This document shows, in pieces, positions 1 through 64,000 of a stretch of DNA of 64,000 bases. The position numbers and the translations under genes were made by a program. The DNA is taken from the NCBI GenBank assembly GCA_013359225.1, contig JABWCG010000004.1, positions 1,550-65,549 on the forward strand, given 5' to 3'. The notes under the pieces were generated by a model. The model ran no database searches. It was not told the origin of the DNA and saw only the letters and a list, made by a program, of their open reading frames with translations. Position 1 is the stretch's first letter. Each line of letters opens with the position of its first letter. This DNA comes from Candidatus Buchananbacteria bacterium (GTDB lineage Bacteria; Patescibacteriota; Patescibacteriia; Buchananbacterales; UBA6539).

Positions 1-125
1 GCCATTTTTGATTCAAACCGGGTTTCTGAAACGCACACCCAAGGGCCGAATGGCAACCGAACTCGCCTATCGCCACCTTGGACTTGACGATACTAAAAAC
101 CGACACAAGCTGCTATAATTAAATT

Positions 126-371
126 ATGGAGATTTCACTTTCACTATTCTATTTCATCTACCTAATCTTTGTTGTCATCTTTTTATTTTTCACATTTGCT
201 AACGTTTATCACCTCCTGCGCTTTGGTTTTCTCAGCGTTAGTAATCTGGTACTGGTGGCATTTTATATTCTAGGATCAGTTGCAATTCTCGCCATCTCAT
301 GGGGCTATATCGGTCAAATTGACTGGACTCAAATGATTCCCATTATGACTCAGGTACAAGTATCATTATGA
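126..371 (+). CDS. small integral membrane protein (2-3 TM), unknown function; stop overlaps the next start (ATGA)
   Basis: ATG start, hydrophobic 81-aa product, 4-nt overlap with the downstream ORF suggests translational coupling. Confidence 0.4.
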   Translation: MEISLSLFYFIYLIFVVIFLFFTFANVYHLLRFGFLSVSNLVLVAFYILGSVAILAISWGYIGQIDWTQMIPIMTQVQVSL

Positions 372-934
372 TCAAATTTTTTATTCCTCACCGCAAAGAC
401 GGCGAAAAAATTATTTTTTTCCTGCGACGCCACCCATTTACGATTGCCATTAAAATCGTCTTTTGGGCGATTGTCGCTATAATGCCATTAGCATTTCATC
501 TTATCCTGGAAGACACCGTATCGTCGTTATTAACCAACCAGTATATCGCGCCGATTATTATTTTGTTCTTGAGCCTCTACTACCTCTACGTCTGGCTATT
601 CATGTTCCATAGTTTTGTCGACTACTACCTGGATGTTTGGATTGTTACTAATCACCGAGTTATTAATATTGAACAAAAAGGATTATTTTCTCGGACTGTC
701 TCCGAACAAAAAATGTACCGCATCCAGGACGTGACTTCGGAACTTAAAGGATTGTTTGGAACATTCCTGGATTTTGGAACGGTCTATATTCAAACCGCCG
801 GTGAACAAGCCAGGTTTATCTTTAAACAAATTCCCCAACCACAAGAAGTGGCCCGAAAAATTAACCAGCTAGTTGAAGAAAACAAAAAATATCACGAGCT
901 AGAGATACAAAAAAACGGCCGTGAGGCCGACTAA
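368..934 (+). CDS. membrane-anchored bacterial PH-domain protein (YdbS/bPH_2-like)
   Basis: N-terminal two TM helices followed by a soluble roughly 100-aa domain with the pattern seen in DUF304/bPH_2 proteins; ATG start. Confidence 0.45.
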   Translation: MIKFFIPHRKDGEKIIFFLRRHPFTIAIKIVFWAIVAIMPLAFHLILEDTVSSLLTNQYIAPIIILFLSLYYLYVWLFMFHSFVDYYLDVWIVTNHRVINIEQKGLFSRTVSEQKMYRIQDVTSELKGLFGTFLDFGTVYIQTAGEQARFIFKQIPQPQEVARKINQLVEENKKYHELEIQKNGREAD

Positions 935-946
935 CCAACGCTTAAT

Positions 947-985
947 AAAAATATGGCAAACATCGTGCCATATTTTTGTTTTTGT
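947..985 (+). terminator. Rho-independent terminator
   Basis: aaaatatggca / tgccatatttt stem followed by T-rich run. Confidence 0.5.
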
Positions 986-1074
986 TTTGGTTGTACGCTC
1001 GAAAAGAACAAATATATGATCGCCAATGATTTAAAGTATCGCCGGACCGGCGAACACGACTGGCGTTATTTGTA

Positions 1075-1353
1075 TTAAAATCGAAAATAACCCTGGCTAA
1101 GCTTTTCACTTACAAGCTGCCCCGGCAAATACGCTGCTGACTGTTCAATCAAAGGAGCCGCCTCAACAGTTGACTGGTTACTCAGCAAATTAGTCGACAA
1201 ACGCAGCAGCAAACCAACTGCTATAACAATAAAAAAAGCACTGATTAAACTCACCAGGAGCTGGCGCGAAATCAGGCTTTGAGGCAGGGCTTTATTATAC
1301 TGCACCATCCCAAACAGAGACAGCACATCATGACCGGATTGAATTTTTGACAT
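1075..1353 (-). CDS. hypothetical small membrane protein
   Basis: ORF with one TM segment; no recognisable RBS; weak. Confidence 0.2.
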   Translation of the reverse strand: MSKIQSGHDVLSLFGMVQYNKALPQSLISRQLLVSLISAFFIVIAVGLLLRLSTNLLSNQSTVEAAPLIEQSAAYLPGQLVSEKLSQGYFRF

Positions 1354-1519
1354 ACAATTTGCTTTTTATTTTTGTTTTTTGGCTTGAACCGGAAAATGCG
1401 GTTCAAAAAAGAGAGTCTGTCTTGAGCTCTCTAAAATCAGTATAGCACATCTAAAAAATTTTGTCAATAAAAACCCATAAAACTTTGTATATTTACCAAA
1501 ATTAAGATATTATCTTAAT

Positions 1520-2959
1520 ATGAGCGAAGTCCAAAAAATTGCCCATAACACGATTATTCAACTAATCGGCAAGGCGCTAACAATCGGTTTAGCGCTGATT
1601 ATTTTTGGTTTCATCGCCCGCTATTTAGGGCAAGGCGGTTTTGGTCACTACTCAACCATCTACGCCTATATGGCAATCTTCGGTATCCTGGTGGACCTCG
1701 GGCTGCAGATGACTACTACTAAAATGATTTCCGATCCGGCCGAAAATGAAAATACAATCATTAATAACGCGCTGGCAATCCGATTTATCAGCTCGTTTCT
1801 GTTTTTAACGCTCGCGGCGTTTATTGCCGTGCTCATGCCGTATGGAACGATTGTTAAACTGGGCATCATTATTGCCGTTGCCGGTTTTACTGCTTCGGCC
1901 CTCACCACGGTTTTAACAAGTCACTTCCAAAAAAACCTTACCACCCATCAAATGGTTATTGCCGAACTAGCCGGTAAAACCGCTACGCTGACGTTAGTCA
2001 TAATGGCAATCAAACTCAATGTTGGGTTACTGGGCGTAGTCAGCGCCACCATGCTTGACAGTGTCATCGTCTGTGCTGCTGCCTGGGGCTTTGCCAACAA
2101 AACACTCCGGCTTCGTTTAGCCTTTGACCCTGAAGTCTGGCAAAAAATTTTTTCAGCCACTTGGCCAATTGGCATAACTATTGCGTTAAACCTGATCTAT
2201 TTCAAGGGAGACATTTTTATTATGTCGCTGATTAAAACCCCAAACGATGTCGGGCTGTATGCTGCTCCCTACCGGGTGCTGGAAGTATTAATCAACTTTG
2301 TGTATCTAATTCTCGGCCTACTTTTGCCGCTTTTAGCGGCCGCTTGGGCAGTCAAAGACCTAGCTAAATTAAAACGGGTAATCCAGGGCGGATTTGACTT
2401 TCTAATCAGCATTAGTGTTCCCATGATCGTTGGCGGCTATTTTGCCGGCGAAAGCTTAATGACCCTTGTCGCTGGTAAAGATTTTATTATTTCCGGACAA
2501 ATCATCAAAATTTTACTGATCGCCACCGGACTGATTTTTATGGCGGGATTGTTTGGCTACGCTATCGTCGCTATTGGCGAACAAAAAAAGATGATCAAGT
2601 TCTATGCCGGCAACGCCATCTTTGCTATCGTCGGCTATATTTATTTTATCAATCGTTATTCCTATTGGGGTGCGGCCTGGATGACTGTGGCCACCGAACT
2701 GATTATGTTGCTCTCAACAATATATATCCTTAAAAAACAAATCAGTTTCTTACCACGGATTACTATTATTTATAAAGCGCTGGGGGCTAGTGTTGTTATG
2801 GCTTTATTCTTGGCGTACATACCATTAGCTAATTTCGTACTTTTAGTTCTGGCAGGCGCAACCATCTATGTAATTTGTCTATACATCTTTGGTGGATTTG
2901 ATAAAAAAATAATTCAAGAAATTATCAGCGTTAAAAAACATGAAGGCATTAGTCATTAA
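1520..2959 (+). CDS. polysaccharide biosynthesis protein / oligosaccharide flippase (MOP/Wzx-MurJ-like, 12-14 TM)
   Basis: 479-aa polytopic membrane protein with the typical Wzx/MurJ-like layout; adjacent to an O-antigen-ligase-like gene. Confidence 0.65.
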   Translation: MSEVQKIAHNTIIQLIGKALTIGLALIIFGFIARYLGQGGFGHYSTIYAYMAIFGILVDLGLQMTTTKMISDPAENENTIINNALAIRFISSFLFLTLAAFIAVLMPYGTIVKLGIIIAVAGFTASALTTVLTSHFQKNLTTHQMVIAELAGKTATLTLVIMAIKLNVGLLGVVSATMLDSVIVCAAAWGFANKTLRLRLAFDPEVWQKIFSATWPIGITIALNLIYFKGDIFIMSLIKTPNDVGLYAAPYRVLEVLINFVYLILGLLLPLLAAAWAVKDLAKLKRVIQGGFDFLISISVPMIVGGYFAGESLMTLVAGKDFIISGQIIKILLIATGLIFMAGLFGYAIVAIGEQKKMIKFYAGNAIFAIVGYIYFINRYSYWGAAWMTVATELIMLLSTIYILKKQISFLPRITIIYKALGASVVMALFLAYIPLANFVLLVLAGATIYVICLYIFGGFDKKIIQEIISVKKHEGISH

Positions 2960-3932
2960 TGACAAAATTTACGGCCGTTTTACTATCACTGAACCGGTGC
3001 TAATTGAGCTCATCACTTCCCCTTCCCTCCAACGTCTTAAAAAGATTGAGCAGCACGGAACCTGGCAGTTCCATAAAACGTATCGACACCAATTTAACCG
3101 TTATGAACATTCAGTTGGCGTCATGCTGCTATTACGGCACTTTCAGACCTCGCTTGATGAACAAGTCCACGGCTTACTGCACGACATTTCACATACCGCT
3201 TTTTCCCATGTTTCTGATTTTCTATTTGGGTCCGATTCGATGAAGCACGACTACCAAGATAACCGAATCGCCAAGGCTTATGAACTACAAGGCATTAATA
3301 AGATTCTAAAAAAACACGGAATTGATTCACAATATATTTTAAATGAAAAAAATTTTCCGCTGGCCGAAAACTTGCTGCCCGACCTTTGTGCTGACCGGAT
3401 TGATTATACCCTACGCGATCCCTGGGGCCGTGATCTAACCGCTGTTGATCCAAAACTGATTTTCAAAAATTTGCGCGTCGTTAACCAAAAATTTGCCTTT
3501 ACTTCAAAAACCTGGGCAAAAAAATTCGCCAAACTCAACTTTTTACTCAACCAAAATGTTTGGTGCCACCCAATGCAAGTATCAATCTATGTTTTGTCAG
3601 CCAACATGCTACGTGAGGCGCTAAACCAAAAAATTATCACCAAAAAAGATCTTTATTTGACCGACAAACAAGTAACTACCAAACTCAGACGAGCTAAAAA
3701 TCCAATGGTTACCTCCTACCTAAAACAGATCCAGGCCCTAAAAGTAAAGGAAGTTAGCCGACATCACGCCGATTTTGTTCGTTCATCAAAACCCCGGATT
3801 GTTAACCCCTTTTTCATTAATGGCCAAAAGCTAACCCGGCTCATGGATGTTGACGCTCAATACAAGAAACAGACCGCTACTTGGGTCAAAAAAGTCAAAA
3901 GAGGCTTTAATATAAAAATTATTAATTCGTAA
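2940..3932 (+). CDS. HD-domain phosphohydrolase
   Basis: H...HD motif (HGLLHDISHTAFSH), 330 aa; start overlaps upstream gene by 20 nt. Confidence 0.6.
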   Translation: MKALVINDKIYGRFTITEPVLIELITSPSLQRLKKIEQHGTWQFHKTYRHQFNRYEHSVGVMLLLRHFQTSLDEQVHGLLHDISHTAFSHVSDFLFGSDSMKHDYQDNRIAKAYELQGINKILKKHGIDSQYILNEKNFPLAENLLPDLCADRIDYTLRDPWGRDLTAVDPKLIFKNLRVVNQKFAFTSKTWAKKFAKLNFLLNQNVWCHPMQVSIYVLSANMLREALNQKIITKKDLYLTDKQVTTKLRRAKNPMVTSYLKQIQALKVKEVSRHHADFVRSSKPRIVNPFFINGQKLTRLMDVDAQYKKQTATWVKKVKRGFNIKIINS

Positions 3933-3934
3933 TT

Positions 3935-5218
3935 ATGTTTTGGTTTGATTTTGCCTGGGACATCCAACATGTTTTAAACCAGTGGTGGTGGCAGATTAAT
4001 TTTTTGCTATTAATCGTTTTTGTTCTACTAATCCGGCTCACCTGGAAAAAACCAATTAACGGTCTAGCATTAACCATTGTACTCTTACCCACCTACCTAA
4101 TACGGTCGCAGATTTGGTTTTTACCTTTTACTTACTTAGAAATTTGTATCTGGGCAGTGTTTCTGACTTGGTTCATTAAAAATCTGACCACTAAAAACAG
4201 CCTACAATATTTCAGTAATCCGTATCGGGCGCCAATCATCCTAATCATAATCGCGGCCACTATTTCACTATTTATCTCGCCAGAAGTTCGGCAAGCGGCC
4301 GGCCTATGGAAAGCGTACTTCATTGAACCAATCATGCTGTTTACCGTTGCGGCAAACACTATTAAAAATAAATCTGACAAAGAAACTATACTTTGGGCCC
4401 TGGGATTATCCACTCTCACCATCTCTTTGTTGGCAATCTACCAAAAATTCAGCGCCTTTGGCATTTTCCAACCAGCCTGGGTTGCAAGCGACCATCGCCG
4501 GGTTACCTCAATCTTTAGTTCGCCAAACGCCGTTGGACTGTATCTCGGGCCAATTATTATACTGTACAGCACTTGGATTATTAATGATTTTAAAAAAATT
4601 AAAGCCACTGTTTTAAAATTTATCATCATGTTGCCCGCTTTATTGGCCGTATGGTTTACCGTATCACAAGGTACTTGGCTTGGCTTGGCGGCCGCAACAG
4701 TTTTTTTGGCATTTTTTGGTTGGGATAAAAAGAAGACGATTTTGTTAGTTATCGCTGGCGGGCTTATTCTCTTTGCTACGCCCGTAATTCGCGAAAAGGC
4801 TTGGCCGATCCTAACTTTTGCCGACGCTTCGGGACAAAACCGTTTAATTCTAATTAGTATGAGCGCTGATTACCTTGGCACCAGCGCCAAAAATTTTCTG
4901 CTCGGCGCAGGTATCCTGGGATTTGCCGACATCCAAAATCAATTACGAGATCCGCTAAAACTTGAAGCGCTTCTCTACCCTCACAACATTGTTTTAAACT
5001 TTTGGCTGGAAATTGGCCTACTGGGGTTAATTGGCTTTGGCTGGATTATTGCGAAATTCTACTACAAAGGCTTAAAACAACTGCAAGCCAGCCCGGACTG
5101 GATTACCCTTGGCGTTTTAGCCGCCATGATCACTGTTCTAATCCACGGACTAATTGACGTTCCCTATTTTAAAAATGATCTGGCGGTTTTGTTTTGGTTA
5201 ATTGTGGCACTGCTTTAA
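3935..5218 (+). CDS. O-antigen ligase/polymerase-like membrane protein (Wzy_C family)
   Basis: 427 aa, about 10 TM with a large periplasmic loop; position next to the flippase. Confidence 0.5.
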   Translation: MFWFDFAWDIQHVLNQWWWQINFLLLIVFVLLIRLTWKKPINGLALTIVLLPTYLIRSQIWFLPFTYLEICIWAVFLTWFIKNLTTKNSLQYFSNPYRAPIILIIIAATISLFISPEVRQAAGLWKAYFIEPIMLFTVAANTIKNKSDKETILWALGLSTLTISLLAIYQKFSAFGIFQPAWVASDHRRVTSIFSSPNAVGLYLGPIIILYSTWIINDFKKIKATVLKFIIMLPALLAVWFTVSQGTWLGLAAATVFLAFFGWDKKKTILLVIAGGLILFATPVIREKAWPILTFADASGQNRLILISMSADYLGTSAKNFLLGAGILGFADIQNQLRDPLKLEALLYPHNIVLNFWLEIGLLGLIGFGWIIAKFYYKGLKQLQASPDWITLGVLAAMITVLIHGLIDVPYFKNDLAVLFWLIVALL

Positions 5219-5229
5219 AAAAGACAAAA

Positions 5230-5266
5230 CAAAAACCCGGTCGCCTAACACGACCGGGTTTTTTAC
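5230..5266. terminator. bidirectional Rho-independent terminator between convergent genes
   Basis: aacccggtcg ... cgaccgggtt stem, T-run after and A-run before. Confidence 0.6.
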
Positions 5267-5270
5267 ATTC

Positions 5271-5945
5271 TTATCGTCGGAAGAAACTGTCGACAATTTC
5301 TTTGGCTCGATCTTTGCCGCCGAGACCAAAGGCAATGCCTCCGGCCAAAGCAATCATGAAGACCAAGCCGGTAAACAATATCTGAATTAGTTCTGTAGCA
5401 ACGCGCAATTGAATCAGCGCGGCCATTGAGGTAAACACCAAAATAGCCCACTGGGCAATGTTAGCCAACACCTGTGCTTCTTCGATTTTAGCCGCCGTCG
5501 CCGTTTCACGAACCAGCGTGTGAACAAAATTTCCAACAATAATACCAACAATTAGTATGACAATGGAAATAATCACATGTGGAATGTACAGCACGACTGA
5601 CTGCAAAAACTGAGAAATTTGATTCAATCCCAGGATATCGGCCGCGGCCACCAAAGCAATTGCATACAGAAACCACGTCACCAATAGACCAAGCGCTTCA
5701 CTGACTGCCAGCTTAAAGCCGATCTTTTCCAAGATTTTTTTCAAGCCGGTGGTCTCCATGGCCCGATCAACATAAATTTTTTTCAAGCCGGTTGCAACTA
5801 ATTTGCCAAGCGATGAAGCGGCAAACAAAATAACAATAAAAACAATCGCCGCACCAATAATGCTTGGAATTAAATTAACAAACTTGAACCAAATTTCGAC
5901 AAAGGAAGCAGTCAACACTTCTCCCCAGTCGGTTAATGATGACAT
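5271..5945 (-). CDS. membrane protein with repeated conserved TM helices (MscS-associated TM_helix-like), function unknown
   Basis: Start trimmed to internal ATG (MSSLTDW...) preceded by AGGAGA RBS at 8-nt spacing; 4 TM plus Gly-rich helices. Confidence 0.45.
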   Translation of the reverse strand: MSSLTDWGEVLTASFVEIWFKFVNLIPSIIGAAIVFIVILFAASSLGKLVATGLKKIYVDRAMETTGLKKILEKIGFKLAVSEALGLLVTWFLYAIALVAAADILGLNQISQFLQSVVLYIPHVIISIVILIVGIIVGNFVHTLVRETATAAKIEEAQVLANIAQWAILVFTSMAALIQLRVATELIQILFTGLVFMIALAGGIAFGLGGKDRAKEIVDSFFRR

Positions 5946-6006
5946 AGGATATTCTCCTGTTTTTGCCTGATGGCAAAGCGTTAAATCTTTTAAGCACGCT
6001 CCTAGA

Positions 6007-6366
6007 TTACTGAGCGCCGGTGGCCACAATCAACTGAGTAATGACGAAGCTGGCGATGGCGTACGAAACGAAGATGATAACCAAACCGATAATACCGGCG
6101 GTAATAATCTTTTTAGCCTGACCAACTTTTTCTTCGTTACCGGCTGAAGTCAACCAGACGAAACCTCCATACAGAATAATAACGATTGCAATAATACCTA
6201 AGAATCCGAGCAAGACGTTGATGATAGCCATGATACCTTCGCGCAAGTCTTTTGTTCCAAGACCGGTGTAGGTGCCGTATTCCAAGCCGACATTTAATGC
6301 CAATGCTGGAGTAACTGTCAAAGCAAACATCAAAACTGTCAAAGCAATTAATAAAACTTTTTTCAT
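6007..6366 (-). CDS. TrbC/VirB2-like pilin-family small secreted protein (paralog A, inverted copy)
   Basis: Start at MKKVLL preceded by AAAGGGGGTGAGAA RBS; signal peptide; LLGFLGI...YGGFVWLTSAGNEEKVGQAKKII...AYAIASFV two-TM C-terminal module; about 78% identical to the copy at 18352..18711 including the upstream RBS region. Confidence 0.6.
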   Translation of the reverse strand: MKKVLLIALTVLMFALTVTPALALNVGLEYGTYTGLGTKDLREGIMAIINVLLGFLGIIAIVIILYGGFVWLTSAGNEEKVGQAKKIITAGIIGLVIIFVSYAIASFVITQLIVATGAQ

Positions 6367-6528
6367 ATTCTCACCCCCTTTCATGACTAATTTATTTAAA
6401 AATACCTTAGATATACTATACCATAAAACAACCTTAGACACCAAATTATTTACAAATGTCAACACTAAATGCTAAAATTAAACCACGAAAAACACTATTA
6501 ATAAAGATAAACGAAACCAAAAACAAAC

Positions 6529-8745
6529 ATGCGACATCATTATCCAACAACTATTCTAAAATTAAGCCTGGCCACCGTGGCTTTTTTCATCTTGGGCGGG
6601 GTTACAGCCCAAGCCAGGACGTTTGATCCAAGCAACATTATCACCGACGATGATTTGATTAACAAAAGTGCGCTGTCAAAAACTGCCATACAAAAATTTT
6701 TGGAGCGCGAAAATAGCGTTTTATCGCGCTACAGCCAAATTGTTAACGGTCAAACGCTTAAAGCGTCAGAAATCATCTGGCAAATCAGTCAAAATCACAC
6801 TATCAATCCAAAATTCCTTTTGACGACACTTGAAAAGGAACAAGCATTAGTCAGTAAAACACAGGCCACGGAAAAAGCGCTGGACTGGGCAACCGGTTAC
6901 AGCTGCTACGGCGGCGGGTGCAATGAAAAGCACCGGGGGTTTTACAACCAAGTTGATGCCGCGGCTGAAACTCAACAAATCTACTGGCAGAAAGCGGGGC
7001 AGTTTAATTTTAAAGTCGGACAAACCACTAAAAGTTTTGACGGCTACCCCGTTACGCCGGCCAATCAGGCAACGGCTAATTTGTATATCTACACTCCGTA
7101 TGTCGGCTATTCGCCGGAACTGGGTGTCACGGCGCCGTATGGTGGCAACCGGCTCTTCTGGCGAATTTGGAACCGTTACTTTACCGACCAAAAATTCTTA
7201 GACGGTCAAATTTTAACTGACGGTTCATCATATTGGTTAATTGAAAAAAATCAAAAACGAAAGTTTGCTTCAAAAGAAATTTTCTTCCAAGACCACACCA
7301 GTGACCAGGCAATCCGAGTTGGCTCGACGGATCTTGCGGCTTATCCTGATGGCCCGGCCGTTAGTTTTGCCAACAACACACTGGTAAAGTCAGATGCTTC
7401 GGGGCAAATTTATCTGCTGTCTGATGGCACTAAGCGGGCCATCGTCGACAATGCCGCCCTGGCTTTACTAAACGACTTTCGCATTGCTATAAGTGAAAAT
7501 GAAATTCCAACCGTTTCTGAGCGGCAGCTTGATAACTACCCACTAGGAAGTTTAATTTTTAGCACTTCGGTGTACCCACAGGGTAAATTGTTCAAGGACG
7601 AAACCGGAACAATTTGGCAGGTAAAAGATGGTTTAAAACACTTTGTTGACACACCGGTCTGGCAAAATCGTTTTGATTCCGAAGCCCCAGAAGACACTAC
7701 TGCTTCAACGCTAGAAAAATACCCGACTGGCGCACCAGTCAAACTTAAAGACGGCACGTTTACCCTCAGTACTAATACCGGCATCTACTACCTGATTTCA
7801 GACGGCGCGCGCATGAAAATTGAAGACTTAACAATTTTTGATCGTATTTTTGGGCCCGAAAAAAAGAACAGCGCCCTGCGCGTTTCAACCGAGCTACTTG
7901 AAGCTCACGACGCCGGTGAAGTAATCGACTATGTTGATGACACCGTTAAAGACACTGATGTACCAAACTCTGGGCCCACGCCCCCAGCCCCTGCCGGCGC
8001 TTATGCCGGAACGTTTGCCACCATGCTGCCCGAAGGGTTAATTATGATGACCGGACAAAAACAAACAGTTACGGTTACCTTCAAAAATACCGGTTCAACC
8101 CCCTGGCAACAAGGCAATGTGTGGCTTCAGGTTACTGATAAGGATAAAACCAGCTCAACGTTTGGTGTTGTCAACAAAATTGACTTTGCCGAAAACTCTG
8201 TTTCAACTAGTCAGCTAGCAACATTTACGTTTGAATTAGCTGCCCCGACTGAACAAAGCGGATTATTAAGCCAGGAATTTGGTATCTACTACAGCAAAAA
8301 TGGCGTGCCAACCAAAATTGCTTCTATTGGCAAATTCGTGATTGTAAAGCCGGGTGCGGCGGCGCAAATTGTTGAACATAACATCCCAGTTGCTGTCCGT
8401 AATACTTGGCGGCCGATTCAAATTACCATGAAAATCCAAAACAACAGCACCGACATCACTTGGTTAGCTAGAAAAACAGCTCTTGAAATTACCAACGACG
8501 ACGGTTCAACTAGTTATTTTCATGACCCTAATGACTGGATCAACAAAACTACCGCGGCAGCGGCCGTCAATAAAACATATATCAAACCTGGTGAAATCGG
8601 GGAATTTAAATTCACCCTTGACCCGCGCGGTATTAAGCGCGGAAACTATATCCTGAAATTCGGGCTCAAATTACTTGATCAAAATGGCAAAGAAATTTTC
8701 TTAAATGGCGAGCAAAACTGGAGACGAGAAATTAGAGTTGATTAA
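6529..8745 (+). CDS. large secreted protein (738 aa), unknown function; possible cell-wall/adhesion-related
   Basis: N-terminal signal peptide, no TM elsewhere, Gly/Thr-rich segments. Confidence 0.45.
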   Translation: MRHHYPTTILKLSLATVAFFILGGVTAQARTFDPSNIITDDDLINKSALSKTAIQKFLERENSVLSRYSQIVNGQTLKASEIIWQISQNHTINPKFLLTTLEKEQALVSKTQATEKALDWATGYSCYGGGCNEKHRGFYNQVDAAAETQQIYWQKAGQFNFKVGQTTKSFDGYPVTPANQATANLYIYTPYVGYSPELGVTAPYGGNRLFWRIWNRYFTDQKFLDGQILTDGSSYWLIEKNQKRKFASKEIFFQDHTSDQAIRVGSTDLAAYPDGPAVSFANNTLVKSDASGQIYLLSDGTKRAIVDNAALALLNDFRIAISENEIPTVSERQLDNYPLGSLIFSTSVYPQGKLFKDETGTIWQVKDGLKHFVDTPVWQNRFDSEAPEDTTASTLEKYPTGAPVKLKDGTFTLSTNTGIYYLISDGARMKIEDLTIFDRIFGPEKKNSALRVSTELLEAHDAGEVIDYVDDTVKDTDVPNSGPTPPAPAGAYAGTFATMLPEGLIMMTGQKQTVTVTFKNTGSTPWQQGNVWLQVTDKDKTSSTFGVVNKIDFAENSVSTSQLATFTFELAAPTEQSGLLSQEFGIYYSKNGVPTKIASIGKFVIVKPGAAAQIVEHNIPVAVRNTWRPIQITMKIQNNSTDITWLARKTALEITNDDGSTSYFHDPNDWINKTTAAAAVNKTYIKPGEIGEFKFTLDPRGIKRGNYILKFGLKLLDQNGKEIFLNGEQNWRREIRVD

Positions 8746-8800
8746 GCGTAGCTAAAATAAAAAATCGGCTTATCATGATGAGTCGATTTTTTTAATTATA

Positions 8801-9445
8801 TCAAACAAATTTTAAAAACGGTTTTTTCTTTCTAGCAATAACACACAAATCCTCCTTGATTCGATTATGCGTAAACGGTTCAACTGACAAGGGATCATCA
8901 ACTGCCAGTTGCCGAATGGCAACAAATTGTTTTGCTCTTTTAAGTTGGTACAAAAGACCTTCAAGATCATAACACCACTTATGTGCCTCATGGGGCAAGC
9001 TGTGTGCAAAAATGGAAAAATAAAAGCTGGCCGGAGCATCTTTAGGAATGCGATGATGCGCCCACCATGAAAAACCTTTGAGTTCAGAGTAGCTGTTAGC
9101 TAAATACTTTTGAATATGCACTCTTAAATCAGGAACGGTGATTAAAATATAGCCGCCAGGATTTAATAGCTTGGCACAATTTTCCAAGCAACGCTGACCT
9201 TCTTCCATGGATAAGTGTTCAAACACGTGCTGCAGACGAATAAAATCAAACGTCCCAAGAGCTGCAACAGTTTCATCAGACAAGTGAGCGATATCGGCCT
9301 GGGTGTAACGGTCTTTGAACTCCTCGGGAACCTCATGGATAGAAAATAAATCCAAATAATGAAATCCATCCTCAAAGCGATCACCACAACCAACATCAAG
9401 CCAGCGAATCTTTTTTGACACTAGTAATTGTTCTTTCAAATTCAC
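8801..9445 (-). CDS. class I SAM-dependent methyltransferase
   Basis: LDVGCGD SAM-binding motif I; GTG start preceded by AGGAGA RBS. Confidence 0.6.
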   Translation of the reverse strand: MNLKEQLLVSKKIRWLDVGCGDRFEDGFHYLDLFSIHEVPEEFKDRYTQADIAHLSDETVAALGTFDFIRLQHVFEHLSMEEGQRCLENCAKLLNPGGYILITVPDLRVHIQKYLANSYSELKGFSWWAHHRIPKDAPASFYFSIFAHSLPHEAHKWCYDLEGLLYQLKRAKQFVAIRQLAVDDPLSVEPFTHNRIKEDLCVIARKKKPFLKFV

Positions 9446-9449
9446 GTTT

Positions 9450-9680
9450 TTATTCTCCTAAATAAGTAAATCGCGGCACCGTCGCATGGTTAATTTCTAT
9501 TTGCCCTAAAAACATCTTAGCCGGCCGAACCCAAAGCCGTGACGTTTCATTGTTATATAACGCTTCATACACCACTAAATCTTCCAAGGTCTCGCTGTGC
9601 TTGGCCAAACCAATCACCCGGTACTCTTTTCCGGTGTTATGTTTTTTACGAGGTAAGAACGAAAACGCTGTAAACAGCAA
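9450..9680 (-). CDS. small DUF1653-like protein
   Basis: 76 aa with YRvIGLAKHSET...LVVYEALY...LWVRP pattern; TTG start, so the start is uncertain. Confidence 0.3.
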   Translation of the reverse strand: MLFTAFSFLPRKKHNTGKEYRVIGLAKHSETLEDLVVYEALYNNETSRLWVRPAKMFLGQIEINHATVPRFTYLGE

Positions 9681-10588
9681 TAAATCGGTATAGAAAGGCC
9701 ACTACTTCCAAATTATTGGAATGTGGTCTTTTTTTGATACTATAAGTTTATTTCAATGATGCTATATCAGTAAAACTACCTCTACAATATTTCTCGTCTT
9801 TTCATTTCCCCAAAATTGATTTTCCTCAACTTTGTAATATAAGACCACCATTAATTTACTTAGCAAGCAGTAAACTCTTGGTAACACAGTAACATTGTCT
9901 CAAAGTGTGACAAATCAATGTTTCCGTAAATAGTAAAATGTGACTAGTGAGACAGGACTACTGGACGATTTTCACTTTTGCATGTAAACGATATAATAAA
10001 AATGTAAATTTAAGGATTTATTAAATGACCGTTACTAGAGGATGGAAGCCATATATTGATTTTAATATATGTTTCTGTCTATTTTTTACTTAAAATATTC
10101 AGAATATAGCTACTATAGTAAATTGTACATAAAATTAATGTTGATGTAACTCTATTGTAACCGATATGACTTATGCTGATAGCATACTTATGCCTCCATT
10201 ATAGTAATTATCGAACGATTGTTCACTCTACTCTTCATTACAACTTATTTATTGTATTGGGAAATATTTGGGAAATATGAAACCTTTGGAACACTTTTAC
10301 AGTCTAATATTTCAGAGGACAATTTAAAGTCCTCCGATAAACATAAGAAAAGTAAAGGGAGGTGGGTGCCATGCTACATATTAGGTCGCCGGACAAACTC
10401 ATAGAACATGCTGGACAAAGAAAATAGGCTCTCGCATATCATAAAAATCTCAACACCTCGAAAGTCGGCGATTTAAGGATATTTAAGAGCCTATAGCCCT
10501 ATTATACATCAGCATTTTTGCTGAATGCAACAAAGTTTTATAAGTGTTATAAAGCGATTTGGCTACAAATGAAAGGAGTTGTTTTTCA

Positions 10589-12394
10589 ATGAAAAGAAAA
10601 GGACTTTCGATTTTATTGACATTTGCATTGGTATTCTTTATGTTTGGTAGTACTGTTAATGCAGATAATGTAAAAAAGCCGTTACCTGATTTCACAAAAG
10701 CAAGTACTGTGGAAAAGAAATCTGTATCTACCACTGGAGAAAATGAAAAAAGCATAGAGCTTAAACTTGAAGGTCCAGTTAAATCAATGGCATGGGAAAC
10801 CCAAAAAATCTATCCTGATTTGCAAAAGCATTTAGACAGCCTTAAACCTGATGAGACCATAAAAGTTGACGTGTGCTTGGATTATAATTCGGACGTAACA
10901 GTAGATACATTTGTAAACAAGATTGTGTCCCAAGAAAAAGGTACATTTGGTAATACTAAAATTGAAAAACGCACGGCATTCCATTTCCTTACGGATGTCA
11001 ATAAACAACAAATTGATGCCCTGTCTAAAATGAAAGAAGTAAAATATATCAAGCTACCAGCAGTAAAGCAACAAATTAGCACTCCTAAAAAGACGAATGG
11101 ATTATTAAGCGACAGTGGAATCATCCCAATGATTAATGCATCAACTGAGATGACCGGAGCCAAAAAAGCACGCCAGGATTATGGCGTCACAGGGAATCGT
11201 GATGGAAATGAAACAAGTTACAGCAGCAATGATGTAGTAGTAGCCATCATTGATACTGGGATTGACAATACCCACGTTGATTTAGACGGCGGAAAAGTTA
11301 TCGGCTGGAGAGACTTTGTAAATAATAATGCAACCCCCTATGACGATAATGGACATGGTACGATGGTATCAAGCATCGTGGCGGGAACGGGCGAAGGAGA
11401 TCCGGGCATTGAAGTCGGTTTTGCACCTGGTGCAGCATTGGTTGGAATAAAAGTTGCTGATAGCACGGGAGGTTGGACAATTGATGATCTGGTTGACGGT
11501 ATTGATTGGGCTGTCGCAAACAGAACTACTTTAGGGATAAGAGTCATTAATATAAGCTTGGGTGCATACGGCAACAGCTCTAGTGAAATTGACGCCGTCA
11601 ATACTGCAATTACGAATGCAAATAATGTAGGAATTGCAGTAGTAGTAGCAGCGGGAAATGATGGCCCAGAGTATGATAATATGAGCCAATTGGTTTCATG
11701 TGATGATCCAATAGTAGTTGGTAGTATGGCTGACCCATATGAGGGTGGCTGGTATCCTAGTCTTTTCTCTTCACGTGGGACAGGCACCACAGGTCCTCTC
11801 ATTATGGCTCCTGGAGAAAATATAAGGGCAGCTGAGGCTAATTCGACAAATGAGTATGTTACCGAAAGTGGAACATCTTTCTCAACTCCAGCAATATCAG
11901 GAATTATTGCATTAATGATGGATGCAAGTAACGGAAGCTCAACCCTGAACTTCTATATCGAAGACTTTGGTAAATCAGGCTTCGATCCTGTTTGTGGCAA
12001 TGGTGAGGTTTTGGCTTACGATTCCATCAAGGCAGCTGGAGGATACTCATCAGGCTCCTTTAATGATTATCGAGATCATATTCGCGCTTCTGACACCATG
12101 CAGCAAGGAGATATACATGCTTACGACATTAACGTTTATGCAACAAGTTCCAATTTATATTGGGCAACAACCCTTATTATGACTGATGAGGACAGTGATG
12201 ATTTTGACCTATATATTTGGAATCCAGGGAGTGATCCTTCTGTTGATCCTCCGGATTACTCAAGCACATCAGTCGATCCCCAGGAAGTTATAAGTTTTAA
12301 ACCTACTACTACCGGAGTTTACACTGTTGCTGTTCATGCATTCTCAGGCAATGGTAACTATGCTTTAGACTTTTCTGGCCAAATTCGTCCTTAA
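10589..12394 (+). CDS. secreted subtilisin-like serine protease (peptidase S8) with N-terminal propeptide and C-terminal pre-peptidase (PPC) domain
   Basis: Catalytic triad motifs DTGID, HGTMV, GTSFSTP in correct order; Firmicute-like signal peptide MKRKGLSILLTFALVFFMFGSTVNA; AAAGGAG RBS 12 nt upstream of ATG; PPC-like tail; about 35% GC. Confidence 0.85.
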   Translation: MKRKGLSILLTFALVFFMFGSTVNADNVKKPLPDFTKASTVEKKSVSTTGENEKSIELKLEGPVKSMAWETQKIYPDLQKHLDSLKPDETIKVDVCLDYNSDVTVDTFVNKIVSQEKGTFGNTKIEKRTAFHFLTDVNKQQIDALSKMKEVKYIKLPAVKQQISTPKKTNGLLSDSGIIPMINASTEMTGAKKARQDYGVTGNRDGNETSYSSNDVVVAIIDTGIDNTHVDLDGGKVIGWRDFVNNNATPYDDNGHGTMVSSIVAGTGEGDPGIEVGFAPGAALVGIKVADSTGGWTIDDLVDGIDWAVANRTTLGIRVINISLGAYGNSSSEIDAVNTAITNANNVGIAVVVAAGNDGPEYDNMSQLVSCDDPIVVGSMADPYEGGWYPSLFSSRGTGTTGPLIMAPGENIRAAEANSTNEYVTESGTSFSTPAISGIIALMMDASNGSSTLNFYIEDFGKSGFDPVCGNGEVLAYDSIKAAGGYSSGSFNDYRDHIRASDTMQQGDIHAYDINVYATSSNLYWATTLIMTDEDSDDFDLYIWNPGSDPSVDPPDYSSTSVDPQEVISFKPTTTGVYTVAVHAFSGNGNYALDFSGQIRP

Positions 12395-12449
12395 AAGCAT
12401 ACTTGCCAAGAATAAATCCAAGTCCAATCTTGGCTCCTTACCTACAGTT

Positions 12450-12490
12450 AAAAGGATTGGTGGATTTCTCCATCAATCCTTTTAATATAT
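12450..12490. terminator. strong bidirectional terminator between convergent protease and inhibitor-like genes
   Basis: 15-bp stem aaaaggattggtgga/tccatcaatcctttt (1 mismatch), 4-nt loop, flanked by A/T runs. Confidence 0.6.
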
Positions 12491-12599
12491 TCCATAAAAT
12501 CAAACCCATGCTTTTCTGTCCAAAGTGATGGATGGTTTTCATGGAGTATGTTCGGTAATGTTTACACATAGAAACTGGTCATATCGTCATTAAGATTAC

Positions 12600-13319
12600 T
12601 TATTTGACTTCAATATCCTTTACTGCCATTAATTCATCAGGGCTTATGTTTTTTCCATTTTTAAGCTTTGGAAGCAATTTCACTGTAATGGAGTATTTTC
12701 CCGGTGGAACTCTGTTACCATTATTGTCCGTGTAACCCCAGACTTCAGAAAATGAAAGTTTTTCATATTTTTTTAATTCGATTTCTATGATGGACATTAG
12801 AAAACCTTTGCCATGGGACCATCTATACACTTCATCTCCATTACTGTCTGTAATAAAAATATCAAACTTTTGACTTGAACGGAAATAAAGAGCCAGGTCT
12901 TTGTCAGAAATATTATGTAGGGAAAAGTCAAGCTTGACCCCGCTGTCTTCCTGTTTAATATCCATTTCTGTATCGAAGACCCCTGTTACAGACTTTTGAG
13001 ATTCCTCTTTTATCTGCTTTGTCCGTTCCATAAATTCAGGGTCTGTTTTTTTTATTGCCGGCAAAGAATTAGTTTCAACGGAAGCCGGTACAGGTTTTAT
13101 TTCAATCGTGCTGTTATCCTGTGGTGTGTCTCGTTGTGTTGGTGACATGCTGATTGGCATCATGCTATTTAATTGACTGACTGTATTTTTAGCGTTAAGC
13201 ATATTTTTGGTTTTGTAGTCAAATCCAAAAATATTCTTATTTAATGAACCCAATAATATTGCCGTACAGCATAAAACCAAAACAGCGATGACTTTCTTGG
13301 TTTTTTTTATAACCTTCAT
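12600..13319 (-). CDS. secreted/lipoprotein with C-terminal BsuPI-like (intracellular proteinase inhibitor) Ig-like domain
   Basis: Start trimmed to MKVIKKTKK (signal peptide, AAAGGA RBS). The C-terminal roughly 110 aa (SQKFDIFITDSNGDEVYRWSHGKGF...LSFSEVW...PPGKYSITVKL) follows the B. subtilis Ipi/BsuPI pattern as recalled from memory; AT-rich. Confidence 0.5.
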   Translation of the reverse strand: MKVIKKTKKVIAVLVLCCTAILLGSLNKNIFGFDYKTKNMLNAKNTVSQLNSMMPISMSPTQRDTPQDNSTIEIKPVPASVETNSLPAIKKTDPEFMERTKQIKEESQKSVTGVFDTEMDIKQEDSGVKLDFSLHNISDKDLALYFRSSQKFDIFITDSNGDEVYRWSHGKGFLMSIIEIELKKYEKLSFSEVWGYTDNNGNRVPPGKYSITVKLLPKLKNGKNISPDELMAVKDIEVK

Positions 13320-13472
13320 AATATTACCCATCCTTTCTTCAAATTCATTTTTCATTTTATTAGACGTAGAAGCTGTATCATTTGTTCTGTATAAGTTCAA
13401 TTTTCTACATCTCCTAAAACTTTTCGACCTGTGCAATAATAGCATAAACATATTTAAACTATCTAAACTAAC

Positions 13473-14453
13473 TTATATATTTTCCAGCCATACCCGAAAT
13501 TCCTCCAGCGTCATGTCCCCTTTTAGGCACAATTCCCGTTTTTTTCTTGCCTCCTCCGCCCATTCGTAAAAAGCTTCCTTCGTGATTTTTCCATACTTAA
13601 TCCATGCAAACCGTTTTTTGTAGGCTTTACTGTATGCTTTTAAAGCCGGTGTGTCGGCTTTCTTTTTCTCCCATAGGCGAAGCGCCCCCATTTCCTTACA
13701 GGTGCGTCCAGTGCTGTCAAAGGGCCTGTCGCAGTATTCCGTGTTGATATGTCCGGTCAGGGCAAAGAATTGATTACAGTGCTTGCAGACACGGAAGCGT
13801 ATCTCCCGTTTGATACATTCGCGCACAAAAAAATCAATGATATCGTAAATGCTTTTTGGGTATAGGACTTCGGTAAAGGTCATTGAATCAACCACTTCAA
13901 AGCTCATGCGCAGGGGTTGAAATTCAAATACTTCCGGGTCACTCAGCCTTCTATCCCTTTTGGGGTTATAGTAATCTGCCATTTTCTTTTGTATGGGTTC
14001 ATCGGGAGAGAGGATATCCAGCACATGGTTCCATAAAGCCATAAGCTGACGTTGCATGGTGGAAAGGTTCATGGGTAGGTGGGTTAGCTTCTTGCGGGGA
14101 AGCAAATCCAGAACATCTTTAAAGCCTTGTTTTTCAGCCTGTTCCAGCTTGTCCAGCCATTCCAGGCGAAGGAATTCAAAATAGACATGTACTTTTGAAA
14201 GCGTGTTTAAATCATCCTTAATCTCCTCCACCAGTTTCAAGTCTTTATCGGGATACAGGTTATAAAGGTTTTCCCCCATCCGATTAAATAACTCACTATA
14301 AGGCCAAATGTCAAGGTATAGAATATCCATCAGGCTTTGCGAAAATGCGAAGCTCTTTTTTGTTGTCTTCTGCCCGTCCCCATATTCAAAATATTCTTTT
14401 CCATCGGATATATACACTTTATAGCTACATGCCAGCTTAATCTCTAAAAGCAT
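13473..14453 (-). CDS. hypothetical protein with C-terminal Cys4 zinc-ribbon (CKHC...C..RPFDSTGRTC)
   Basis: 326 aa from internal ATG (the tool ORF starts at TTG); no family recognised. Confidence 0.4.
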   Translation of the reverse strand: MLLEIKLACSYKVYISDGKEYFEYGDGQKTTKKSFAFSQSLMDILYLDIWPYSELFNRMGENLYNLYPDKDLKLVEEIKDDLNTLSKVHVYFEFLRLEWLDKLEQAEKQGFKDVLDLLPRKKLTHLPMNLSTMQRQLMALWNHVLDILSPDEPIQKKMADYYNPKRDRRLSDPEVFEFQPLRMSFEVVDSMTFTEVLYPKSIYDIIDFFVRECIKREIRFRVCKHCNQFFALTGHINTEYCDRPFDSTGRTCKEMGALRLWEKKKADTPALKAYSKAYKKRFAWIKYGKITKEAFYEWAEEARKKRELCLKGDMTLEEFRVWLENI

Positions 14454-14457
14454 AGTT

Positions 14458-15195
14458 TTAACGACTACCAATAATTAACGCACCCGAAACCCCATTAACG
14501 GTAAAATCAATTTTTTTAAAATAAATTCGGCGTCCAGTTTCTCTAATCAACGCCCTAACTTTTGAGACAGCTGGCAACCTGACCGCCAAACTAACATACG
14601 GAGGTTTTTGCGACGAACCATACAGTTCGTTGCCGCGAATATCAGCAATGCGGCGCGGATAGGTATCCAGTGCCAACAAATTCTGGCCATACCGTGCCGG
14701 GCAATAGTTTCGAAAGGGTCGATAATACGGGGCTTCATATTTTTCCCACATTTTAATTAGCTGAGTCGGCGTATGCAAATTCCCTCGACAATTTAAAGCG
14801 CCGCAGCGACAAATGTGCTCCCGGCACTCCCCCGCCCGACATAACAAAACATCATACAAATAGTTAACGGTCAACTCTTCGCCCGGAAAAATTCGTCTCA
14901 GGGCAAAATAAATCACGTGACCCCGATACGAATGCATAGCGCAATTCGGGGCACACGCGTGATTAATTAAATGAATGCCAATTTGTTTTGGGTCGGGCAG
15001 CACAATCAATTTGTCGGTGCAGTGCATGGCGTAAAAACTTTTTTCGTTTTCTTGCCCTTCGCGCTGTTCAGAAATGACCGTGCCCAAATAATCACCGATC
15101 ACCGTACCGGGGTTAATTTCTTTTTTAGCAAAAACCCCACGGCCCTTACCTTTAATTTTTTTGACCTGCCAATAATCGGCAGAAAGTAAAAACAT
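14458..15195 (-). CDS. SET-domain protein-lysine methyltransferase with post-SET Cys cluster
   Basis: GRGVFA...GTVIGDY.G, NHACAPNC, ELTVNY and post-SET CRCGALNCRG motifs. The tool ORF extends 5' through the tRNA genes (AEWFKA/AEWSKAP are tRNA read-through), so trimmed to ATG at 15195. Confidence 0.6.
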   Translation of the reverse strand: MFLLSADYWQVKKIKGKGRGVFAKKEINPGTVIGDYLGTVISEQREGQENEKSFYAMHCTDKLIVLPDPKQIGIHLINHACAPNCAMHSYRGHVIYFALRRIFPGEELTVNYLYDVLLCRAGECREHICRCGALNCRGNLHTPTQLIKMWEKYEAPYYRPFRNYCPARYGQNLLALDTYPRRIADIRGNELYGSSQKPPYVSLAVRLPAVSKVRALIRETGRRIYFKKIDFTVNGVSGALIIGSR

Positions 15196-15207
15196 ATAGT
15201 TTAATGC

Positions 15208-15426
15208 TGGCGGAGAGGACAGGATTTGAACCTGCGAGGACTTGCGCCCATCCCGTCGTTCACGAACGACTGGACGAGATCCCACATTAATCGGAAGGGG
15301 CGAGATTCGAACTCGCGAGACCGTTGCCGGTCTACCGCTTTTCGAGAGCGGCGCTTTCGACCACTCAGCCACCCTTCCGATTAATGTGGGACAAGCCGTC
15401 GCCTTAAACCACTCGGCCACCTCTCC
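15208..15426 (-). tRNA. split tRNA-Ser-like gene: 5' half (acceptor GGAGAGG plus Ser-type D-arm, 15379..15426) and 3' half (variable hairpins plus T-arm plus CCTCTCC-G-CCA, 15208..15291) separated by the complete tRNA-Ser(CGA) and its perfect 14-bp inverted-repeat flanks
   Basis: Only two D-arms and two T-arms are present in 219 nt. The outer acceptor strands are perfectly complementary and CCA is encoded. No canonical anticodon arm could be folded for the outer molecule. Confidence 0.35.
15292..15378 (-). tRNA. tRNA-Ser (anticodon CGA), class II with long variable arm; no encoded CCA
   Basis: GGAAGGG acceptor/CCCTTCC, D-arm GCTGAGTGGTCGAAAGC, anticodon stem CCGCU/AGCGG with loop CUCGAAA, variable arm, T-arm GCGAGTTCGAATCTCGC, discriminator G; folded by hand. 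Confidence 0.7.
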
Positions 15427-15456
15427 ATTGCTTATTATTAACACATTTAATCAGTT

Positions 15457-15485
15457 TTTACAATTTAGCGTTTTTTTGTTATAAT
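15457..15485 (+). promoter_or_regulatory. sigma70-like promoter (TTTACA-17-TATAAT) for galU
   Basis: Hexamers with 17-nt spacer located 24 nt upstream of the galU ATG, in the divergent tRNA/galU intergenic region. Confidence 0.45.
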
Positions 15486-15508
15486 TTAAAACAGAATTGT
15501 TAAAAAAT

Positions 15509-16375
15509 ATGTCAAAAATTAGAAAAGTTGTTATCCCGGTTGCCGGCCTTGGCACTCGCTTCCTGCCCGCAACCAAAGCCCAGCCGAAAGAAATGTTACC
15601 GGTGGTTGATAAACCAATCATCCAATACATTGTCGAAGAGGCGGTCGCGGCCGGCATTACTGACGTAATTTTAGTAACCGGCTCAACCAAACGCGCGATT
15701 GAAGACCATTTTGATCGCAATGAAAACCTGGAAAACCATCTTAAAAAAAATGGCAAATCTAAATACTACCAGGCTGTCAAAGAGGTTGCTGAACTGGCAA
15801 ACTTTATTTTTATTCGACAAAAAGGGCCCTATGGCAACGGCACACCGGTACTTAATACTAAAGCAGTGATCGGCGATGAGCCATTTGCCGTCGTGTGGGG
15901 AGATGATATTTGGGATTGCCCAAGCCGGCCCCACATTAAACAGCTTATTGATGTTTATGAAAAATATGGCGACCCGGTAATCACCGCTTATAAGACCGAC
16001 GCCGAAGGCACATCAAAATACGGCATTATTGAGGGCACGGAAGTTGAACCAAACGTCTATCAGGTCAAATCAATCGCCGAAAAACCAGGTCCTCAAAAAG
16101 CTAAAAGCCGCATCGCTTCATTTGGCGGCTACATTTTTACGCCAGACATTTTTAATGAGCTGGAAAAAACCCCTCTGGGCAAAGGCGGCGAGCTGTGGCT
16201 GGTTGATGCAATTGCCCGACTACTCAAAAAACGCCCGATTTACGCGAAGATTATCGATGGCCAGCTCTACGACACCGGCTCAAAGCTTGGTTGGTTGAAA
16301 GCGAATGTTGAGTTTGGTCTCAAAGACAAAGAAATCAATAAAGAATTCAAAAACTTTTTGAAACATAAGCTATGA
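15509..16375 (+). CDS. galU: UTP--glucose-1-phosphate uridylyltransferase
   Basis: N-terminal KIRKVVIPVAGLGTRFLPATKAQPKEMLPVVDKP signature; start at ATG 15509 (the tool ORF starts at an upstream TTG). Confidence 0.8.
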   Translation: MSKIRKVVIPVAGLGTRFLPATKAQPKEMLPVVDKPIIQYIVEEAVAAGITDVILVTGSTKRAIEDHFDRNENLENHLKKNGKSKYYQAVKEVAELANFIFIRQKGPYGNGTPVLNTKAVIGDEPFAVVWGDDIWDCPSRPHIKQLIDVYEKYGDPVITAYKTDAEGTSKYGIIEGTEVEPNVYQVKSIAEKPGPQKAKSRIASFGGYIFTPDIFNELEKTPLGKGGELWLVDAIARLLKKRPIYAKIIDGQLYDTGSKLGWLKANVEFGLKDKEINKEFKNFLKHKL

Positions 16376-17754
16376 AAATAAAAACGAAACTTTATCTTTT
16401 AATTTTATTAGCCGTGGTGGCGGTTTCTTCCGGATTCAGCTGTAAATTTATTACGCCGTCGCAAAAGGAGTTGCTAGAACCGATTGAATTAACTTGGTGG
16501 GGTGTTACTGATGAGCCGGAAAATTTCTACGAGGTCATCGGCGATTACCAGGCCGCACACCCAAACATTAAAATTACTTACCGAAAATTACGCCTAGAAG
16601 AGTTCGAAAATGAGTTGCTGGAGGCCTTGGCCGAAGACCGCGGTCCGGATATTTTTTCCATTCATAACACCTGGGTAAATAAATATTTATCAAAAATTGA
16701 ACCCCTGCCGGCCAAAACCACCCTGGCATATCAAGTTACAAAAACCAGCCTCGGCATCAAACAAGAAACACTCATTGAAGTCCGAGACGTTCCGGCCATT
16801 ACCGCACCACAACTCAAAGAAACATTCTTAGACGTTGTCTATAATGATGTTGTGCGCGACAACAAAATTTACGGCCTGCCGCTGAGCGTTGATACGTTAG
16901 TCCTATTTTATAATCGTGACCTGCTCAATAATGCCGGCATTCCTCTGCCGCCCAAGACCTGGAATGAATTGCAAGAACAAGTTAAACGCTTGACCTTCCA
17001 AAATCAAAACGGCGACCTCATCCAATCCGGTGCTGCTCTGGGAACTGCCGAAAATATTGAGCGCAGTTCTGATATTGTTTCGCTGTTGATGATGCAAAAC
17101 GGTGCGGAAATGATTACCGGCCGAAACGTCACGTTTGGTGTTGTTCCATCCACATTCCCCGACCAAACCTATAATCCAGGTCCTGAGGCAGTCCGCTTTT
17201 ACACCGACTTTGCCAACAGTAGTAAAGAAGTATATTCATGGAATAAAACTTTTTCCAACTCCATTGACGCCTTTGCCGAAGGAAGAGTTGCCATGATCTT
17301 TGGTTATAACTATCACATCCCTATTTTAGAATCCAAACGCCAGGGCAAGCTAAACTATGGTATTAGTAATATGCCGCAAATTGAGGGCCGGACCGAAGTC
17401 AACTTTGCCAACTACTGGGTTAACACCGTTTCCAAAAAAAGCGCTCACATTAATGAAGCGTGGGATTTTATTCAATTCATAACAACTAAAAAAGCGGAAA
17501 CTGAAAAGTACCTAGCCAAAACCCTCCGGCCTACGGCACTACGAACACTGATTCAAGATCAAACCAACAACGATGCGTTAGCAGTATTTGCCAAGCAGCT
17601 TCTCACCGCTAAAAGCTGGTACCGCGGCGCTGACGCCGTGGCAGCGGAAAATGCTTTAAACGAAATGATTGAATCAATTTTAGCCGGTAACGATCTGCAA
17701 GAATCGGTAAATTTAGCCGCTCTAAAAATTCAACAAACACTTCAAACGCTATGA
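16372..17754 (+). CDS. extracellular solute-binding lipoprotein (ABC transporter substrate-binding protein, sugar family)
   Basis: Signal peptide with lipobox-like GFSC, 460 aa SBP-like; overlaps galU stop by 4 nt. Confidence 0.55.
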   Translation: MKIKTKLYLLILLAVVAVSSGFSCKFITPSQKELLEPIELTWWGVTDEPENFYEVIGDYQAAHPNIKITYRKLRLEEFENELLEALAEDRGPDIFSIHNTWVNKYLSKIEPLPAKTTLAYQVTKTSLGIKQETLIEVRDVPAITAPQLKETFLDVVYNDVVRDNKIYGLPLSVDTLVLFYNRDLLNNAGIPLPPKTWNELQEQVKRLTFQNQNGDLIQSGAALGTAENIERSSDIVSLLMMQNGAEMITGRNVTFGVVPSTFPDQTYNPGPEAVRFYTDFANSSKEVYSWNKTFSNSIDAFAEGRVAMIFGYNYHIPILESKRQGKLNYGISNMPQIEGRTEVNFANYWVNTVSKKSAHINEAWDFIQFITTKKAETEKYLAKTLRPTALRTLIQDQTNNDALAVFAKQLLTAKSWYRGADAVAAENALNEMIESILAGNDLQESVNLAALKIQQTLQTL

Positions 17755-18218
17755 AAAAAATTATTATAATATTTTTACTGGCTATCCTCGGATTGACCCT
17801 GGGCAGCCCTGCCTTAGCCCAAGAAAATAAAAAACCTTGGGTTGAAGAAATTTTAGGCGGTCCGCTGATTCCCTCCGGGTGCACCGAAAGCCAAGCTAAT
17901 GCCGGTTCTAGCCAAGTAACCAAATGCGGCCTTAATGAAATGCTGCAGGTTGGTATTAACTTTTCAAAAATCCTGCTCGCCCTAACCGGCAGCGCTGCTT
18001 TATTGATGTTTGTGTATGGCGGCGCGATGTTTATCATGGCGGCCGGCAAACAAGAAATGGTACAAAAAGGTAAAGCGGCGATGACTGCCGCCGTCATCGG
18101 CATTGTTATCATTTTAGGGGCCTATCTAATTGTCAACTTTACCATTCTTGCCCTGACTAAAGGCGAAGTCGGCGGCAATGCCACCATCTTTGGCCAACCT
18201 TTCAATCAAACTCCATAA
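17751..18218 (+). CDS. TrbC/VirB2-like pilin-family protein (paralog B, divergent; two Cys in mature N-region)
   Basis: Signal peptide, then INFSKILLALTGSAALLMFVYGGAMFIMAAGKQEMVQKGKAAMTAAVIGIVIILGAYLIV two-TM module; start overlaps SBP gene by 4 nt. Confidence 0.5.
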   Translation: MKKIIIIFLLAILGLTLGSPALAQENKKPWVEEILGGPLIPSGCTESQANAGSSQVTKCGLNEMLQVGINFSKILLALTGSAALLMFVYGGAMFIMAAGKQEMVQKGKAAMTAAVIGIVIILGAYLIVNFTILALTKGEVGGNATIFGQPFNQTP

Positions 18219-18351
18219 GATTGCCGCTAAAACATCTGGGGTTTTCATTGACACTAGCAACCAGTATTTATTATAATTTAGATAAGGTTATTTAAAATTA
18301 AGGCTGCAAGCGAAAGCAACACAGCTTCCAACCGTGAAAGGGGGTGAGAAA

Positions 18352-18711
18352 ATGAAAAAAATTGCGATTTTAACAACTTTAGGCGTAATCTTTGCCTTGA
18401 GTGCCATGCCAGTTTTGGCGATTGACACCGGCTTAAATTACGGCACTTACACTGGTTTGGGAACAAAGGACTTACGAGAAGGTATCATGAACGTCGTCAA
18501 CGTCTTGCTTGGATTCTTAGGCATTTTAGCAATCATTATTATCCTGTGGGGAGGTTTCCGCTGGCTTACTTCGGGCGGTAACGAAGAAAAAGTTGGTGAA
18601 GCTAAAAAGATTATCACCGCCGGTATTATCGGTTTGGTCATTATCTTTACGGCCTACGCCATCGCCAGCTTCGTCATCGTTCAGTTGATTCAGGCCACTG
18701 GCGCTCAATAA
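18352..18711 (+). CDS. TrbC/VirB2-like pilin-family protein (paralog C; near-identical to inverted copy A)
   Basis: AAAGGGGGTGAGAAAATG RBS-start; LLGFLGILAIIIILWGGFRWLTSGGNEEKVGEAKKIITAGIIGLVIIF...ATGAQ. Confidence 0.6.
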   Translation: MKKIAILTTLGVIFALSAMPVLAIDTGLNYGTYTGLGTKDLREGIMNVVNVLLGFLGILAIIIILWGGFRWLTSGGNEEKVGEAKKIITAGIIGLVIIFTAYAIASFVIVQLIQATGAQ

Positions 18712-18790
18712 TAACTAGTTTGAGTTTCAACGGTTATTAGATACATTCAAGCTGGGGAGACCTTCATAACTTTGGGGGTCTCCCCAATTG

Positions 18791-19207
18791 ATGAAAATTT
18801 ATAAAACCATGAAAATTTTAATTACCACAATCGTTATATTTTCAATCTTATTTTTGGTAGTCGCGCCAGATATACTACTAGCCGCCTGCCAAGGAACTGA
18901 CTGCGTCACCGCCGGACTGGAAGTAACTACCGAAAAAGCCGGGCTTGACACCGGTGCCAACGCCACCAACCTGCCCCGAATCATTGGTCGCGCCATCAAT
19001 GCTCTATTTGGCATTATCGGCGTTATTTTTCTAACCGTCGTCTTAATTGGCGGCTACGAATGGATGACATCCGGCGGCAGTGAAGAAAAAATCGCCAAGG
19101 GCAAAAAATTTATCATCAACGGCATCAACGGCATGATCGTTATTTTTTTGGCCTACGCCTTAGTCTACGTCATAATGTTTTCTCTAAGTCGCGCTACGGG
19201 CAGTTAA
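18791..19207 (+). CDS. TrbC/VirB2-like pilin-family protein (paralog D)
   Basis: Signal/TM, Cys pair in variable region, GGYEWMTSGGSEEKIAKGKKFIINGINGMIVIFLAYAL module. Confidence 0.55.
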   Translation: MKIYKTMKILITTIVIFSILFLVVAPDILLAACQGTDCVTAGLEVTTEKAGLDTGANATNLPRIIGRAINALFGIIGVIFLTVVLIGGYEWMTSGGSEEKIAKGKKFIINGINGMIVIFLAYALVYVIMFSLSRATGS

Positions 19208-19208
19208 C

Positions 19209-19622
19209 ATGAAATTTACTTTTTTACAAAAAAATTTTTTGGTTGTCAGCTTATTGATACTGACGACGTTTTTAATGACAACTCATTTTGTCGCCGCCAG
19301 CACCATGGACCAGGTTAACAGCGGTTTTGCCCAGACTGGTGAAGAAGCAGGCTTTCCAACTCAAGGTGGCAAACCAAAAGTGGAATTTAGTCAGGCTTTT
19401 ATCAACTACGTCAACAGCATGATTGGCCTCATGGGTTTACTGTTTATGGTTTTAGTCATCTACGGCGGTTGGCTTTGGATGTCTGCGCGCGGCAGCGAAG
19501 AACAGGTTACTAAAGCCAAAAAACTTATTATTAACGCGGTCATTGGCTTAGCGGCGGTCATTGGCGCGCGCCTGGTGGTAGAATTAGTTATTATTTATTT
19601 GAGCCGAACTTTTGTCAGTTAA
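19209..19622 (+). CDS. TrbC/VirB2-like pilin-family protein (paralog E)
   Basis: YGGWLWMSARGSEEQVTKAKKLIINAVIGLAAVIGARL module; 1-nt gap after D. Confidence 0.55.
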   Translation: MKFTFLQKNFLVVSLLILTTFLMTTHFVAASTMDQVNSGFAQTGEEAGFPTQGGKPKVEFSQAFINYVNSMIGLMGLLFMVLVIYGGWLWMSARGSEEQVTKAKKLIINAVIGLAAVIGARLVVELVIIYLSRTFVS

Positions 19623-19623
19623 C

Positions 19624-20025
19624 ATGAGTATGTTACAAAAAACTTTTTTTATTGCCCTGGTTCTGACGCTTGTTTTTCACGGTGTCGGGGTATTAGCTGC
19701 CGGCACACCTATTGGCGAACAAATGGGCGGCGGCCTGAACACCGCCATTGACGAAGTTTATGGCAGAGACGTTACGGTTGATCAAACCACATTTAACAGC
19801 GGTTTAATTACAATTATTAACACCCTGCTAACGTTTACCGGCATCATTTTTTTGCTACTGATCATTTATGCCGGGTACTTATGGATGACCGCACGCGGCA
19901 ACGAAGAACAGGTTGACCGGGCAAAAAAAATTACCCGCGAGGTAGTAATTGGTTTACTGCTAATACTGCTGGCCCGAATTATTACTGAATATATTTTGAT
20001 TCAAATTGGCAAAGCCACTAACTAA
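19624..20025 (+). CDS. TrbC/VirB2-like pilin-family protein (paralog F)
   Basis: Start moved to first ATG (MSMLQK) just after E stop; YAGYLWMTARGNEEQVDRAKKITREVVIGLLLILLARII module. Confidence 0.55.
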   Translation: MSMLQKTFFIALVLTLVFHGVGVLAAGTPIGEQMGGGLNTAIDEVYGRDVTVDQTTFNSGLITIINTLLTFTGIIFLLLIIYAGYLWMTARGNEEQVDRAKKITREVVIGLLLILLARIITEYILIQIGKATN

Positions 20026-20030
20026 AAAGT

Positions 20031-20426
20031 ATGAAAACTATTTACACACTCTTATTACTCAGCATCATTACTGCCGCCCTAGCAACACTAACGCCGGTAC
20101 TGGTCCTGGCACAGGGCGGTGATATTACTCAACAAATGCAAAACAGCCTAGCAAACGTCAGCTTGCCAAGCACTAACAAAGACGAGGGTCGGGTTGAAGT
20201 CATTGTCGGGAAAGTAATCGGCGCATTTTTGAGTATTTTTGGTATTATTTTCATGGTATTAATTATTTTTGGCGGCTATAAATGGATGATGGCTTCCGGC
20301 CGTGAAGAAGAAATTTCCAAGGCCAAAGCTACGATTCGCTCAGCGGTTATCGGCTTAATTATTGTTTTAGCGGCCTACGCTATCACCTTCTTTATTACTA
20401 ATGCTCTACAACAAGCCGTTGGCTAA
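20031..20426 (+). CDS. TrbC/VirB2-like pilin-family protein (paralog G)
   Basis: FGGYKWMMASGREEEISKAKATIRSAVIGLIIVLAAYAITFF module. Confidence 0.55.
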   Translation: MKTIYTLLLLSIITAALATLTPVLVLAQGGDITQQMQNSLANVSLPSTNKDEGRVEVIVGKVIGAFLSIFGIIFMVLIIFGGYKWMMASGREEEISKAKATIRSAVIGLIIVLAAYAITFFITNALQQAVG

Positions 20427-20431
20427 AATGT

Positions 20432-20848
20432 ATGAATGACACACTTAAAAAAGCGACAATTTTTTTCACCGTTATTGCGCTGCTTCTGGCCTTAAACATT
20501 GGATCGGTTTTAGCCCAAGGCACGCTTGACTTGACCGGTAAACTGAAAAACGTCGGCGGTAACGCTGGCTATTCCGCCGAGGTAACTGAAAACACGCTTC
20601 CTAACACCGTCGGAAATATTATCAAGGCCCTGCTATCCCTTTTGGGTATTATTTTTATGTCTTACATTGTGTACGCAGGATATCTCTGGATGACCGCGGC
20701 TGGCAACGATGAAAAAATCACCAAAGCTAAAGCGATTCTTCGCGGCAGCATTATCGGCTTAATTATTGTTTTAGCGGCCTACGCTATCACTCAATTTGTG
20801 CTCGTTTCAATAACTGAGGCAACCGGGTATAGCTCCGCAGGAAGCTAA
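20432..20848 (+). CDS. TrbC/VirB2-like pilin-family protein (paralog H)
   Basis: YAGYLWMTAAGNDEKITKAKAILRGSIIGLIIVLAAYAITQF module. Confidence 0.55.
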   Translation: MNDTLKKATIFFTVIALLLALNIGSVLAQGTLDLTGKLKNVGGNAGYSAEVTENTLPNTVGNIIKALLSLLGIIFMSYIVYAGYLWMTAAGNDEKITKAKAILRGSIIGLIIVLAAYAITQFVLVSITEATGYSSAGS

Positions 20849-20862
20849 TAAACTTCAACTTT

Positions 20863-21303
20863 ATGTTTAGTAAACTTTACCGCTCAATTATTCTGACCCT
20901 TTTGCTACTAGCCGTCGTTGGCATCACGTTCTCATTTGGTGCTATAGACACCAATGCCCAGGAAGGGTTAAGTCTTGATGAAATGACCAAACAAGCGGCC
21001 GGCGCTGCGGGCTACAGCGAAGAAACCAACGAAACCACGTTTGCCAAAATTGTTGGTACGGTAGTTCGGGTATTTCTTTCGTTGCTCGGTGTCATTTTTA
21101 TCTCTTACACTGTATATGGCGGGTTCTTATGGATGACCGCGGCTGGCAACGATGAAAAAATCACCAAAGCAAAGCACATTATCCGCGACGGCATTATCGG
21201 CTTAATCGTCATTCTGTCAGCAGCCGGCATCTACTACTTTATAGCCGAGTTTTTAATTGACACCTCTGGCACTTCCGGCGGCACTATTCCTGGCGGAGGT
21301 TAA
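20863..21303 (+). CDS. TrbC/VirB2-like pilin-family protein (paralog I, Gly-rich C-terminal tail)
   Basis: YGGFLWMTAAGNDEKITKAKHIIRDGIIGLIVILSAAGIYYF module; ends GTSGGTIPGGG. Confidence 0.55.
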   Translation: MFSKLYRSIILTLLLLAVVGITFSFGAIDTNAQEGLSLDEMTKQAAGAAGYSEETNETTFAKIVGTVVRVFLSLLGVIFISYTVYGGFLWMTAAGNDEKITKAKHIIRDGIIGLIVILSAAGIYYFIAEFLIDTSGTSGGTIPGGG

Positions 21304-21314
21304 AAGACAAATCT

Positions 21315-21734
21315 ATGAATAAAAAAATAAAATTTTTACTGACCTTTCTGCTGCTACTAGGCATTTTAACCCTGAACGTGACGCCGGTTTTGGCGCAAGG
21401 CCTCCAGGACCCGGCTAAACAAAAACTTGATGCTCAAAACGAAGCTTTTTTGGCTGAAACCGGACTTGGAACTCAGACGAGTTTGTCACTGATGGTAAGC
21501 GCCATCATCCGAGTATTTCTGTCTTTTCTGGGAGTAATCTTTGTTGTTTTAATTATCTACGCCGGTTTTATGTGGATGACGTCAGCCGGCAATGAAGATA
21601 AAATCAGCAAGGCCAAAAAAATTATGGCTTCCGCCATTATTGGTTTAGCAATCGTACTGGCGGCATACGCCATCACCTACTTTGTACTTGATCAGCTACT
21701 TGAAGCAACTAAGGGCGGCCAAGGACTCGACTAA
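21315..21734 (+). CDS. TrbC/VirB2-like pilin-family protein (paralog J)
   Basis: YAGFMWMTSAGNEDKISKAKKIMASAIIGLAIVLAAYAITYF module. Confidence 0.55.
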   Translation: MNKKIKFLLTFLLLLGILTLNVTPVLAQGLQDPAKQKLDAQNEAFLAETGLGTQTSLSLMVSAIIRVFLSFLGVIFVVLIIYAGFMWMTSAGNEDKISKAKKIMASAIIGLAIVLAAYAITYFVLDQLLEATKGGQGLD

Positions 21735-21755
21735 TCAATCTTGATAAAATAAATA

Positions 21756-21805
21756 GAGGGTGCACTATTTTTTCCGTTCTGGAAAAGTGCACCCTCTTTG
21801 AAAAA
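21756..21805. terminator. bidirectional terminator hairpin (agagggtgcact ... agtgcaccctct)
   Basis: 12-bp perfect inverted repeat with internal sub-hairpin, flanked by A/T runs, between convergent pilin J and the GC-rich lipoprotein gene. Confidence 0.5.
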
Positions 21806-21825
21806 ACAAAGGCTCGCTAGGCTCG

Positions 21826-22404
21826 CTAGGGAGCGACGATTGACCAGTCGCAGGTAAAACCCTCAACTTGGTTATCCGCTTCCACGGTGTCGATATCGCG
21901 CCAACCTCGCAGATAAGCGCTGCTTGATCCGGCGCGATAGAGTTGCACGTAGTACCGATCAGCCGGCAAAAACGTCCACTCTTTAGCACCAGGACCAATG
22001 GTTCGAACCAGCGCGAACTGGCCATAACTGACCTCAAACCGTACTGGCCGGCTTGAAGCGTTATAAAGGACCCCCCGATAGAACTTAAAGGGTCCTCGCG
22101 GCAATGTCGCTGACGGATCAGCATTCAAATCTGGCAAAGCCTTCCAGTAGCTTTCGCCCTGAAGCTCCCAGAATTGCCGCACCGCTTCGTCGCGGTTGGC
22201 GCGCGCCTTCATCCAAGCCTCGACGAAATTCTGGTTGGAGTCGGTATAATGCTCTACTCCTCCCACGTGCAGCTCAGCAGCCTGATAGCCGACCCAATAC
22301 TTGCTGTCTGCGTTCTGCTTTGCCACCAAGGCCGCTCGACCAGTTGGCGTCACGGTACTGCAACCAACCGCCAGCAGCAACACTATTGCACAAATCTGTT
22401 TCAT
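21826..22404 (-). CDS. lipoprotein of unknown function, GC-rich (about 58% GC), probably horizontally acquired
   Basis: Lipobox LLLAVGC; strong AGGAG RBS at 10-nt spacing; composition contrasts with flanking pilin genes; 2x9-bp tandem repeat ggctcgcta at the 3' end. Confidence 0.5.
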   Translation of the reverse strand: MKQICAIVLLLAVGCSTVTPTGRAALVAKQNADSKYWVGYQAAELHVGGVEHYTDSNQNFVEAWMKARANRDEAVRQFWELQGESYWKALPDLNADPSATLPRGPFKFYRGVLYNASSRPVRFEVSYGQFALVRTIGPGAKEWTFLPADRYYVQLYRAGSSSAYLRGWRDIDTVEADNQVEGFTCDWSIVAP

Positions 22405-22570
22405 CGTAAAACCGCTCCTCTTGGTTATCGGCCGCTAGGCCTAATTTTTCAATTCAAAGGGCACTAAAGAACTTTGAATATTAACATAAATTAGCAAATT
22501 TGTCAATAAATATTCCCCTAAAAACAGATAAAATGGTATAATTACCTTACTTAACTTTTAAAATACCTGT

Positions 22571-22990
22571 ATGACCAAAACAGCTTACCTATTTTTACAT
22601 GCCCTAATGGTTTTTACGCTCTTGCTCAGCCTAGTACCGGTTAATGCTCTGGCAGTTAGTGGCGACATTACTGATTTAATGAAAGATCAGCTCGAACCAA
22701 TTGAAGAAGTCTATGATCCGCGCGACGACGTTACCCCATCAACTTTTTCTAAAAACGTTGCTCAAATGATTAATGTCGTGCTTGGATTTCTAGGAATTGT
22801 TTTCCTCATTTTAATCCTCTACGCTGGCTGGATGTGGATGACGTCAGCCGGCAATGAAGATAAAATCAGCAAAGCCAAAAAAACAATGGTTGCCGCCATT
22901 ATCGGAGTGGCGATCATTTTAGCAGCGTACGCCATCTCCTACTTTGTTATTAATCAATTATTGATTGCTACCAAGGGCGAAGGATTATAA
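22571..22990 (+). CDS. TrbC/VirB2-like pilin-family protein (paralog K; closest to J)
   Basis: YAGWMWMTSAGNEDKISKAKKTMVAAIIGVAIILAAYAISYF module. Confidence 0.55.
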   Translation: MTKTAYLFLHALMVFTLLLSLVPVNALAVSGDITDLMKDQLEPIEEVYDPRDDVTPSTFSKNVAQMINVVLGFLGIVFLILILYAGWMWMTSAGNEDKISKAKKTMVAAIIGVAIILAAYAISYFVINQLLIATKGEGL

Positions 22991-23002
22991 ATGGTCTCTA
23001 AA

Positions 23003-23040
23003 AACAACCCGGCGCCATACGGCTTTCGGGTTGTTTTTTA
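23003..23040 (+). terminator. Rho-independent terminator ending the pilin array
   Basis: aacaacccg ... cgggttgtt stem followed by TTTTTAT. Confidence 0.55.
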
Positions 23041-23065
23041 TTAACTAAAAAACTACAATAAGTAC

Positions 23066-24997
23066 ATGAAGCCGTCTGTAATCCAATCATGGATCACCAC
23101 CCACAACCGGCAAATTCTTTTTGCGGCAATCGCGCTATATAGCGGATTATTTTCGCTAATCGCTATCTGGAAATACCACAACTTCTACTATACTGCCATT
23201 GATCTGGCAATTTTTAATCAAACTTTTTTCAACTCGCTTTTGGGAAACTGGTTTGGGCTAACCATTCATCCGCCAAGCTACCTAGGCGATCATTTTTCAC
23301 CATTACTCATACTATTACTACCGTTTTATGCCCTGACCAAAAATCCGGAAAGTTTGCTGATACTGCTGGCAACAATCAACGGCCTAAGTGCTTGGCCACT
23401 ATATCTGATTGCCAAAAAAGCGCTGGGTGCTAAACTGGCGCTGCCAGTTGCCCTGGCCTGGTTGCTAAACCCGGTAGTACAAAACACCACGCTGTTTGAA
23501 TTTAATTTTTTGTCGTTTGCCGTGTTCTTTTTGTTCTGGGCGTTTTATAGCTACCAAAGAAAAAAATTCCTGCCGGCAGTCCTCTTTTTACTATTGGCGA
23601 TGCTTGCCCGCGAAGACGTTAGTCTAGTAGTCTTAATGTTTGGCATTGTTGCTTTAGGTCAAAAAAAATCATGGCGTTGGGTTGTTACGCCGTTGATTAT
23701 GGGTTTGGTCTATTTTAGCGCCGCAGTTTTTGTAATAAAAGTCTTCGCCCCGGCCGATGAATATAAATTTTTTATCTACTACCCCTGGATTAATCACCTA
23801 ACAACCCAGCCATGGCTACCGATTATTTATCTGCTACGACCCAATAACATTATCTACCTTATCGGTCTTGGGTTAACGGTAGTTTTTTTACCATTAATAA
23901 GCCCGCTCTTTTTATTACTTGGTGCCATTATAGCGCTACAACTCCTGCTTGGCGGGTCGGGTGGCGGACAACTCCTGCTGGAAACCCACTACTCCAGCCT
24001 GTTATTGCCAGCACTATTTATCGCCTCAATTTATGGCTTAAAAAAAATTTTTGACCCAAACCAGAAACCAACCATTATTAAGCTTGTCAACCAACACCGT
24101 GCACTACTTACTACACTCTTAGTCTTTGGCGTTTTCTATGCTAGCGTAACACTGGGCCCGGCCTCCGGCATTTGGCAGCACCGACACCGAACCGACAACA
24201 GTAAAGCGCGCGCCACCATGCTTCGGCAAATTCCCGACGACCAAGCCGTTGCTAGTAGCTACCAATTTTTACCGACGCTATCCTCGCGAAAAAATATTTA
24301 CTCTTTTAATTATGCCTTTTTAGGCAAGCAGCAATTTTTACGTAGCGACTACAAACTGCCCGAAGACACTACCTGGATCGCTTTAGATTTTTCCGATCTA
24401 ATCACCTACCAAATCCAATACGGCTTCAATCCTTATTACCAAAATCAATACCAGGCCGCGCTTAAAACGTGGCCAAAACTGCTTGATGATTTTGGGCTGG
24501 TGGCCATTACTGATAGCTACGCCCTATACCAACGCAATGCAACTGCAGCCTTTGAACTAGTAAAAATTTTAGACACGCCACCAATTAATGCCAATGCTGT
24601 TTCCCTAACCAACGGGGTGATATTTTTAGGTTACCAAAAAGAAGCCGGACAATATCAACTACTTTGGCAACTCATGCTGCCGCAAGAAATACCTTATCGC
24701 ATACGCCTAGAATTGATTAAAGACGGTAAAACCGTATACCAAAAACTGTATCCCTTTGGATATGATTTATTACTAAACGCACCAGCGGGGCCAGCAAATG
24801 TCCAAACTAATTATTGGTTTAACCCCGACCATCGCGTAGCTCCCGGAACATATGACCTAAAGCTGACGCTGGTCAAGATAATTGATGGCGGTATTGAGGT
24901 TGATGAAATTCGGTCCACTAAAAATGTGATTGATCAGGAAGAAATTATAGGCGAAATATTAAAAACAAAATTTATTGTACCACTTGATACACTGTAA
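23066..24997 (+). CDS. large polytopic membrane protein with C-terminal extracytoplasmic domain (GT-C-fold glycosyltransferase-like)
   Basis: 643 aa, N-terminal roughly 330 aa multi-TM, C-terminal soluble domain; context of GT2/GT-C cluster. Confidence 0.35.
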   Translation: MKPSVIQSWITTHNRQILFAAIALYSGLFSLIAIWKYHNFYYTAIDLAIFNQTFFNSLLGNWFGLTIHPPSYLGDHFSPLLILLLPFYALTKNPESLLILLATINGLSAWPLYLIAKKALGAKLALPVALAWLLNPVVQNTTLFEFNFLSFAVFFLFWAFYSYQRKKFLPAVLFLLLAMLAREDVSLVVLMFGIVALGQKKSWRWVVTPLIMGLVYFSAAVFVIKVFAPADEYKFFIYYPWINHLTTQPWLPIIYLLRPNNIIYLIGLGLTVVFLPLISPLFLLLGAIIALQLLLGGSGGGQLLLETHYSSLLLPALFIASIYGLKKIFDPNQKPTIIKLVNQHRALLTTLLVFGVFYASVTLGPASGIWQHRHRTDNSKARATMLRQIPDDQAVASSYQFLPTLSSRKNIYSFNYAFLGKQQFLRSDYKLPEDTTWIALDFSDLITYQIQYGFNPYYQNQYQAALKTWPKLLDDFGLVAITDSYALYQRNATAAFELVKILDTPPINANAVSLTNGVIFLGYQKEAGQYQLLWQLMLPQEIPYRIRLELIKDGKTVYQKLYPFGYDLLLNAPAGPANVQTNYWFNPDHRVAPGTYDLKLTLVKIIDGGIEVDEIRSTKNVIDQEEIIGEILKTKFIVPLDTL

Positions 24998-26639
24998 CGC
25001 CCTGAGACGAAAACACTTCGTGCAAATACTTATGAAGGGCCGGGTTAAAGCTACCCAGCTCTTTTTCGTAATCACTGTATATGAGGTATGAGATATTATT
25101 AGCCAACAAAAACTCATGCTTTTTATCGGCATAGTCGTTGTCTAAGAAAAACCACTGAATATAGGCTGCCTTGGAGCCAAAAAATAGCGTTTCGTGAGCA
25201 TGGGCCGCATATACCGCATGCCCGGAAAATCCTGGCGCAAATTTAAGCGGAATATCAGCGCCAAACACCACTCCGGCCCGAGACTGCTGGGTCGCCAGCC
25301 AAGCATAGGCGTCAAATAAACCATTGGGCAAAAACAGTTTGGTGGTAATAGCAGGACTGTTGCTGAAAATAAAATAAAAATCGCGGCCAACACTATACAA
25401 ATTTGACGGCATCAGCCAAATCACAAACAACAAAATCAGTAGCACGCTATTATTAATCCAGAAATCATACGTTGCCGGCTTGAGCCGAGTTCGCAGATAT
25501 GCCCCCAATTCGCTTAGACCAATAACCGTAAAAATCACTAAAATAATATGTAGACCCTGCGTATAGCGGCTATGGAAAGGAAACGGCGAATAAATCAAAA
25601 CAATATCAACAATAAACCACGAAAGCAACAACCAGTGACGGCGATCAAACTTTTTTTGGTGCCACAAAAACCATAAGCCCAAAATAAACCCCAGCCACAA
25701 CAGACCGTAACCTAATACCACAAAAATAAAAGGTGAGATATTAGTGACATTTTGAATCGCCCGCTGACCAATCACCGGACTAGCGCCAATCAGCCAAAAA
25801 TGATAAATCACCGACGGTAATGATATTAAAAATACCACTATTAAATAGCCGGCTTCACGCCATAAAAATCGATTAGCCCGCAGCATTAAACCAAACAAAT
25901 AAAGCCCTAAAACACCAAAAATAACCGGAAAATAATATGGGTGAAAATTAAAATAACACAAAGCCAAAACACCACTTACAGCCGCATATACCATTTTTCT
26001 CCTACTTTCAAACGCTAGCGCCATCAGTAAAAAAATAAGAATCATCAGCGTAATTGAGGCGATAAAATGCGACGTTTGATAAAGCGTGTTAAAAGTATTT
26101 GCCTCAGTTAACCATAAATCAATTGGCCAGCGGTAGGGGTCGGGTCCTTCAATGCCCAGCGCGTCAATTGGTGCGGCAACATAAAAACCAAGGCCGCTAG
26201 AAAAAAGTAAAAAGATAAGTGCGGTTAGTCGCACCGCGCGGTCGGAAAAAAAGTAAGCGATAAAAATATAAGCTACTGTTAAAAAAACAGGAATCATAAT
26301 CAGCCGCGAAAGTTGAAACGCTAAAATAACCGGCAGATTAAATATGCCCGCCAACTGCCCAATCCAAGCCCACCATATATTCAAGGTTCCGAATGCTTGC
26401 GGTTCAGGAGTTAATAAGTTTTTTACGAATATTTCGCCGCTACGGGCCTGATTGATATATGAATAATAAACAGGAATATCTCCGGGACTTAACGCGTGCA
26501 AACCATTATAGGTAAAACCATTAGGTGCAAAAAAATACCCCGCCAAATATGGCAGGCCGGTAATAATAATCATCACTAGCGCCAACAACCAAACCAAGCG
26601 CCATTCTTGTTGACTGATAGTGGCTAAAATTTTTTTCAT
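24972..26639 (-). CDS. GT-C-like polytopic membrane protein (tandem paralog 1 of 2)
   Basis: 555 aa, more than 12 TM, shares N-terminal EWRLV...YYSYINQA(R/K)SG(E/K)I motif with the next gene. Confidence 0.4.
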   Translation of the reverse strand: MKKILATISQQEWRLVWLLALVMIIITGLPYLAGYFFAPNGFTYNGLHALSPGDIPVYYSYINQARSGEIFVKNLLTPEPQAFGTLNIWWAWIGQLAGIFNLPVILAFQLSRLIMIPVFLTVAYIFIAYFFSDRAVRLTALIFLLFSSGLGFYVAAPIDALGIEGPDPYRWPIDLWLTEANTFNTLYQTSHFIASITLMILIFLLMALAFESRRKMVYAAVSGVLALCYFNFHPYYFPVIFGVLGLYLFGLMLRANRFLWREAGYLIVVFLISLPSVIYHFWLIGASPVIGQRAIQNVTNISPFIFVVLGYGLLWLGFILGLWFLWHQKKFDRRHWLLLSWFIVDIVLIYSPFPFHSRYTQGLHIILVIFTVIGLSELGAYLRTRLKPATYDFWINNSVLLILLFVIWLMPSNLYSVGRDFYFIFSNSPAITTKLFLPNGLFDAYAWLATQQSRAGVVFGADIPLKFAPGFSGHAVYAAHAHETLFFGSKAAYIQWFFLDNDYADKKHEFLLANNISYLIYSDYEKELGSFNPALHKYLHEVFSSQGVTVYQVVQ

Positions 26640-28282
26640 AAAACTTGATAAATTATTACTTCGCTGTTGCGATACACCTCCTGTAAATACGTTTTAGAAG
26701 ATGGATCATAATCCCCCAAAGCCCGTTCGTCCGGACCGTAATAAATCAAGGTAATGCCGCGCTGGGTTAAAAATGATTTTTCCGTTTCGTCGGGCCGGTT
26801 AGTTTCAAAAAACCAGTTTACTTCTCCCTGCTTAAAATTAAAAAACGGAGTTTCGACTCCGTGTCCGACATAGACACGCTGATTAGCGAAAGCTGGTAAA
26901 ACATTAATGATGTTTGCCGCTGTGTTTAAAACAACGCCCTCTGGCACCTGCTCCAGCCAGCGGGCCGCTACCACCTTTGACTGTTCCAAATATGACAAGT
27001 TCAGATGATTGGTGTACATATAGTAATTAACGGCAATGTGAAAAACGTTTGAAGTAATCAGTAAAAACCCTAAAGTGAATGAGAGCCCGTACCGCTTTTG
27101 GTATAACATCCTGGCCACTGGATGACGGCTGGTCGTCATCCAAACAGACAGCTGTATTAATGCCACAGTCGCCAAAAGTGCCAACGGAACGTGTAACCCT
27201 TGGGTCATGCGGCGCTGCCATGGCACCGGAGCAAAAATCAACAGTCCCTGAAACACCAACCAGGTTATTAAAAAAATCTCAGTGGTTGATTGCTTGCCTC
27301 TCTTGATATACCACCCCACCGCTCCCGCGGCTAAAATAAGCAACAAACCATAGCTAACCAAAACAATCCACCACGGTGGCGTTAGGGTCAAATTCTGCAA
27401 TGTTTTTTGACTAATAACCGGATCAATCTTGATTAATAACAAATAATAAAACACTGACGGGAAAGCCAGCACGCTAAAAATAAAATAGTACCAAAATAAC
27501 GGCCAATGCCAAGCCCGATCGCGCACTACCAGCACTAGAAAAAAAATCAAGATAAAACCATAGATGGTTAAAACGTGAAAAGGATGAAAAGAAAAAAGCG
27601 CTAACCCGATTAGTCCGGCGACAACAGGATACCAATAATTAGCCTGAAGCGTAAACAAAAGCGTTAACCAGAAAATAAGTAAAATCAGAATTGATGAAGC
27701 AATAAAATGCGGCGAATAGTGCAAAGTCAGATAGGTAAAGGCTTCCGGCACCCATAAATCAAGCGGCCAATTGAATTGCCCGTTGGAAAAATTATTCGGA
27801 TATCGAATAAGGCGGTCAATTAAAAGCAACCCCAGCCCAGAACTGAAGCTCAACATAATAATGCTCAGCTTCCTTTTAACTAAATCCGAAAAAATAGTTG
27901 CAATCAATAGATACGCCGTCGCCATAAAAACCGGAATCAACATAATACGAGCGGCCTGAAACGCCACAAATGCCGATAGATCAAAAATTCGAGCCAGCCA
28001 GCCGACCGCTAACCAACAGATATTCAAGGTTGGCAGCTGATGGTCGGCTGAAAACAAATTATCAAACAAAATTTTACCGCTTTTAGCCTGATTGATGTAT
28101 GAATAATATACAAACCAGTCATTAGGGGCCGAAAAATGCACCCCCATAAAAACCTTGTCGGAAGGCGTAATTAAAAAACCATAGACCAACGGTGCGGTAG
28201 TAATCACAATCAAAAATAAACTTAAAAGAATGACCAGGCGCCATTCCTTTTTACTAATTGATCGAAAAATTTGCTTAATCAT
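26636..28282 (-). CDS. GT-C-like polytopic membrane protein (tandem paralog 2 of 2)
   Basis: Start set at internal ATG (MIKQIFRSISKKEWRL) matching the paralog N-terminus; 4-nt overlap with downstream gene. Confidence 0.4.
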   Translation of the reverse strand: MIKQIFRSISKKEWRLVILLSLFLIVITTAPLVYGFLITPSDKVFMGVHFSAPNDWFVYYSYINQAKSGKILFDNLFSADHQLPTLNICWLAVGWLARIFDLSAFVAFQAARIMLIPVFMATAYLLIATIFSDLVKRKLSIIMLSFSSGLGLLLIDRLIRYPNNFSNGQFNWPLDLWVPEAFTYLTLHYSPHFIASSILILLIFWLTLLFTLQANYWYPVVAGLIGLALFSFHPFHVLTIYGFILIFFLVLVVRDRAWHWPLFWYYFIFSVLAFPSVFYYLLLIKIDPVISQKTLQNLTLTPPWWIVLVSYGLLLILAAGAVGWYIKRGKQSTTEIFLITWLVFQGLLIFAPVPWQRRMTQGLHVPLALLATVALIQLSVWMTTSRHPVARMLYQKRYGLSFTLGFLLITSNVFHIAVNYYMYTNHLNLSYLEQSKVVAARWLEQVPEGVVLNTAANIINVLPAFANQRVYVGHGVETPFFNFKQGEVNWFFETNRPDETEKSFLTQRGITLIYYGPDERALGDYDPSSKTYLQEVYRNSEVIIYQVL

Positions 28283-28970
28283 GGTAATTAAAACGATAAA
28301 CAATCAACAACCATAATGCCTTACATCCATCAATCCAGCTGATTTTTTTACCTTCATTAAATTGTCGTGGCCGGTAGCTGATTGGCAGCTCTAAAATCTT
28401 AATTCCCTGCCTTAGAACTTTTGCCGTTACCTCAACCTCAAATCCAAAATCATTTTGTCGTAACGACAGCTGACGTAACAATGGGCCGCTAAAAACCTTA
28501 TAACACGTTTCAACGTCCGTAATCTGCGCCCGATATAAAACCTGAGCCAGCCACGAAATTAGCTTATTGCCCAAATAATAACTCAAATGCCCGACCGGAT
28601 TTTTGCTAATCATCCGCGAACCGTACGCCACCTTTGCCTGCCCCCGAACTATCGCCTGAACCAATGGTTCAAGATCAGGGGGGCTATATTCCAAATCAGC
28701 ATCCTGAATCGCCACAATATCACCGGTAGTGTGTTTAAATCCCTGCCGCAAGGCCGCACCCTTACCCTGATTGTGTTCGCTGAAAATAACACGCCAGTTT
28801 GGTCGGTTGATCATTTTTAACAAATCAATCGTGCCGTCAGTTGAACCGTCATCGACAATTACCACCTCTTTATCCAAGCCGGTAATCTCCAGCCGGTCCA
28901 CCTTGTTTAAAATTTCCGCAATGTACTTTTTCTCATTATAAACCGGGATAACAATAGAAAGCGTTGGCAT
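28275..28970 (-). CDS. family-2 glycosyltransferase (polyprenyl-phosphate sugar synthase, Dpm1/GtrB-like)
   Basis: LSIVIPVYNE ... VVIVDDGSTDGT ... DADL motifs. Confidence 0.7.
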   Translation of the reverse strand: MPTLSIVIPVYNEKKYIAEILNKVDRLEITGLDKEVVIVDDGSTDGTIDLLKMINRPNWRVIFSEHNQGKGAALRQGFKHTTGDIVAIQDADLEYSPPDLEPLVQAIVRGQAKVAYGSRMISKNPVGHLSYYLGNKLISWLAQVLYRAQITDVETCYKVFSGPLLRQLSLRQNDFGFEVEVTAKVLRQGIKILELPISYRPRQFNEGKKISWIDGCKALWLLIVYRFNYHD

Positions 28971-28974
28971 ACCC

Positions 28975-29685
28975 TTAACGAGATTTTTGATTCCTTAGTT
29001 TTAAAACTTTCCAAAAACTTTCGATGATAATTTTGATGCTAAATTTAGACTTGCCTTCGGCTCGTTCCGTAAAAATAATAGGAATCTCAACAATTTTATA
29101 CCCGGCTAAATGAACCTTATACGTGGTTTCAATTTGAAAGTTGTACCCCACCGAACTAAAATCAGCTAAACCAATTTTCTCTAAAACGGTCCGGCGATAA
29201 CACTTAAATCCTCCCGTCAAATCGTGATATGGTAGCCCTAAAACAGCTCGGGCATACAAATTACCAAAACGGCTAATCAACCGACGGCTCCAATTCCAGT
29301 TAGTTACTCCGCCGCCGGCAATATAGCGAGAACCAAGCACTAAATCGGCCGATTCAATCGCACGTAAAAAGTCTGGGATATATTTAGGATCATGGGAAAA
29401 GTCAGCATCCATCTCAAAAATATACTCCGCACCAGCCCGTAATGCATGCTCAAATCCGGCCAGATAAGCCCGCCCAAGCCCGTCTTTGGTCTGACGGCTC
29501 AGCAGCTCCAGATTGGCAAAGCGAGACTGAAGCGACGTAACCAGTTCACCGGTCCGGTCCGGAGAATTGTCGTCAACAATCAAAACATGCACATCATTAA
29601 TCCCTAAGGCAAAAATTGTTTCAAGTAGCCTTTGGACGTTTCCTCGCTCATTATATGTTGGAATAACTAAGTATGTTTTAGCCAT
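28975..29685 (-). CDS. family-2 glycosyltransferase (dolichyl/polyprenyl-phosphate mannose synthase-like)
   Basis: YLVIPTYNERGNV...VLIVDDNSPDRT...DADFSH motifs typical of Dpm1-like enzymes. Confidence 0.75.
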   Translation of the reverse strand: MAKTYLVIPTYNERGNVQRLLETIFALGINDVHVLIVDDNSPDRTGELVTSLQSRFANLELLSRQTKDGLGRAYLAGFEHALRAGAEYIFEMDADFSHDPKYIPDFLRAIESADLVLGSRYIAGGGVTNWNWSRRLISRFGNLYARAVLGLPYHDLTGGFKCYRRTVLEKIGLADFSSVGYNFQIETTYKVHLAGYKIVEIPIIFTERAEGKSKFSIKIIIESFWKVLKLRNQKSR

Positions 29686-29687
29686 AT

Positions 29688-30398
29688 TTACATAAGTCTT
29701 TTTCGCAACTCCAAAACGTGTTTAAGATACGCCAGTGCCAGTGACCACGGCTTAACGCGACTTTTATCTGACCCTTCGCGCGGATCTTGCCAAATCACCG
29801 GTATTTCTTTAATGCGATAGCCCTGATGGGCGGCCAAAATTAAGAGCTCCGAATCAAAAAACCACTGGTCATTTTGCACGTGGGGTAATAAATTTTCTTT
29901 AATTTTACTATTAATTGCCTTAAACCCACAAGGCGCGTCTTTAACTCGCAGACCAACCAATAATCGCAAAGCCAAGCGATAGCCCAAAGAAAATACCCGG
30001 CGCGTTAACGATCTTTTCACCAGCGAATCAGGGTGGTACCGGCTGCCGACCGCTAAATCATACCCGCTGGCCAAGCCGTCGATTAAAGCGGGCAAAGCAG
30101 CTAAATCGGTAGCCAAATCGGCGTCCATAAAACAATATACGTCGGCTGAAAAATTATTCCAGCCCGCTCGAATAGCCGCACCCTTGCCCCTCACTGGAAC
30201 CATTAAATATTTAACCTGAAAAAATTTTGCCGCCAACGATTGAACAATCAAAGCGGTCTGATCTGTTGATTGGTTGTCAGCGACGACTACCTCCCAATCG
30301 ACTGTTAGATTTTTTGAAGCAAAGCTAACCACACGCTCAACCGTTGACTGAATGAGCGTTTCCTCATTATAAGCAGGAATAACGATTAAAACTTTCAT
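29688..30398 (-). CDS. family-2 glycosyltransferase (Dpm1/GtrB-like), third tandem copy
   Basis: VLIVIPAYNEE...VVVADNQSTD...DADL motifs. Confidence 0.7.
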   Translation of the reverse strand: MKVLIVIPAYNEETLIQSTVERVVSFASKNLTVDWEVVVADNQSTDQTALIVQSLAAKFFQVKYLMVPVRGKGAAIRAGWNNFSADVYCFMDADLATDLAALPALIDGLASGYDLAVGSRYHPDSLVKRSLTRRVFSLGYRLALRLLVGLRVKDAPCGFKAINSKIKENLLPHVQNDQWFFDSELLILAAHQGYRIKEIPVIWQDPREGSDKSRVKPWSLALAYLKHVLELRKRLM

Positions 30399-31759
30399 AT
30401 GATTTTAAACTTGTTTTCCCGACGGACGAAATAATAAAAGCCAAAAACCAATGTTGGGATAATCATTGCCACTGGCATTAAAACCGACGAATATGGCGAG
30501 ATGATAACAAAGCCGGTCAAAAAAACCGCGGGCAAATAAAAAAATTTTTTTGATAAAAACATTAACGGTATCAACCAAATCAAATATTTCGGATAAAACC
30601 AAAACTTGGCCAGCAGCAAAAACCAGCTTAAAATGATCACGCTGCTGTACACCATGGTTGACGCCGTCATCTCCATAACGCGCCAAAACCGATACAAAGT
30701 CAACGCATAAATGGCGACAAAAAATAATTCAAAAATCACCTTCAAAGAATACCATTCCAAAGTCGGACTGACAAAATAAAATATAATGCTAACTAACCCC
30801 GGAAATGAATTAACATCAAAAAATCGCCCGACCCAAACTACCCCATCTAGCGTGCCGGCCCCCTGCCAAAACGGGGCAAAAAATCCAAGCGTCATCAAGA
30901 CCAGGGTTGCTGTTTGATATGCAGCCACTTTTAACTTAGCTCCTGTAGTCGACTGACGACGCCAAAAATATATCAAAAAAATTGGTACTAATAAAATAGT
31001 GACATACTTAATCAAAACCGACAAACCAAGAGCAGCAATCGCTAAAACGGGTCTTTCTTTAATCGCCAAATACACCGCCGCCAGCAGCCAAAACACCAAT
31101 AAGATATCAGTGCCACCTCCGGCAAACGTACCAAACAGTATTAACGGATTCCACGCACACAGCAAATAAATAAAAATAGCCTTGGCAGGATCAAACTGCC
31201 GGGCAATCTGATATGCCAGCCAAGCTGACAGCGCCGTAAATACGGCAAATATAACTTTGTATAAAAAAATCCCAATAACAATGCTCCCCTGGCTTAACCA
31301 GGCTGCCGGTACTGTCAATAAAAACCGTGCTGGGCCGTGCTGGGCCGGTAAAAACTGCCAGCCACTCAAGACTGCCAGCGGCTCGTGCGGCACATTAAGT
31401 GGGGCAACAAAATACGGATTTTGCTGGTACTTAACAATCACGATATCTTCAAAAAAATAATGGTAAAAATCATTGTATTCCCCCGGCACCATCAACACCA
31501 TGATCAGTATAAAAACAGCTCCAAAAAATAAAATGGTTTGAAGCTCGTCACGTTTCCAAGAATGATTTTGATAAAATTGAAACAACAAAAAATAAACTAC
31601 ATACAACCCCAATAAGGCCATTGAGGTTATGACATATGCTGAATCTAAATAATCAAACCGATTAATAATCAGAGCGAGGACGAAATAAAAAAAGGCCGAA
31701 ATCAGCCCCCACATCACCAATGGCTTGTTAAATAAAAAATTTTTAAACATGTTATTCAT
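30395..31759 (-). CDS. polytopic membrane protein, GT-C/DUF2029-like glycosyltransferase
   Basis: 454 aa, more than 10 TM; 4-nt overlap with GT2. Confidence 0.35.
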   Translation of the reverse strand: MNNMFKNFLFNKPLVMWGLISAFFYFVLALIINRFDYLDSAYVITSMALLGLYVVYFLLFQFYQNHSWKRDELQTILFFGAVFILIMVLMVPGEYNDFYHYFFEDIVIVKYQQNPYFVAPLNVPHEPLAVLSGWQFLPAQHGPARFLLTVPAAWLSQGSIVIGIFLYKVIFAVFTALSAWLAYQIARQFDPAKAIFIYLLCAWNPLILFGTFAGGGTDILLVFWLLAAVYLAIKERPVLAIAALGLSVLIKYVTILLVPIFLIYFWRRQSTTGAKLKVAAYQTATLVLMTLGFFAPFWQGAGTLDGVVWVGRFFDVNSFPGLVSIIFYFVSPTLEWYSLKVIFELFFVAIYALTLYRFWRVMEMTASTMVYSSVIILSWFLLLAKFWFYPKYLIWLIPLMFLSKKFFYLPAVFLTGFVIISPYSSVLMPVAMIIPTLVFGFYYFVRRENKFKII

Positions 31760-33314
31760 TCAACCGATATATCTTTGCCTCTTGATTACTAAACACTTCC
31801 TCAAACAACGGCTCGTCCGCCAAATGGTTGGCAAAAGATTCATTTTGCTTAATGTCAACAAAAACATACCGAGCATTATACAAATTCTTGATTTTAACAT
31901 ACAAATCCTGATCATCGTGTCCCGTTACAATGTCAACCCAGCGCTGATGTAGCCCCGGATCATATTCATACATAAACGTCGGGTCTAAGCCGACCAAATA
32001 ATAATTTTGGTCGTTATGATAAAACAAAATCGGAAATTCATCCCAATCACTGTGAAATACCACGTCACCAGGCTGACTATTTTCCTTCAACCAGCGCGCC
32101 GGCTCTTCAAATTTATTAAAAGCAAAACCGCGGCGGTAAAAATCCTTGACCGATGCTAAGTCGCGGGCCGCCACCGGTATTAACCCAATCACGATAACGG
32201 CAAAAAGCAGCCAAAGATATTTGCGCGAAATCAGGCGAACAATTTCTCCTTCAAATTGACGCACCAATACGTTAAGGCTCAGTGCCGAAAAAATTAAAGC
32301 CAGGGGGATAAAATACTCAACATAACGACGCGATTTTAAGGTGAGGGCAAAAAACAAAAAACTGACCACTAGAAAAAACCAAGAGTTCATCGGCTGCTTG
32401 TCATAAAAAATAATGAACGCTAGCAAGGCAATCAACACTAGGGCAAAAAAAGGAATTGCACTAGCCAATAAATCTAGCGGGCTGTATGGGTACCACTCAG
32501 CGCCAACATCAATAATATACTGATAATTAACCACAGCGATCTTAAATGACTGCTGCCAATAAAAATTAAGGTTGGTTGGAAAATAGGGGCTAAAGAATAA
32601 CCCGGCAGCAAGCCCGATTACAATACTTAAAAGCAGCCAGGCGTTCTGCCAATGCAATTTTAACCGGTCAAGCTTGAACTTGAACCAGCCGCGCTGTGAT
32701 ATATTCCAAAACCAGTTAACTGCCGCGTATAAAAATCCCAATAATAGCAATAAAGGCCAACCAGCATACGACCAAACGTACACACAGGAAACCAAAATCA
32801 GCCCGATATAATTACGTCGCAACAAGAAAAATAAAAATAAAAACAGCAGCAGCAGCACAACCTGCTGGGCTTTTGCCAGGCTCAAGCGAAATACAAACGG
32901 GTTAACAGTAATTAGAAACAAAGCATACCAAAATGCTCCCCTAACCTGCAGGCTGCGTAAAAACCAAAATAGTGCCAAAATAGTCAGGCTAGAAAAAATA
33001 ACCGTAAACACCTTAAGCCCAATCAAAGGTGTTAACAACAAAACAAACGGCACCAAAAGAATATGGTATAAAAAGTGATGGTCAATAAATCCACGCGCCA
33101 AGGTTGTCACCGAAAGCCATGGAAATTCGGTAATTGCTCCCTTGGTAATTAAAAACTCGGTTAGCTTAGCATGATAAAAAGAATCCGGATCAGCAAATGT
33201 CTGATCAAAATGCAGATAACCAAAAATACCAAGGCCAATGATAAATAAAAGGCAATATAAAATATACGGCCGATGATTCAAAAAAGTAACTATACTATTG
33301 ATGGCTCGTCCCAT
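31752..33314 (-). CDS. polytopic membrane protein, GT-C-like glycosyltransferase with C-terminal extracytoplasmic domain
   Basis: 520 aa, roughly 12 TM then soluble domain; overlapping starts and stops within the cluster. Confidence 0.35.
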   Translation of the reverse strand: MGRAINSIVTFLNHRPYILYCLLFIIGLGIFGYLHFDQTFADPDSFYHAKLTEFLITKGAITEFPWLSVTTLARGFIDHHFLYHILLVPFVLLLTPLIGLKVFTVIFSSLTILALFWFLRSLQVRGAFWYALFLITVNPFVFRLSLAKAQQVVLLLLFLFLFFLLRRNYIGLILVSCVYVWSYAGWPLLLLLGFLYAAVNWFWNISQRGWFKFKLDRLKLHWQNAWLLLSIVIGLAAGLFFSPYFPTNLNFYWQQSFKIAVVNYQYIIDVGAEWYPYSPLDLLASAIPFFALVLIALLAFIIFYDKQPMNSWFFLVVSFLFFALTLKSRRYVEYFIPLALIFSALSLNVLVRQFEGEIVRLISRKYLWLLFAVIVIGLIPVAARDLASVKDFYRRGFAFNKFEEPARWLKENSQPGDVVFHSDWDEFPILFYHNDQNYYLVGLDPTFMYEYDPGLHQRWVDIVTGHDDQDLYVKIKNLYNARYVFVDIKQNESFANHLADEPLFEEVFSNQEAKIYRLNE

Positions 33315-33316
33315 AC

Positions 33317-34396
33317 TTAACGCTGTCTATCAAGCTGACGTTTAAAGTAATCAACCCACGGAATAAGGTTTGGATTAATATTATTAAGCAATGCTAAATA
33401 AAAAGTGGCATAACTGCCAAGCGATAAAATCTCTAACGCCTGACCCAACCGATCTTGCGCAGTGACAGTATACGACAGCTGTTTAATGGCATTCTTACGG
33501 ACTACCTGTTTAGTCACTGAGAATCGCAACTGGTTTTTGGGGTAGTAAAGCTTTGACTCAAAAAACATAAACAGCAGACTGGTCCGATTCGTTTTTGGAT
33601 TTTTTAAACTTTCTAGTAGATGGTGGTTAAGTTCGGGAATGGCATAATAGGTTGAAAACGTTTTACCGGTTTCATTAGTTTGATTGGCAAAAATATGGGC
33701 GGTGCCAACCAGATGTTCCGACGCCACTATCACCGCCGCATTGCCGGCCAAAGCTAGCGCCATCTTTTTTGCCGGATTCTTAGACTGGGTGACAGAAAAA
33801 CCAAAGCGCTGGTTACATTTTTTCAGTAAAGCTAATTGCTGCTTGATATCAAAGTCGGTTATTCGTAAGAGCCCTAGTTTATTAAACAGTGCTAGCTGAG
33901 CCGTCAGCGAATAGCCCAACCCTAATCGCGGCTGACCGGACGGATTAGCAACCGGGTCAAAAACAAAACCAGGGATTTTACCGGAAGTAATCAGCTGCCC
34001 AAGCTTGCCCCCGGCGGCAATGCCAAAAATTTTAGCACCACGACGCCTGGCTTCGGCGATTGTCGCCAACGGTTCTTCTGTATTACCCGAATAACTTGAA
34101 ACGATATATAGGGTTTTATTATCTATATAGCCTGGCAACTCATAGCTGTTCACAATCACAAACGGCTTTTGTAGCTCTTTGAAATAAACCGAGGACAATA
34201 AATGCGCCCCTAATTGAGAGCCTCCCATCCCATTAAGCACAATTTTATTAATCTGCCGATATGATTTTGGCACACTCACTTTCTTAAAATCGCGCCAGGC
34301 AGAGGCCACTTGTTCTCCCAGCTGCGCTACCGCCTCAAGCGCGTGCCCCGGGTCCAGTTTGGCAACTATTTTTTCATCATCTAAACGACTAGTCAT
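33317..34396 (-). CDS. bifunctional phosphoglucose/phosphomannose isomerase (SIS-domain PGI/PMI family)
   Basis: SIS-domain pattern (YIVSSYSGNTEE, GGKLGQL) and bifunctional PGI/PMI C-terminal region. Confidence 0.55.
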   Translation of the reverse strand: MTSRLDDEKIVAKLDPGHALEAVAQLGEQVASAWRDFKKVSVPKSYRQINKIVLNGMGGSQLGAHLLSSVYFKELQKPFVIVNSYELPGYIDNKTLYIVSSYSGNTEEPLATIAEARRRGAKIFGIAAGGKLGQLITSGKIPGFVFDPVANPSGQPRLGLGYSLTAQLALFNKLGLLRITDFDIKQQLALLKKCNQRFGFSVTQSKNPAKKMALALAGNAAVIVASEHLVGTAHIFANQTNETGKTFSTYYAIPELNHHLLESLKNPKTNRTSLLFMFFESKLYYPKNQLRFSVTKQVVRKNAIKQLSYTVTAQDRLGQALEILSLGSYATFYLALLNNINPNLIPWVDYFKRQLDRQR

Positions 34397-34524
34397 AATA
34401 ATAATTTATTTTTTATCGTTACTAAATTATACCACAAAAACTAAATAATCGCCATTGAAAAAAGGTTAAAAAATTGTTATAGTTACTAACGTAATTAATA
34501 AAAAATAACCAAAAAAGTCTTTGT

Positions 34525-35238
34525 ATGTCTGGACACAGTAAATGGCACCAAATCCATCGACAAAAAGGTGTCGCCGACGCTAAACGTGGGGCAATCTTCA
34601 CTAAACTAGGCAATAACATTACCGTTGCCGCCAAGCTTGGCGGCGGTGACCCTGATAGCAATTTTCGCTTACGCCTAGCTATTGACCAAGCCAAGGCCGC
34701 CAATATGCCCAAAGACAACATTGAGCGGGCAATTAAGCGGGGTACTGGTGAGCTAAACGACGGCAAAAAAATTGAAACTGTTAACTACGAGGGATATGGG
34801 CCGGATGCCACGGCTTTCATCATTGAAGCGCTAACCGACAATCGCAATCGCACGAGTTCAAATATTAAACACATCTTAAACAAAGCAGGTGGTCTCTTAG
34901 CCGGACCAAACAGTGTAGCCTGGATGTTCGAACAAAAAGGAGTAATTCGGATCAAAAACCTTGCCGAAGACCTTGAACTCCCCCTAATTGATGCTGGGGC
35001 ACAAGACATTGTTAAAGAAGATGGCGGCGTCACCATTTATACCGACCCAAGTAGTCTAAAAAAAGTAAAGGAGTTATTAGAACAACATGGCGTTGAAATT
35101 GATTATGCTGAAACCGAGCAAGTAGCTAAAGACAAAAAGGCGGTCAGCGAGGAGCAAAAAGAAAAAATCCAAAAACTTTTTGATGATCTTGATAACGACG
35201 AAGACGTCAGCAATTATTACACGAATGCCGAAATCTAG
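34525..35238 (+). CDS. yebC: YebC/PmpR-family probable transcriptional regulator
   Basis: MSGHSKWHQIHRQKGVADAKRG N-terminus, 237 aa. Confidence 0.85.
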   Translation: MSGHSKWHQIHRQKGVADAKRGAIFTKLGNNITVAAKLGGGDPDSNFRLRLAIDQAKAANMPKDNIERAIKRGTGELNDGKKIETVNYEGYGPDATAFIIEALTDNRNRTSSNIKHILNKAGGLLAGPNSVAWMFEQKGVIRIKNLAEDLELPLIDAGAQDIVKEDGGVTIYTDPSSLKKVKELLEQHGVEIDYAETEQVAKDKKAVSEEQKEKIQKLFDDLDNDEDVSNYYTNAEI

Positions 35239-35728
35239 TACAACGCCATTAGTCATTCTGGGCATTGACCCGGGCCTAGCCGACACTGGTTTTGGGGTTG
35301 TTCACCAAAGTGGTAATAAACTGAAAATGGTTGATTACGGTTCAATTAAAACTAAAGCTGGATTACCACTTGAAAAACGACTGCTAGAAATCCACGAATC
35401 GCTAGTGACATTAATTAAGGCTCACCGGCCAAGCGCCATTTCAATTGAGAAGCTGTTTTTTTGTAAAAACTTAAAAACGGCAATTGACGTGGGGCAGGCC
35501 CGAGGCGTGGTCTTACTGACCGCCGGACAATACCAGTTACAAATTAGCGAATTTACCCCTCTGGAAATAAAACTAGCACTAACCAGCTATGGCAAAGCCA
35601 GCAAAAATCAAATAAAACAAATGGTTAAAAATATCTTGCAACTGGAGAAACTGCCTAAATCCGATGACGCAGCCGATGCATTAGCTTCCGCCATTTGCTG
35701 TGCCCACTCATTAACAAAAATAAAATAA
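35225..35728 (+). CDS. ruvC: crossover junction endodeoxyribonuclease RuvC
   Basis: ILGIDPGLADTGFGVV N-terminus, conserved Asp/Glu residues; start at ATG 35225 overlapping yebC by 14 nt. Confidence 0.8.
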   Translation: MPKSSTTPLVILGIDPGLADTGFGVVHQSGNKLKMVDYGSIKTKAGLPLEKRLLEIHESLVTLIKAHRPSAISIEKLFFCKNLKTAIDVGQARGVVLLTAGQYQLQISEFTPLEIKLALTSYGKASKNQIKQMVKNILQLEKLPKSDDAADALASAICCAHSLTKIK

Positions 35729-35734
35729 CCTTTT

Positions 35735-36670
35735 ATGAACAAATCTGAAATTCGCAAAGATTATATTCAAGATAAATATGTTATTATTGCGCCGCGACGC
35801 AACAATCGCCCGCACGACATTGAAAAACCAGTCCGACAGCCAGTCCCTAAAAAGGATTGCGTATTTTGTCCGAAAGCAGTCGATAAAAACAACACCGTTT
35901 TAGCCACCACTAAAAAAACAGCTGGGGCAAAAGAGCCCTGGGCCGTTAAGGTTATTGCTAATAAATTTCCGTCAGTAACTACTGACAACCCCAAAGCATA
36001 CGGCCGGCAAGAAGTTATTGTGGAAACCCCTAATCACCAGCATGAAACCGAAGAACTTTCCGACAGCCGGGTGGTTGAGATTTTAAAAACCTACGCCGAT
36101 CGGACCAAAAAAATATCTGAGGACAAAAAAATCGACTACATCTTGATTTTTAAAAATAACGGCGGCGCCGCCGGGGCATCGCTTCAACACGCCCACTCCC
36201 AAATTTTTGCCACCGAATTTTTGCCACCGAATTTACGGGATAAATCCGACAAAATCCATGATTACAAAATCAGAACCGGCCGGTGCGTCTTTTGCGATGT
36301 AATTAAAAAAGAAAAGACCGGGCCGCGGCTGATATTTCAGGACAAACATATGATTGCATTTTGCCCATATGCTTCGCGACACAACTATGAGGTTTGGCTC
36401 ATGCCTAAAAGACATCTGGATAACATTACTTTAATTAACGAACAAGAATTAAAAAGCTTCGCCCGATTTCTTAAAAAAATTCTTAAAAAAATTAATAAAT
36501 TAGGTTTGCCGTACAACTATTACTTTCATCAAGTAATCAAAGACGAAGACCAGCATTTTTACATGAAAATTACCCCGCGAGGTTCTGTTTGGGCTGGAGT
36601 GGAAATTGCCGCCGGACTCATTATCAATCCCATTGCTCCGGAAGAGGCGGCGAAATTTTATCGCCAATAA
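35735..36670 (+). CDS. galactose-1-phosphate uridylyltransferase-like HIT-superfamily protein
   Basis: CxxC Zn site (CVFCP) and HAHSQ (HxHxQ) active-site motif. Confidence 0.5.
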   Translation: MNKSEIRKDYIQDKYVIIAPRRNNRPHDIEKPVRQPVPKKDCVFCPKAVDKNNTVLATTKKTAGAKEPWAVKVIANKFPSVTTDNPKAYGRQEVIVETPNHQHETEELSDSRVVEILKTYADRTKKISEDKKIDYILIFKNNGGAAGASLQHAHSQIFATEFLPPNLRDKSDKIHDYKIRTGRCVFCDVIKKEKTGPRLIFQDKHMIAFCPYASRHNYEVWLMPKRHLDNITLINEQELKSFARFLKKILKKINKLGLPYNYYFHQVIKDEDQHFYMKITPRGSVWAGVEIAAGLIINPIAPEEAAKFYRQ

Positions 36671-36697
36671 AAATTTTAATCTTTTAACTACACCACC

Positions 36698-39619
36698 ATG
36701 CCAATCCCCGGCCTTTCAACTAAAACCACCTCCCCGCAAAACTGGAGGAAACCAAGCCGACGACTGCGGCAGCTTGGCGGCAGCGGCTTTAAAAAATTTC
36801 CCATTTACACCGGACGAAGCCGCGGACCAAAAAAACTGCCGGAAAATTTCACCAAACTATTGCTCACTTTTGGCGGCATTTTTCTTGCCGGGCTAGGAAT
36901 TTTTAGCATTATCTTATTGGCCTGGATTGCCAAAGATCTGCCAAACCCCAACCGAATTATTGATCGCTCCATTGCTTTGAGCACAAAAATTTACGACCGC
37001 ACCGGCGAAACCTTACTGTATGATGTGCACGGCGAAGAAAAAAGAACGTTTATTAAACTGGAAGAGATCCCGGCCAATTTAAAAAATGCCACCTTGACTG
37101 CCGAGGATCGAAAATTTTACGAACATAAAGGCATTAGTGTGACTGGTATTATACGGTCGTTTATAAAAAACATTACTACCGGTTCAAAAGTTGGCGGTTC
37201 AACACTAACTCAACAGTTGGTTAAAAATGCCATCTTAAGTCCGGAAAAAAAATACACTCGCAAAATTAAAGAGATTATTTTATCCTACCAAATTGAAAGG
37301 AAATTCTCTAAAGATGACATTCTGCAAATGTACTTTAATGAAATTCCGTACGGTTCTGTTGCGTACGGGGCAGAAGCCGCCTCGCAAACATATTTTGGCA
37401 AAAGCGTTAAAGACCTAACTTTAGCAGAGTCAGCGGTGCTCGCAGCTTTACCACAGGCGCCAACCTACTACTCACCATACGGCAGCCACACTGACGCTTT
37501 ATTCTCTCGGCAACACTGGATTTTAGACAGCATGGCAGAGCTTGGATATATTACTCAAGAAGACGCCAACAAAGCCAAGGAAGAAAAAATTGAATTTAAA
37601 AAACGTGACGAAAATATTACTGCCCCTCATTTTGTCATGTACGTTCGGGAGTATTTAACTGAAAAATACGGCGAGTTGGCGGTTGAACAAGAAGGGTTAA
37701 CCGTTATTACTACGCTTGATTTATATAAACAGAAAATTGCTGAAGAGGCCGTAAAAGAGGTCGCTCCCAAAAACGCCGAACAATACAACGCCCACAATGC
37801 AGCACTAGTCGCACTCGACGCCAAAACCGGCGAAGTCTTAGCTATGGTCGGTTCAAAAGACTTCTTTGCCGACCCCTATCCCGAAAATTGTACTCCGGGC
37901 AAAGATTGCTTATTTGATCCTCAGGTTAACGCTGTGTTGCGGCTGCGGCAGCCCGGATCATCATTTAAGCCAATTGTCTATACGGCCGCCTTTAAAAAGG
38001 GCTACACTCCGGAAACAGTTTTATATGATGTTAACACCAAATTCCTCAACTATGACGGCCGCGATTATGAACCAAAAAATTACGACCTTGGTGAACGAGG
38101 CCCCCTTACTATCAGAAAAGCACTCCAGGGCTCACTCAACATCCCGGCAGTTAAGGCAATTTATCTAACGGGGGTGGACAACGTTATTGATTTGGCCGAA
38201 GATCTTGGCTACACCAGCTTTAGTGATCGCAGCCGTTTTGGCCTGTCGCTTGTATTAGGCGGCGGCGAAGTAAAAATGCTTGAACACGTCAGCGCCTTTG
38301 CAACACTAGCTCGCGAAGGCGAATGGCACGCGCCGGCCCTTATTCTCGAGGTGCGCGATAAAGACGGAAATGTCTTGGAAAAATTTGAGAAAAAAGAAAA
38401 AAAAGTTCTAGAAACCCAAATCGCCCGCCAAATCAATAACGTTCTTTCTGACAATGCGTCACGAGCCTATATTTTTGGCGAAAGTAATTACCTCACTCTT
38501 GGTGCGCGGCCAGTGGCGGCCAAAACCGGCACAACTAACGATTACCGCGATGCCTGGACCATCGGCTATACTCCGTCGCTGGCGGCCGGCGTATGGGTTG
38601 GTAATAATAACAACGGTGAAATGAAGCGTGGCGCTGACGGTAGTATTGTGGCAGCACCAATCTGGAATAAATTTATGAGCCGCGTCCTCGGCGACACTCC
38701 AGCCGAAGGCTTTAAAGAACCAGATCCGATTGATACTGATAAGCCGGTACTTAACGGCTCCATTGCCGAAGGCATTAAGGTTAAAATCGACAAAACATCC
38801 GGCAAGCTAGCAACGGAATTTACTCCTGAAAGCCAAATTGAAGAAAAAACATTCCGACAAATTCATTCCATTCTTTACTATATCAACAAAGATGACCCGC
38901 GTGGCGATACTCCGCCTGATCTAAACAGCGAACAATACAAGCGCTGGGAAGAGGCGGTCCAGGCGTGGGCACAAAAAAACAATTTTGTTTCCGAAGATCC
39001 ACCAACTGAATTAGACGATGTCCACACTCCTCAGGATCAACCCAGCATTTCTATCACCAGCCCAAGCAGCAACCAATTAATTACTAGTCGGAATTTCAGC
39101 GCCTCCGTGAACGTCAGCGCACCCCGAGGCGTCAGACGAGTTGAATACTATCTTAATAATAAATTAATCAAAGAGGTTACAGTGTCTCCATTCAACCTTG
39201 AGGTTTTTATTGAAGATCCCTCCATTAAAACTGGCTTTTACACCCTTAAAGCCGTGGCATATGATGATATTGATAACAATAAGAGCGACGAGGTTGAGCT
39301 CAGTTTTAAACTCCCGGCAGCACCAGCAACCCTTACTTGGATTAACCCGACTGCCAGCGCGACGGTTAAAACGTCAGCCTTTCCTCTAACTATCAAAGCA
39401 ACGCTGAGTAGTTTGACCGCTATTGATAAAATTGACCTGTTTTATACCCATAACGGCCAAACAAACTACATCAATACCGCTAGGCAATTTCCCAGCAACC
39501 AGCTAAGCCTTCAATGGCTCCAGACACCCGAACCGGGTTCGTATCAAATTTTTGCCTCAATCACCAACCAAGACGGTTTTACCTACCAAAGCGGGTCGCT
39601 TGATATAGCTATTGAGTAA
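36698..39619 (+). CDS. bifunctional class A penicillin-binding protein (transglycosylase/transpeptidase, PBP1A) with long C-terminal extension
   Basis: GT51 motifs (EDRKFYEHKGIS, GGSTLTQQLVKN), transpeptidase SxxK/SxN/KTG(T), single N-terminal TM. Confidence 0.8.
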   Translation: MPIPGLSTKTTSPQNWRKPSRRLRQLGGSGFKKFPIYTGRSRGPKKLPENFTKLLLTFGGIFLAGLGIFSIILLAWIAKDLPNPNRIIDRSIALSTKIYDRTGETLLYDVHGEEKRTFIKLEEIPANLKNATLTAEDRKFYEHKGISVTGIIRSFIKNITTGSKVGGSTLTQQLVKNAILSPEKKYTRKIKEIILSYQIERKFSKDDILQMYFNEIPYGSVAYGAEAASQTYFGKSVKDLTLAESAVLAALPQAPTYYSPYGSHTDALFSRQHWILDSMAELGYITQEDANKAKEEKIEFKKRDENITAPHFVMYVREYLTEKYGELAVEQEGLTVITTLDLYKQKIAEEAVKEVAPKNAEQYNAHNAALVALDAKTGEVLAMVGSKDFFADPYPENCTPGKDCLFDPQVNAVLRLRQPGSSFKPIVYTAAFKKGYTPETVLYDVNTKFLNYDGRDYEPKNYDLGERGPLTIRKALQGSLNIPAVKAIYLTGVDNVIDLAEDLGYTSFSDRSRFGLSLVLGGGEVKMLEHVSAFATLAREGEWHAPALILEVRDKDGNVLEKFEKKEKKVLETQIARQINNVLSDNASRAYIFGESNYLTLGARPVAAKTGTTNDYRDAWTIGYTPSLAAGVWVGNNNNGEMKRGADGSIVAAPIWNKFMSRVLGDTPAEGFKEPDPIDTDKPVLNGSIAEGIKVKIDKTSGKLATEFTPESQIEEKTFRQIHSILYYINKDDPRGDTPPDLNSEQYKRWEEAVQAWAQKNNFVSEDPPTELDDVHTPQDQPSISITSPSSNQLITSRNFSASVNVSAPRGVRRVEYYLNNKLIKEVTVSPFNLEVFIEDPSIKTGFYTLKAVAYDDIDNNKSDEVELSFKLPAAPATLTWINPTASATVKTSAFPLTIKATLSSLTAIDKIDLFYTHNGQTNYINTARQFPSNQLSLQWLQTPEPGSYQIFASITNQDGFTYQSGSLDIAIE

Positions 39620-39635
39620 TAATTAACTTTTCCGA

Positions 39636-40652
39636 GTGAAAAAATTTTTTCTCATTTTGCTGCTGAGTAGTGTTATCGTTACAGTTTTTTTATTATGGTC
39701 AAACAACACCAAACTCACACCCCAAAGCGGTGAACAAACACTGCTGCATAACGGTATTACACGAACCTACGTTGTTCATCTGCCAAAAGACAATGAGAAA
39801 AAACAAAACCTGCCGCTAGTGATTGTTTTACATGGTGGTGGCGGAGACATTGAATCAATACAAACCATTACCTCCTTTAATCAGGCGGCAGACAACAACG
39901 TCTTTGTCGCGGCATATCCACAGGGCACAGGTGTTACCTACTTAGGCAAAACGTTTGGTACCTGGAATGCCGGCACCTGTTGTCCCCCCGCCACCACTAA
40001 TGATAGTGACGACGTTGGTTTTATTAAAGATCTAATCAGTGAGCTGCATAAAAAGTATGCAATTGATTTACGCCGCGTCTATGTTACCGGCCTATCCAAC
40101 GGCGCCCAGCTTAGTTACCGTCTTGCCTGTGAACTTTCCGACCACATTACCGCCATTGCACCCGTTAGCGGGATTGCTCCTTTTGATGGATTAAAAAAGT
40201 GCCAGCCCCAAAAGCCGGTGCCTATTTTTCATATCCACGGCACTAATGACCCCTGCGTCTTTGTTGCCGGTGGCAACTGTGGCGGCTGTTTTGCCAGCCT
40301 TACCAGCGCACTCGGTTTAGAGTCTCAACCACACATTTGGCTCTGTTCCGACCTTGATAGTTACCTAAAAGCCTGGGCCACAATTTATGACTTAGATATT
40401 AATCAAACCAAAACATACCACACTGATTCTCTAGATTGTCTAACATACACCGACGCAACCAATAACCACCCCATAACAAAATGCTTGGTGTCTAATAACG
40501 GTCACACCTGGGCCGGTGGCAATTATGGCCCGGCCTGCAAACAGCCTGATTCAAAAATTTGTACTGTAACTAAAGAGGTGCTCGGACCACTAAACTCAAC
40601 CGTCAACACTACTCAATTGATTTGGGATTTTTTTTCACAATACCAAAAATAA
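39636..40652 (+). CDS. secreted alpha/beta-hydrolase esterase (PHB-depolymerase/LpqC-like)
   Basis: Signal peptide, LHGGGG, GLSNGA nucleophile elbow; GTG start. Confidence 0.5.
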   Translation: MKKFFLILLLSSVIVTVFLLWSNNTKLTPQSGEQTLLHNGITRTYVVHLPKDNEKKQNLPLVIVLHGGGGDIESIQTITSFNQAADNNVFVAAYPQGTGVTYLGKTFGTWNAGTCCPPATTNDSDDVGFIKDLISELHKKYAIDLRRVYVTGLSNGAQLSYRLACELSDHITAIAPVSGIAPFDGLKKCQPQKPVPIFHIHGTNDPCVFVAGGNCGGCFASLTSALGLESQPHIWLCSDLDSYLKAWATIYDLDINQTKTYHTDSLDCLTYTDATNNHPITKCLVSNNGHTWAGGNYGPACKQPDSKICTVTKEVLGPLNSTVNTTQLIWDFFSQYQK

Positions 40653-40697
40653 AGTAATAAAAAAGACGGTTACATTTTGCAACCGTCTTTTTTATTA

Positions 40698-41837
40698 CTA
40701 CTGCTTAATCGGCATAATAATATACAAGTAGTCTTTATTTTTTCCGCCCGGCCGCAACACACAAGGGCTGCTCCCATCTATTATCTCAACAGCAACTTGT
40801 TCATCACCAATGTTTTGCAGGCCGTCTAAAAGATACCGATAATTTACGACAATTTTATTATTACTGCCGCTAATTTCCCCGGATAATCGTGAAAAATTTT
40901 CTCCCAGCTGATTATTAGCCGACGAAACCACAATTTCTTTTTTGTTAGGTAAAAACTCCAAGCTCACATCATAAATTCCGCTTCTGGTAAAAAGACTAGT
41001 TGTTTTGGTTGCTTTAATAAATTCCGAACTAACAAGGTTTGTTGTGGTATTAAATTGGTTTGGTATTATTTGCTGATAGTCGGGGTATTGTCCTTCAACT
41101 AGACGAGAGATCAACTCAATATTACCAAGAACAAATAAAATTTGATTTTCCGCCAAATAAATTTCTACATCCTCAAGATCAGAAATAGCGGCCGGATCCT
41201 TAAAACTTCCTAAAATTCTTTGTAACTCCTGTAAGGTTCGGGTGGGAATAATTATTTTTTGCGGAACACTGCTTGATTTTTTATTTAATATCACCGTTTT
41301 TTCCGCCAAACGATAACTATCAGTAGCGGCTAAAATCAGCTTATCACCCACAAAGTTAAAAAGTACCCCATTAATTTCAGGTCTGGTTTCACTAATAGAA
41401 ACCGCAAAAGTCACCTGACTAAGGGCTTGCCGTAAACTTTGACTATTTAAAATATAAGGGTTTTTTCGGTCGATTTGAGGAATTAAAGGAAAATCAGCAG
41501 CACTCTGGCCTTTAATTTTTGTTGAGTTATTTTTACACGCAACCTGTAAAACAGTTTCATTCTCAACTGTTTCTAAATCAACTCGATCACGTGGTAAAAG
41601 GCCAACATAATCAGCCAATAACCTTGATTGAACCGTAAAATCTCCTTCAGCTTCAACCTTGCCGCGAATAACACAACTAACTCCAATTTCTAAATTAGTT
41701 GAAGATAATGTAATTGAGCTTTCTGCCGCCTTAATTAAAATATTATTTAAAATTGGTAGCGCGGTATTTTTAGAAGCAATGTGACTAACAACGAACAAAC
41801 CCTGATTTAAATTTTCTTGAGTGCAGGAAATCTTCAT
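40698..41837 (-). CDS. dnaN: DNA polymerase III beta sliding clamp
   Basis: 379 aa, three-domain clamp pattern, located immediately downstream of dnaA. Confidence 0.85.
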   Translation of the reverse strand: MKISCTQENLNQGLFVVSHIASKNTALPILNNILIKAAESSITLSSTNLEIGVSCVIRGKVEAEGDFTVQSRLLADYVGLLPRDRVDLETVENETVLQVACKNNSTKIKGQSAADFPLIPQIDRKNPYILNSQSLRQALSQVTFAVSISETRPEINGVLFNFVGDKLILAATDSYRLAEKTVILNKKSSSVPQKIIIPTRTLQELQRILGSFKDPAAISDLEDVEIYLAENQILFVLGNIELISRLVEGQYPDYQQIIPNQFNTTTNLVSSEFIKATKTTSLFTRSGIYDVSLEFLPNKKEIVVSSANNQLGENFSRLSGEISGSNNKIVVNYRYLLDGLQNIGDEQVAVEIIDGSSPCVLRPGGKNKDYLYIIMPIKQ

Positions 41838-42121
41838 ACGTGTTATTTTATTTCTTAATTTATATATTAATAGTAATAATAAGGGATGAGGATAAGTAGA
41901 ATAAGTCGTATAAATGTTTTTATTAAGCGACTTTTTAACATCGGTGCTGGGTAAAAGATATACAGTAAACTGTTGAAAACTTCTTGATAATTATTCCTCA
42001 ACTATTTTGGGGTAAAAGATATACAGGTTTGATCACAAGTTTTTCCCAATACTTATCCAAAATAGTTTCCCCACCACCTCTAGTAATTGTAAACAACTTA
42101 TCCGGTGTACGTCTGTAAAAA
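41838..42121. repeat. dnaA-dnaN intergenic AT-rich region with two 17-bp direct repeats (GGGTAAAAGATATACAG) and DnaA-box-like TTATCCAAA; candidate DUE/oriC half
   Basis: Direct repeats at about 41950 and 42015; AT-rich; position between dnaA and dnaN. Confidence 0.35.
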
Positions 42122-43483
42122 TTAATTGTACAATTTTTCTTTGATTAATCTGATGTCCTGATTTATTTTTTCATCCTCATCTATTAATTGAGCAATCTTT
42201 AAGTGAGCGTGCATGGCAGTAGTATGATCGCGATTACCGATCTCCTGGCCGATTGATGGAAAAGAATTTTTAAGTTCCTCGCGCATTAAATACATCACAA
42301 TTTGTCTAGGAACAGCAAGGTTTTTTTTCCGCGAAGCACCTAAAATTTCATCTAGCTTAATGTCGTAAAACTCGCAAACAATATTAATAATTTGTTTAGG
42401 GGTTACCGAACGTTTTCTTTGAGTTGAAGAAATCGTTGAAAGAATTTTTTTAACATTATCAATCTCTGGTTCAACGCCGTGCAGCTGGTGGTGAGCAATA
42501 ATTTTATTTAAAGCCCCCTCAAGCTCACGAATATTGTCTTGAATGTTGGTTACAATGTAGTTAATGACTTCATCTTTAAGCTGGTAGTTTTTTTCTTTGC
42601 ATTTATATCGTAGAATTGCTGAACGTGTTTCCATGTCGGGAGTTGAGATGTCGGCAATCATCCCCCATTCAAACCGCGATACAAGCCTGCTTTCTAGAGC
42701 TGGGATGGCTTTAGGTGGACGATCGGAAGTTAACACCACTTGTTTATTCGCTTGATGGAGATCGTTGAAAGTGTGAAAGAAAGCCTCTTGGGTTCCTTCC
42801 TTGCCGGCCAGAAATTGGATGTCGTCAATTAGCAACACATCAACACCGCGGTAGGTTTCTTTAAATTTTTCTGCCCGATTACTAGAAATTGATTTAATAA
42901 AATCGTTGGTAAATTTTTCGCACGAAACGTATAAGATCCGTTTGTTGGGAGCGGTTTGTTTAATTTGGTTGCCAATCGCCTGCATTAGGTGAGTTTTACC
43001 AAGACCGACGCCGCCGTAGATAAACAGCGGGTTGTACACTTCCCCGGGTTTTTGAGCCACCGCGGCGCTCGCCGCTTGGGCTAGTTCATTTGCTTTACCA
43101 ACGACGAAACTGTTGAAGTTATATTTTGGATTTAACCCAAACTCATTCAGGCCAGGCGTTTCTACAACCTCTTGCATCACCACCACTGTTTCTGGCTCAG
43201 CTTGGGCTTCGTTAACTTCGCTGCCGGCCTTTACTTTAGCCTCTACGCGGTAAATAAGAGTTTTAACCCGATTACCAGTGATTTTTTGCAGCGCCTTTAG
43301 GATGGCGGAATGGTATTTTTTTTCCAGCCAGGCTTTAGTAAAGGTATTGGGTACCCCAACCGTGATTGCATCTTCGTTGTATTGAGAGATAAAGGTATTT
43401 TTAAACCAGGTGGTAAAATTAGCCCGGCTAAGGGTTAATTCGAGTTCTCCAAGGGCAGCTTGCCAGATTTTTTCCTCTTCCAT
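42122..43483 (-). CDS. dnaA: chromosomal replication initiator DnaA
   Basis: Walker A GLGKTHL, AAA+ and C-terminal DNA-binding domain; 453 aa. Confidence 0.9.
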   Translation of the reverse strand: MEEEKIWQAALGELELTLSRANFTTWFKNTFISQYNEDAITVGVPNTFTKAWLEKKYHSAILKALQKITGNRVKTLIYRVEAKVKAGSEVNEAQAEPETVVVMQEVVETPGLNEFGLNPKYNFNSFVVGKANELAQAASAAVAQKPGEVYNPLFIYGGVGLGKTHLMQAIGNQIKQTAPNKRILYVSCEKFTNDFIKSISSNRAEKFKETYRGVDVLLIDDIQFLAGKEGTQEAFFHTFNDLHQANKQVVLTSDRPPKAIPALESRLVSRFEWGMIADISTPDMETRSAILRYKCKEKNYQLKDEVINYIVTNIQDNIRELEGALNKIIAHHQLHGVEPEIDNVKKILSTISSTQRKRSVTPKQIINIVCEFYDIKLDEILGASRKKNLAVPRQIVMYLMREELKNSFPSIGQEIGNRDHTTAMHAHLKIAQLIDEDEKINQDIRLIKEKLYN

Positions 43484-43701
43484 GTTGGCAATATATTATA
43501 ATTTTTAATTAAATTGGGTAAATTGTGGCGATTTTCATTATAGCATAATCGAGTTATCCACAAAACCGTTCTAGCCAGCCCTAAATGTTTTTAAGCTGTT
43601 AATTACATGTGTATAACACCTTAATTCCCCTTGCTGCTGGGTAGGCCCTTTGACTAAGTCGTAAAGTTCTGATATTATAGTTGAGTAATTATAAGTAGAA
43701 T
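43484..43701. promoter_or_regulatory. dnaA/rpmH divergent intergenic region with consensus DnaA box TTATCCACA (43554..43562) and 1-mismatch box TGTGTATAA; candidate oriC
   Basis: Perfect 9-mer DnaA box plus degenerate box in the classic rpmH-dnaA intergenic position. Confidence 0.5.
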
Positions 43702-43839
43702 ATGCCAAAAAGAACCTATCAACCAAAAAATCGAAAGGCTAAGAAGAAGCACGGTTTTCGATCCAGGATGAGCAGTCCGGGTGGTAAGAATGTGCTAAAA
43801 AGCCGACGAGACAAAAAGAGAAAAAGAATTTCTCTTTAG
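43702..43839 (+). CDS. rpmH: 50S ribosomal protein L34
   Basis: [23 protein letters not shown]...; 45 aa, below the cut-off of the supplied ORF track. Confidence 0.85.
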
Positions 43840-43843
43840 GTTT

Positions 43844-44182
43844 ATGTTGCCGACAAGCTATCGATTAACCCAAGAAAAAGACTTTCGAAGAATTACTGTT
43901 TCAGGCAAGTCTTTTTTTTCACACTTTTTTAGGCTTCGTTTAGCTAAAAATAACCTTAAAATTAGTCGATTTGCCGTGGTAATTTCCAGCCGTGTCAGTA
44001 AAAAAGCCGTGATGCGAAATCGCCTCAAACGTCAACTGCGCGAGATAATTAGGCTTAATTTAGCCAAAATTAAAGGAGGTTTTGATGTGGTGGTATCTAG
44101 CAACAGTAAAGCTTTGGACGCAAATTACCAAGAATTAGAGCAACAATTATTACAATTGCTACGTAAATCCCATTTACTATGA
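43844..44182 (+). CDS. rnpA: ribonuclease P protein component
   Basis: Basic 112-aa protein in rpmH-rnpA-yidD-yidC order. Confidence 0.8.
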
Positions 44183-44433
44183 ACGTTGTTAGCATGGCGG
44201 CTCGAGTGACCGCGCTTAAGCTTATTAGAATTTACCAGAAAAGCCTGTCGTTTGATCATGGTATATTCAGCCGGCTGTTTCCTTATGGGTATTGTCGGTT
44301 TCACCCCACCTGTTCTGAATACGGCTACCAAGCGATTGAAAAGTGGGGTATTGTTAAAGGGGGTTATATGACCATCGGCAGAGTTTTTCGTTGCAATCCC
44401 TGGAGCAAGGGTGGGTATGACCCGGTTAAATAA
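44179..44433 (+). CDS. yidD: membrane protein insertion efficiency factor YidD
   Basis: [22 protein letters not shown] motif. Confidence 0.8.
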
Positions 44434-44447
44434 ATAATTTAATATTC

Positions 44448-45197
44448 ATGATTGAACTATTTAATACCATATTATTTCAGCCGCTGTTTAATTTGTTGGT
44501 ATTTTTTTATAACTTAGTGCCCGGTAATGACTTGGGCGTAGCGATTATTTTACTGACGGTTTTAATTAAGGTAGTGCTGTATCCCCTTTCGTTGCAGTCA
44601 ATCCGATCACAAAAGGCGTTGCAAGAGCTGCAGCCGAAGATGGATGCGATTAAAAAGCAGTATAAAGACAATAAAGAGGCCCAGGCTAAGGCGTTGATGG
44701 ATCTATATAAACAGGAAAAGATTAACCCGTTATCATCCTGTTTGCCGTTGCTGGTCCAGCTGCCATTTTTAATCGCCGTGTTTCATGTTTTCAGTCGTGG
44801 GTTGAGCTCCGAAAGTTTAGATTTGTTGTATCCATTTATTCAAAATCCAGGCCACTTAAATCCAATCTCGCTTGGATTCTTTGATTTATCAAAACCAAAC
44901 ATTATTTTGGCGGTATTAACCGGTTTAGCACAATTTTTCCAGAGCAAAATGCTGGTGAGCACTAAACAGCCAAAAGTGCCCGGCGCGAAGGACGAAGACA
45001 TGATGGCGGCGATGAATAAGCAGATGCTATATTTTATGCCGTTAATGACAGTGGTAATTGGTGCTTCTTTGCCAGCCGGTCTTTTGGTGTACTGGTTTGT
45101 AACAACGGTATTAACTGTATTGCAACAGCAACTAATTTTTGGCCGTAAGAAAATAAAGCCGGCCGAAACTACAAACAACGATGAAAATCTCAAGTAA
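44448..45197 (+). CDS. yidC: membrane protein insertase YidC (short, 249 aa form)
   Basis: 5-TM core with conserved LYP/LLVQLPF region; operon position. Confidence 0.8.
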   Translation: MIELFNTILFQPLFNLLVFFYNLVPGNDLGVAIILLTVLIKVVLYPLSLQSIRSQKALQELQPKMDAIKKQYKDNKEAQAKALMDLYKQEKINPLSSCLPLLVQLPFLIAVFHVFSRGLSSESLDLLYPFIQNPGHLNPISLGFFDLSKPNIILAVLTGLAQFFQSKMLVSTKQPKVPGAKDEDMMAAMNKQMLYFMPLMTVVIGASLPAGLLVYWFVTTVLTVLQQQLIFGRKKIKPAETTNNDENLK

Positions 45198-45462
45198 TGA
45201 TTTAATCAATCTACCGGTGTACACTGAGGCCGGACAACATTTGGGCCGCATTATTTCTTTTGATATTAACATTGATAACTATCTGATTGAGAAATTTTAT
45301 GTGAAAACCGGACTGATTCAGGGGCTGTGGCATGAGCAGTTGATTATTAATCCATCTCAAGTAGTCTCAATTACGAAAGAAAAAATGGTGGTAGATAATT
45401 CGGTGGAGGCTGGCGAAACAGAAGGATTAAAGAAGGTAAGCCTGTCTCCGGCCACTAAGTAG
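45181..45462 (+). CDS. PRC-barrel-like small protein (YlmC/YmxH-like)
   Basis: 93 aa; overlaps yidC end; weak fold-level call. Confidence 0.3.
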   Translation: MKISSNDLINLPVYTEAGQHLGRIISFDINIDNYLIEKFYVKTGLIQGLWHEQLIINPSQVVSITKEKMVVDNSVEAGETEGLKKVSLSPATK

Positions 45463-45477
45463 TTGGTTAGATAATCC

Positions 45478-45508
45478 AAAAACAAGGGTGTTTTCACCCT
45501 TGTTTTAA
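45478..45508 (+). terminator. Rho-independent terminator after the yidC operon
   Basis: aaacaagggtg tttt cacccttgtttt. Confidence 0.6.
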
Positions 45509-45603
45509 TTAGGGATGCAGGAGTAAAATTACAATAGCCAGTATTTAGAGTTAGCATATATTTTTGGCCAAGGAACATTGACAACCAAGAGGAGGGCAAG
45601 ACG

Positions 45604-46113
45604 GTGAGCCAGAACAAAGACCGTAGCCGCTTGAAACCAATGCAGCTAACCGATCATCATATGATTCCTCGGTCCCGACTTGGACCGGAACGAAGGAACA
45701 CGCTTGGTCGGCGTAACATTAAGCGGGTGCAATGGCAATACCATGATGCCTGGCACTGCTTATTCTTGAACATGACGCCCTATGAAGCGGTAATCTGTAT
45801 CATTGAGCGCCTAGCTCCCCCAGACTATTTTTCGAACGTCAGGTTGAAAGCCGTTTGGGGCGGTGCCGAGTATGAGTACAGTCTTCGGGCAGAGCGTGAG
45901 CCGATTTTGATGATCGATCACTACCGCACCAAGAAGGATTGTGATCGATTTTTGAAGACGTTGTTTGCCGGTAAGGATTGGCCGGCGATAATTTCGGAAG
46001 TGGTGACCAGCTGGTCGCCAGAAGGATATTGGCAAACCGCCGTAGTGCGGACGCACCAACGCGGACGCAGGAGCTCTTTTATGTATCAAAACCAAGAGGC
46101 CGTTTCTGCCTAG
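45604..46113 (+). CDS. hypothetical protein with HNH-endonuclease-like motif
   Basis: GTG start with AGGAGG RBS at 9 nt; DHHMIPRSRLG...N...N...H..WH resembles the HNH core but lacks Cys ligands. Confidence 0.3.
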   Translation: MSQNKDRSRLKPMQLTDHHMIPRSRLGPERRNTLGRRNIKRVQWQYHDAWHCLFLNMTPYEAVICIIERLAPPDYFSNVRLKAVWGGAEYEYSLRAEREPILMIDHYRTKKDCDRFLKTLFAGKDWPAIISEVVTSWSPEGYWQTAVVRTHQRGRRSSFMYQNQEAVSA

Positions 46114-46134
46114 AGAGGAACGGGCCTTATTTTT

Positions 46135-46899
46135 TTAGAACAAGCGATTTTTGCCGACGATGATCTGGAGTTTTTTGGGGACGATTTCAATTTGGACGGG
46201 AGTTTTTAAAACCTTTTGGCCGTCGGTGAAAATGGGCACCGACTGGGAGCTACGGATGAATATTTTTTTAAACGGGATAATGCTACTGTTTAATGAGGTG
46301 GTTTTTTTGAAAAAATTAAAAAATCCCGAAGCAATTGGCTGTACTAAAATTTCTAGCAAGCCATCTTTTGGGTTGAAATAGTTGGTTTGTCCGAGATTGG
46401 AAGCTAATAACGGTTTAAAATTGCAGATACTAACTTGATCCTGGGCTTGGGTAGTCAAGCGGTATTGATCTTCGCATTCAATCGTGACTCCCTCGCTAGA
46501 TAATGTGATGCTGGACAGAAAAAAAGTATCGTTAGCCTTACCTAGGTCGATACGTTCAACAATTCGGCCAGCTAAAATATTGCACGCTTCTTCCGGGGAC
46601 GGGATGCCAAGCATTTGAGCAATTTTGTTGTCCGGTCCGACGGGAATAATTCCCATGGTGATATTGAATCTCGCCGCCACATTAATAACCTGGCTGACGG
46701 TTTTGTCATTACCAACCGCCACAACGGTTTTAATGCCGTTTTTTACCTCATCGCGGAGCAGCTCCTCAATGTTACGCAGCGGGGACAGACGAAAAATTTT
46801 TCCCCCGACACCTAAATCGGTTAACCGGGTTTCGATTTTTGCCACCAGTGAGCCGTACCGCTTCTCATTCAAAAAAGAATCGTATAAATACAAATACAT
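46135..46899 (-). CDS. DAGK-family lipid kinase (diacylglycerol kinase catalytic domain protein, YegS-like)
   Basis: VVAVGNDKTVSQVIN and IIPVGPDN motifs. Confidence 0.5.
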   Translation of the reverse strand: MYLYLYDSFLNEKRYGSLVAKIETRLTDLGVGGKIFRLSPLRNIEELLRDEVKNGIKTVVAVGNDKTVSQVINVAARFNITMGIIPVGPDNKIAQMLGIPSPEEACNILAGRIVERIDLGKANDTFFLSSITLSSEGVTIECEDQYRLTTQAQDQVSICNFKPLLASNLGQTNYFNPKDGLLEILVQPIASGFFNFFKKTTSLNSSIIPFKKIFIRSSQSVPIFTDGQKVLKTPVQIEIVPKKLQIIVGKNRLF

Positions 46900-46903
46900 A
46901 AAA

Positions 46904-47344
46904 CTATTTTACCTTTTCAACCAGCGGGGTGAGTGGCTTTTCTTTTGGTTTGATATTTTTATCTACTTTTTTATAATCTTCAACTTTTTCAAAACGCGAT
47001 TTTTTTTCTTCACCAGCGCTGCACTTGCCGTGCAGGACCGCGCCTGAACCAATGGTTAAAACGGTGGCTCGGACATCGCCAAAAACTTTAGCCGTGCCGG
47101 TTAATTCTAGGCTGCCGTCAACCCGGACATTGCCCTGCACCTCGCCGGCAATTAAAGCATTGGCGGCTGAAATGTTGGCAAAGATTTTAGCCTGTTCGCC
47201 GACCCGTAAATTTTTTTCCGTTTGGATATTTCCGGAAACCACCCCTTCAATAATAATGTCGCCGTTAGCAATAAAATTTCCTTCAACTTGTACGGACGGA
47301 CCAATAATGGTTTCGATCTCGCCGCTTTCTTCTTTTCTAAACAT
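46904..47344 (-). CDS. bactofilin (polymer-forming cytoskeletal protein)
   Basis: Repetitive beta-helical G.V.G...V pattern (IEGVVSGNIQTEKNLRVGEQAKIFANISAANALIAGEVQGNVRVDGSLELTGTAKVFGDV), lysine-rich tail. Confidence 0.65.
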   Translation of the reverse strand: MFRKEESGEIETIIGPSVQVEGNFIANGDIIIEGVVSGNIQTEKNLRVGEQAKIFANISAANALIAGEVQGNVRVDGSLELTGTAKVFGDVRATVLTIGSGAVLHGKCSAGEEKKSRFEKVEDYKKVDKNIKPKEKPLTPLVEKVK

Positions 47345-47479
47345 AATATTAAGAGGGTTAGTGAGTTATTTTACTTTTTTATTCTAGGCCGTTTTGGCGT
47401 TACTGTCAATTTGAAATTATCTCTTGATTTATTTAGTTGGTTGTGTTATGGTAAGGTCTGTTACTATTTATTTTAACTT

Positions 47480-47749
47480 ATGCCAGTAAAGAAAGCAGCT
47501 TTTAAAGCGCTACGACAAAGCAAGCGTAAGGCTAATATCAATCTTAAAGTTAAAAGCGACATTATCGCTTTAACTCGCCGAATTAATAAGGCGATTTTGG
47601 CGAAAGACGAAGCTAAAGCCAAAGATTGGTTAAAACAGCTCATCAAGAAAGTCGATAAAGCGACTCAGAATAAGGTGATGAAAAAAAATACTGCCGGCCG
47701 CAAGAAATCTCGCTTAACCAAAGCAGTCAACGCGCTTAGTAAAAAATAG
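47480..47749 (+). CDS. rpsT: 30S ribosomal protein S20
   Basis: MPVKKAAFKALRQSKRKANINLKVKS...; 89 aa. Confidence 0.85.
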   Translation: MPVKKAAFKALRQSKRKANINLKVKSDIIALTRRINKAILAKDEAKAKDWLKQLIKKVDKATQNKVMKKNTAGRKKSRLTKAVNALSKK

Positions 47750-47751
47750 AT

Positions 47752-48741
47752 TCAATTTTTAATTACTAACAAGTCAAACAACAGCTCGGCGCTCGTTTGG
47801 CTTGTTTTTAATTGGTAATCAATTACCAGCAGGTGGCGGTAGATTTTTTTCAAGTTCTCAAGCTGATAGTGCCGGCAGGCCTCGGCGGTTTTTTTAATCA
47901 CAAACGGGTGAAGTCCGATTTGGTAGCTGAGGCGTGCAGGCGGGTAACTCGCGCCGTGGCGTTCCATAAAGTCTTTGACGAGCAGCAGATTTTTGAATTG
48001 CCAGGTAATTTTAGCCAGTAGTTCGGTTGGCGCGGTTCCGGACTGTAATTGGTCGGCGATTAATTTTAAAGCTAATGATTTACGGCGTTGGCCAAGCGCA
48101 TCGGTGAGTTTAAAAATATCATCGTCAAGCCTGGTTTTAACCAATAGCTCAACGTCGTTGGTGGTGATTACTCTTGCTTTGGCGTAGTTGATTAATTTAT
48201 CAACCTCGCCGTTTAGCTGCCACAAATCGTTTCCGGTGAGGTCAACAAGCAAGCGTAACGCACCCGGTTCAATTTGAGCACCCCGCCGCTTAATTTCATC
48301 GGCCGCAAAGCGAACGACGTCTGATGTGTTTAGCAGTTCAAACTCCTGCGCATATTTTTCTTTTTTCAACTTAGCCAATAGGTTTTGTTCTCGGCTGGTG
48401 GTGGACTTGGTTTTTTTGGCCTTCGCGGGTCCGATTTCGCTTTCCCAAAATACTAAAATAGTGTCGGTGATTATTTTATTATTTAAAATATCAAGAATTT
48501 CTTTTTGGATTTTAGGGCTTTTATTTTTAGAGATTAAATCCTCGATAATCACCAGTCTTTTTTTAGCCAGAAATGCTGGCGCAAAGACCGCATTTTCAAA
48601 CTCGGCCGGGTCCAGCTTGGCACCAGATAGCGTTTGCACATTAAGCCCTGATTTATCGATTTCACGGATAAATTTATCTTTGATTTGTGACAGTTTTTGG
48701 CGAGACCGAAACGTGTCTGGCCCGTATAAGAAGATAATCAT
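47752..48741 (-). CDS. holA: DNA polymerase III delta subunit
   Basis: MIIFLYGPDTFRSRQKL N-terminus, 329 aa. Confidence 0.7.
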   Translation of the reverse strand: MIIFLYGPDTFRSRQKLSQIKDKFIREIDKSGLNVQTLSGAKLDPAEFENAVFAPAFLAKKRLVIIEDLISKNKSPKIQKEILDILNNKIITDTILVFWESEIGPAKAKKTKSTTSREQNLLAKLKKEKYAQEFELLNTSDVVRFAADEIKRRGAQIEPGALRLLVDLTGNDLWQLNGEVDKLINYAKARVITTNDVELLVKTRLDDDIFKLTDALGQRRKSLALKLIADQLQSGTAPTELLAKITWQFKNLLLVKDFMERHGASYPPARLSYQIGLHPFVIKKTAEACRHYQLENLKKIYRHLLVIDYQLKTSQTSAELLFDLLVIKN

Positions 48742-48807
48742 AGGCGAGGTTTATTGTAGCAAAAAACCTCGTTGGTTTAAAGCCTGGCAAAATGCTACAA
48801 TAATTTT

Positions 48808-50214
48808 ATGTCAAAAACCTCAGTTGATTACTATTTATTAGAACAGGAGCGCTTGGCCGAATATCGGCGCACCCAGCCGGAGCTGGTAACGCCCAGGCGT
48901 AAACACACCTATGAAGAAATTTTAAAACACATTGGTATTGAGTTTGATTTTGGTTATTTACCCCAAGGTTATTTGAACTTATACCCCCAAGATTTTATTG
49001 TGGAAGAGCTCGATTTGGCCGGCGGTGTTAGTACTATTGAACCAAATCAACAGGAAACCGTTCCGGCTAAGCCGTCCGGGAGGTCGACGCTTTATGCCGA
49101 CTTGGTGAAAGTCGGCTTTTCTAGTATTGAGGCGGTTCAGACGCTCGCCGCCGGCCTTGGTGTTGACGTCAAAGAAATTGGCTATGCTGGAATTAAAGAC
49201 AAGGTAGCGATTACGAGCCAAAGAATCTCGATACGAAATTTTGAGATTGAAAAATTAAAGCAGTTCCATGGAGAGGGGGTTTTTCTTAAGAACTACACTT
49301 GGGGTAAGGGTGTTGTTGGGCGTGGCGCTATTTCGGGAAATCGTTTTACGATTACCGTGCGAACGCCGGTGACGCTGGGTCAGGGATGGCTAGACACATC
49401 CCTTAAAAAGTTAGAAAACGGCTTTTATAATTTTTATTTTTTGCAGCGGTTTGGCTCCCCTCGCCTACTAAGTCACGCTTTAGGCCGAATCATTCTACAA
49501 CAAGATTATGAACAGGCCGTTAGAGTGTTTTTGTCGGATCAAGGAGTGCAAGATGTTGGGCTACTTAATCGCGTTCGCGAACAGGCCGCGCGCGATTTTG
49601 GCAAATGGGCAGAACTGGAACAGGCGTTTTCGCTACTCCCCTACACTTTTCGGTTAGAACTTGCGTTGGTACGATATCTTAAAAATCATCCCGCCGACTT
49701 TCGGGGGGCGTTAAAACAAATTGACGACCAAGTAACACTTTGGGTGTATGCGTATGCAAGCTATTTGTTTAATAAACACCTGTCCAGTTTGATTGCGCGA
49801 GCCGAAAATTTGCCGGCTGAGCTGCCCTTGTTGTTAAACCCCGCTTATAAAACGGTTGATACGTATGTTGCAAACCTTGAACGTGACGGCATTACTGACT
49901 TGGGAAAAAGCGTGATTAAAATTTTTGGTCATAATGTGTTGCAATCTAAAAATAGTACTGCCACAGTTCATCCCGCCAAGATCAATGTGGTTAAGATTAT
50001 TGAGGGTGCGGTAGTGATTAATTTTGATTTGCCGAAAGCGGCTTACGCCACAACATTTTTAACCCATATGTTTTCGCTTTTTCGGGGCCTGCCCTTGCCG
50101 GAATGGCTGAATAAAGAAAAGGTGGATGGTAAAAAAATTCTGGGTCTTGGCTCGGTTGAGGATTGTGAGCAAGTTTTGGGGGACTATATTTTTACACCTC
50201 ATCTAGAAGAGTAA
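48808..50214 (+). CDS. truD: tRNA pseudouridine(13) synthase TruD-like
   Basis: GYAGIKDKVAITSQRIS (GxKD) catalytic motif; 468 aa. Confidence 0.55.
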   Translation: MSKTSVDYYLLEQERLAEYRRTQPELVTPRRKHTYEEILKHIGIEFDFGYLPQGYLNLYPQDFIVEELDLAGGVSTIEPNQQETVPAKPSGRSTLYADLVKVGFSSIEAVQTLAAGLGVDVKEIGYAGIKDKVAITSQRISIRNFEIEKLKQFHGEGVFLKNYTWGKGVVGRGAISGNRFTITVRTPVTLGQGWLDTSLKKLENGFYNFYFLQRFGSPRLLSHALGRIILQQDYEQAVRVFLSDQGVQDVGLLNRVREQAARDFGKWAELEQAFSLLPYTFRLELALVRYLKNHPADFRGALKQIDDQVTLWVYAYASYLFNKHLSSLIARAENLPAELPLLLNPAYKTVDTYVANLERDGITDLGKSVIKIFGHNVLQSKNSTATVHPAKINVVKIIEGAVVINFDLPKAAYATTFLTHMFSLFRGLPLPEWLNKEKVDGKKILGLGSVEDCEQVLGDYIFTPHLEE

Positions 50215-50225
50215 AATTATTGAAA

Positions 50226-50276
50226 CAAAAGGAAAGAGGCTCGACACAGACTGTTAGGTCTTGGTCGAGCCTCTTG
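50226..50276. terminator. bidirectional terminator (11-bp GC-rich stem agaggctcgac/gtcgagcctct)
   Basis: Perfect inverted repeat between convergent truD and the GC-rich gene; U-run on the minus-strand side. Confidence 0.55.
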
Positions 50277-50297
50277 TTGTGCGTGCAGGTTGGACCG

Positions 50298-50918
50298 CTA
50301 CTCGTCGACTTCGTCGACGTGAGCGGTCACGGGGACTGCGCACAGTTCGTGGTTACGCACCACGAGAGCGTTTTCGGGGTCGCGATACTTGCCGGCTCCG
50401 TCATCCCACTGGCGTCCGACGAGGTTGATTGTCGCCGTCTTGTCCGGATTGCTCCAGACATGGGCATACTGCCAGGTGGTGTTGGCGAGTTCGCGCAGGG
50501 CGCGGGTGGTTCCTTCCGGCAGGTCGGCCGACGTCGTCGCTTCGCGGTCAAACGTGAGGCACACCATGTGCTTGGGTTTGTGGCCGCGCTGCGCCGGGGG
50601 TTTGGTGAAGTAGTGGGCGTCGGTGAGACGATACCCGTTATTCACCAGTCCGCGCCGGATCATCGCCGTCTGGACCATGCCCAGGTTCTGGATCACCGGC
50701 GTGCCGGTGTCCACCCTGCCTTCGCGGTGGCGTCCGATTTGGGCCTCTTCCGTTTGCCCAGACTGGACCGCCGAAACCATGTGAGTGGCATCTACCACGT
50801 GGTCGGCTTCCCGCTTCTTTACGGGGATTCCGTTCGGGATATGTTTGTCGTTGGTGAACGCGAATTTCACGATCACTCGCGACGGACCGTTCCCATTCAA
50901 ACTCAAACATTGCTGCAT
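50298..50918 (-). CDS. hypothetical protein, GC-rich (about 62% GC) foreign-looking cassette
   Basis: Start trimmed to ATG (MQQCLSL) with GAGGAG RBS at 8 nt; own terminator; no family recognised; overlapping both-strand ORFs are a GC-rich artefact. Confidence 0.45.
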   Translation of the reverse strand: MQQCLSLNGNGPSRVIVKFAFTNDKHIPNGIPVKKREADHVVDATHMVSAVQSGQTEEAQIGRHREGRVDTGTPVIQNLGMVQTAMIRRGLVNNGYRLTDAHYFTKPPAQRGHKPKHMVCLTFDREATTSADLPEGTTRALRELANTTWQYAHVWSNPDKTATINLVGRQWDDGAGKYRDPENALVVRNHELCAVPVTAHVDEVDE

Positions 50919-51095
50919 GGCCGTTTCTCCTCTATTGTTGGCCCTATAAACCCGTTGTTTATCGCCCCATTCCCGTGAAAAGAGCAATAAATTATCATAG
51001 CATATTTGGCTTAAAAAGTCAATATATTAAACAAAAAATGGCCTTATTCAGGCCATTTTTGATAATCTTAGTTTAAATTTAGCTCAGTTTAGTAA

Positions 51096-53825
51096 TTAAT
51101 CAAAACTGGCAAGCTCGCCCCAGTTCTCCCCGGCTTTCAGGTGGGTTTCCACTGGTGCGCGGAGCTTATAAATTCCTTCCATGGCAGTTTTAACAAACAC
51201 TGCTACTTGTTTAAGGTCAGCCTCGGGTACCTCAAAGACTAATTCGTCGTGGACTTGTAAAAGCATGCGGGCATCAGGACAGATGTTAGGCAGACCCTGA
51301 TGGATCTCAATCATCGCGAGTTTCATTAAGTCGGCGGCGGTGCCTTGGATAGGGTGATTAATTGCCGCGCGTTCGGCAGCGGCACGAATTTGTTGGATGT
51401 TGGAGTTAATTTCCGGAAAATACCGACGGCGGCCAAACCAGGTTTCAACGTATCCTTTGTCAGACGCAAGTTCTTTGGTTTTGTCTAAGAAATCTTTAAT
51501 GGAGTGGTGAATTTCAAAATAGCGGTCAATAAAATCCATAGCGCGTTGACGACTAATACCGGTGCCGGCGGCTAGACCCCACGCTCCCTGGCCATAAATA
51601 ATACCAAAGTTAACGGCTTTGGCGGCGTAGCGCATTTCTTTAGTAACTTTTTCCAGCGGCACCTCGTTGATTTCGGCAGCGGTGCGAGCGTGAATGTCCT
51701 CTCCCTTTTTGAATGAAGCAATCATTTTTTCATCATTAGCGAGTGACGCGATAATACGTAGTTCAATTTGGGAATAGTCAGCCGACAACAGTCGGTAGCC
51801 CTTAGGCGCCACAAAGGCTTTACGAATTTGATTGCCTAGTTCGGTGCGAATGGGAATGTTTTGGAGGTTTGGTTCGGACGAACTCAAGCGACCGGTAGCC
51901 GCTACCGTTTGATTAAAACTGGTATGTAGTCGAGCGGAATTATCAACTAGTTTAGGTAAGGCATCAAGATAGGTTGATTTTAATTTAGTCAGCTCGCGAT
52001 ATTTAATAATATGATCAATAATTTTGTGAGACCCCTGGAGTTTTTCGAGTTCAGCCGCGGCGGTTGAAACACCAGTCTTGGTATGAGCCAGGCCTTGCGT
52101 TGAAATATTTAATTTCTCAAATAAAATTTCTTTCAGCTGCAAGGGTGAAGCAATGTTAAACGTTGTGCCGGCCAGTTTGTAAATTGTGTCTTCAAGCGTT
52201 TTAATGTCTTTGGTCACCGCTTTGCTCATTTGATTTAGAAACTTAGTATCAAGTAATACGCCATTTTTTTCCATATTGGCTAACACCGGCACCAAGGGCA
52301 TTTCAATTTTTTCAAACAAGCCGAGATTATTTTTAGTTTCTAATTCCACGCGCAGTGGTTCAACCAGCCGCCAAGTAAAATCGGCGTCTTCACAAGCATA
52401 GTCAGATACTTGATCAAGCGGCACGTCTTTAAGGGTAATCTGTCCCTTGCCCTTGCCAATTAGGTCGGTAATCGGCTGCATTTGATAGCCTAATTCCGTA
52501 AACACCAGTCCGTCTAAATTGTGTTGACGACTGCCGGGGTTAACAAGATAGGAGGCAATCATGGTGTCAAAGTGGACACCCCTAACATTAATGCCGGCGT
52601 GATCCAGGCTTTCTAAGTCAAACTTGATATTGTGTCCGGCTTTTTTGATGGTAGCGTCTTCAAGAATCGGTTTGATTTGGTTCAGCCATTCAGGTTTAGC
52701 AACCAGATAATAGGCTTTGCCGGCTTGCCAAGCGACACTAATACCAAGTAGTTCGCTTTGAAACGGGTCAAGGCCGGAAGTTTCAGTGTCCAGCGCAAAT
52801 ATTTTTTGGGCAGTAAGTTCTTTAAAGAATTTTTTAAAGTCGATGTCGGTGTTGACTAAGCGATAATCGAATTTTTTTGATTTGGTTTTAGCCGACGATT
52901 CAAACCTAAAGCTGTCTTGGCCCTTGGGTGTGCCTTTGGCTAACTCTTTTGGTAGTTTGGCAATTAGTGATTTAAATTCCAGTTCCTGAAATATGTCTAA
53001 TACCCGGTTGATATCGTAACCTTCAACTTTGGAATCGGTAAGCGAAAAGTTAATCGGTACGGTATCGACCAACTGAGACAATTCTTTTGACATGAAGGCT
53101 TCTTTTTTTTGTTCAGATAACAGCTTACGGTAGCGTTCGGTAATTTTTGGTGAGCCCAAATTATTATAGAGGTTTTCTAATGTCTTAAATTGTTGTAGCA
53201 AGCTGATCGCGCCTTTTTCGCCGATGCCGCGAACACCCGGAATATTGTCGGATGGGTCACCGCGCAATGCTTTATAATCAACGATTTGTTCCGGGGTGAG
53301 GCCATCAAAGCGTCGACGGACTTCATCGGGCGTGTAAATCAAGGTATCAGAAATGCCTTTATGCATGGTTAAAACTTCCGTGTTATCATCAACAAGCTGC
53401 AGCGTGTCCATGTCACCGGTAACAATAACGGATTTAATTTTTTCAACGTCAGGGTGGCGCGTCAGGGTGGCAATCACGTCGTCGGCCTCAAACCCTTCCT
53501 GCTCATAGATTGGGATATTAAAAGCCCGAACTATTTCTTTAATCCGGGGGAACTGTTGATAGAGCTCATCAACCTGCTTGGTGCGGGTAGCTTTGTACTC
53601 GGTGTATTGTTTATGGCGAAATGTCGGCGCGGCCAAATCAAAAGTAACAGCCAGGTAATCTGGTTTAAGATCTTTTAGGACTTTTAACAGCGTCATGGTA
53701 AAGCCGTAAACCGCGTTAACAATCTCGCCGTTTTTAGTAGTCATGGTCGGCGGCAGAGCGTGAAAGGCGCGGTGGACTAGGGCGTTACCGTCAATGATGA
53801 CGAATTTTTCTTGTTTTTTAGCCAT
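51096..53825 (-). CDS. polA: DNA polymerase I (5'-3' exonuclease, 3'-5' exonuclease-like and polymerase domains)
   Basis: 5'-nuclease N-terminus (VIIDGNALVHRAFHALP), polymerase motifs A/B/C (DYSQIELR, RYAAKAVNFGIIYG, VHDELVFE); start set to MAKKQE. Confidence 0.9.
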   Translation of the reverse strand: MAKKQEKFVIIDGNALVHRAFHALPPTMTTKNGEIVNAVYGFTMTLLKVLKDLKPDYLAVTFDLAAPTFRHKQYTEYKATRTKQVDELYQQFPRIKEIVRAFNIPIYEQEGFEADDVIATLTRHPDVEKIKSVIVTGDMDTLQLVDDNTEVLTMHKGISDTLIYTPDEVRRRFDGLTPEQIVDYKALRGDPSDNIPGVRGIGEKGAISLLQQFKTLENLYNNLGSPKITERYRKLLSEQKKEAFMSKELSQLVDTVPINFSLTDSKVEGYDINRVLDIFQELEFKSLIAKLPKELAKGTPKGQDSFRFESSAKTKSKKFDYRLVNTDIDFKKFFKELTAQKIFALDTETSGLDPFQSELLGISVAWQAGKAYYLVAKPEWLNQIKPILEDATIKKAGHNIKFDLESLDHAGINVRGVHFDTMIASYLVNPGSRQHNLDGLVFTELGYQMQPITDLIGKGKGQITLKDVPLDQVSDYACEDADFTWRLVEPLRVELETKNNLGLFEKIEMPLVPVLANMEKNGVLLDTKFLNQMSKAVTKDIKTLEDTIYKLAGTTFNIASPLQLKEILFEKLNISTQGLAHTKTGVSTAAAELEKLQGSHKIIDHIIKYRELTKLKSTYLDALPKLVDNSARLHTSFNQTVAATGRLSSSEPNLQNIPIRTELGNQIRKAFVAPKGYRLLSADYSQIELRIIASLANDEKMIASFKKGEDIHARTAAEINEVPLEKVTKEMRYAAKAVNFGIIYGQGAWGLAAGTGISRQRAMDFIDRYFEIHHSIKDFLDKTKELASDKGYVETWFGRRRYFPEINSNIQQIRAAAERAAINHPIQGTAADLMKLAMIEIHQGLPNICPDARMLLQVHDELVFEVPEADLKQVAVFVKTAMEGIYKLRAPVETHLKAGENWGELASFD

Positions 53826-53908
53826 AGAAGCATTATAACATCTTTGTTTTAGATAAAGAAAAAGCGCACCAATATTTCTAATAGGTGCGCGTGACAATAA
53901 AGATCGGA

Positions 53909-54325
53909 TTAGCTTTGCGCCAAAATTGTGGCGCGGCGGTCTGGGTGTTGTCCGCTGACAAAACCCTTGCCGTCGGCGGCCAGGAGTAGGCCTCTCACGA
54001 ATACCGGTTGGGTAAAAACGTTGTTGGCGCCAGCGGCAATGCAGCGTTCGGCTAATTGCCTGTAGAGTTCCTCGGTTGCCGTCAGGGCGACAACCGTTTC
54101 AGCCGTTCGCAATTTTCGCGTCCGGCTGATTAGTTCCACGTCGTCGGCGTTTTCTAACCGGATAATCAACGGCTTGAGGCCGTGTTGAGCTGTCCAGTCG
54201 GCCAAGTGATCAACATCCGAAAAGACTTGAACGCGGATGTTAAAATCGCTGATTTGGACTGCCAGGGCGTGCAAGGCATCATTGAGGTTACCTAGCAGGC
54301 AAATCGTTTGATGGTTAGTAACCAA
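53909..54325 (-). CDS. hypothetical protein (GC-rich), TTG start
   Basis: 138 aa; composition matches adjacent dapA block. Confidence 0.25.
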   Translation of the reverse strand: MVTNHQTICLLGNLNDALHALAVQISDFNIRVQVFSDVDHLADWTAQHGLKPLIIRLENADDVELISRTRKLRTAETVVALTATEELYRQLAERCIAAGANNVFTQPVFVRGLLLAADGKGFVSGQHPDRRATILAQS

Positions 54326-54337
54326 TCAGTTACTCCT

Positions 54338-55396
54338 TTAGCCAAGCTGTTGTCGGACATTGATTCCGTAAAACGCTTCCAACCGGGAAAACGTTTCCGG
54401 GGCGTTATGATGAACTTCATCCAAAGCTTGCCGGCAGGCAGCCTCGGCTGAATCATCAACCGGTCCAAGCGGCGGCCGCATGGTACCGGTATCAAGACCA
54501 AGGATGCGCATCATGGTTTTGATGGCGCAGGGGTTGGGCCACTTGTCGGTGACGTGGCTTTGGGGATCGTGGTTAGTTCGCGGTCCGGCTGAACTGACGC
54601 CAACTTTACCAAACAGCGGGTTGAGTTGTTGGTTAAGTTGGCGGCCAAGCGCACAGTTGCGACGAAGAATGGCCTTAACCATCCGGTCAATCGGGTTTGG
54701 GATGATGTTACTCATCACCGAAATCACACCGTCGCCGGCAATGCCGTCGGCAATCATCATGTCAGCAGTGATGGCGTCATCGCCGCTGAAAATCTTGAAA
54801 TGCTCAAGGATCCCAATTTCGTTTTGGACCAAGAAGCGCGTCCGGCGCATGTTTTCAAGATCGCCTGTTGCCTCTTTGACCGCACGAACGTTGGGGCACT
54901 CTTGCGCCAAGATCGCCAGGTCAAGCGGCTCAAGCTTGCAGCAGGTGCGTCCCGGGATGATGTAGGGCACGACCAGACATTTGGGGTTGGCGTGGTAGAC
55001 GGCTCGCGCAATCGGTTGGTGGTAGTGTTGGCGCAATTGAGCCGAAGCTGGCTTGTTGTAATAAGGCTCAACCAGCAAAACCCCGTCCGCGCCATCTTCG
55101 GCCGCCTCAATGGAGGCTTTGAGGGCTTCGGCGGTGTTATTGCTGCCAGTGCCGGCCAGAACAAAGACTCGACCCTTGGTCCAAGAGATCACGCGCCTGA
55201 TTAGGCGGTAGTGTTCTTCCCAGGTTAGGGTTGGGCTTTCGCCGGTGGTGCCGCAAGGCAGTACGCCAGCCACGCCTTGGCTGATTTGAAATTCCAGGTT
55301 GCGCTGCAGGCGCTCCCAATCAATTTCGCCGTTTTCGGTGAACGGCGTCACCAGGGCGGTGGTTACGCCCACCAGTCGCGACTGTGGTTTTTCCAT
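54338..55396 (-). CDS. dapA: 4-hydroxy-tetrahydrodipicolinate synthase (DapA/NAL aldolase family) with roughly 50-aa C-terminal extension
   Basis: GTTGES, AGTGSNNT, EPYYNKP, Schiff-base Lys in VKEATGD, SGDD, GVISV motifs collinear with E. coli DapA; about 56% GC. Confidence 0.65.
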   Translation of the reverse strand: MEKPQSRLVGVTTALVTPFTENGEIDWERLQRNLEFQISQGVAGVLPCGTTGESPTLTWEEHYRLIRRVISWTKGRVFVLAGTGSNNTAEALKASIEAAEDGADGVLLVEPYYNKPASAQLRQHYHQPIARAVYHANPKCLVVPYIIPGRTCCKLEPLDLAILAQECPNVRAVKEATGDLENMRRTRFLVQNEIGILEHFKIFSGDDAITADMMIADGIAGDGVISVMSNIIPNPIDRMVKAILRRNCALGRQLNQQLNPLFGKVGVSSAGPRTNHDPQSHVTDKWPNPCAIKTMMRILGLDTGTMRPPLGPVDDSAEAACRQALDEVHHNAPETFSRLEAFYGINVRQQLG

Positions 55397-55526
55397 GACT
55401 TAACCTCTGGTTGTGTTTGGCCAAATTTTACAGGGCAAAAACTTGAAGCAGAAAAAAACTACTTCTGCTAAACATAGTAAAAATGTTGTTTTTTGTCAAT
55501 TATTTTGGTAAAATAATTCTAAGTTT

Positions 55527-57896
55527 ATGTATCTTCATAAGATTGAAATTCAGGGCTTCAAGTCATTTGCCCAAAAAACCGTCATCGAATTTCCACGACC
55601 CGGCTCCGGGTCTCCTTTAATTAAAAACGGTTTGACTCATAAAAATGAACCGCAACTCCCCCAAGGGGTTTGTGGGATTGCTTGTATTGTGGGCCCAAAT
55701 GGTTCGGGTAAGTCTAATATTGTGGACGCCATCCGTTGGGTACTAGGTGAACAAAGCCTGAAAAGTTTACGGGGCAAAAAGTCACAGGATGTTATTTTTG
55801 CTGGTTCAGAGCAAAAGAATAAATTGAGCTTAGCCCAAGTATCGTTGCACGTTAATAATGAAGACGGCGCGATGCCGGTTGATTATCAAGAAGTCGTGGT
55901 GTCACGAAAGATTTTTCGAAATGGCGAAAGTGAATATCGAATTAACAACAGTAAGGTTCGGTTACAAGATGTTTTATTGTTACTTGCCCGGGCCAATTTT
56001 GGGCAAAAGAGCTATAGTATTGTATCGCAGGGTTCCATTGATCAAGTAATCATGGCTAGCCCCAATGAACGCAAAGATTATTTTGATGAAGCGGTCGGCG
56101 TTAAACAGTTTCAGCTTAAGCGTGATCAGTCGTTAAATAAATTGGAGAATGCCTGGAATAATTTACGCCAGGTGGACGCCCTCTTAACTGAAATTACTCC
56201 CCGCCTTAACTCTTTGACGCGTCAGGTCAAGCGGTTGGAGCGCCGGGAAAAAATTGAACATGAATTGCGCGAGATGCAGCAGCAGTATTATGGTTGGATG
56301 CATACGAATCTGGAAAATCAGATCAACGAGTTAAAACCAAAATTACAAACAATTGAACAAGGTCTTAAGAATAAAGAATCAGAACTACGAGAATTACAGC
56401 AGCAGTTGCGTACTTTAGAAAAGCAAGAATCGCGCACTAGCGTTTTTAGCGAACTGCAGCAGAAGTATCAGCAAGCGTTGGAGCAAAAGAACAAGCTTCG
56501 CGAAGAACAGTTGATGCTGCAAAATAAAATTGAAATTGCCAAAAATCGCATTGTTGATAAAGCCGTGGCTATGCCAACCTCCGAAATTATTAGCCGACTA
56601 AAAGAAATTGAAAAGTTGCAGGAAAGTATCGCGACTAATGTGGCGTCAGCCGAGCCGGCCGCCATGGCCCAGGCGCGCGAAGATATCCGAGAGTTGGCTC
56701 GGTTGATTAAAGAATTGGTTAGTCAGCTGGAAAATCCACGCAGCAAAGAGCAGACCAAGGCCGAAGTTGATCCGCAGCTACTTGAAGATTTGCGGGATGT
56801 TGAGAAAGATTTGCAGGCAATTGAGTCCCGAGTGGGTGCCGCACAAAAAGATATTGAGAATTTTAATCAGCAAGAAGAAAAACAGAAAGGGAAATTCTTT
56901 GATCTGCAGCGGCAGATTACCAAATATCAAGACGAATATAACCGCTTTAGCAATGAGGTGTCAGGTCTACGGGTGGAAATGGCTCGGCTAGAAACCAGGC
57001 AGCAAGACCTGCGCTCAGAAATCAAGGAAGAAATGCACGGACTTGATTGGCTAAAAGAATATACTGCTCGTCGGATTGATGAAGCTGAATTGCGGTCGGA
57101 GATGCTTAAACTAAAACGCCAGCTGGAGTTGATTGGCGGCGTGGACCCCGAGACCGTAAAAGAATACGAAGAGACAAAGGAGCGGTTTGATTTTCTAAAT
57201 ACCCAGGCGGAAGATTTGCGTTCGTCCATTAATAGTTTGGAGCAAGTGATTAACGATTTGGATGATAAAATCCAGATTCAGTTTGACCATGCATTCAAGA
57301 GTATTAATCGAGAATTCACTCACTTTTTTAATATACTGTTTGGTGGCGGTAAGGCGGAACTGGTTTTGATTAAGGAAGATGAGGCCGAAAAAGAAAAAAC
57401 CAAGACAGCCGCTTCGGTCGCCGAGAGTGAAAATAGCGAAGATGGTGGTCAGCCAGTTAGCATTTTACAAACTTTAACTGAAGCGGAAGAAAACTTAAGC
57501 CCAAAACGATTTTTGAAGAAGAAGACCGGTAAAGTTATTACCGGCATTGATATTGTTGCCACTCCTCCCGGTAAAAAAGTTTCCTCAATCAATATGCTGT
57601 CTGGCGGCGAGCGCTCGCTTGCCTCAATTGCTTTAATTTGCGCAGTGATTGCCAACAATCCTTCACCGTTTGTAATTTTAGACGAAGTTGACGCGGCATT
57701 AGACGAAGCTAACTCTCAGCGTTTTGCTAAAATTATTTCTGAACTTGAGCATAAGACTCAATTTATCGTGATTACTCACAACCGTGCGACCATGCATCAG
57801 GCCGATATTTTGTATGGTGTGACTATGGGCGAGGATGGCATTTCCAAACTAATCAGCTTGAAACTGGAACAGGCCGAAAAGATTGTTCGACAATAA
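55527..57896 (+). CDS. SMC-family chromosome-segregation ATPase (short, 789 aa)
   Basis: N-terminal MYLHKIEIQGFKSF plus Walker A GPNGSGKSN, long coiled-coil, C-terminal LSGGERSLASIAL signature and Walker B ILDEVDAALD. Confidence 0.7.
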   Translation: MYLHKIEIQGFKSFAQKTVIEFPRPGSGSPLIKNGLTHKNEPQLPQGVCGIACIVGPNGSGKSNIVDAIRWVLGEQSLKSLRGKKSQDVIFAGSEQKNKLSLAQVSLHVNNEDGAMPVDYQEVVVSRKIFRNGESEYRINNSKVRLQDVLLLLARANFGQKSYSIVSQGSIDQVIMASPNERKDYFDEAVGVKQFQLKRDQSLNKLENAWNNLRQVDALLTEITPRLNSLTRQVKRLERREKIEHELREMQQQYYGWMHTNLENQINELKPKLQTIEQGLKNKESELRELQQQLRTLEKQESRTSVFSELQQKYQQALEQKNKLREEQLMLQNKIEIAKNRIVDKAVAMPTSEIISRLKEIEKLQESIATNVASAEPAAMAQAREDIRELARLIKELVSQLENPRSKEQTKAEVDPQLLEDLRDVEKDLQAIESRVGAAQKDIENFNQQEEKQKGKFFDLQRQITKYQDEYNRFSNEVSGLRVEMARLETRQQDLRSEIKEEMHGLDWLKEYTARRIDEAELRSEMLKLKRQLELIGGVDPETVKEYEETKERFDFLNTQAEDLRSSINSLEQVINDLDDKIQIQFDHAFKSINREFTHFFNILFGGGKAELVLIKEDEAEKEKTKTAASVAESENSEDGGQPVSILQTLTEAEENLSPKRFLKKKTGKVITGIDIVATPPGKKVSSINMLSGGERSLASIALICAVIANNPSPFVILDEVDAALDEANSQRFAKIISELEHKTQFIVITHNRATMHQADILYGVTMGEDGISKLISLKLEQAEKIVRQ

Positions 57897-57949
57897 GCGT
57901 TTTAGCATAACCAGTGATCCGTCGCGATGGCTGGTTCATTTTTTTAAAA

Positions 57950-59953
57950 ATGAAACTAAAGAAAAAATTAAAAATTATTGCCGTTATTCCGGCTCGCTAT
58001 CAGTCATCCCGATTGCCTGGCAAGCCGTTGGCGTTGATTGATGGCAAGCCAATGATTCAGTGGGTCTATGAACGAACCAAGGCTTTTATAGATTTTGAAG
58101 ATGTGATTGTCGCCACTGATGATCGGCGGATATTTGATACAGTGTCGGCTTTCGGTGGCAAAGTTGAAATGACCAGCCCGGGCCACCTAACTGGTACGGA
58201 CCGGGTGGCTGAAGTGGCCGCCAGACATCCGGATGCTGATGTGGTTGTTAATGTGCAGGGTGATCATCCGTTTGTGGACAACAGCTTGTTTGAAAGACTG
58301 ATTGCGCCTTATTTTATGTATAACCCACCGGCGGTAGTAACGCTTGCCAGCCCTTTGGTGCTTAGTGATTTTACCAACGACAATGTGGTAAAAATTGTTT
58401 GTGATAACCGCGGTAGAGCGATTTCATTAACCAGAACATTAATATCCACTGACCAGTATCGGGCTAGTCGGCATATCGGGCTGTATGCCTTTAGGGCTAA
58501 GTCTTTACGTATTTATACAACATTAAAACAAAAACCGTTGGAGCTTGAACGGCACATTGAGATTTTAAGATTTTTAGAATATGGCTACCCCGTTTTGGCT
58601 ATCAGGGTTGAGGATGCCGGGTTAGCGGTCGACACCCCCCATGATTTAATTGCCGCCAATGATTTTGCCAAACAGGTAAAAACTAAAACGATAAAAAGAA
58701 TTATTTGTTGTCAGAGTACTCATGGTTTGTTAGCAGCGTTAGCCGCAGCTAAATTTATTGAATCTAAAACCACCGATCGGGTGGAATATGTAAATTATTT
58801 GGTGGTGTATGGATTAACCTGGCGACTAGACTTAGACGCACGAGACCAGGAAGTATTTTTGATGATTAAGCAGATGGCACAGGCAGTAATGCCGTGGGCA
58901 GCTGTGGCATATCTTTCAAATCGGACGTTTACTGAAGCATTAACTAAAGATTCAACTGTTAATTTAACGCAGCTGATATATAGTATTGTGGGAACCGAAA
59001 GTGCAAACGAAGTTTATCTGTGTCGTAATCGGGATTTTTTTGGTAGCCGGTTGTTACAGGCATACAATTCGGCAACAAAAGTATGTTACGGCGACGGGCT
59101 TGGTATTTACCACGATCAAGATGTTGTGACACACGAGTATTACCGAGAAAGCATTATGCAAAGTCTGGTTACCTTCCGTTGGTGGCGGCTGCTTAAATTG
59201 CTGATTCGCTGGGTTGACGTGTCATTAATCGATCGTGAACGCTTCCAAAATTTAACTTCCGGTTATCCGATTTTAAACAAAGCAAAGATTCGGCCGTATT
59301 ATCGCTATGCGTTTGATTTTGGGTGCTATCTTTTCCCCGATGGCATGGGGTTTGGTTCCGGGGACACTATTAGAAAATATCAATTGTCGCCAGATATCTT
59401 TGTGAAACTTATTGATATGATAGCCCAGTCATTTGATTATAGTTTTTTGGCGGATCTAAAAAATAAAATGATTGGCCGCAATGTGGTAGTATTCTTGTTG
59501 ACTGATTTTTCGCCCGGCCGAGAGCTTCAGCTGGCAGACGAAATCGCTGCTTATGGGGAATTTCTAGATAAAAAAGTTGATAAAAAGTCTTTGGTGCTGC
59601 TTAAGGTTCACCCAAAGACTGAGCAGTATAAAATTGATAAGCTAAAAACGTTTTTTATGCAAAAACACCCGGATGTTATGATGATTGATTACCGGCAATT
59701 TTTATATATGCCGTTTGAAATAGTATTTCAGGCCTTGTTTGCAGATTTGTTGGCTCAAAAAAAATGTAGAGTGCAGCTAGTTGCTTTCCGTACTTCAACG
59801 TTGGGAGTAGCAAAAATTTTTGGTGTTTCTTCGGCCATCGGCTTTGGCTCACAATTGGTGTTAAAATATTTTAACAAATCAAATATTTTGCATCGTCTGT
59901 GGGAAGAACACCTTACGAAAAAAGCCCTCCAAAAGATTATGGAGTCACGGTAA
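57950..59953 (+). CDS. fusion protein: N-terminal CMP-Kdo/CMP-nonulosonate synthetase-like cytidylyltransferase (about 240 aa) plus C-terminal roughly 430-aa uncharacterised domain (possible glycosyltransferase)
   Basis: KIIAVIPARYQSSRLPGKPL...VQGDHP motifs of KdsB/NeuA family; start at ATG 57950 (the tool ORF starts at GTG 57914). Confidence 0.5.
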   Translation: MKLKKKLKIIAVIPARYQSSRLPGKPLALIDGKPMIQWVYERTKAFIDFEDVIVATDDRRIFDTVSAFGGKVEMTSPGHLTGTDRVAEVAARHPDADVVVNVQGDHPFVDNSLFERLIAPYFMYNPPAVVTLASPLVLSDFTNDNVVKIVCDNRGRAISLTRTLISTDQYRASRHIGLYAFRAKSLRIYTTLKQKPLELERHIEILRFLEYGYPVLAIRVEDAGLAVDTPHDLIAANDFAKQVKTKTIKRIICCQSTHGLLAALAAAKFIESKTTDRVEYVNYLVVYGLTWRLDLDARDQEVFLMIKQMAQAVMPWAAVAYLSNRTFTEALTKDSTVNLTQLIYSIVGTESANEVYLCRNRDFFGSRLLQAYNSATKVCYGDGLGIYHDQDVVTHEYYRESIMQSLVTFRWWRLLKLLIRWVDVSLIDRERFQNLTSGYPILNKAKIRPYYRYAFDFGCYLFPDGMGFGSGDTIRKYQLSPDIFVKLIDMIAQSFDYSFLADLKNKMIGRNVVVFLLTDFSPGRELQLADEIAAYGEFLDKKVDKKSLVLLKVHPKTEQYKIDKLKTFFMQKHPDVMMIDYRQFLYMPFEIVFQALFADLLAQKKCRVQLVAFRTSTLGVAKIFGVSSAIGFGSQLVLKYFNKSNILHRLWEEHLTKKALQKIMESR

Positions 59954-59970
59954 ATTGGCCCACTTTTAAG

Positions 59971-61197
59971 CTAAAGGGTAAATATGCCGTCTTTGTAGAT
60001 GGTTTTTTGTTTGCCATTTTTGAGAGTGGCAATTACCTCTCGCTTGGCTGTTGAGATAATGTCGGTGTGGACAGTGCTGTCATTAAAGCCTAAACGTTTC
60101 CAGCCGGCTTTAGTGACTTTAGCCGCCGCACCGTCGTACGCATCGTGGTACGACGCCCCGAGCGCAATGTGAGTGTTGCCGTGCGGGCCGCCGATGTTTT
60201 CATCAAACAAAGTTTCGGCCATAAATTTAGTGATATGAGAAAATCGTTTGTCGGTTAGTGAAAACTCCCCCACCTTATCGGCATTGGGAGTGGCGATCAT
60301 GTTTTTTAAGAGTAACTCATTTTTTTTCGCCTTGCTTTTAATGACGTGGCCGTTTTTGAATTCCAGTTCAATGCCCGTAATTAAGTTGCCGTAGCGGTAG
60401 AGCGGTTGGTTAAATTTAATCCAGCCATTAGTTCCTCGCCAATCCGGCGAGGTAAAAATTTCAAAACTTGGAATGTTGTTTCCACGTCCTCCGAGGAAGC
60501 GGCGTTGGTCACCGATTGTGATATGTAAATCCGTATCCGGACCGACAACATGAACTTTTTTGATTTGTAATTTGTTTAGTTTATTGATGGTAACTTGAAT
60601 TTGTCCGGCGACGGCCTGCCATTTTTTGACTGGTGCGCCGTCGGTCAAAAAGCAGGCCTTGATAATTTGCTGCCAGTATTCTTCTAGGCTTAATCCGGCT
60701 TCGTCCGCCATCGCCTGGGTACCATAGAGCCCAAGCGTCCATGAAAACTTACCTTCGTTTTCTTTTCGTCGTCGCCAGTCTAGGTATGGCTTAAACGCCA
60801 GACCGCGCTGCATAATTTTTTGTGGATCAACTCCTTTAAGAGCGTGTTTGTCCGTTTCGGCGATAATGTAGATCATGTGATCAACCTGGTTGATGAGTCC
60901 GCGCATGTATTGTTTGGGGAAAAACGTCAACTGTTGATCGTTGGCCAGAACATAAAATTCCTTTTCAAATGGATAATCTTTGTCGGAATCAGGCCGGTAA
61001 TCGGTAATCACATGCCCGCCGGATTTCAACACCGCGCGGCGAATTGCCATGAGCAGTGGCTTGGCGGCTTCGCTGATCGTTAAATAGGCTGTCTCGTTTG
61101 GCCTAATCCCCTGGCCTTGATTGAGGGCAAAATTCACCAAGACGTCAGCGTAATTTTCTAAAATTTTGTTTGATGGTGTGTAGATCGTGTGTTTCAT
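59971..61197 (-). CDS. aminopeptidase (M29/AmpS-PepS-like)
   Basis: 408 aa with the M29 aminopeptidase-like layout; weak call. Confidence 0.4.
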   Translation of the reverse strand: MKHTIYTPSNKILENYADVLVNFALNQGQGIRPNETAYLTISEAAKPLLMAIRRAVLKSGGHVITDYRPDSDKDYPFEKEFYVLANDQQLTFFPKQYMRGLINQVDHMIYIIAETDKHALKGVDPQKIMQRGLAFKPYLDWRRRKENEGKFSWTLGLYGTQAMADEAGLSLEEYWQQIIKACFLTDGAPVKKWQAVAGQIQVTINKLNKLQIKKVHVVGPDTDLHITIGDQRRFLGGRGNNIPSFEIFTSPDWRGTNGWIKFNQPLYRYGNLITGIELEFKNGHVIKSKAKKNELLLKNMIATPNADKVGEFSLTDKRFSHITKFMAETLFDENIGGPHGNTHIALGASYHDAYDGAAAKVTKAGWKRLGFNDSTVHTDIISTAKREVIATLKNGKQKTIYKDGIFTL

Positions 61198-61376
61198 AGT
61201 ATTGGTATTATAGCAGTAGATTATCGGCTTGACTATTGGGTTAAAATATGCAAGAATAAAGCAACCTTACCTATCTATTGATAAATAAGGAATAGTCGAC
61301 GCTCGCGGCTCCGGCGATAAAATGGAGCCATTATTAATTCACTAGGTATTTTTTTATACCCTAAAAATATTACCCT

Positions 61377-61751
61377 ATGCTAAAAATTAGATTAGCCCGC
61401 GTGGGCAAGAAGAAACGACCGGCCTATCGATTTATCGTTTCAGAAAGCGCCCGCGACACCTACGGCAAAGCTTTGGAAATTCTTGGGCACTATAACCCCT
61501 TTACCAAAGTAACCGAGGTTAAAAAGGACCGCATTCTCCACTGGATCAGTAAAGGTGCTCAGCTTTCGCCAACGGTTCACAATATGTTGATTGATCAGAA
61601 CGTGATCAAGGCCGAAAAAGTTAAGGCGTCAAAATCAAAGAAGAAAGGCGCTGACGCAGAAAGCACTGCCGCCCCGGCGGCAGCTGAAAAACCGGCTGAG
61701 ACGCCCGCGGCAACTGAAGAAAAAAAGGAAGAAACTCCGGCCGCCTCATAA
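61377..61751 (+). CDS. rpsP: 30S ribosomal protein S16 with Ala/Glu/Lys-rich C-terminal extension
   Basis: MLKIRLARVGKKKRPAYRFIV... Confidence 0.85.
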   Translation: MLKIRLARVGKKKRPAYRFIVSESARDTYGKALEILGHYNPFTKVTEVKKDRILHWISKGAQLSPTVHNMLIDQNVIKAEKVKASKSKKKGADAESTAAPAAAEKPAETPAATEEKKEETPAAS

Positions 61752-61776
61752 AAACATAGTTTACGAATATAGTGTT

Positions 61777-61817
61777 AAGCACCTCCGACCAGTAATCGTC
61801 GGAGGTGCTTTGATTTG
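61777..61817 (+). terminator. Rho-independent terminator after rpsP
   Basis: aagcacctccgac ... gtcggaggtgctt 13-bp stem. Confidence 0.6.
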
Positions 61818-62058
61818 GCGGTGAATTTGACATTTGTCGGTACTTTGCTACGATAGTGATATGAAATTCAACCTATTAATGAAATCTTGTCAGTCATCAT
61901 CATTGTCATCAGGCCTCTCAAATTCTGGGGGAAGGTTGGTTTTTACCTAAATATAAAAGCAATTTAGTTAGCAATCAGCCTTTCACCTGTTGAGAGGCTG
62001 ATTTTTTAGCGTCAGAAGCTCTTTTCACTTGTTATCTAACGTTAAGGAGGGTGGTTTG

Positions 62059-63264
62059 ATGAAAGCGTTATTGCTGGATGGTCTTGACGGTGTTGCCGCC
62101 AACATTTTTGAAGCCGCGGGCATTGAAGTGACGCTGGCCAAAACAATTGACCGGCCGGATTTGCTTCGGCAGGTCGGCGCTTACCATTTTTTGGGAGTTC
62201 GCGGTGCGACGAAAATTGACCGTGAATTGCTGGATGCGGCCACCACCTTAGTGGCGGTTGGTCGTGGCGGTGCCGGTATGAACGGCATTGATGTTGACTA
62301 CGCGACGCAGCGGGGTGTAGTGGCGTTTAATACGCCCGGCGCCAACGCTGAGTCGGTGGCTGAATGTGTAATTGGGGTAATACTTGACGCCTTACACCGG
62401 TTGCACAAGGGGTCAACCGGCATGGCGCAGCACACTTGGCTCAAGAAACAGTGCAATGGCAATTCGCTTCGTGGCCGAACCGTCGGCGTTGTCGGTTTCG
62501 GCTATGTCGGCAAGTGGCTGGCCCGGTTGTTGGAACCGTTTGGCGTTCGGGTTTTGTCTTATGACATCAATCCGACAGCTGAACTGCCTTGGGTACCGTT
62601 TGTGCCGCTGCCGGCACTGCTGGCTGAGTCTGATGTCGTCAGTTTGCATTTGCCGCTGACTTCATCAACCCGCGGCCTGGTCAATGCCGACTTTCTAAAT
62701 CAGCTTAAACCCGGCGCGTTACTGGTGAATTTCGCCCGCGGTGAGCTGATTGACGAAGCAGCTGTGGTGGCGGCACTGGCCACTAATCAACTGTTTGGCT
62801 ACGCCACCGACGTATACCCTCAGGAACCGCCAACTGCTGAATACTATGCGGCTAGTCCGTTGTTTAGCCGGCCCGAGCTTTTTACCGATGGTCGACTGAT
62901 TATGACGCCGCATCTCGCAGCCAGTAGCGAAGAAGCACAGCAAACAGTTTCAGAAGCATTGGCCAAGCGCGCCGTCGCCTACCTGAAGGAAGGCAAAATC
63001 CCCTGGGGTGCTAATTTCCCGATTTTCTACCTAGCGAGCGTGGCTGATGCGCGGCTGATTGTTTTTCATCCCGACGAGCAAGGGATGGAAGCAGCGGTCC
63101 TGGGAGAGGTTAAGGGGTTTGCCAACATCGCCGCCAGCATTAATCAGCGCGTCGCACCGGGCGGCGTTGCCTATACCGTGATTGATGTTGACGGTGCACT
63201 TTCTCGTGAACTGATTAATCGGGTCAAGCATCTTCCCGGCGTTATTGCTGTTCATTGTGCTTAA
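62059..63264 (+). CDS. D-3-phosphoglycerate dehydrogenase-like 2-hydroxyacid dehydrogenase with C-terminal ACT-like domain; GC-rich (about 60%)
   Basis: NAD-binding GxGxxG (VGVVGFGYVG), catalytic region, AAGGAGG RBS 8 nt upstream of ATG (the tool ORF starts at upstream TTG). Confidence 0.6.
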   Translation: MKALLLDGLDGVAANIFEAAGIEVTLAKTIDRPDLLRQVGAYHFLGVRGATKIDRELLDAATTLVAVGRGGAGMNGIDVDYATQRGVVAFNTPGANAESVAECVIGVILDALHRLHKGSTGMAQHTWLKKQCNGNSLRGRTVGVVGFGYVGKWLARLLEPFGVRVLSYDINPTAELPWVPFVPLPALLAESDVVSLHLPLTSSTRGLVNADFLNQLKPGALLVNFARGELIDEAAVVAALATNQLFGYATDVYPQEPPTAEYYAASPLFSRPELFTDGRLIMTPHLAASSEEAQQTVSEALAKRAVAYLKEGKIPWGANFPIFYLASVADARLIVFHPDEQGMEAAVLGEVKGFANIAASINQRVAPGGVAYTVIDVDGALSRELINRVKHLPGVIAVHCA

Positions 63265-63271
63265 GGGCATT

Positions 63272-63306
63272 ACGGCTTGTTAATTTGATTAGCAAGCCGT
63301 TTTTAT
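63272..63306 (+). terminator. Rho-independent terminator after the serA-like gene
   Basis: acggcttg ... caagccgt stem plus TTTTTAT. Confidence 0.55.
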
Positions 63307-63322
63307 ATTGTTACTAATCACG

Positions 63323-63350
63323 TTGACAAATCAAATATTTATGCTATAAT
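63323..63350 (+). promoter_or_regulatory. consensus sigma70 promoter TTGACA-16-TATAAT upstream of the KH-domain gene
   Basis: Both hexamers perfect; about 150-nt leader to ATG 63500. Confidence 0.5.
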
Positions 63351-63499
63351 AGGTATGTTCCTTTCTTAATCCAAGGAACTTTACCAGACTGTTTTTCGAC
63401 AACCATCTTGGTTGTTTGTAAGGTCGGCAGTACTGGTTGCTATCGAAGTAATCGTTTTGTTGGTTAATGCTAATAAAACGAGGAACGAAATCTTGATAT

Positions 63500-63817
63500 A
63501 TGGCTGAAAAGTATTCCGATCAAGAGTTTGTCGAATACGTTGTTAGAGCGATTGTCGCTAATCCTAACGACGTCAAGACAGAGCGCAGCGTTGATGAGAT
63601 GGGTGTGTTAATCACCCTTCATCTTAACCCAGCTGATATGGGTTATGTTATTGGCCGACAGGGCCAAACAGCTCGTGCTATTCGAACCCTGCTTAAAATT
63701 GTAGGTGCTAAGAATAACGCCCGAGTTAACCTAAAGATCCATGAACCAGAAGGTTCACGACGATCTTCAAGATCTGCTGACGCTGACACTTCAGTTGTCG
63801 ACGATCTCAAAATCTAA
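63500..63817 (+). CDS. khpA: KH-domain RNA-binding protein (KhpA/YlqC, UPF0109)
   Basis: VVRAIVANPNDVKTERSVDEMGVLITLHLNPADMGYVIGRQGQTARAIRTLL KH core; usual neighbour of rpsP. Confidence 0.7.
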   Translation: MAEKYSDQEFVEYVVRAIVANPNDVKTERSVDEMGVLITLHLNPADMGYVIGRQGQTARAIRTLLKIVGAKNNARVNLKIHEPEGSRRSSRSADADTSVVDDLKI

Positions 63818-63834
63818 CCTATTAGATTTTTAAC

Positions 63835-63868
63835 AAAACCCCGCCTTTGGGCGGGGTTTTGTTTTAGT
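63835..63868 (+). terminator. Rho-independent terminator
   Basis: aaaaccccgcc tttg ggcggggtttt plus T-run. Confidence 0.7.
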
Positions 63869-63883
63869 TTTATAAAATGATAA

Positions 63884-64000
63884 GATAAATAAATGACTCA
63901 GCTAACCGAAAATCAACTTGAAACTCCAGTCGCCTTTTTTATCTATCGCCGAGCGAGCCTGACGGCTAAGTCGTTTGCCGCCATCAGTGAGGTTCGACCA
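63884..64000 (+). CDS. 5'-partial CDS running off the window (unknown; rimM would be expected here by synteny)
   Basis: ATG at 63884, open to the window end; only 39 codons visible. Confidence 0.25.

Follow-up and report, generated by a model that had tools for sequence, protein, structure and literature searches.

A variable cassette of GT2 and GT-C genes beside a VirB2-like pilin array in Candidatus Buchananbacteria: a putative extracytoplasmic glycosylation locus

Multi-component transmembrane glycosylation systems have been described, including a variant in which a cytoplasmic GT-A enzyme is combined with a Wzx-type flippase (PMC11127046, PMC8035078). The members of the three-component class, namely Shigella GtrA/B/Gtr*, Firmicutes CsbB/GtcA/YfhO together with GtlA/GtlB, and S. 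pyogenes GacI/J/K/L (PMC8035078, PMC11127046), have in common with the locus reported here that the gene of a GT-A/GT2 polyprenyl-phosphate-sugar synthase adjoins that of a GT-C transferase. In streptococci, a GT2 Und-P-sugar synthase and GT-C enzymes modify extracytoplasmic proteins (PMC12041528, PMC5856776). Glycosylation in Patescibacteria has been called 'unexplored' (PMC11623550), and the VirB2-like pilin arrays of these bacteria have been catalogued (441 arrays of 2-11 genes; PMC12102498), one such array being reported, in work cited in that catalogue, as indispensable to Ca. Southlakia epibionticum, a cultivated saccharibacterium.

Layout of the locus

The window that we analysed is a stretch of 64,000 nucleotides from a Patescibacteria (CPR) genome, Candidatus Buchananbacteria. 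Nine open reading frames occupy positions 23066-34396, one on the plus strand and eight on the minus strand; every frame of the nine-gene block that the initial annotation had delineated was recovered at exactly its position.

A, 23066-24997, plus strand: DUF2079 polytopic membrane protein, 643 aa
B, 24972-26639, minus strand: protein of predicted GT-C fold, 555 aa
C, 26636-28303, minus strand: tandem paralog of B, 555 aa
D, 28275-28970, minus strand: soluble GT2 protein, 231 aa
E, 28975-29685, minus strand: soluble GT2 protein, 236 aa
F, 29688-30398, minus strand: soluble GT2 protein, 236 aa
G, 30395-31759, minus strand: polytopic, PMT_2/GT87-like protein, 454 aa
H, 31752-33314, minus strand: protein of predicted GT-C fold and STT3-like architecture, 520 aa
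I, 33317-34396, minus strand: putative SIS-family phosphoglucose/phosphomannose isomerase, 359 aa

Because the minus-strand junctions are gaps of 2-4 nt or overlaps of 4-29 nt, the genes I-H-G-F-E-D-C-B are read as a single tightly packed operon with I as its predicted first gene, convergent with A over a 26-nt overlap. These genes are found again, identically ordered and with 35-75% protein identity, in dozens of related genomes; the arrangement is therefore not due to chance. Across 80 related loci the block behaves as a hypervariable cassette of 0-3 GT2 and 1-6 GT-C genes (counted in 43 complete cassettes) within a conserved origin-proximal frame (GalU-SBP-VirB2-like pilin array-DUF2079, then cassette-H-PGI, then YebC-RuvC). 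It is thus the variable part of a more extensive conserved locus and not an autonomous unit. The neighbouring features of the window that bear on the argument are as follows.

1520-2959, plus strand: Wzx-type flippase (Polysacc_synt, E 7e-23)
Within 1520..5218, plus strand: HD-domain protein, between the Wzx-type and Wzy_C genes
3935-5218, plus strand: Wzy_C/O-antigen-ligase-like protein (Wzy_C, E 6e-10)
15497..17754, plus strand: GalU (UDP-glucose pyrophosphorylase; TIGR01099, 327.5 bits against 326.8) and a solute-binding protein (SBP_bac_1, E 4e-32)
17751..22990, plus strand: ten VirB2/TrbC-like (T4SS_pilin) genes (PF18895 matches)
35735..36670, plus strand: galactose-1-phosphate uridylyltransferase, GalT (TIGR00209, 109.3 bits against a cut-off of 102.1)

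GalU, the solute-binding protein and the first pilin gene are coupled by 4-nt overlaps (16372/16375 and 17751/17754), an order conserved across loci, and the promoter scan places a perfect sigma-70 consensus at 18248-18277, within the array. The array pilins carry Sec-type signal peptides and two C-terminal transmembrane helices. With ten T4SS_pilin genes near dnaA, the array is of the kind catalogued in PMC12102498, a study that does not mention a DUF2079/GT-C glycosylation cassette as a conserved neighbour. An identity as type IV pilins was rejected, every gene of the array matching T4SS_pilin/TrbC (VirB2-like).

The GT2 proteins and their sugar supply

D, E and F match Glycos_transf_2 (PF00535; E 2e-37, 5e-32 and 4e-24, respectively) and share 26-30% identity with one another. 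Their top PDB relatives are the DPMS of P. furiosus (5mlz), ArnC and GtrB, with the full catalytic domain covered and the DAD motif present, which bears out the Dpm1-like character first ascribed to the trio; at the family level they belong to the polyprenyl-phosphate-sugar synthase branch of GT2, with a presumptive activity to match. A hydrophobicity scan found no hydrophobic or transmembrane segment in any of the three (231-236 aa), and the processive synthases PgaC, NodC and chondroitin synthase aligned with the N-terminal ~100 residues only and at lower scores; both results argue against processive enzymes with integral transmembrane domains.

None of the three reaches an NCBIfam equivalog cut-off. 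D falls into an orthogroup marked by 'DADLEY', matches 5mlz (E 1e-20) and then ArnC, and scores best in NCBIfam against AglJ (112.6 bits, under the cut-off of 325). F belongs to a 'DADLATDL' orthogroup of 41 members, also matches 5mlz (E 2e-18) ahead of ArnC, and has PgfS as its best NCBIfam match (65.8 bits against a cut-off of 500); in related genomes the F type is the GT2 that most frequently adjoins H, and it is the sole GT2 of minimal loci made up of H and a GT2. E aligns with residues 24-246 of DPMS 5mlz (E 2.9e-33, 118 bits), its 'MDADFSHDP' facing 'MDADLQHPP' with the DxD metal motif kept, and its orthogroup ('DADFSHDPK' in E) comprises 23 members with DAD[LF]SH[DN]P; in NCBIfam it scores 42-56 bits at best, where the cut-offs are 325-529. 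Judged by sequence, E is the most Dpm1/Ppm1-like of the three and a candidate polyprenyl-P-mannose synthase. Since D, E and F represent three separate orthogroups, all of them old and each with a motif of its own, three different donors are implied.

A soluble Dpm1-like domain (E, with DADxSHxP) standing alongside several GT-C families is also found in the actinobacterial arrangement of Ppm1 with GT-C enzymes (MptA/B/C, PimE, Emb/Aft) and Pmt, in which the GT-C enzymes use polyprenyl-P-sugars outside the membrane and whose GT87/MptA_B-like members have counterparts in related cassettes. Unlike in actinobacteria, there is here no Ppm2/Lnt-like partner, no phosphatidylinositol-mannoside gene and no sign of lipomannan, and sequence resemblance to GT87 and PMT_2 remains marginal.

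As to the supply of sugars, I carries bact-PGI_C (E 3.5e-24) and SIS domains, scores 243.6 bits against the bifunctional PGI/PMI model NF006425, its best NCBIfam match (cut-off 471), and 211 against NF006426 (cut-off 295), and is in 58 loci the neighbour of H, encoded by the same strand and often separated from it by 2-9 nt. PGI/PMI is also the ordinary glycolytic isomerase type in this lineage. Neither a phosphomannomutase nor a GDP-mannose pyrophosphorylase lies near the block. The isomerase had been proposed to feed the mannose donor: its domains at the end of the block stand, whereas the mannose feed must be qualified, given the glycolytic type of the enzyme and neighbours from the conserved surroundings, GalU and GalT, that act on UDP-Glc and UDP-Gal.

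No flippase is encoded in 23066-34396, where no free reading frame remains, nor does the block encode a small GacJ/DPM2-like membrane partner. The Wzx-type gene of the window is separated from GalU here, and in two related loci (L083 and L084) Wzx, Wzy_C, GalU, SBP and pilins are contiguous, the first two lying directly upstream of GalU. In its cytoplasmic GT-A enzymes devoid of transmembrane segments, to which the Wzx-type gene of the conserved locus would add a candidate flippase, the arrangement resembles the GacI/GacK/GacL variant; it is unlike the three-component systems in bringing three synthases and five GT-C proteins together in one block, in having neither a GtrA-type flippase nor the small partner, in the B/C and H families being unrecognisable as GT-C by sequence, and in its host, a monoderm CPR bacterium.

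The large membrane proteins

A, B, C, G and H have 8-13 hydrophobic segments each, and their reading as GT-C enzymes rather than transporters, already put forward in the initial annotation, is supported by Foldseek searches with the predicted models of B and H, by the DUF2079 match of A, and by the PMT_2/GT87 and hhalign matches of G. A profile-profile network (hhalign) connects A, B/C, G and H, and acidic residues are conserved in the first external loop of B (D54), H (D42/D44) and A (D46).

The match of A to DUF2079 (PF09852), a family that we take to be placed in the Pfam GT-C clan, covers residues 37-446 (E 1.4e-53, 183 bits against a cut-off of 28.2); the protein has eight hydrophobic segments and a C-terminal domain of ~190 aa without annotation, its 39 homologues conserve D46, D75-H76 and R182-E183-D184, and hhalign relates it to the B/C family with 75% probability over 366 columns. 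G, with thirteen hydrophobic segments, is a candidate PMT_2/GT87-like GT-C enzyme by sequence: it passes the PMT_2 gathering cut-off marginally (26.8 bits against 26.1) and stays under that of GT87 (E 0.005, 17.1 bits against 25), and its family is related by hhalign to a clear PMT_2 group (93%), to group c8 (94%) and to the H family (90%).

B and C have no Pfam, NCBIfam or PDB sequence match. They are paralogs with 35% identity over the full length (E 1e-99), C aligning inside the B family (A1), which is confined to Patescibacteria, has no Pfam or NCBIfam model and keeps D54, D174 and H233 (B numbering) invariant. The TTG start listed for C may lie too far upstream. The AlphaFold (AF2) model of B (pLDDT 95.1, pTM 0.94) returned 26 Foldseek matches at E<1e-3, all of them GT-C (STT3, AglB, PglB, DPY19, AftA, ArnT, ALG9).

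H likewise has no PDB or NCBIfam sequence match, and its family none in Pfam among 54 members, even at E<=1. Within the cassette H is the member that stays constant, and it founds a large unannotated family, for which a profile search at E<=1e-3 returned 3541 cluster representatives at 50% identity. Its AF2 model (pLDDT 94.2, pTM 0.93) predicts a GT-C_A fold with 13 transmembrane helices and a C-terminal extracytoplasmic domain; the 23 Foldseek matches at E<1e-3 are all GT-C with STT3 on top (TM 0.62-0.70), the top 18 being STT3, AglB, PglB and DPY19 (TM 0.58-0.70). Over their C-terminal thirds, H and B/C are homologous (hhalign 97.7-97.9%), and P43, D44, F46, Y47, H48, R143, K148, E273, W274, R330, W424 and D425 are invariant in the H family. 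On these models, two unannotated CPR families, B/C and H, can be recognised as GT-C.

That the large membrane proteins are instead transporters or permeases, or the GT2 proteins processive membrane-integrated polysaccharide synthases, is a reading to which we give next to no credence. The missing family annotation of B, C and H is its sole support; in the Foldseek searches of B and H no transporter rose above noise, and, as far as sequence and fold can tell, the short soluble GT2 proteins described above leave no room for the second half of it.

With STT3/AglB/PglB, their best structural matches, H and B share the GT-C_A architecture and a C-terminal mixed alpha/beta extracytoplasmic domain, to which H adds an acidic first-loop motif ('DPDSFYH') and a W-D pair, W424-D425 ('SDWDEFP'), past a beta-strand after the last transmembrane helix, a position that we take to be that of WWDYG in STT3; in H only W-D is conserved. 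Unlike these enzymes, H is 520 aa long (the smallest AglB known to us has ~590 aa), has no STT3 Pfam match in any of the 54 members (E<=1) and no WWDYG, and in the second external loop of its predicted model shows conserved R143/K148 in place of an acidic DxD or DxH; moreover, the adjoining GT2 genes imply monosaccharide-P-lipid rather than oligosaccharide donors, and the neighbouring proteins give no sequon signal.

Putative mechanism, acceptor and variation

The order of the genes, their arrangement in an operon, their assignment to families and folds and the synteny describe a locus that probably belongs to the known multi-component transmembrane glycosylation systems, with a putative activity that may be outlined as follows. 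At the cytoplasmic face, D, E and F, as soluble, membrane-peripheral GT-A/GT2 enzymes, would each load one nucleotide-sugar-derived sugar onto polyprenyl phosphate, E most likely using GDP-mannose and D and F probably UDP-hexoses from the neighbouring GalU and GalT; the lipid-linked monosaccharides would be flipped across the membrane by a flippase encoded outside the block; and at the outer face A, B, C, G and H would move the sugars to surface acceptors, presumably each with its own linkage or acceptor specificity. We regard transfer by GT-C enzymes from polyprenyl-P donors as likely, the donors, sugar identities and reaction topology being presumptive parts of the scheme. The acceptor would most likely be a cell-envelope glycopolymer or lipoglycan, although we give a glycopolymer, as opposed to a protein, only about even odds; no glycopolymer backbone pathway was identified.

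The variability of the cassette bears on whether these genes form one pathway at all. GT2 genes are absent from 20 of the 43 complete cassettes, even though 16 of these 20 contain additional GT-C genes, so that the donor synthases must in some cases come from genes at other sites. Many cassettes thereby carry GT-C without GT2, the order from dnaA to GalU is kept even where protein identity between relatives is as low as 32-60%, and PGI, YebC, RuvC and PBP1 are housekeeping genes; these facts would fit a set of neighbours held together by strong origin-proximal synteny, with a glycolytic PGI and GT-C enzymes engaged in unrelated envelope processes. We nevertheless find this very improbable, as eight overlap-coupled genes share one operon, GT2 and GT-C genes come and go together at this very site (GT2 against B/C copy number, a weak correlation: Spearman 0.36, p 0.017), and GT-C enzymes require just such a lipid-linked donor as these GT2 proteins would make. 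Related cassettes also hold other GT-C families (PMT_2, MptA_B, YfhO-like, PTPS_related), an LtaS/sulfatase-type membrane enzyme, PAP2 and methyltransferases, a content typical of envelope-polymer loci. Given how strongly the cassette varies between related genomes, its probable effect is to make the surface glycan differ between strains, and in its strain-variability it resembles seroconversion loci.

A contrasting possibility is protein glycosylation, in which the GT-C enzymes would modify surface proteins, e.g. the pilins through the co-transcribed A, or secreted proteins through H as a minimal STT3/PMT-like enzyme, after the models of actinobacterial Ppm1 and Pmt, streptococcal Pgf or GtrB/PgtC2, and archaeal AglJ/AglD with AglB/AglS. 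A follows the last pilin gene at a distance of 75 nt and is co-directional with it; A-type genes sit on the pilin strand in 32 loci, mostly at gaps of 37-130 nt, the GalU-SBP-pilins-DUF2079 string runs in one direction in all loci examined, and no terminator-like site separates pilins and A. The structural likeness of H to STT3, AglB and PglB, its invariant W-D pair, the AglJ and PgfS matches of D and F, and the streptococcal precedents, in which GT2 and GT-C enzymes likewise act together (PgfS/PgfM1/PgfM2; GtrB/PgtC2; PMC12041528, PMC5856776), point the same way. Against this, the exposed regions of 193 array pilins contain 37 N-x-S/T sequons where shuffling gives 45.5 +/- 5.9, i.e. no enrichment, and a search, suggested at the outset, for Ser/Thr-rich acceptor regions found no such disordered stretch in any pilin or in the remaining secreted proteins that the window encodes; for these two reasons the initial proposal of pilins as substrates lacks sequence support. 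The missing STT3 match and the basic second loop of H count against protein glycosylation as well, and the adjacency of pilins and A is confined to one vertically inherited synteny block and so inseparable from inheritance. The PgfS score of F, far under its cut-off, sets the locus apart from the streptococcal system. We consider protein glycosylation unlikely. Rather more remote is the extended proposal that H is a CPR-wide minimal STT3-type relative which, with the DUF2079 enzyme co-transcribed with the VirB2-like array, glycosylates pilins or other host-contact surface proteins, the variable GT2/GT-C cassette setting a strain-specific glycan code for host or phage recognition in episymbiotic Patescibacteria. 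The initial interpretation is thereby upheld in part: the GT2 branch and the GT-C identity stand, the pilin substrate lacks support, the mannose supply is qualified and the block is not autonomous.

The mechanism that we favour is of a well-known type, its function in this organism being presumptive. Attachment to other microbes is the way of life of Patescibacteria (CPR). In one large CPR lineage, that of the Buchanan-, Falkow-, Kerfeld- and Komeilibacteria with their relatives, what appears to be a hot-spot of genes for extracytoplasmic glycosylation is kept near the replication origin, with housekeeping genes on one side and a VirB2-like pilin array on the other, and the predicted GT-C fold of two 'hypothetical protein' families, B/C and H, may improve the annotation of thousands of metagenomic proteins. 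Should the acceptor be a host-contact structure, the cassette would become a candidate determinant of host range.

Layout of the block and its GT2 proteins

The positions of the nine open reading frames in the initial annotation were reproduced exactly. A distance of 8-20 kb separates the block from dnaN and dnaA (40698-43483), at which the sign of the GC skew switches, and the host is placed within the Parcubacteria group of the Patescibacteria (CPR).

17751-22990 (+): ten VirB2/TrbC-like pilin genes
23066-24997 (+): A, DUF2079 membrane protein (Pfam E 1e-53)
24972-34396 (-), in order of transcription: I, PGI/PMI; H, 520-aa membrane protein; G, PMT_2/GT87-like membrane protein; F, E and D, GT2 proteins; C and B, paralogous 555-aa membrane proteins

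Since the genes from I to B are separated by 2-4 nt or overlap by 4-29 nt, they form a single compact operon; its final gene, B, shares 26 nt with the 3' end of A. The NCBI entries HUU49_04885, HUU49_04915 and a 'DUF2079 domain-containing protein' match B, H and A, respectively, at 100% identity, and B and C share 35% identity (E 1e-99). The five large proteins have 8-13 hydrophobic segments each and D, E and F have none. The HMM assignment proposed in the initial annotation was borne out for D, E and F (Glycos_transf_2) and for A; it was marginal for G (PMT_2 at 26.8 bits against a cut-off of 26.1, with a weak GT87 match) and left B, C and H unmatched in Pfam and NCBIfam. Protein I matched bact-PGI_C and SIS.

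The best solved relative of D, E and F alike is the dolichyl-phosphate mannose synthase of P. furiosus (5mlz); ArnC and GtrB come next, and these too are polyprenyl-phosphate-sugar synthases. The whole catalytic domain is aligned, up to the point where the transmembrane domain of the solved synthases starts, in agreement with the synthase type first proposed. E is the nearest of the three to 5mlz (118 bits), with MDADFSHDPKYIP opposite MDADLQHPPEVIP; we take DADxSHxP to be the Dpm1/Ppm1 signature. That these proteins might instead be processive synthases with integral transmembrane domains is contradicted by the lack of any hydrophobic segment and by the processive relatives, which align over the first ~100 residues only.

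GT2 orthogroups in 80 related loci
F-type: 41 members; DADLATDL
E-type: 23 members; DAD[LF]SH[DN]P
D-type: about 8 members and scattered singletons; DADLEYxP

The GT2 genes of these loci fall into three old orthogroups, and D, E and F, with pairwise identities of 26-30%, are therefore not recent duplicates; a different lipid-linked sugar is the probable product of each. As none of them scores up to an NCBIfam equivalog cut-off, these sugars cannot be named.

Fold and kinship of the membrane proteins

Neither single-sequence nor profile searches of the PDB returned any meaningful relative of A, B, G, H or families A1 (B/C) and A2, and no GT-C model of Pfam matched at E<=1 any of 54 H-family and 52 B/C-family members, which every source annotates as 'hypothetical protein'. 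AlphaFold2 models built from alignments of 52 (B) and 54 (H) homologues reached a pLDDT of 95.1 and a pTM of 0.94 for B, and of 94.2 and 0.93 for H. Foldseek matches in the PDB at E<1e-3 were exclusively GT-C glycosyltransferases (26 for B, 23 for H), headed by STT3 of the yeast and human OST complexes with query TM-scores of 0.50-0.58 (B) and 0.62-0.70 (H), and followed by AglB, PglB, DPY19, AftA/AftD, ALG9/ALG12 and ArnT; transporters, the other identity considered for B and H, appeared solely at noise level. The first external loop holds invariant acidic residues, D54 in B and D42/D44 in the 'DPDSFYH' of H, a position diagnostic of the catalytic or donor-binding Asp of GT-C enzymes.

Profile-profile comparison (hhalign probabilities) ties A, B, C, G and H together: B/C match H at 97.7-97.9% over a region made up of the last transmembrane helices and the soluble C-terminal domain, B/C and G match a PMT_2 group of related cassettes at 96% and 93%, G matches H at 90%, and A matches B/C at 75%. 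Family alignments of the related loci underlie the last two, as hhalign with G or A as a single sequence, against the H and B/C profiles respectively, gave no informative result. The analyses thus yielded neither transporters nor processive, membrane-embedded GT2 enzymes, the two outcomes that the initial annotation had named as fatal to its reading.

In its predicted fold H is closest to the oligosaccharyltransferases STT3, AglB and PglB, and it carries an invariant W-D pair in 'SDWDEFP', at a site that we take to match the WWDYG of STT3. Unlike these enzymes, however, H does not fall among them by sequence, lacks an acidic second-loop motif and has a monosaccharide-lipid synthase as its genomic partner, and for these reasons we do not class it as an oligosaccharyltransferase.

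An exhaustive search with the H profile recovered 3541 representatives of 50%-identity clusters at E<=1e-3 (1516 at E<=1e-30); a search with patterns of the H alignment found 283 species-level genomes, and all 80 inspected are Patescibacteria by name or synteny. Several loci with Patescibacteria synteny (L005, L009, L016, L029, L032, L048 and others) are titled 'uncultured Gammaproteobacteria bacterium', and such titles, found on many of these MAG records, are probably submission mislabels. IMG/VR contigs held no phage-borne relatives of H or B/C, which speaks against carriage of the kind seen in seroconversion phages, and literature searches on Patescibacteria with GT-C enzymes and on DUF2079 found nothing.

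A variable cassette at a fixed site

Family HMMs mapped over the 80 related loci delineate a conserved backbone, dnaA-dnaN-PBP1-(GalT)-RuvC-YebC / PGI-H-[cassette]-(DUF2079) / VirB2-like pilin array-SBP-GalU, in which the stretch from H to the pilin side is hypervariable: it is empty in loci L059, L069 and L075, consists of one F-type GT2 in L029 and L045, and reads G-F-E-D-C-B-A in the window. The 43 complete cassettes hold 0-3 GT2 and 1-6 GT-C genes (H included), with DUF2079 in 32. Twenty of them have no GT2, and as 16 of these have extra GT-C genes, donor synthases can be encoded elsewhere. Cassettes of other genomes add further GT-C families (PMT_2, DUF2079-like, MptA_B, YfhO-like, PTPS_related) and other inserts, namely a 716-aa LtaS/sulfatase-type membrane enzyme, PAP2_3 and methyltransferases. 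Such content and variability are characteristic of a surface-glycan diversity locus.

The place of G and the third GT2 in the window is taken, in close relatives, by a 692-725-aa polytopic protein (L001 4759-6909; equivalents in L003, L005, L006, L010, L012 and L013) with a sulfatase (LtaS/EptA-like) domain and a MopE-type metal-binding motif.

Sugar supply, acceptor and the neighboring pilins

The SIS-type protein I is encoded by the first gene of the operon, adjoining H in 58 loci, often at 2-9 nt, and its best NCBIfam models are 'bifunctional PGI/PMI', with scores under their cut-offs; as a PMI it could plausibly feed the mannose donor for E. The remaining sugar-nucleotide genes close by encode GalU (327.5 bits against 326.8) and GalT (109.3 against 102.1), which exceed their cut-offs, and the window contains no phosphomannomutase or GDP-mannose pyrophosphorylase. 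In a 679-aa fusion at 57914-59953 (+), a KdsB-like CMP-Kdo/CMP-sugar synthetase, which passes the subfamily cut-off with 240 bits, is joined to a C-terminal domain weakly resembling alpha-2,8-polysialyltransferase (E 3e-6); a Kdo/sialic-acid-type pathway would be unexpected in a monoderm CPR bacterium.

Under the mechanism we propose, peripheral GT-A enzymes would load single sugars onto polyprenyl phosphate, the products would be flipped across the membrane, and GT-C enzymes would then decorate an extracytoplasmic acceptor. We put forward the Wzx-type protein encoded in this conserved locus as a possible flippase because the block itself has none. The combination of soluble GT-A enzymes and Wzx recalls the GacI/GacK/GacL variant. 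The Wzx-type flippase (Polysacc_synt) is encoded at 1520-5218 (+) with an HD-domain protein and a Wzy_C protein (O-antigen-ligase/PglL-like); in relatives such as L083 and L084 the genes for Wzx and Wzy_C immediately precede GalU. In the window they are separated from GalU by about 10 kb, apparently inserted, with genes for a further T4SS_pilin, a 738-aa protein (weak EccB-like match), a methyltransferase, a subtilase, and BsuPI, DUF6076 and SET-domain proteins. A tRNA-Ser(CGA) at 15291-15379 (-) is contained in the 5' portion of the SET-domain frame as listed (14458-15444, -), whose true start must therefore be downstream of the tRNA.

As acceptor we favor a glycopolymer or lipoglycan, because of the many GT-C enzymes and their LtaS, PAP2 and methyltransferase companions, a setting paralleled by actinobacterial Ppm1 and its GT-C enzymes. 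Protein glycosylation is a live alternative, and the initial annotation had raised the pilins as possible substrates. The upstream genes encode T4SS_pilin/TrbC (VirB2-like) proteins that have a Sec signal and two transmembrane helices as well as a variable exposed segment of ~27 aa; such arrays and their place near dnaA are known in Patescibacteria, and a glycosylation link is not described for them (PMC12102498). In favor of a link we count the 4-nt overlaps of GalU with SBP and of SBP with the first pilin gene, and the co-direction of A, which begins 75 nt beyond the last pilin gene with no terminator-like site in between, an arrangement kept in 32 loci. Remoter DUF2079 homologues (32-36% identity) all lie within the same inherited synteny, so that this adjacency is inseparable from descent. 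The pilins themselves did not support a role as substrates: the exposed segments of 193 pilins hold 37 N-x-S/T sequons against 45.5 +/- 5.9 in shuffled sequences, slightly fewer rather than enriched, which argues against N-glycosylation, and no 25-aa stretch with at least 44% Ser+Thr occurs in the pilins or other secreted proteins of the window, save within a folded Ig domain of PBP1a, which argues against O-glycosylation of the kind that streptococcal Pgf or GtrB/PgtC2 systems perform on Ser/Thr-rich stretches.

Other features of the array are recorded here. A perfect sigma-70 consensus (TTGACA-18 nt-TATAAT, 12/12) at 18248-18277 (+), just upstream of the second pilin gene, suggests that the array may be very strongly expressed. 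In all related loci the gene for the 460-aa sugar-type SBP_bac_1 protein (16372-17754, +) is coupled by overlaps to GalU on one side and to the first pilin gene on the other, with no ABC permease or ATPase gene nearby. On the opposite strand within the array, a 192-aa frame (21826-22404, -) has a lipoprotein signal (MKQICAIVLLLAVGC|S), a promoter-like TTGACA-17-TAATAT at 22506-22478 and a GC content of 55-58% against ~43% in its surroundings; it has no Pfam match, its homologues occupy the same site in L019 and L012, the small proteins that L028 and L083 encode in the corresponding position are not significantly similar to it, and it may be a horizontally acquired insert.

We infer the function of all block genes, and the type of system to which they would belong is well known, the reading first given being essentially right. 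What is new is the CPR context, the assignment, by predicted fold, of two 'hypothetical' families to the GT-C enzymes, the way in which the block varies, cassette-like, at one fixed site near the origin, and the conserved adjacency to VirB2-like arrays.
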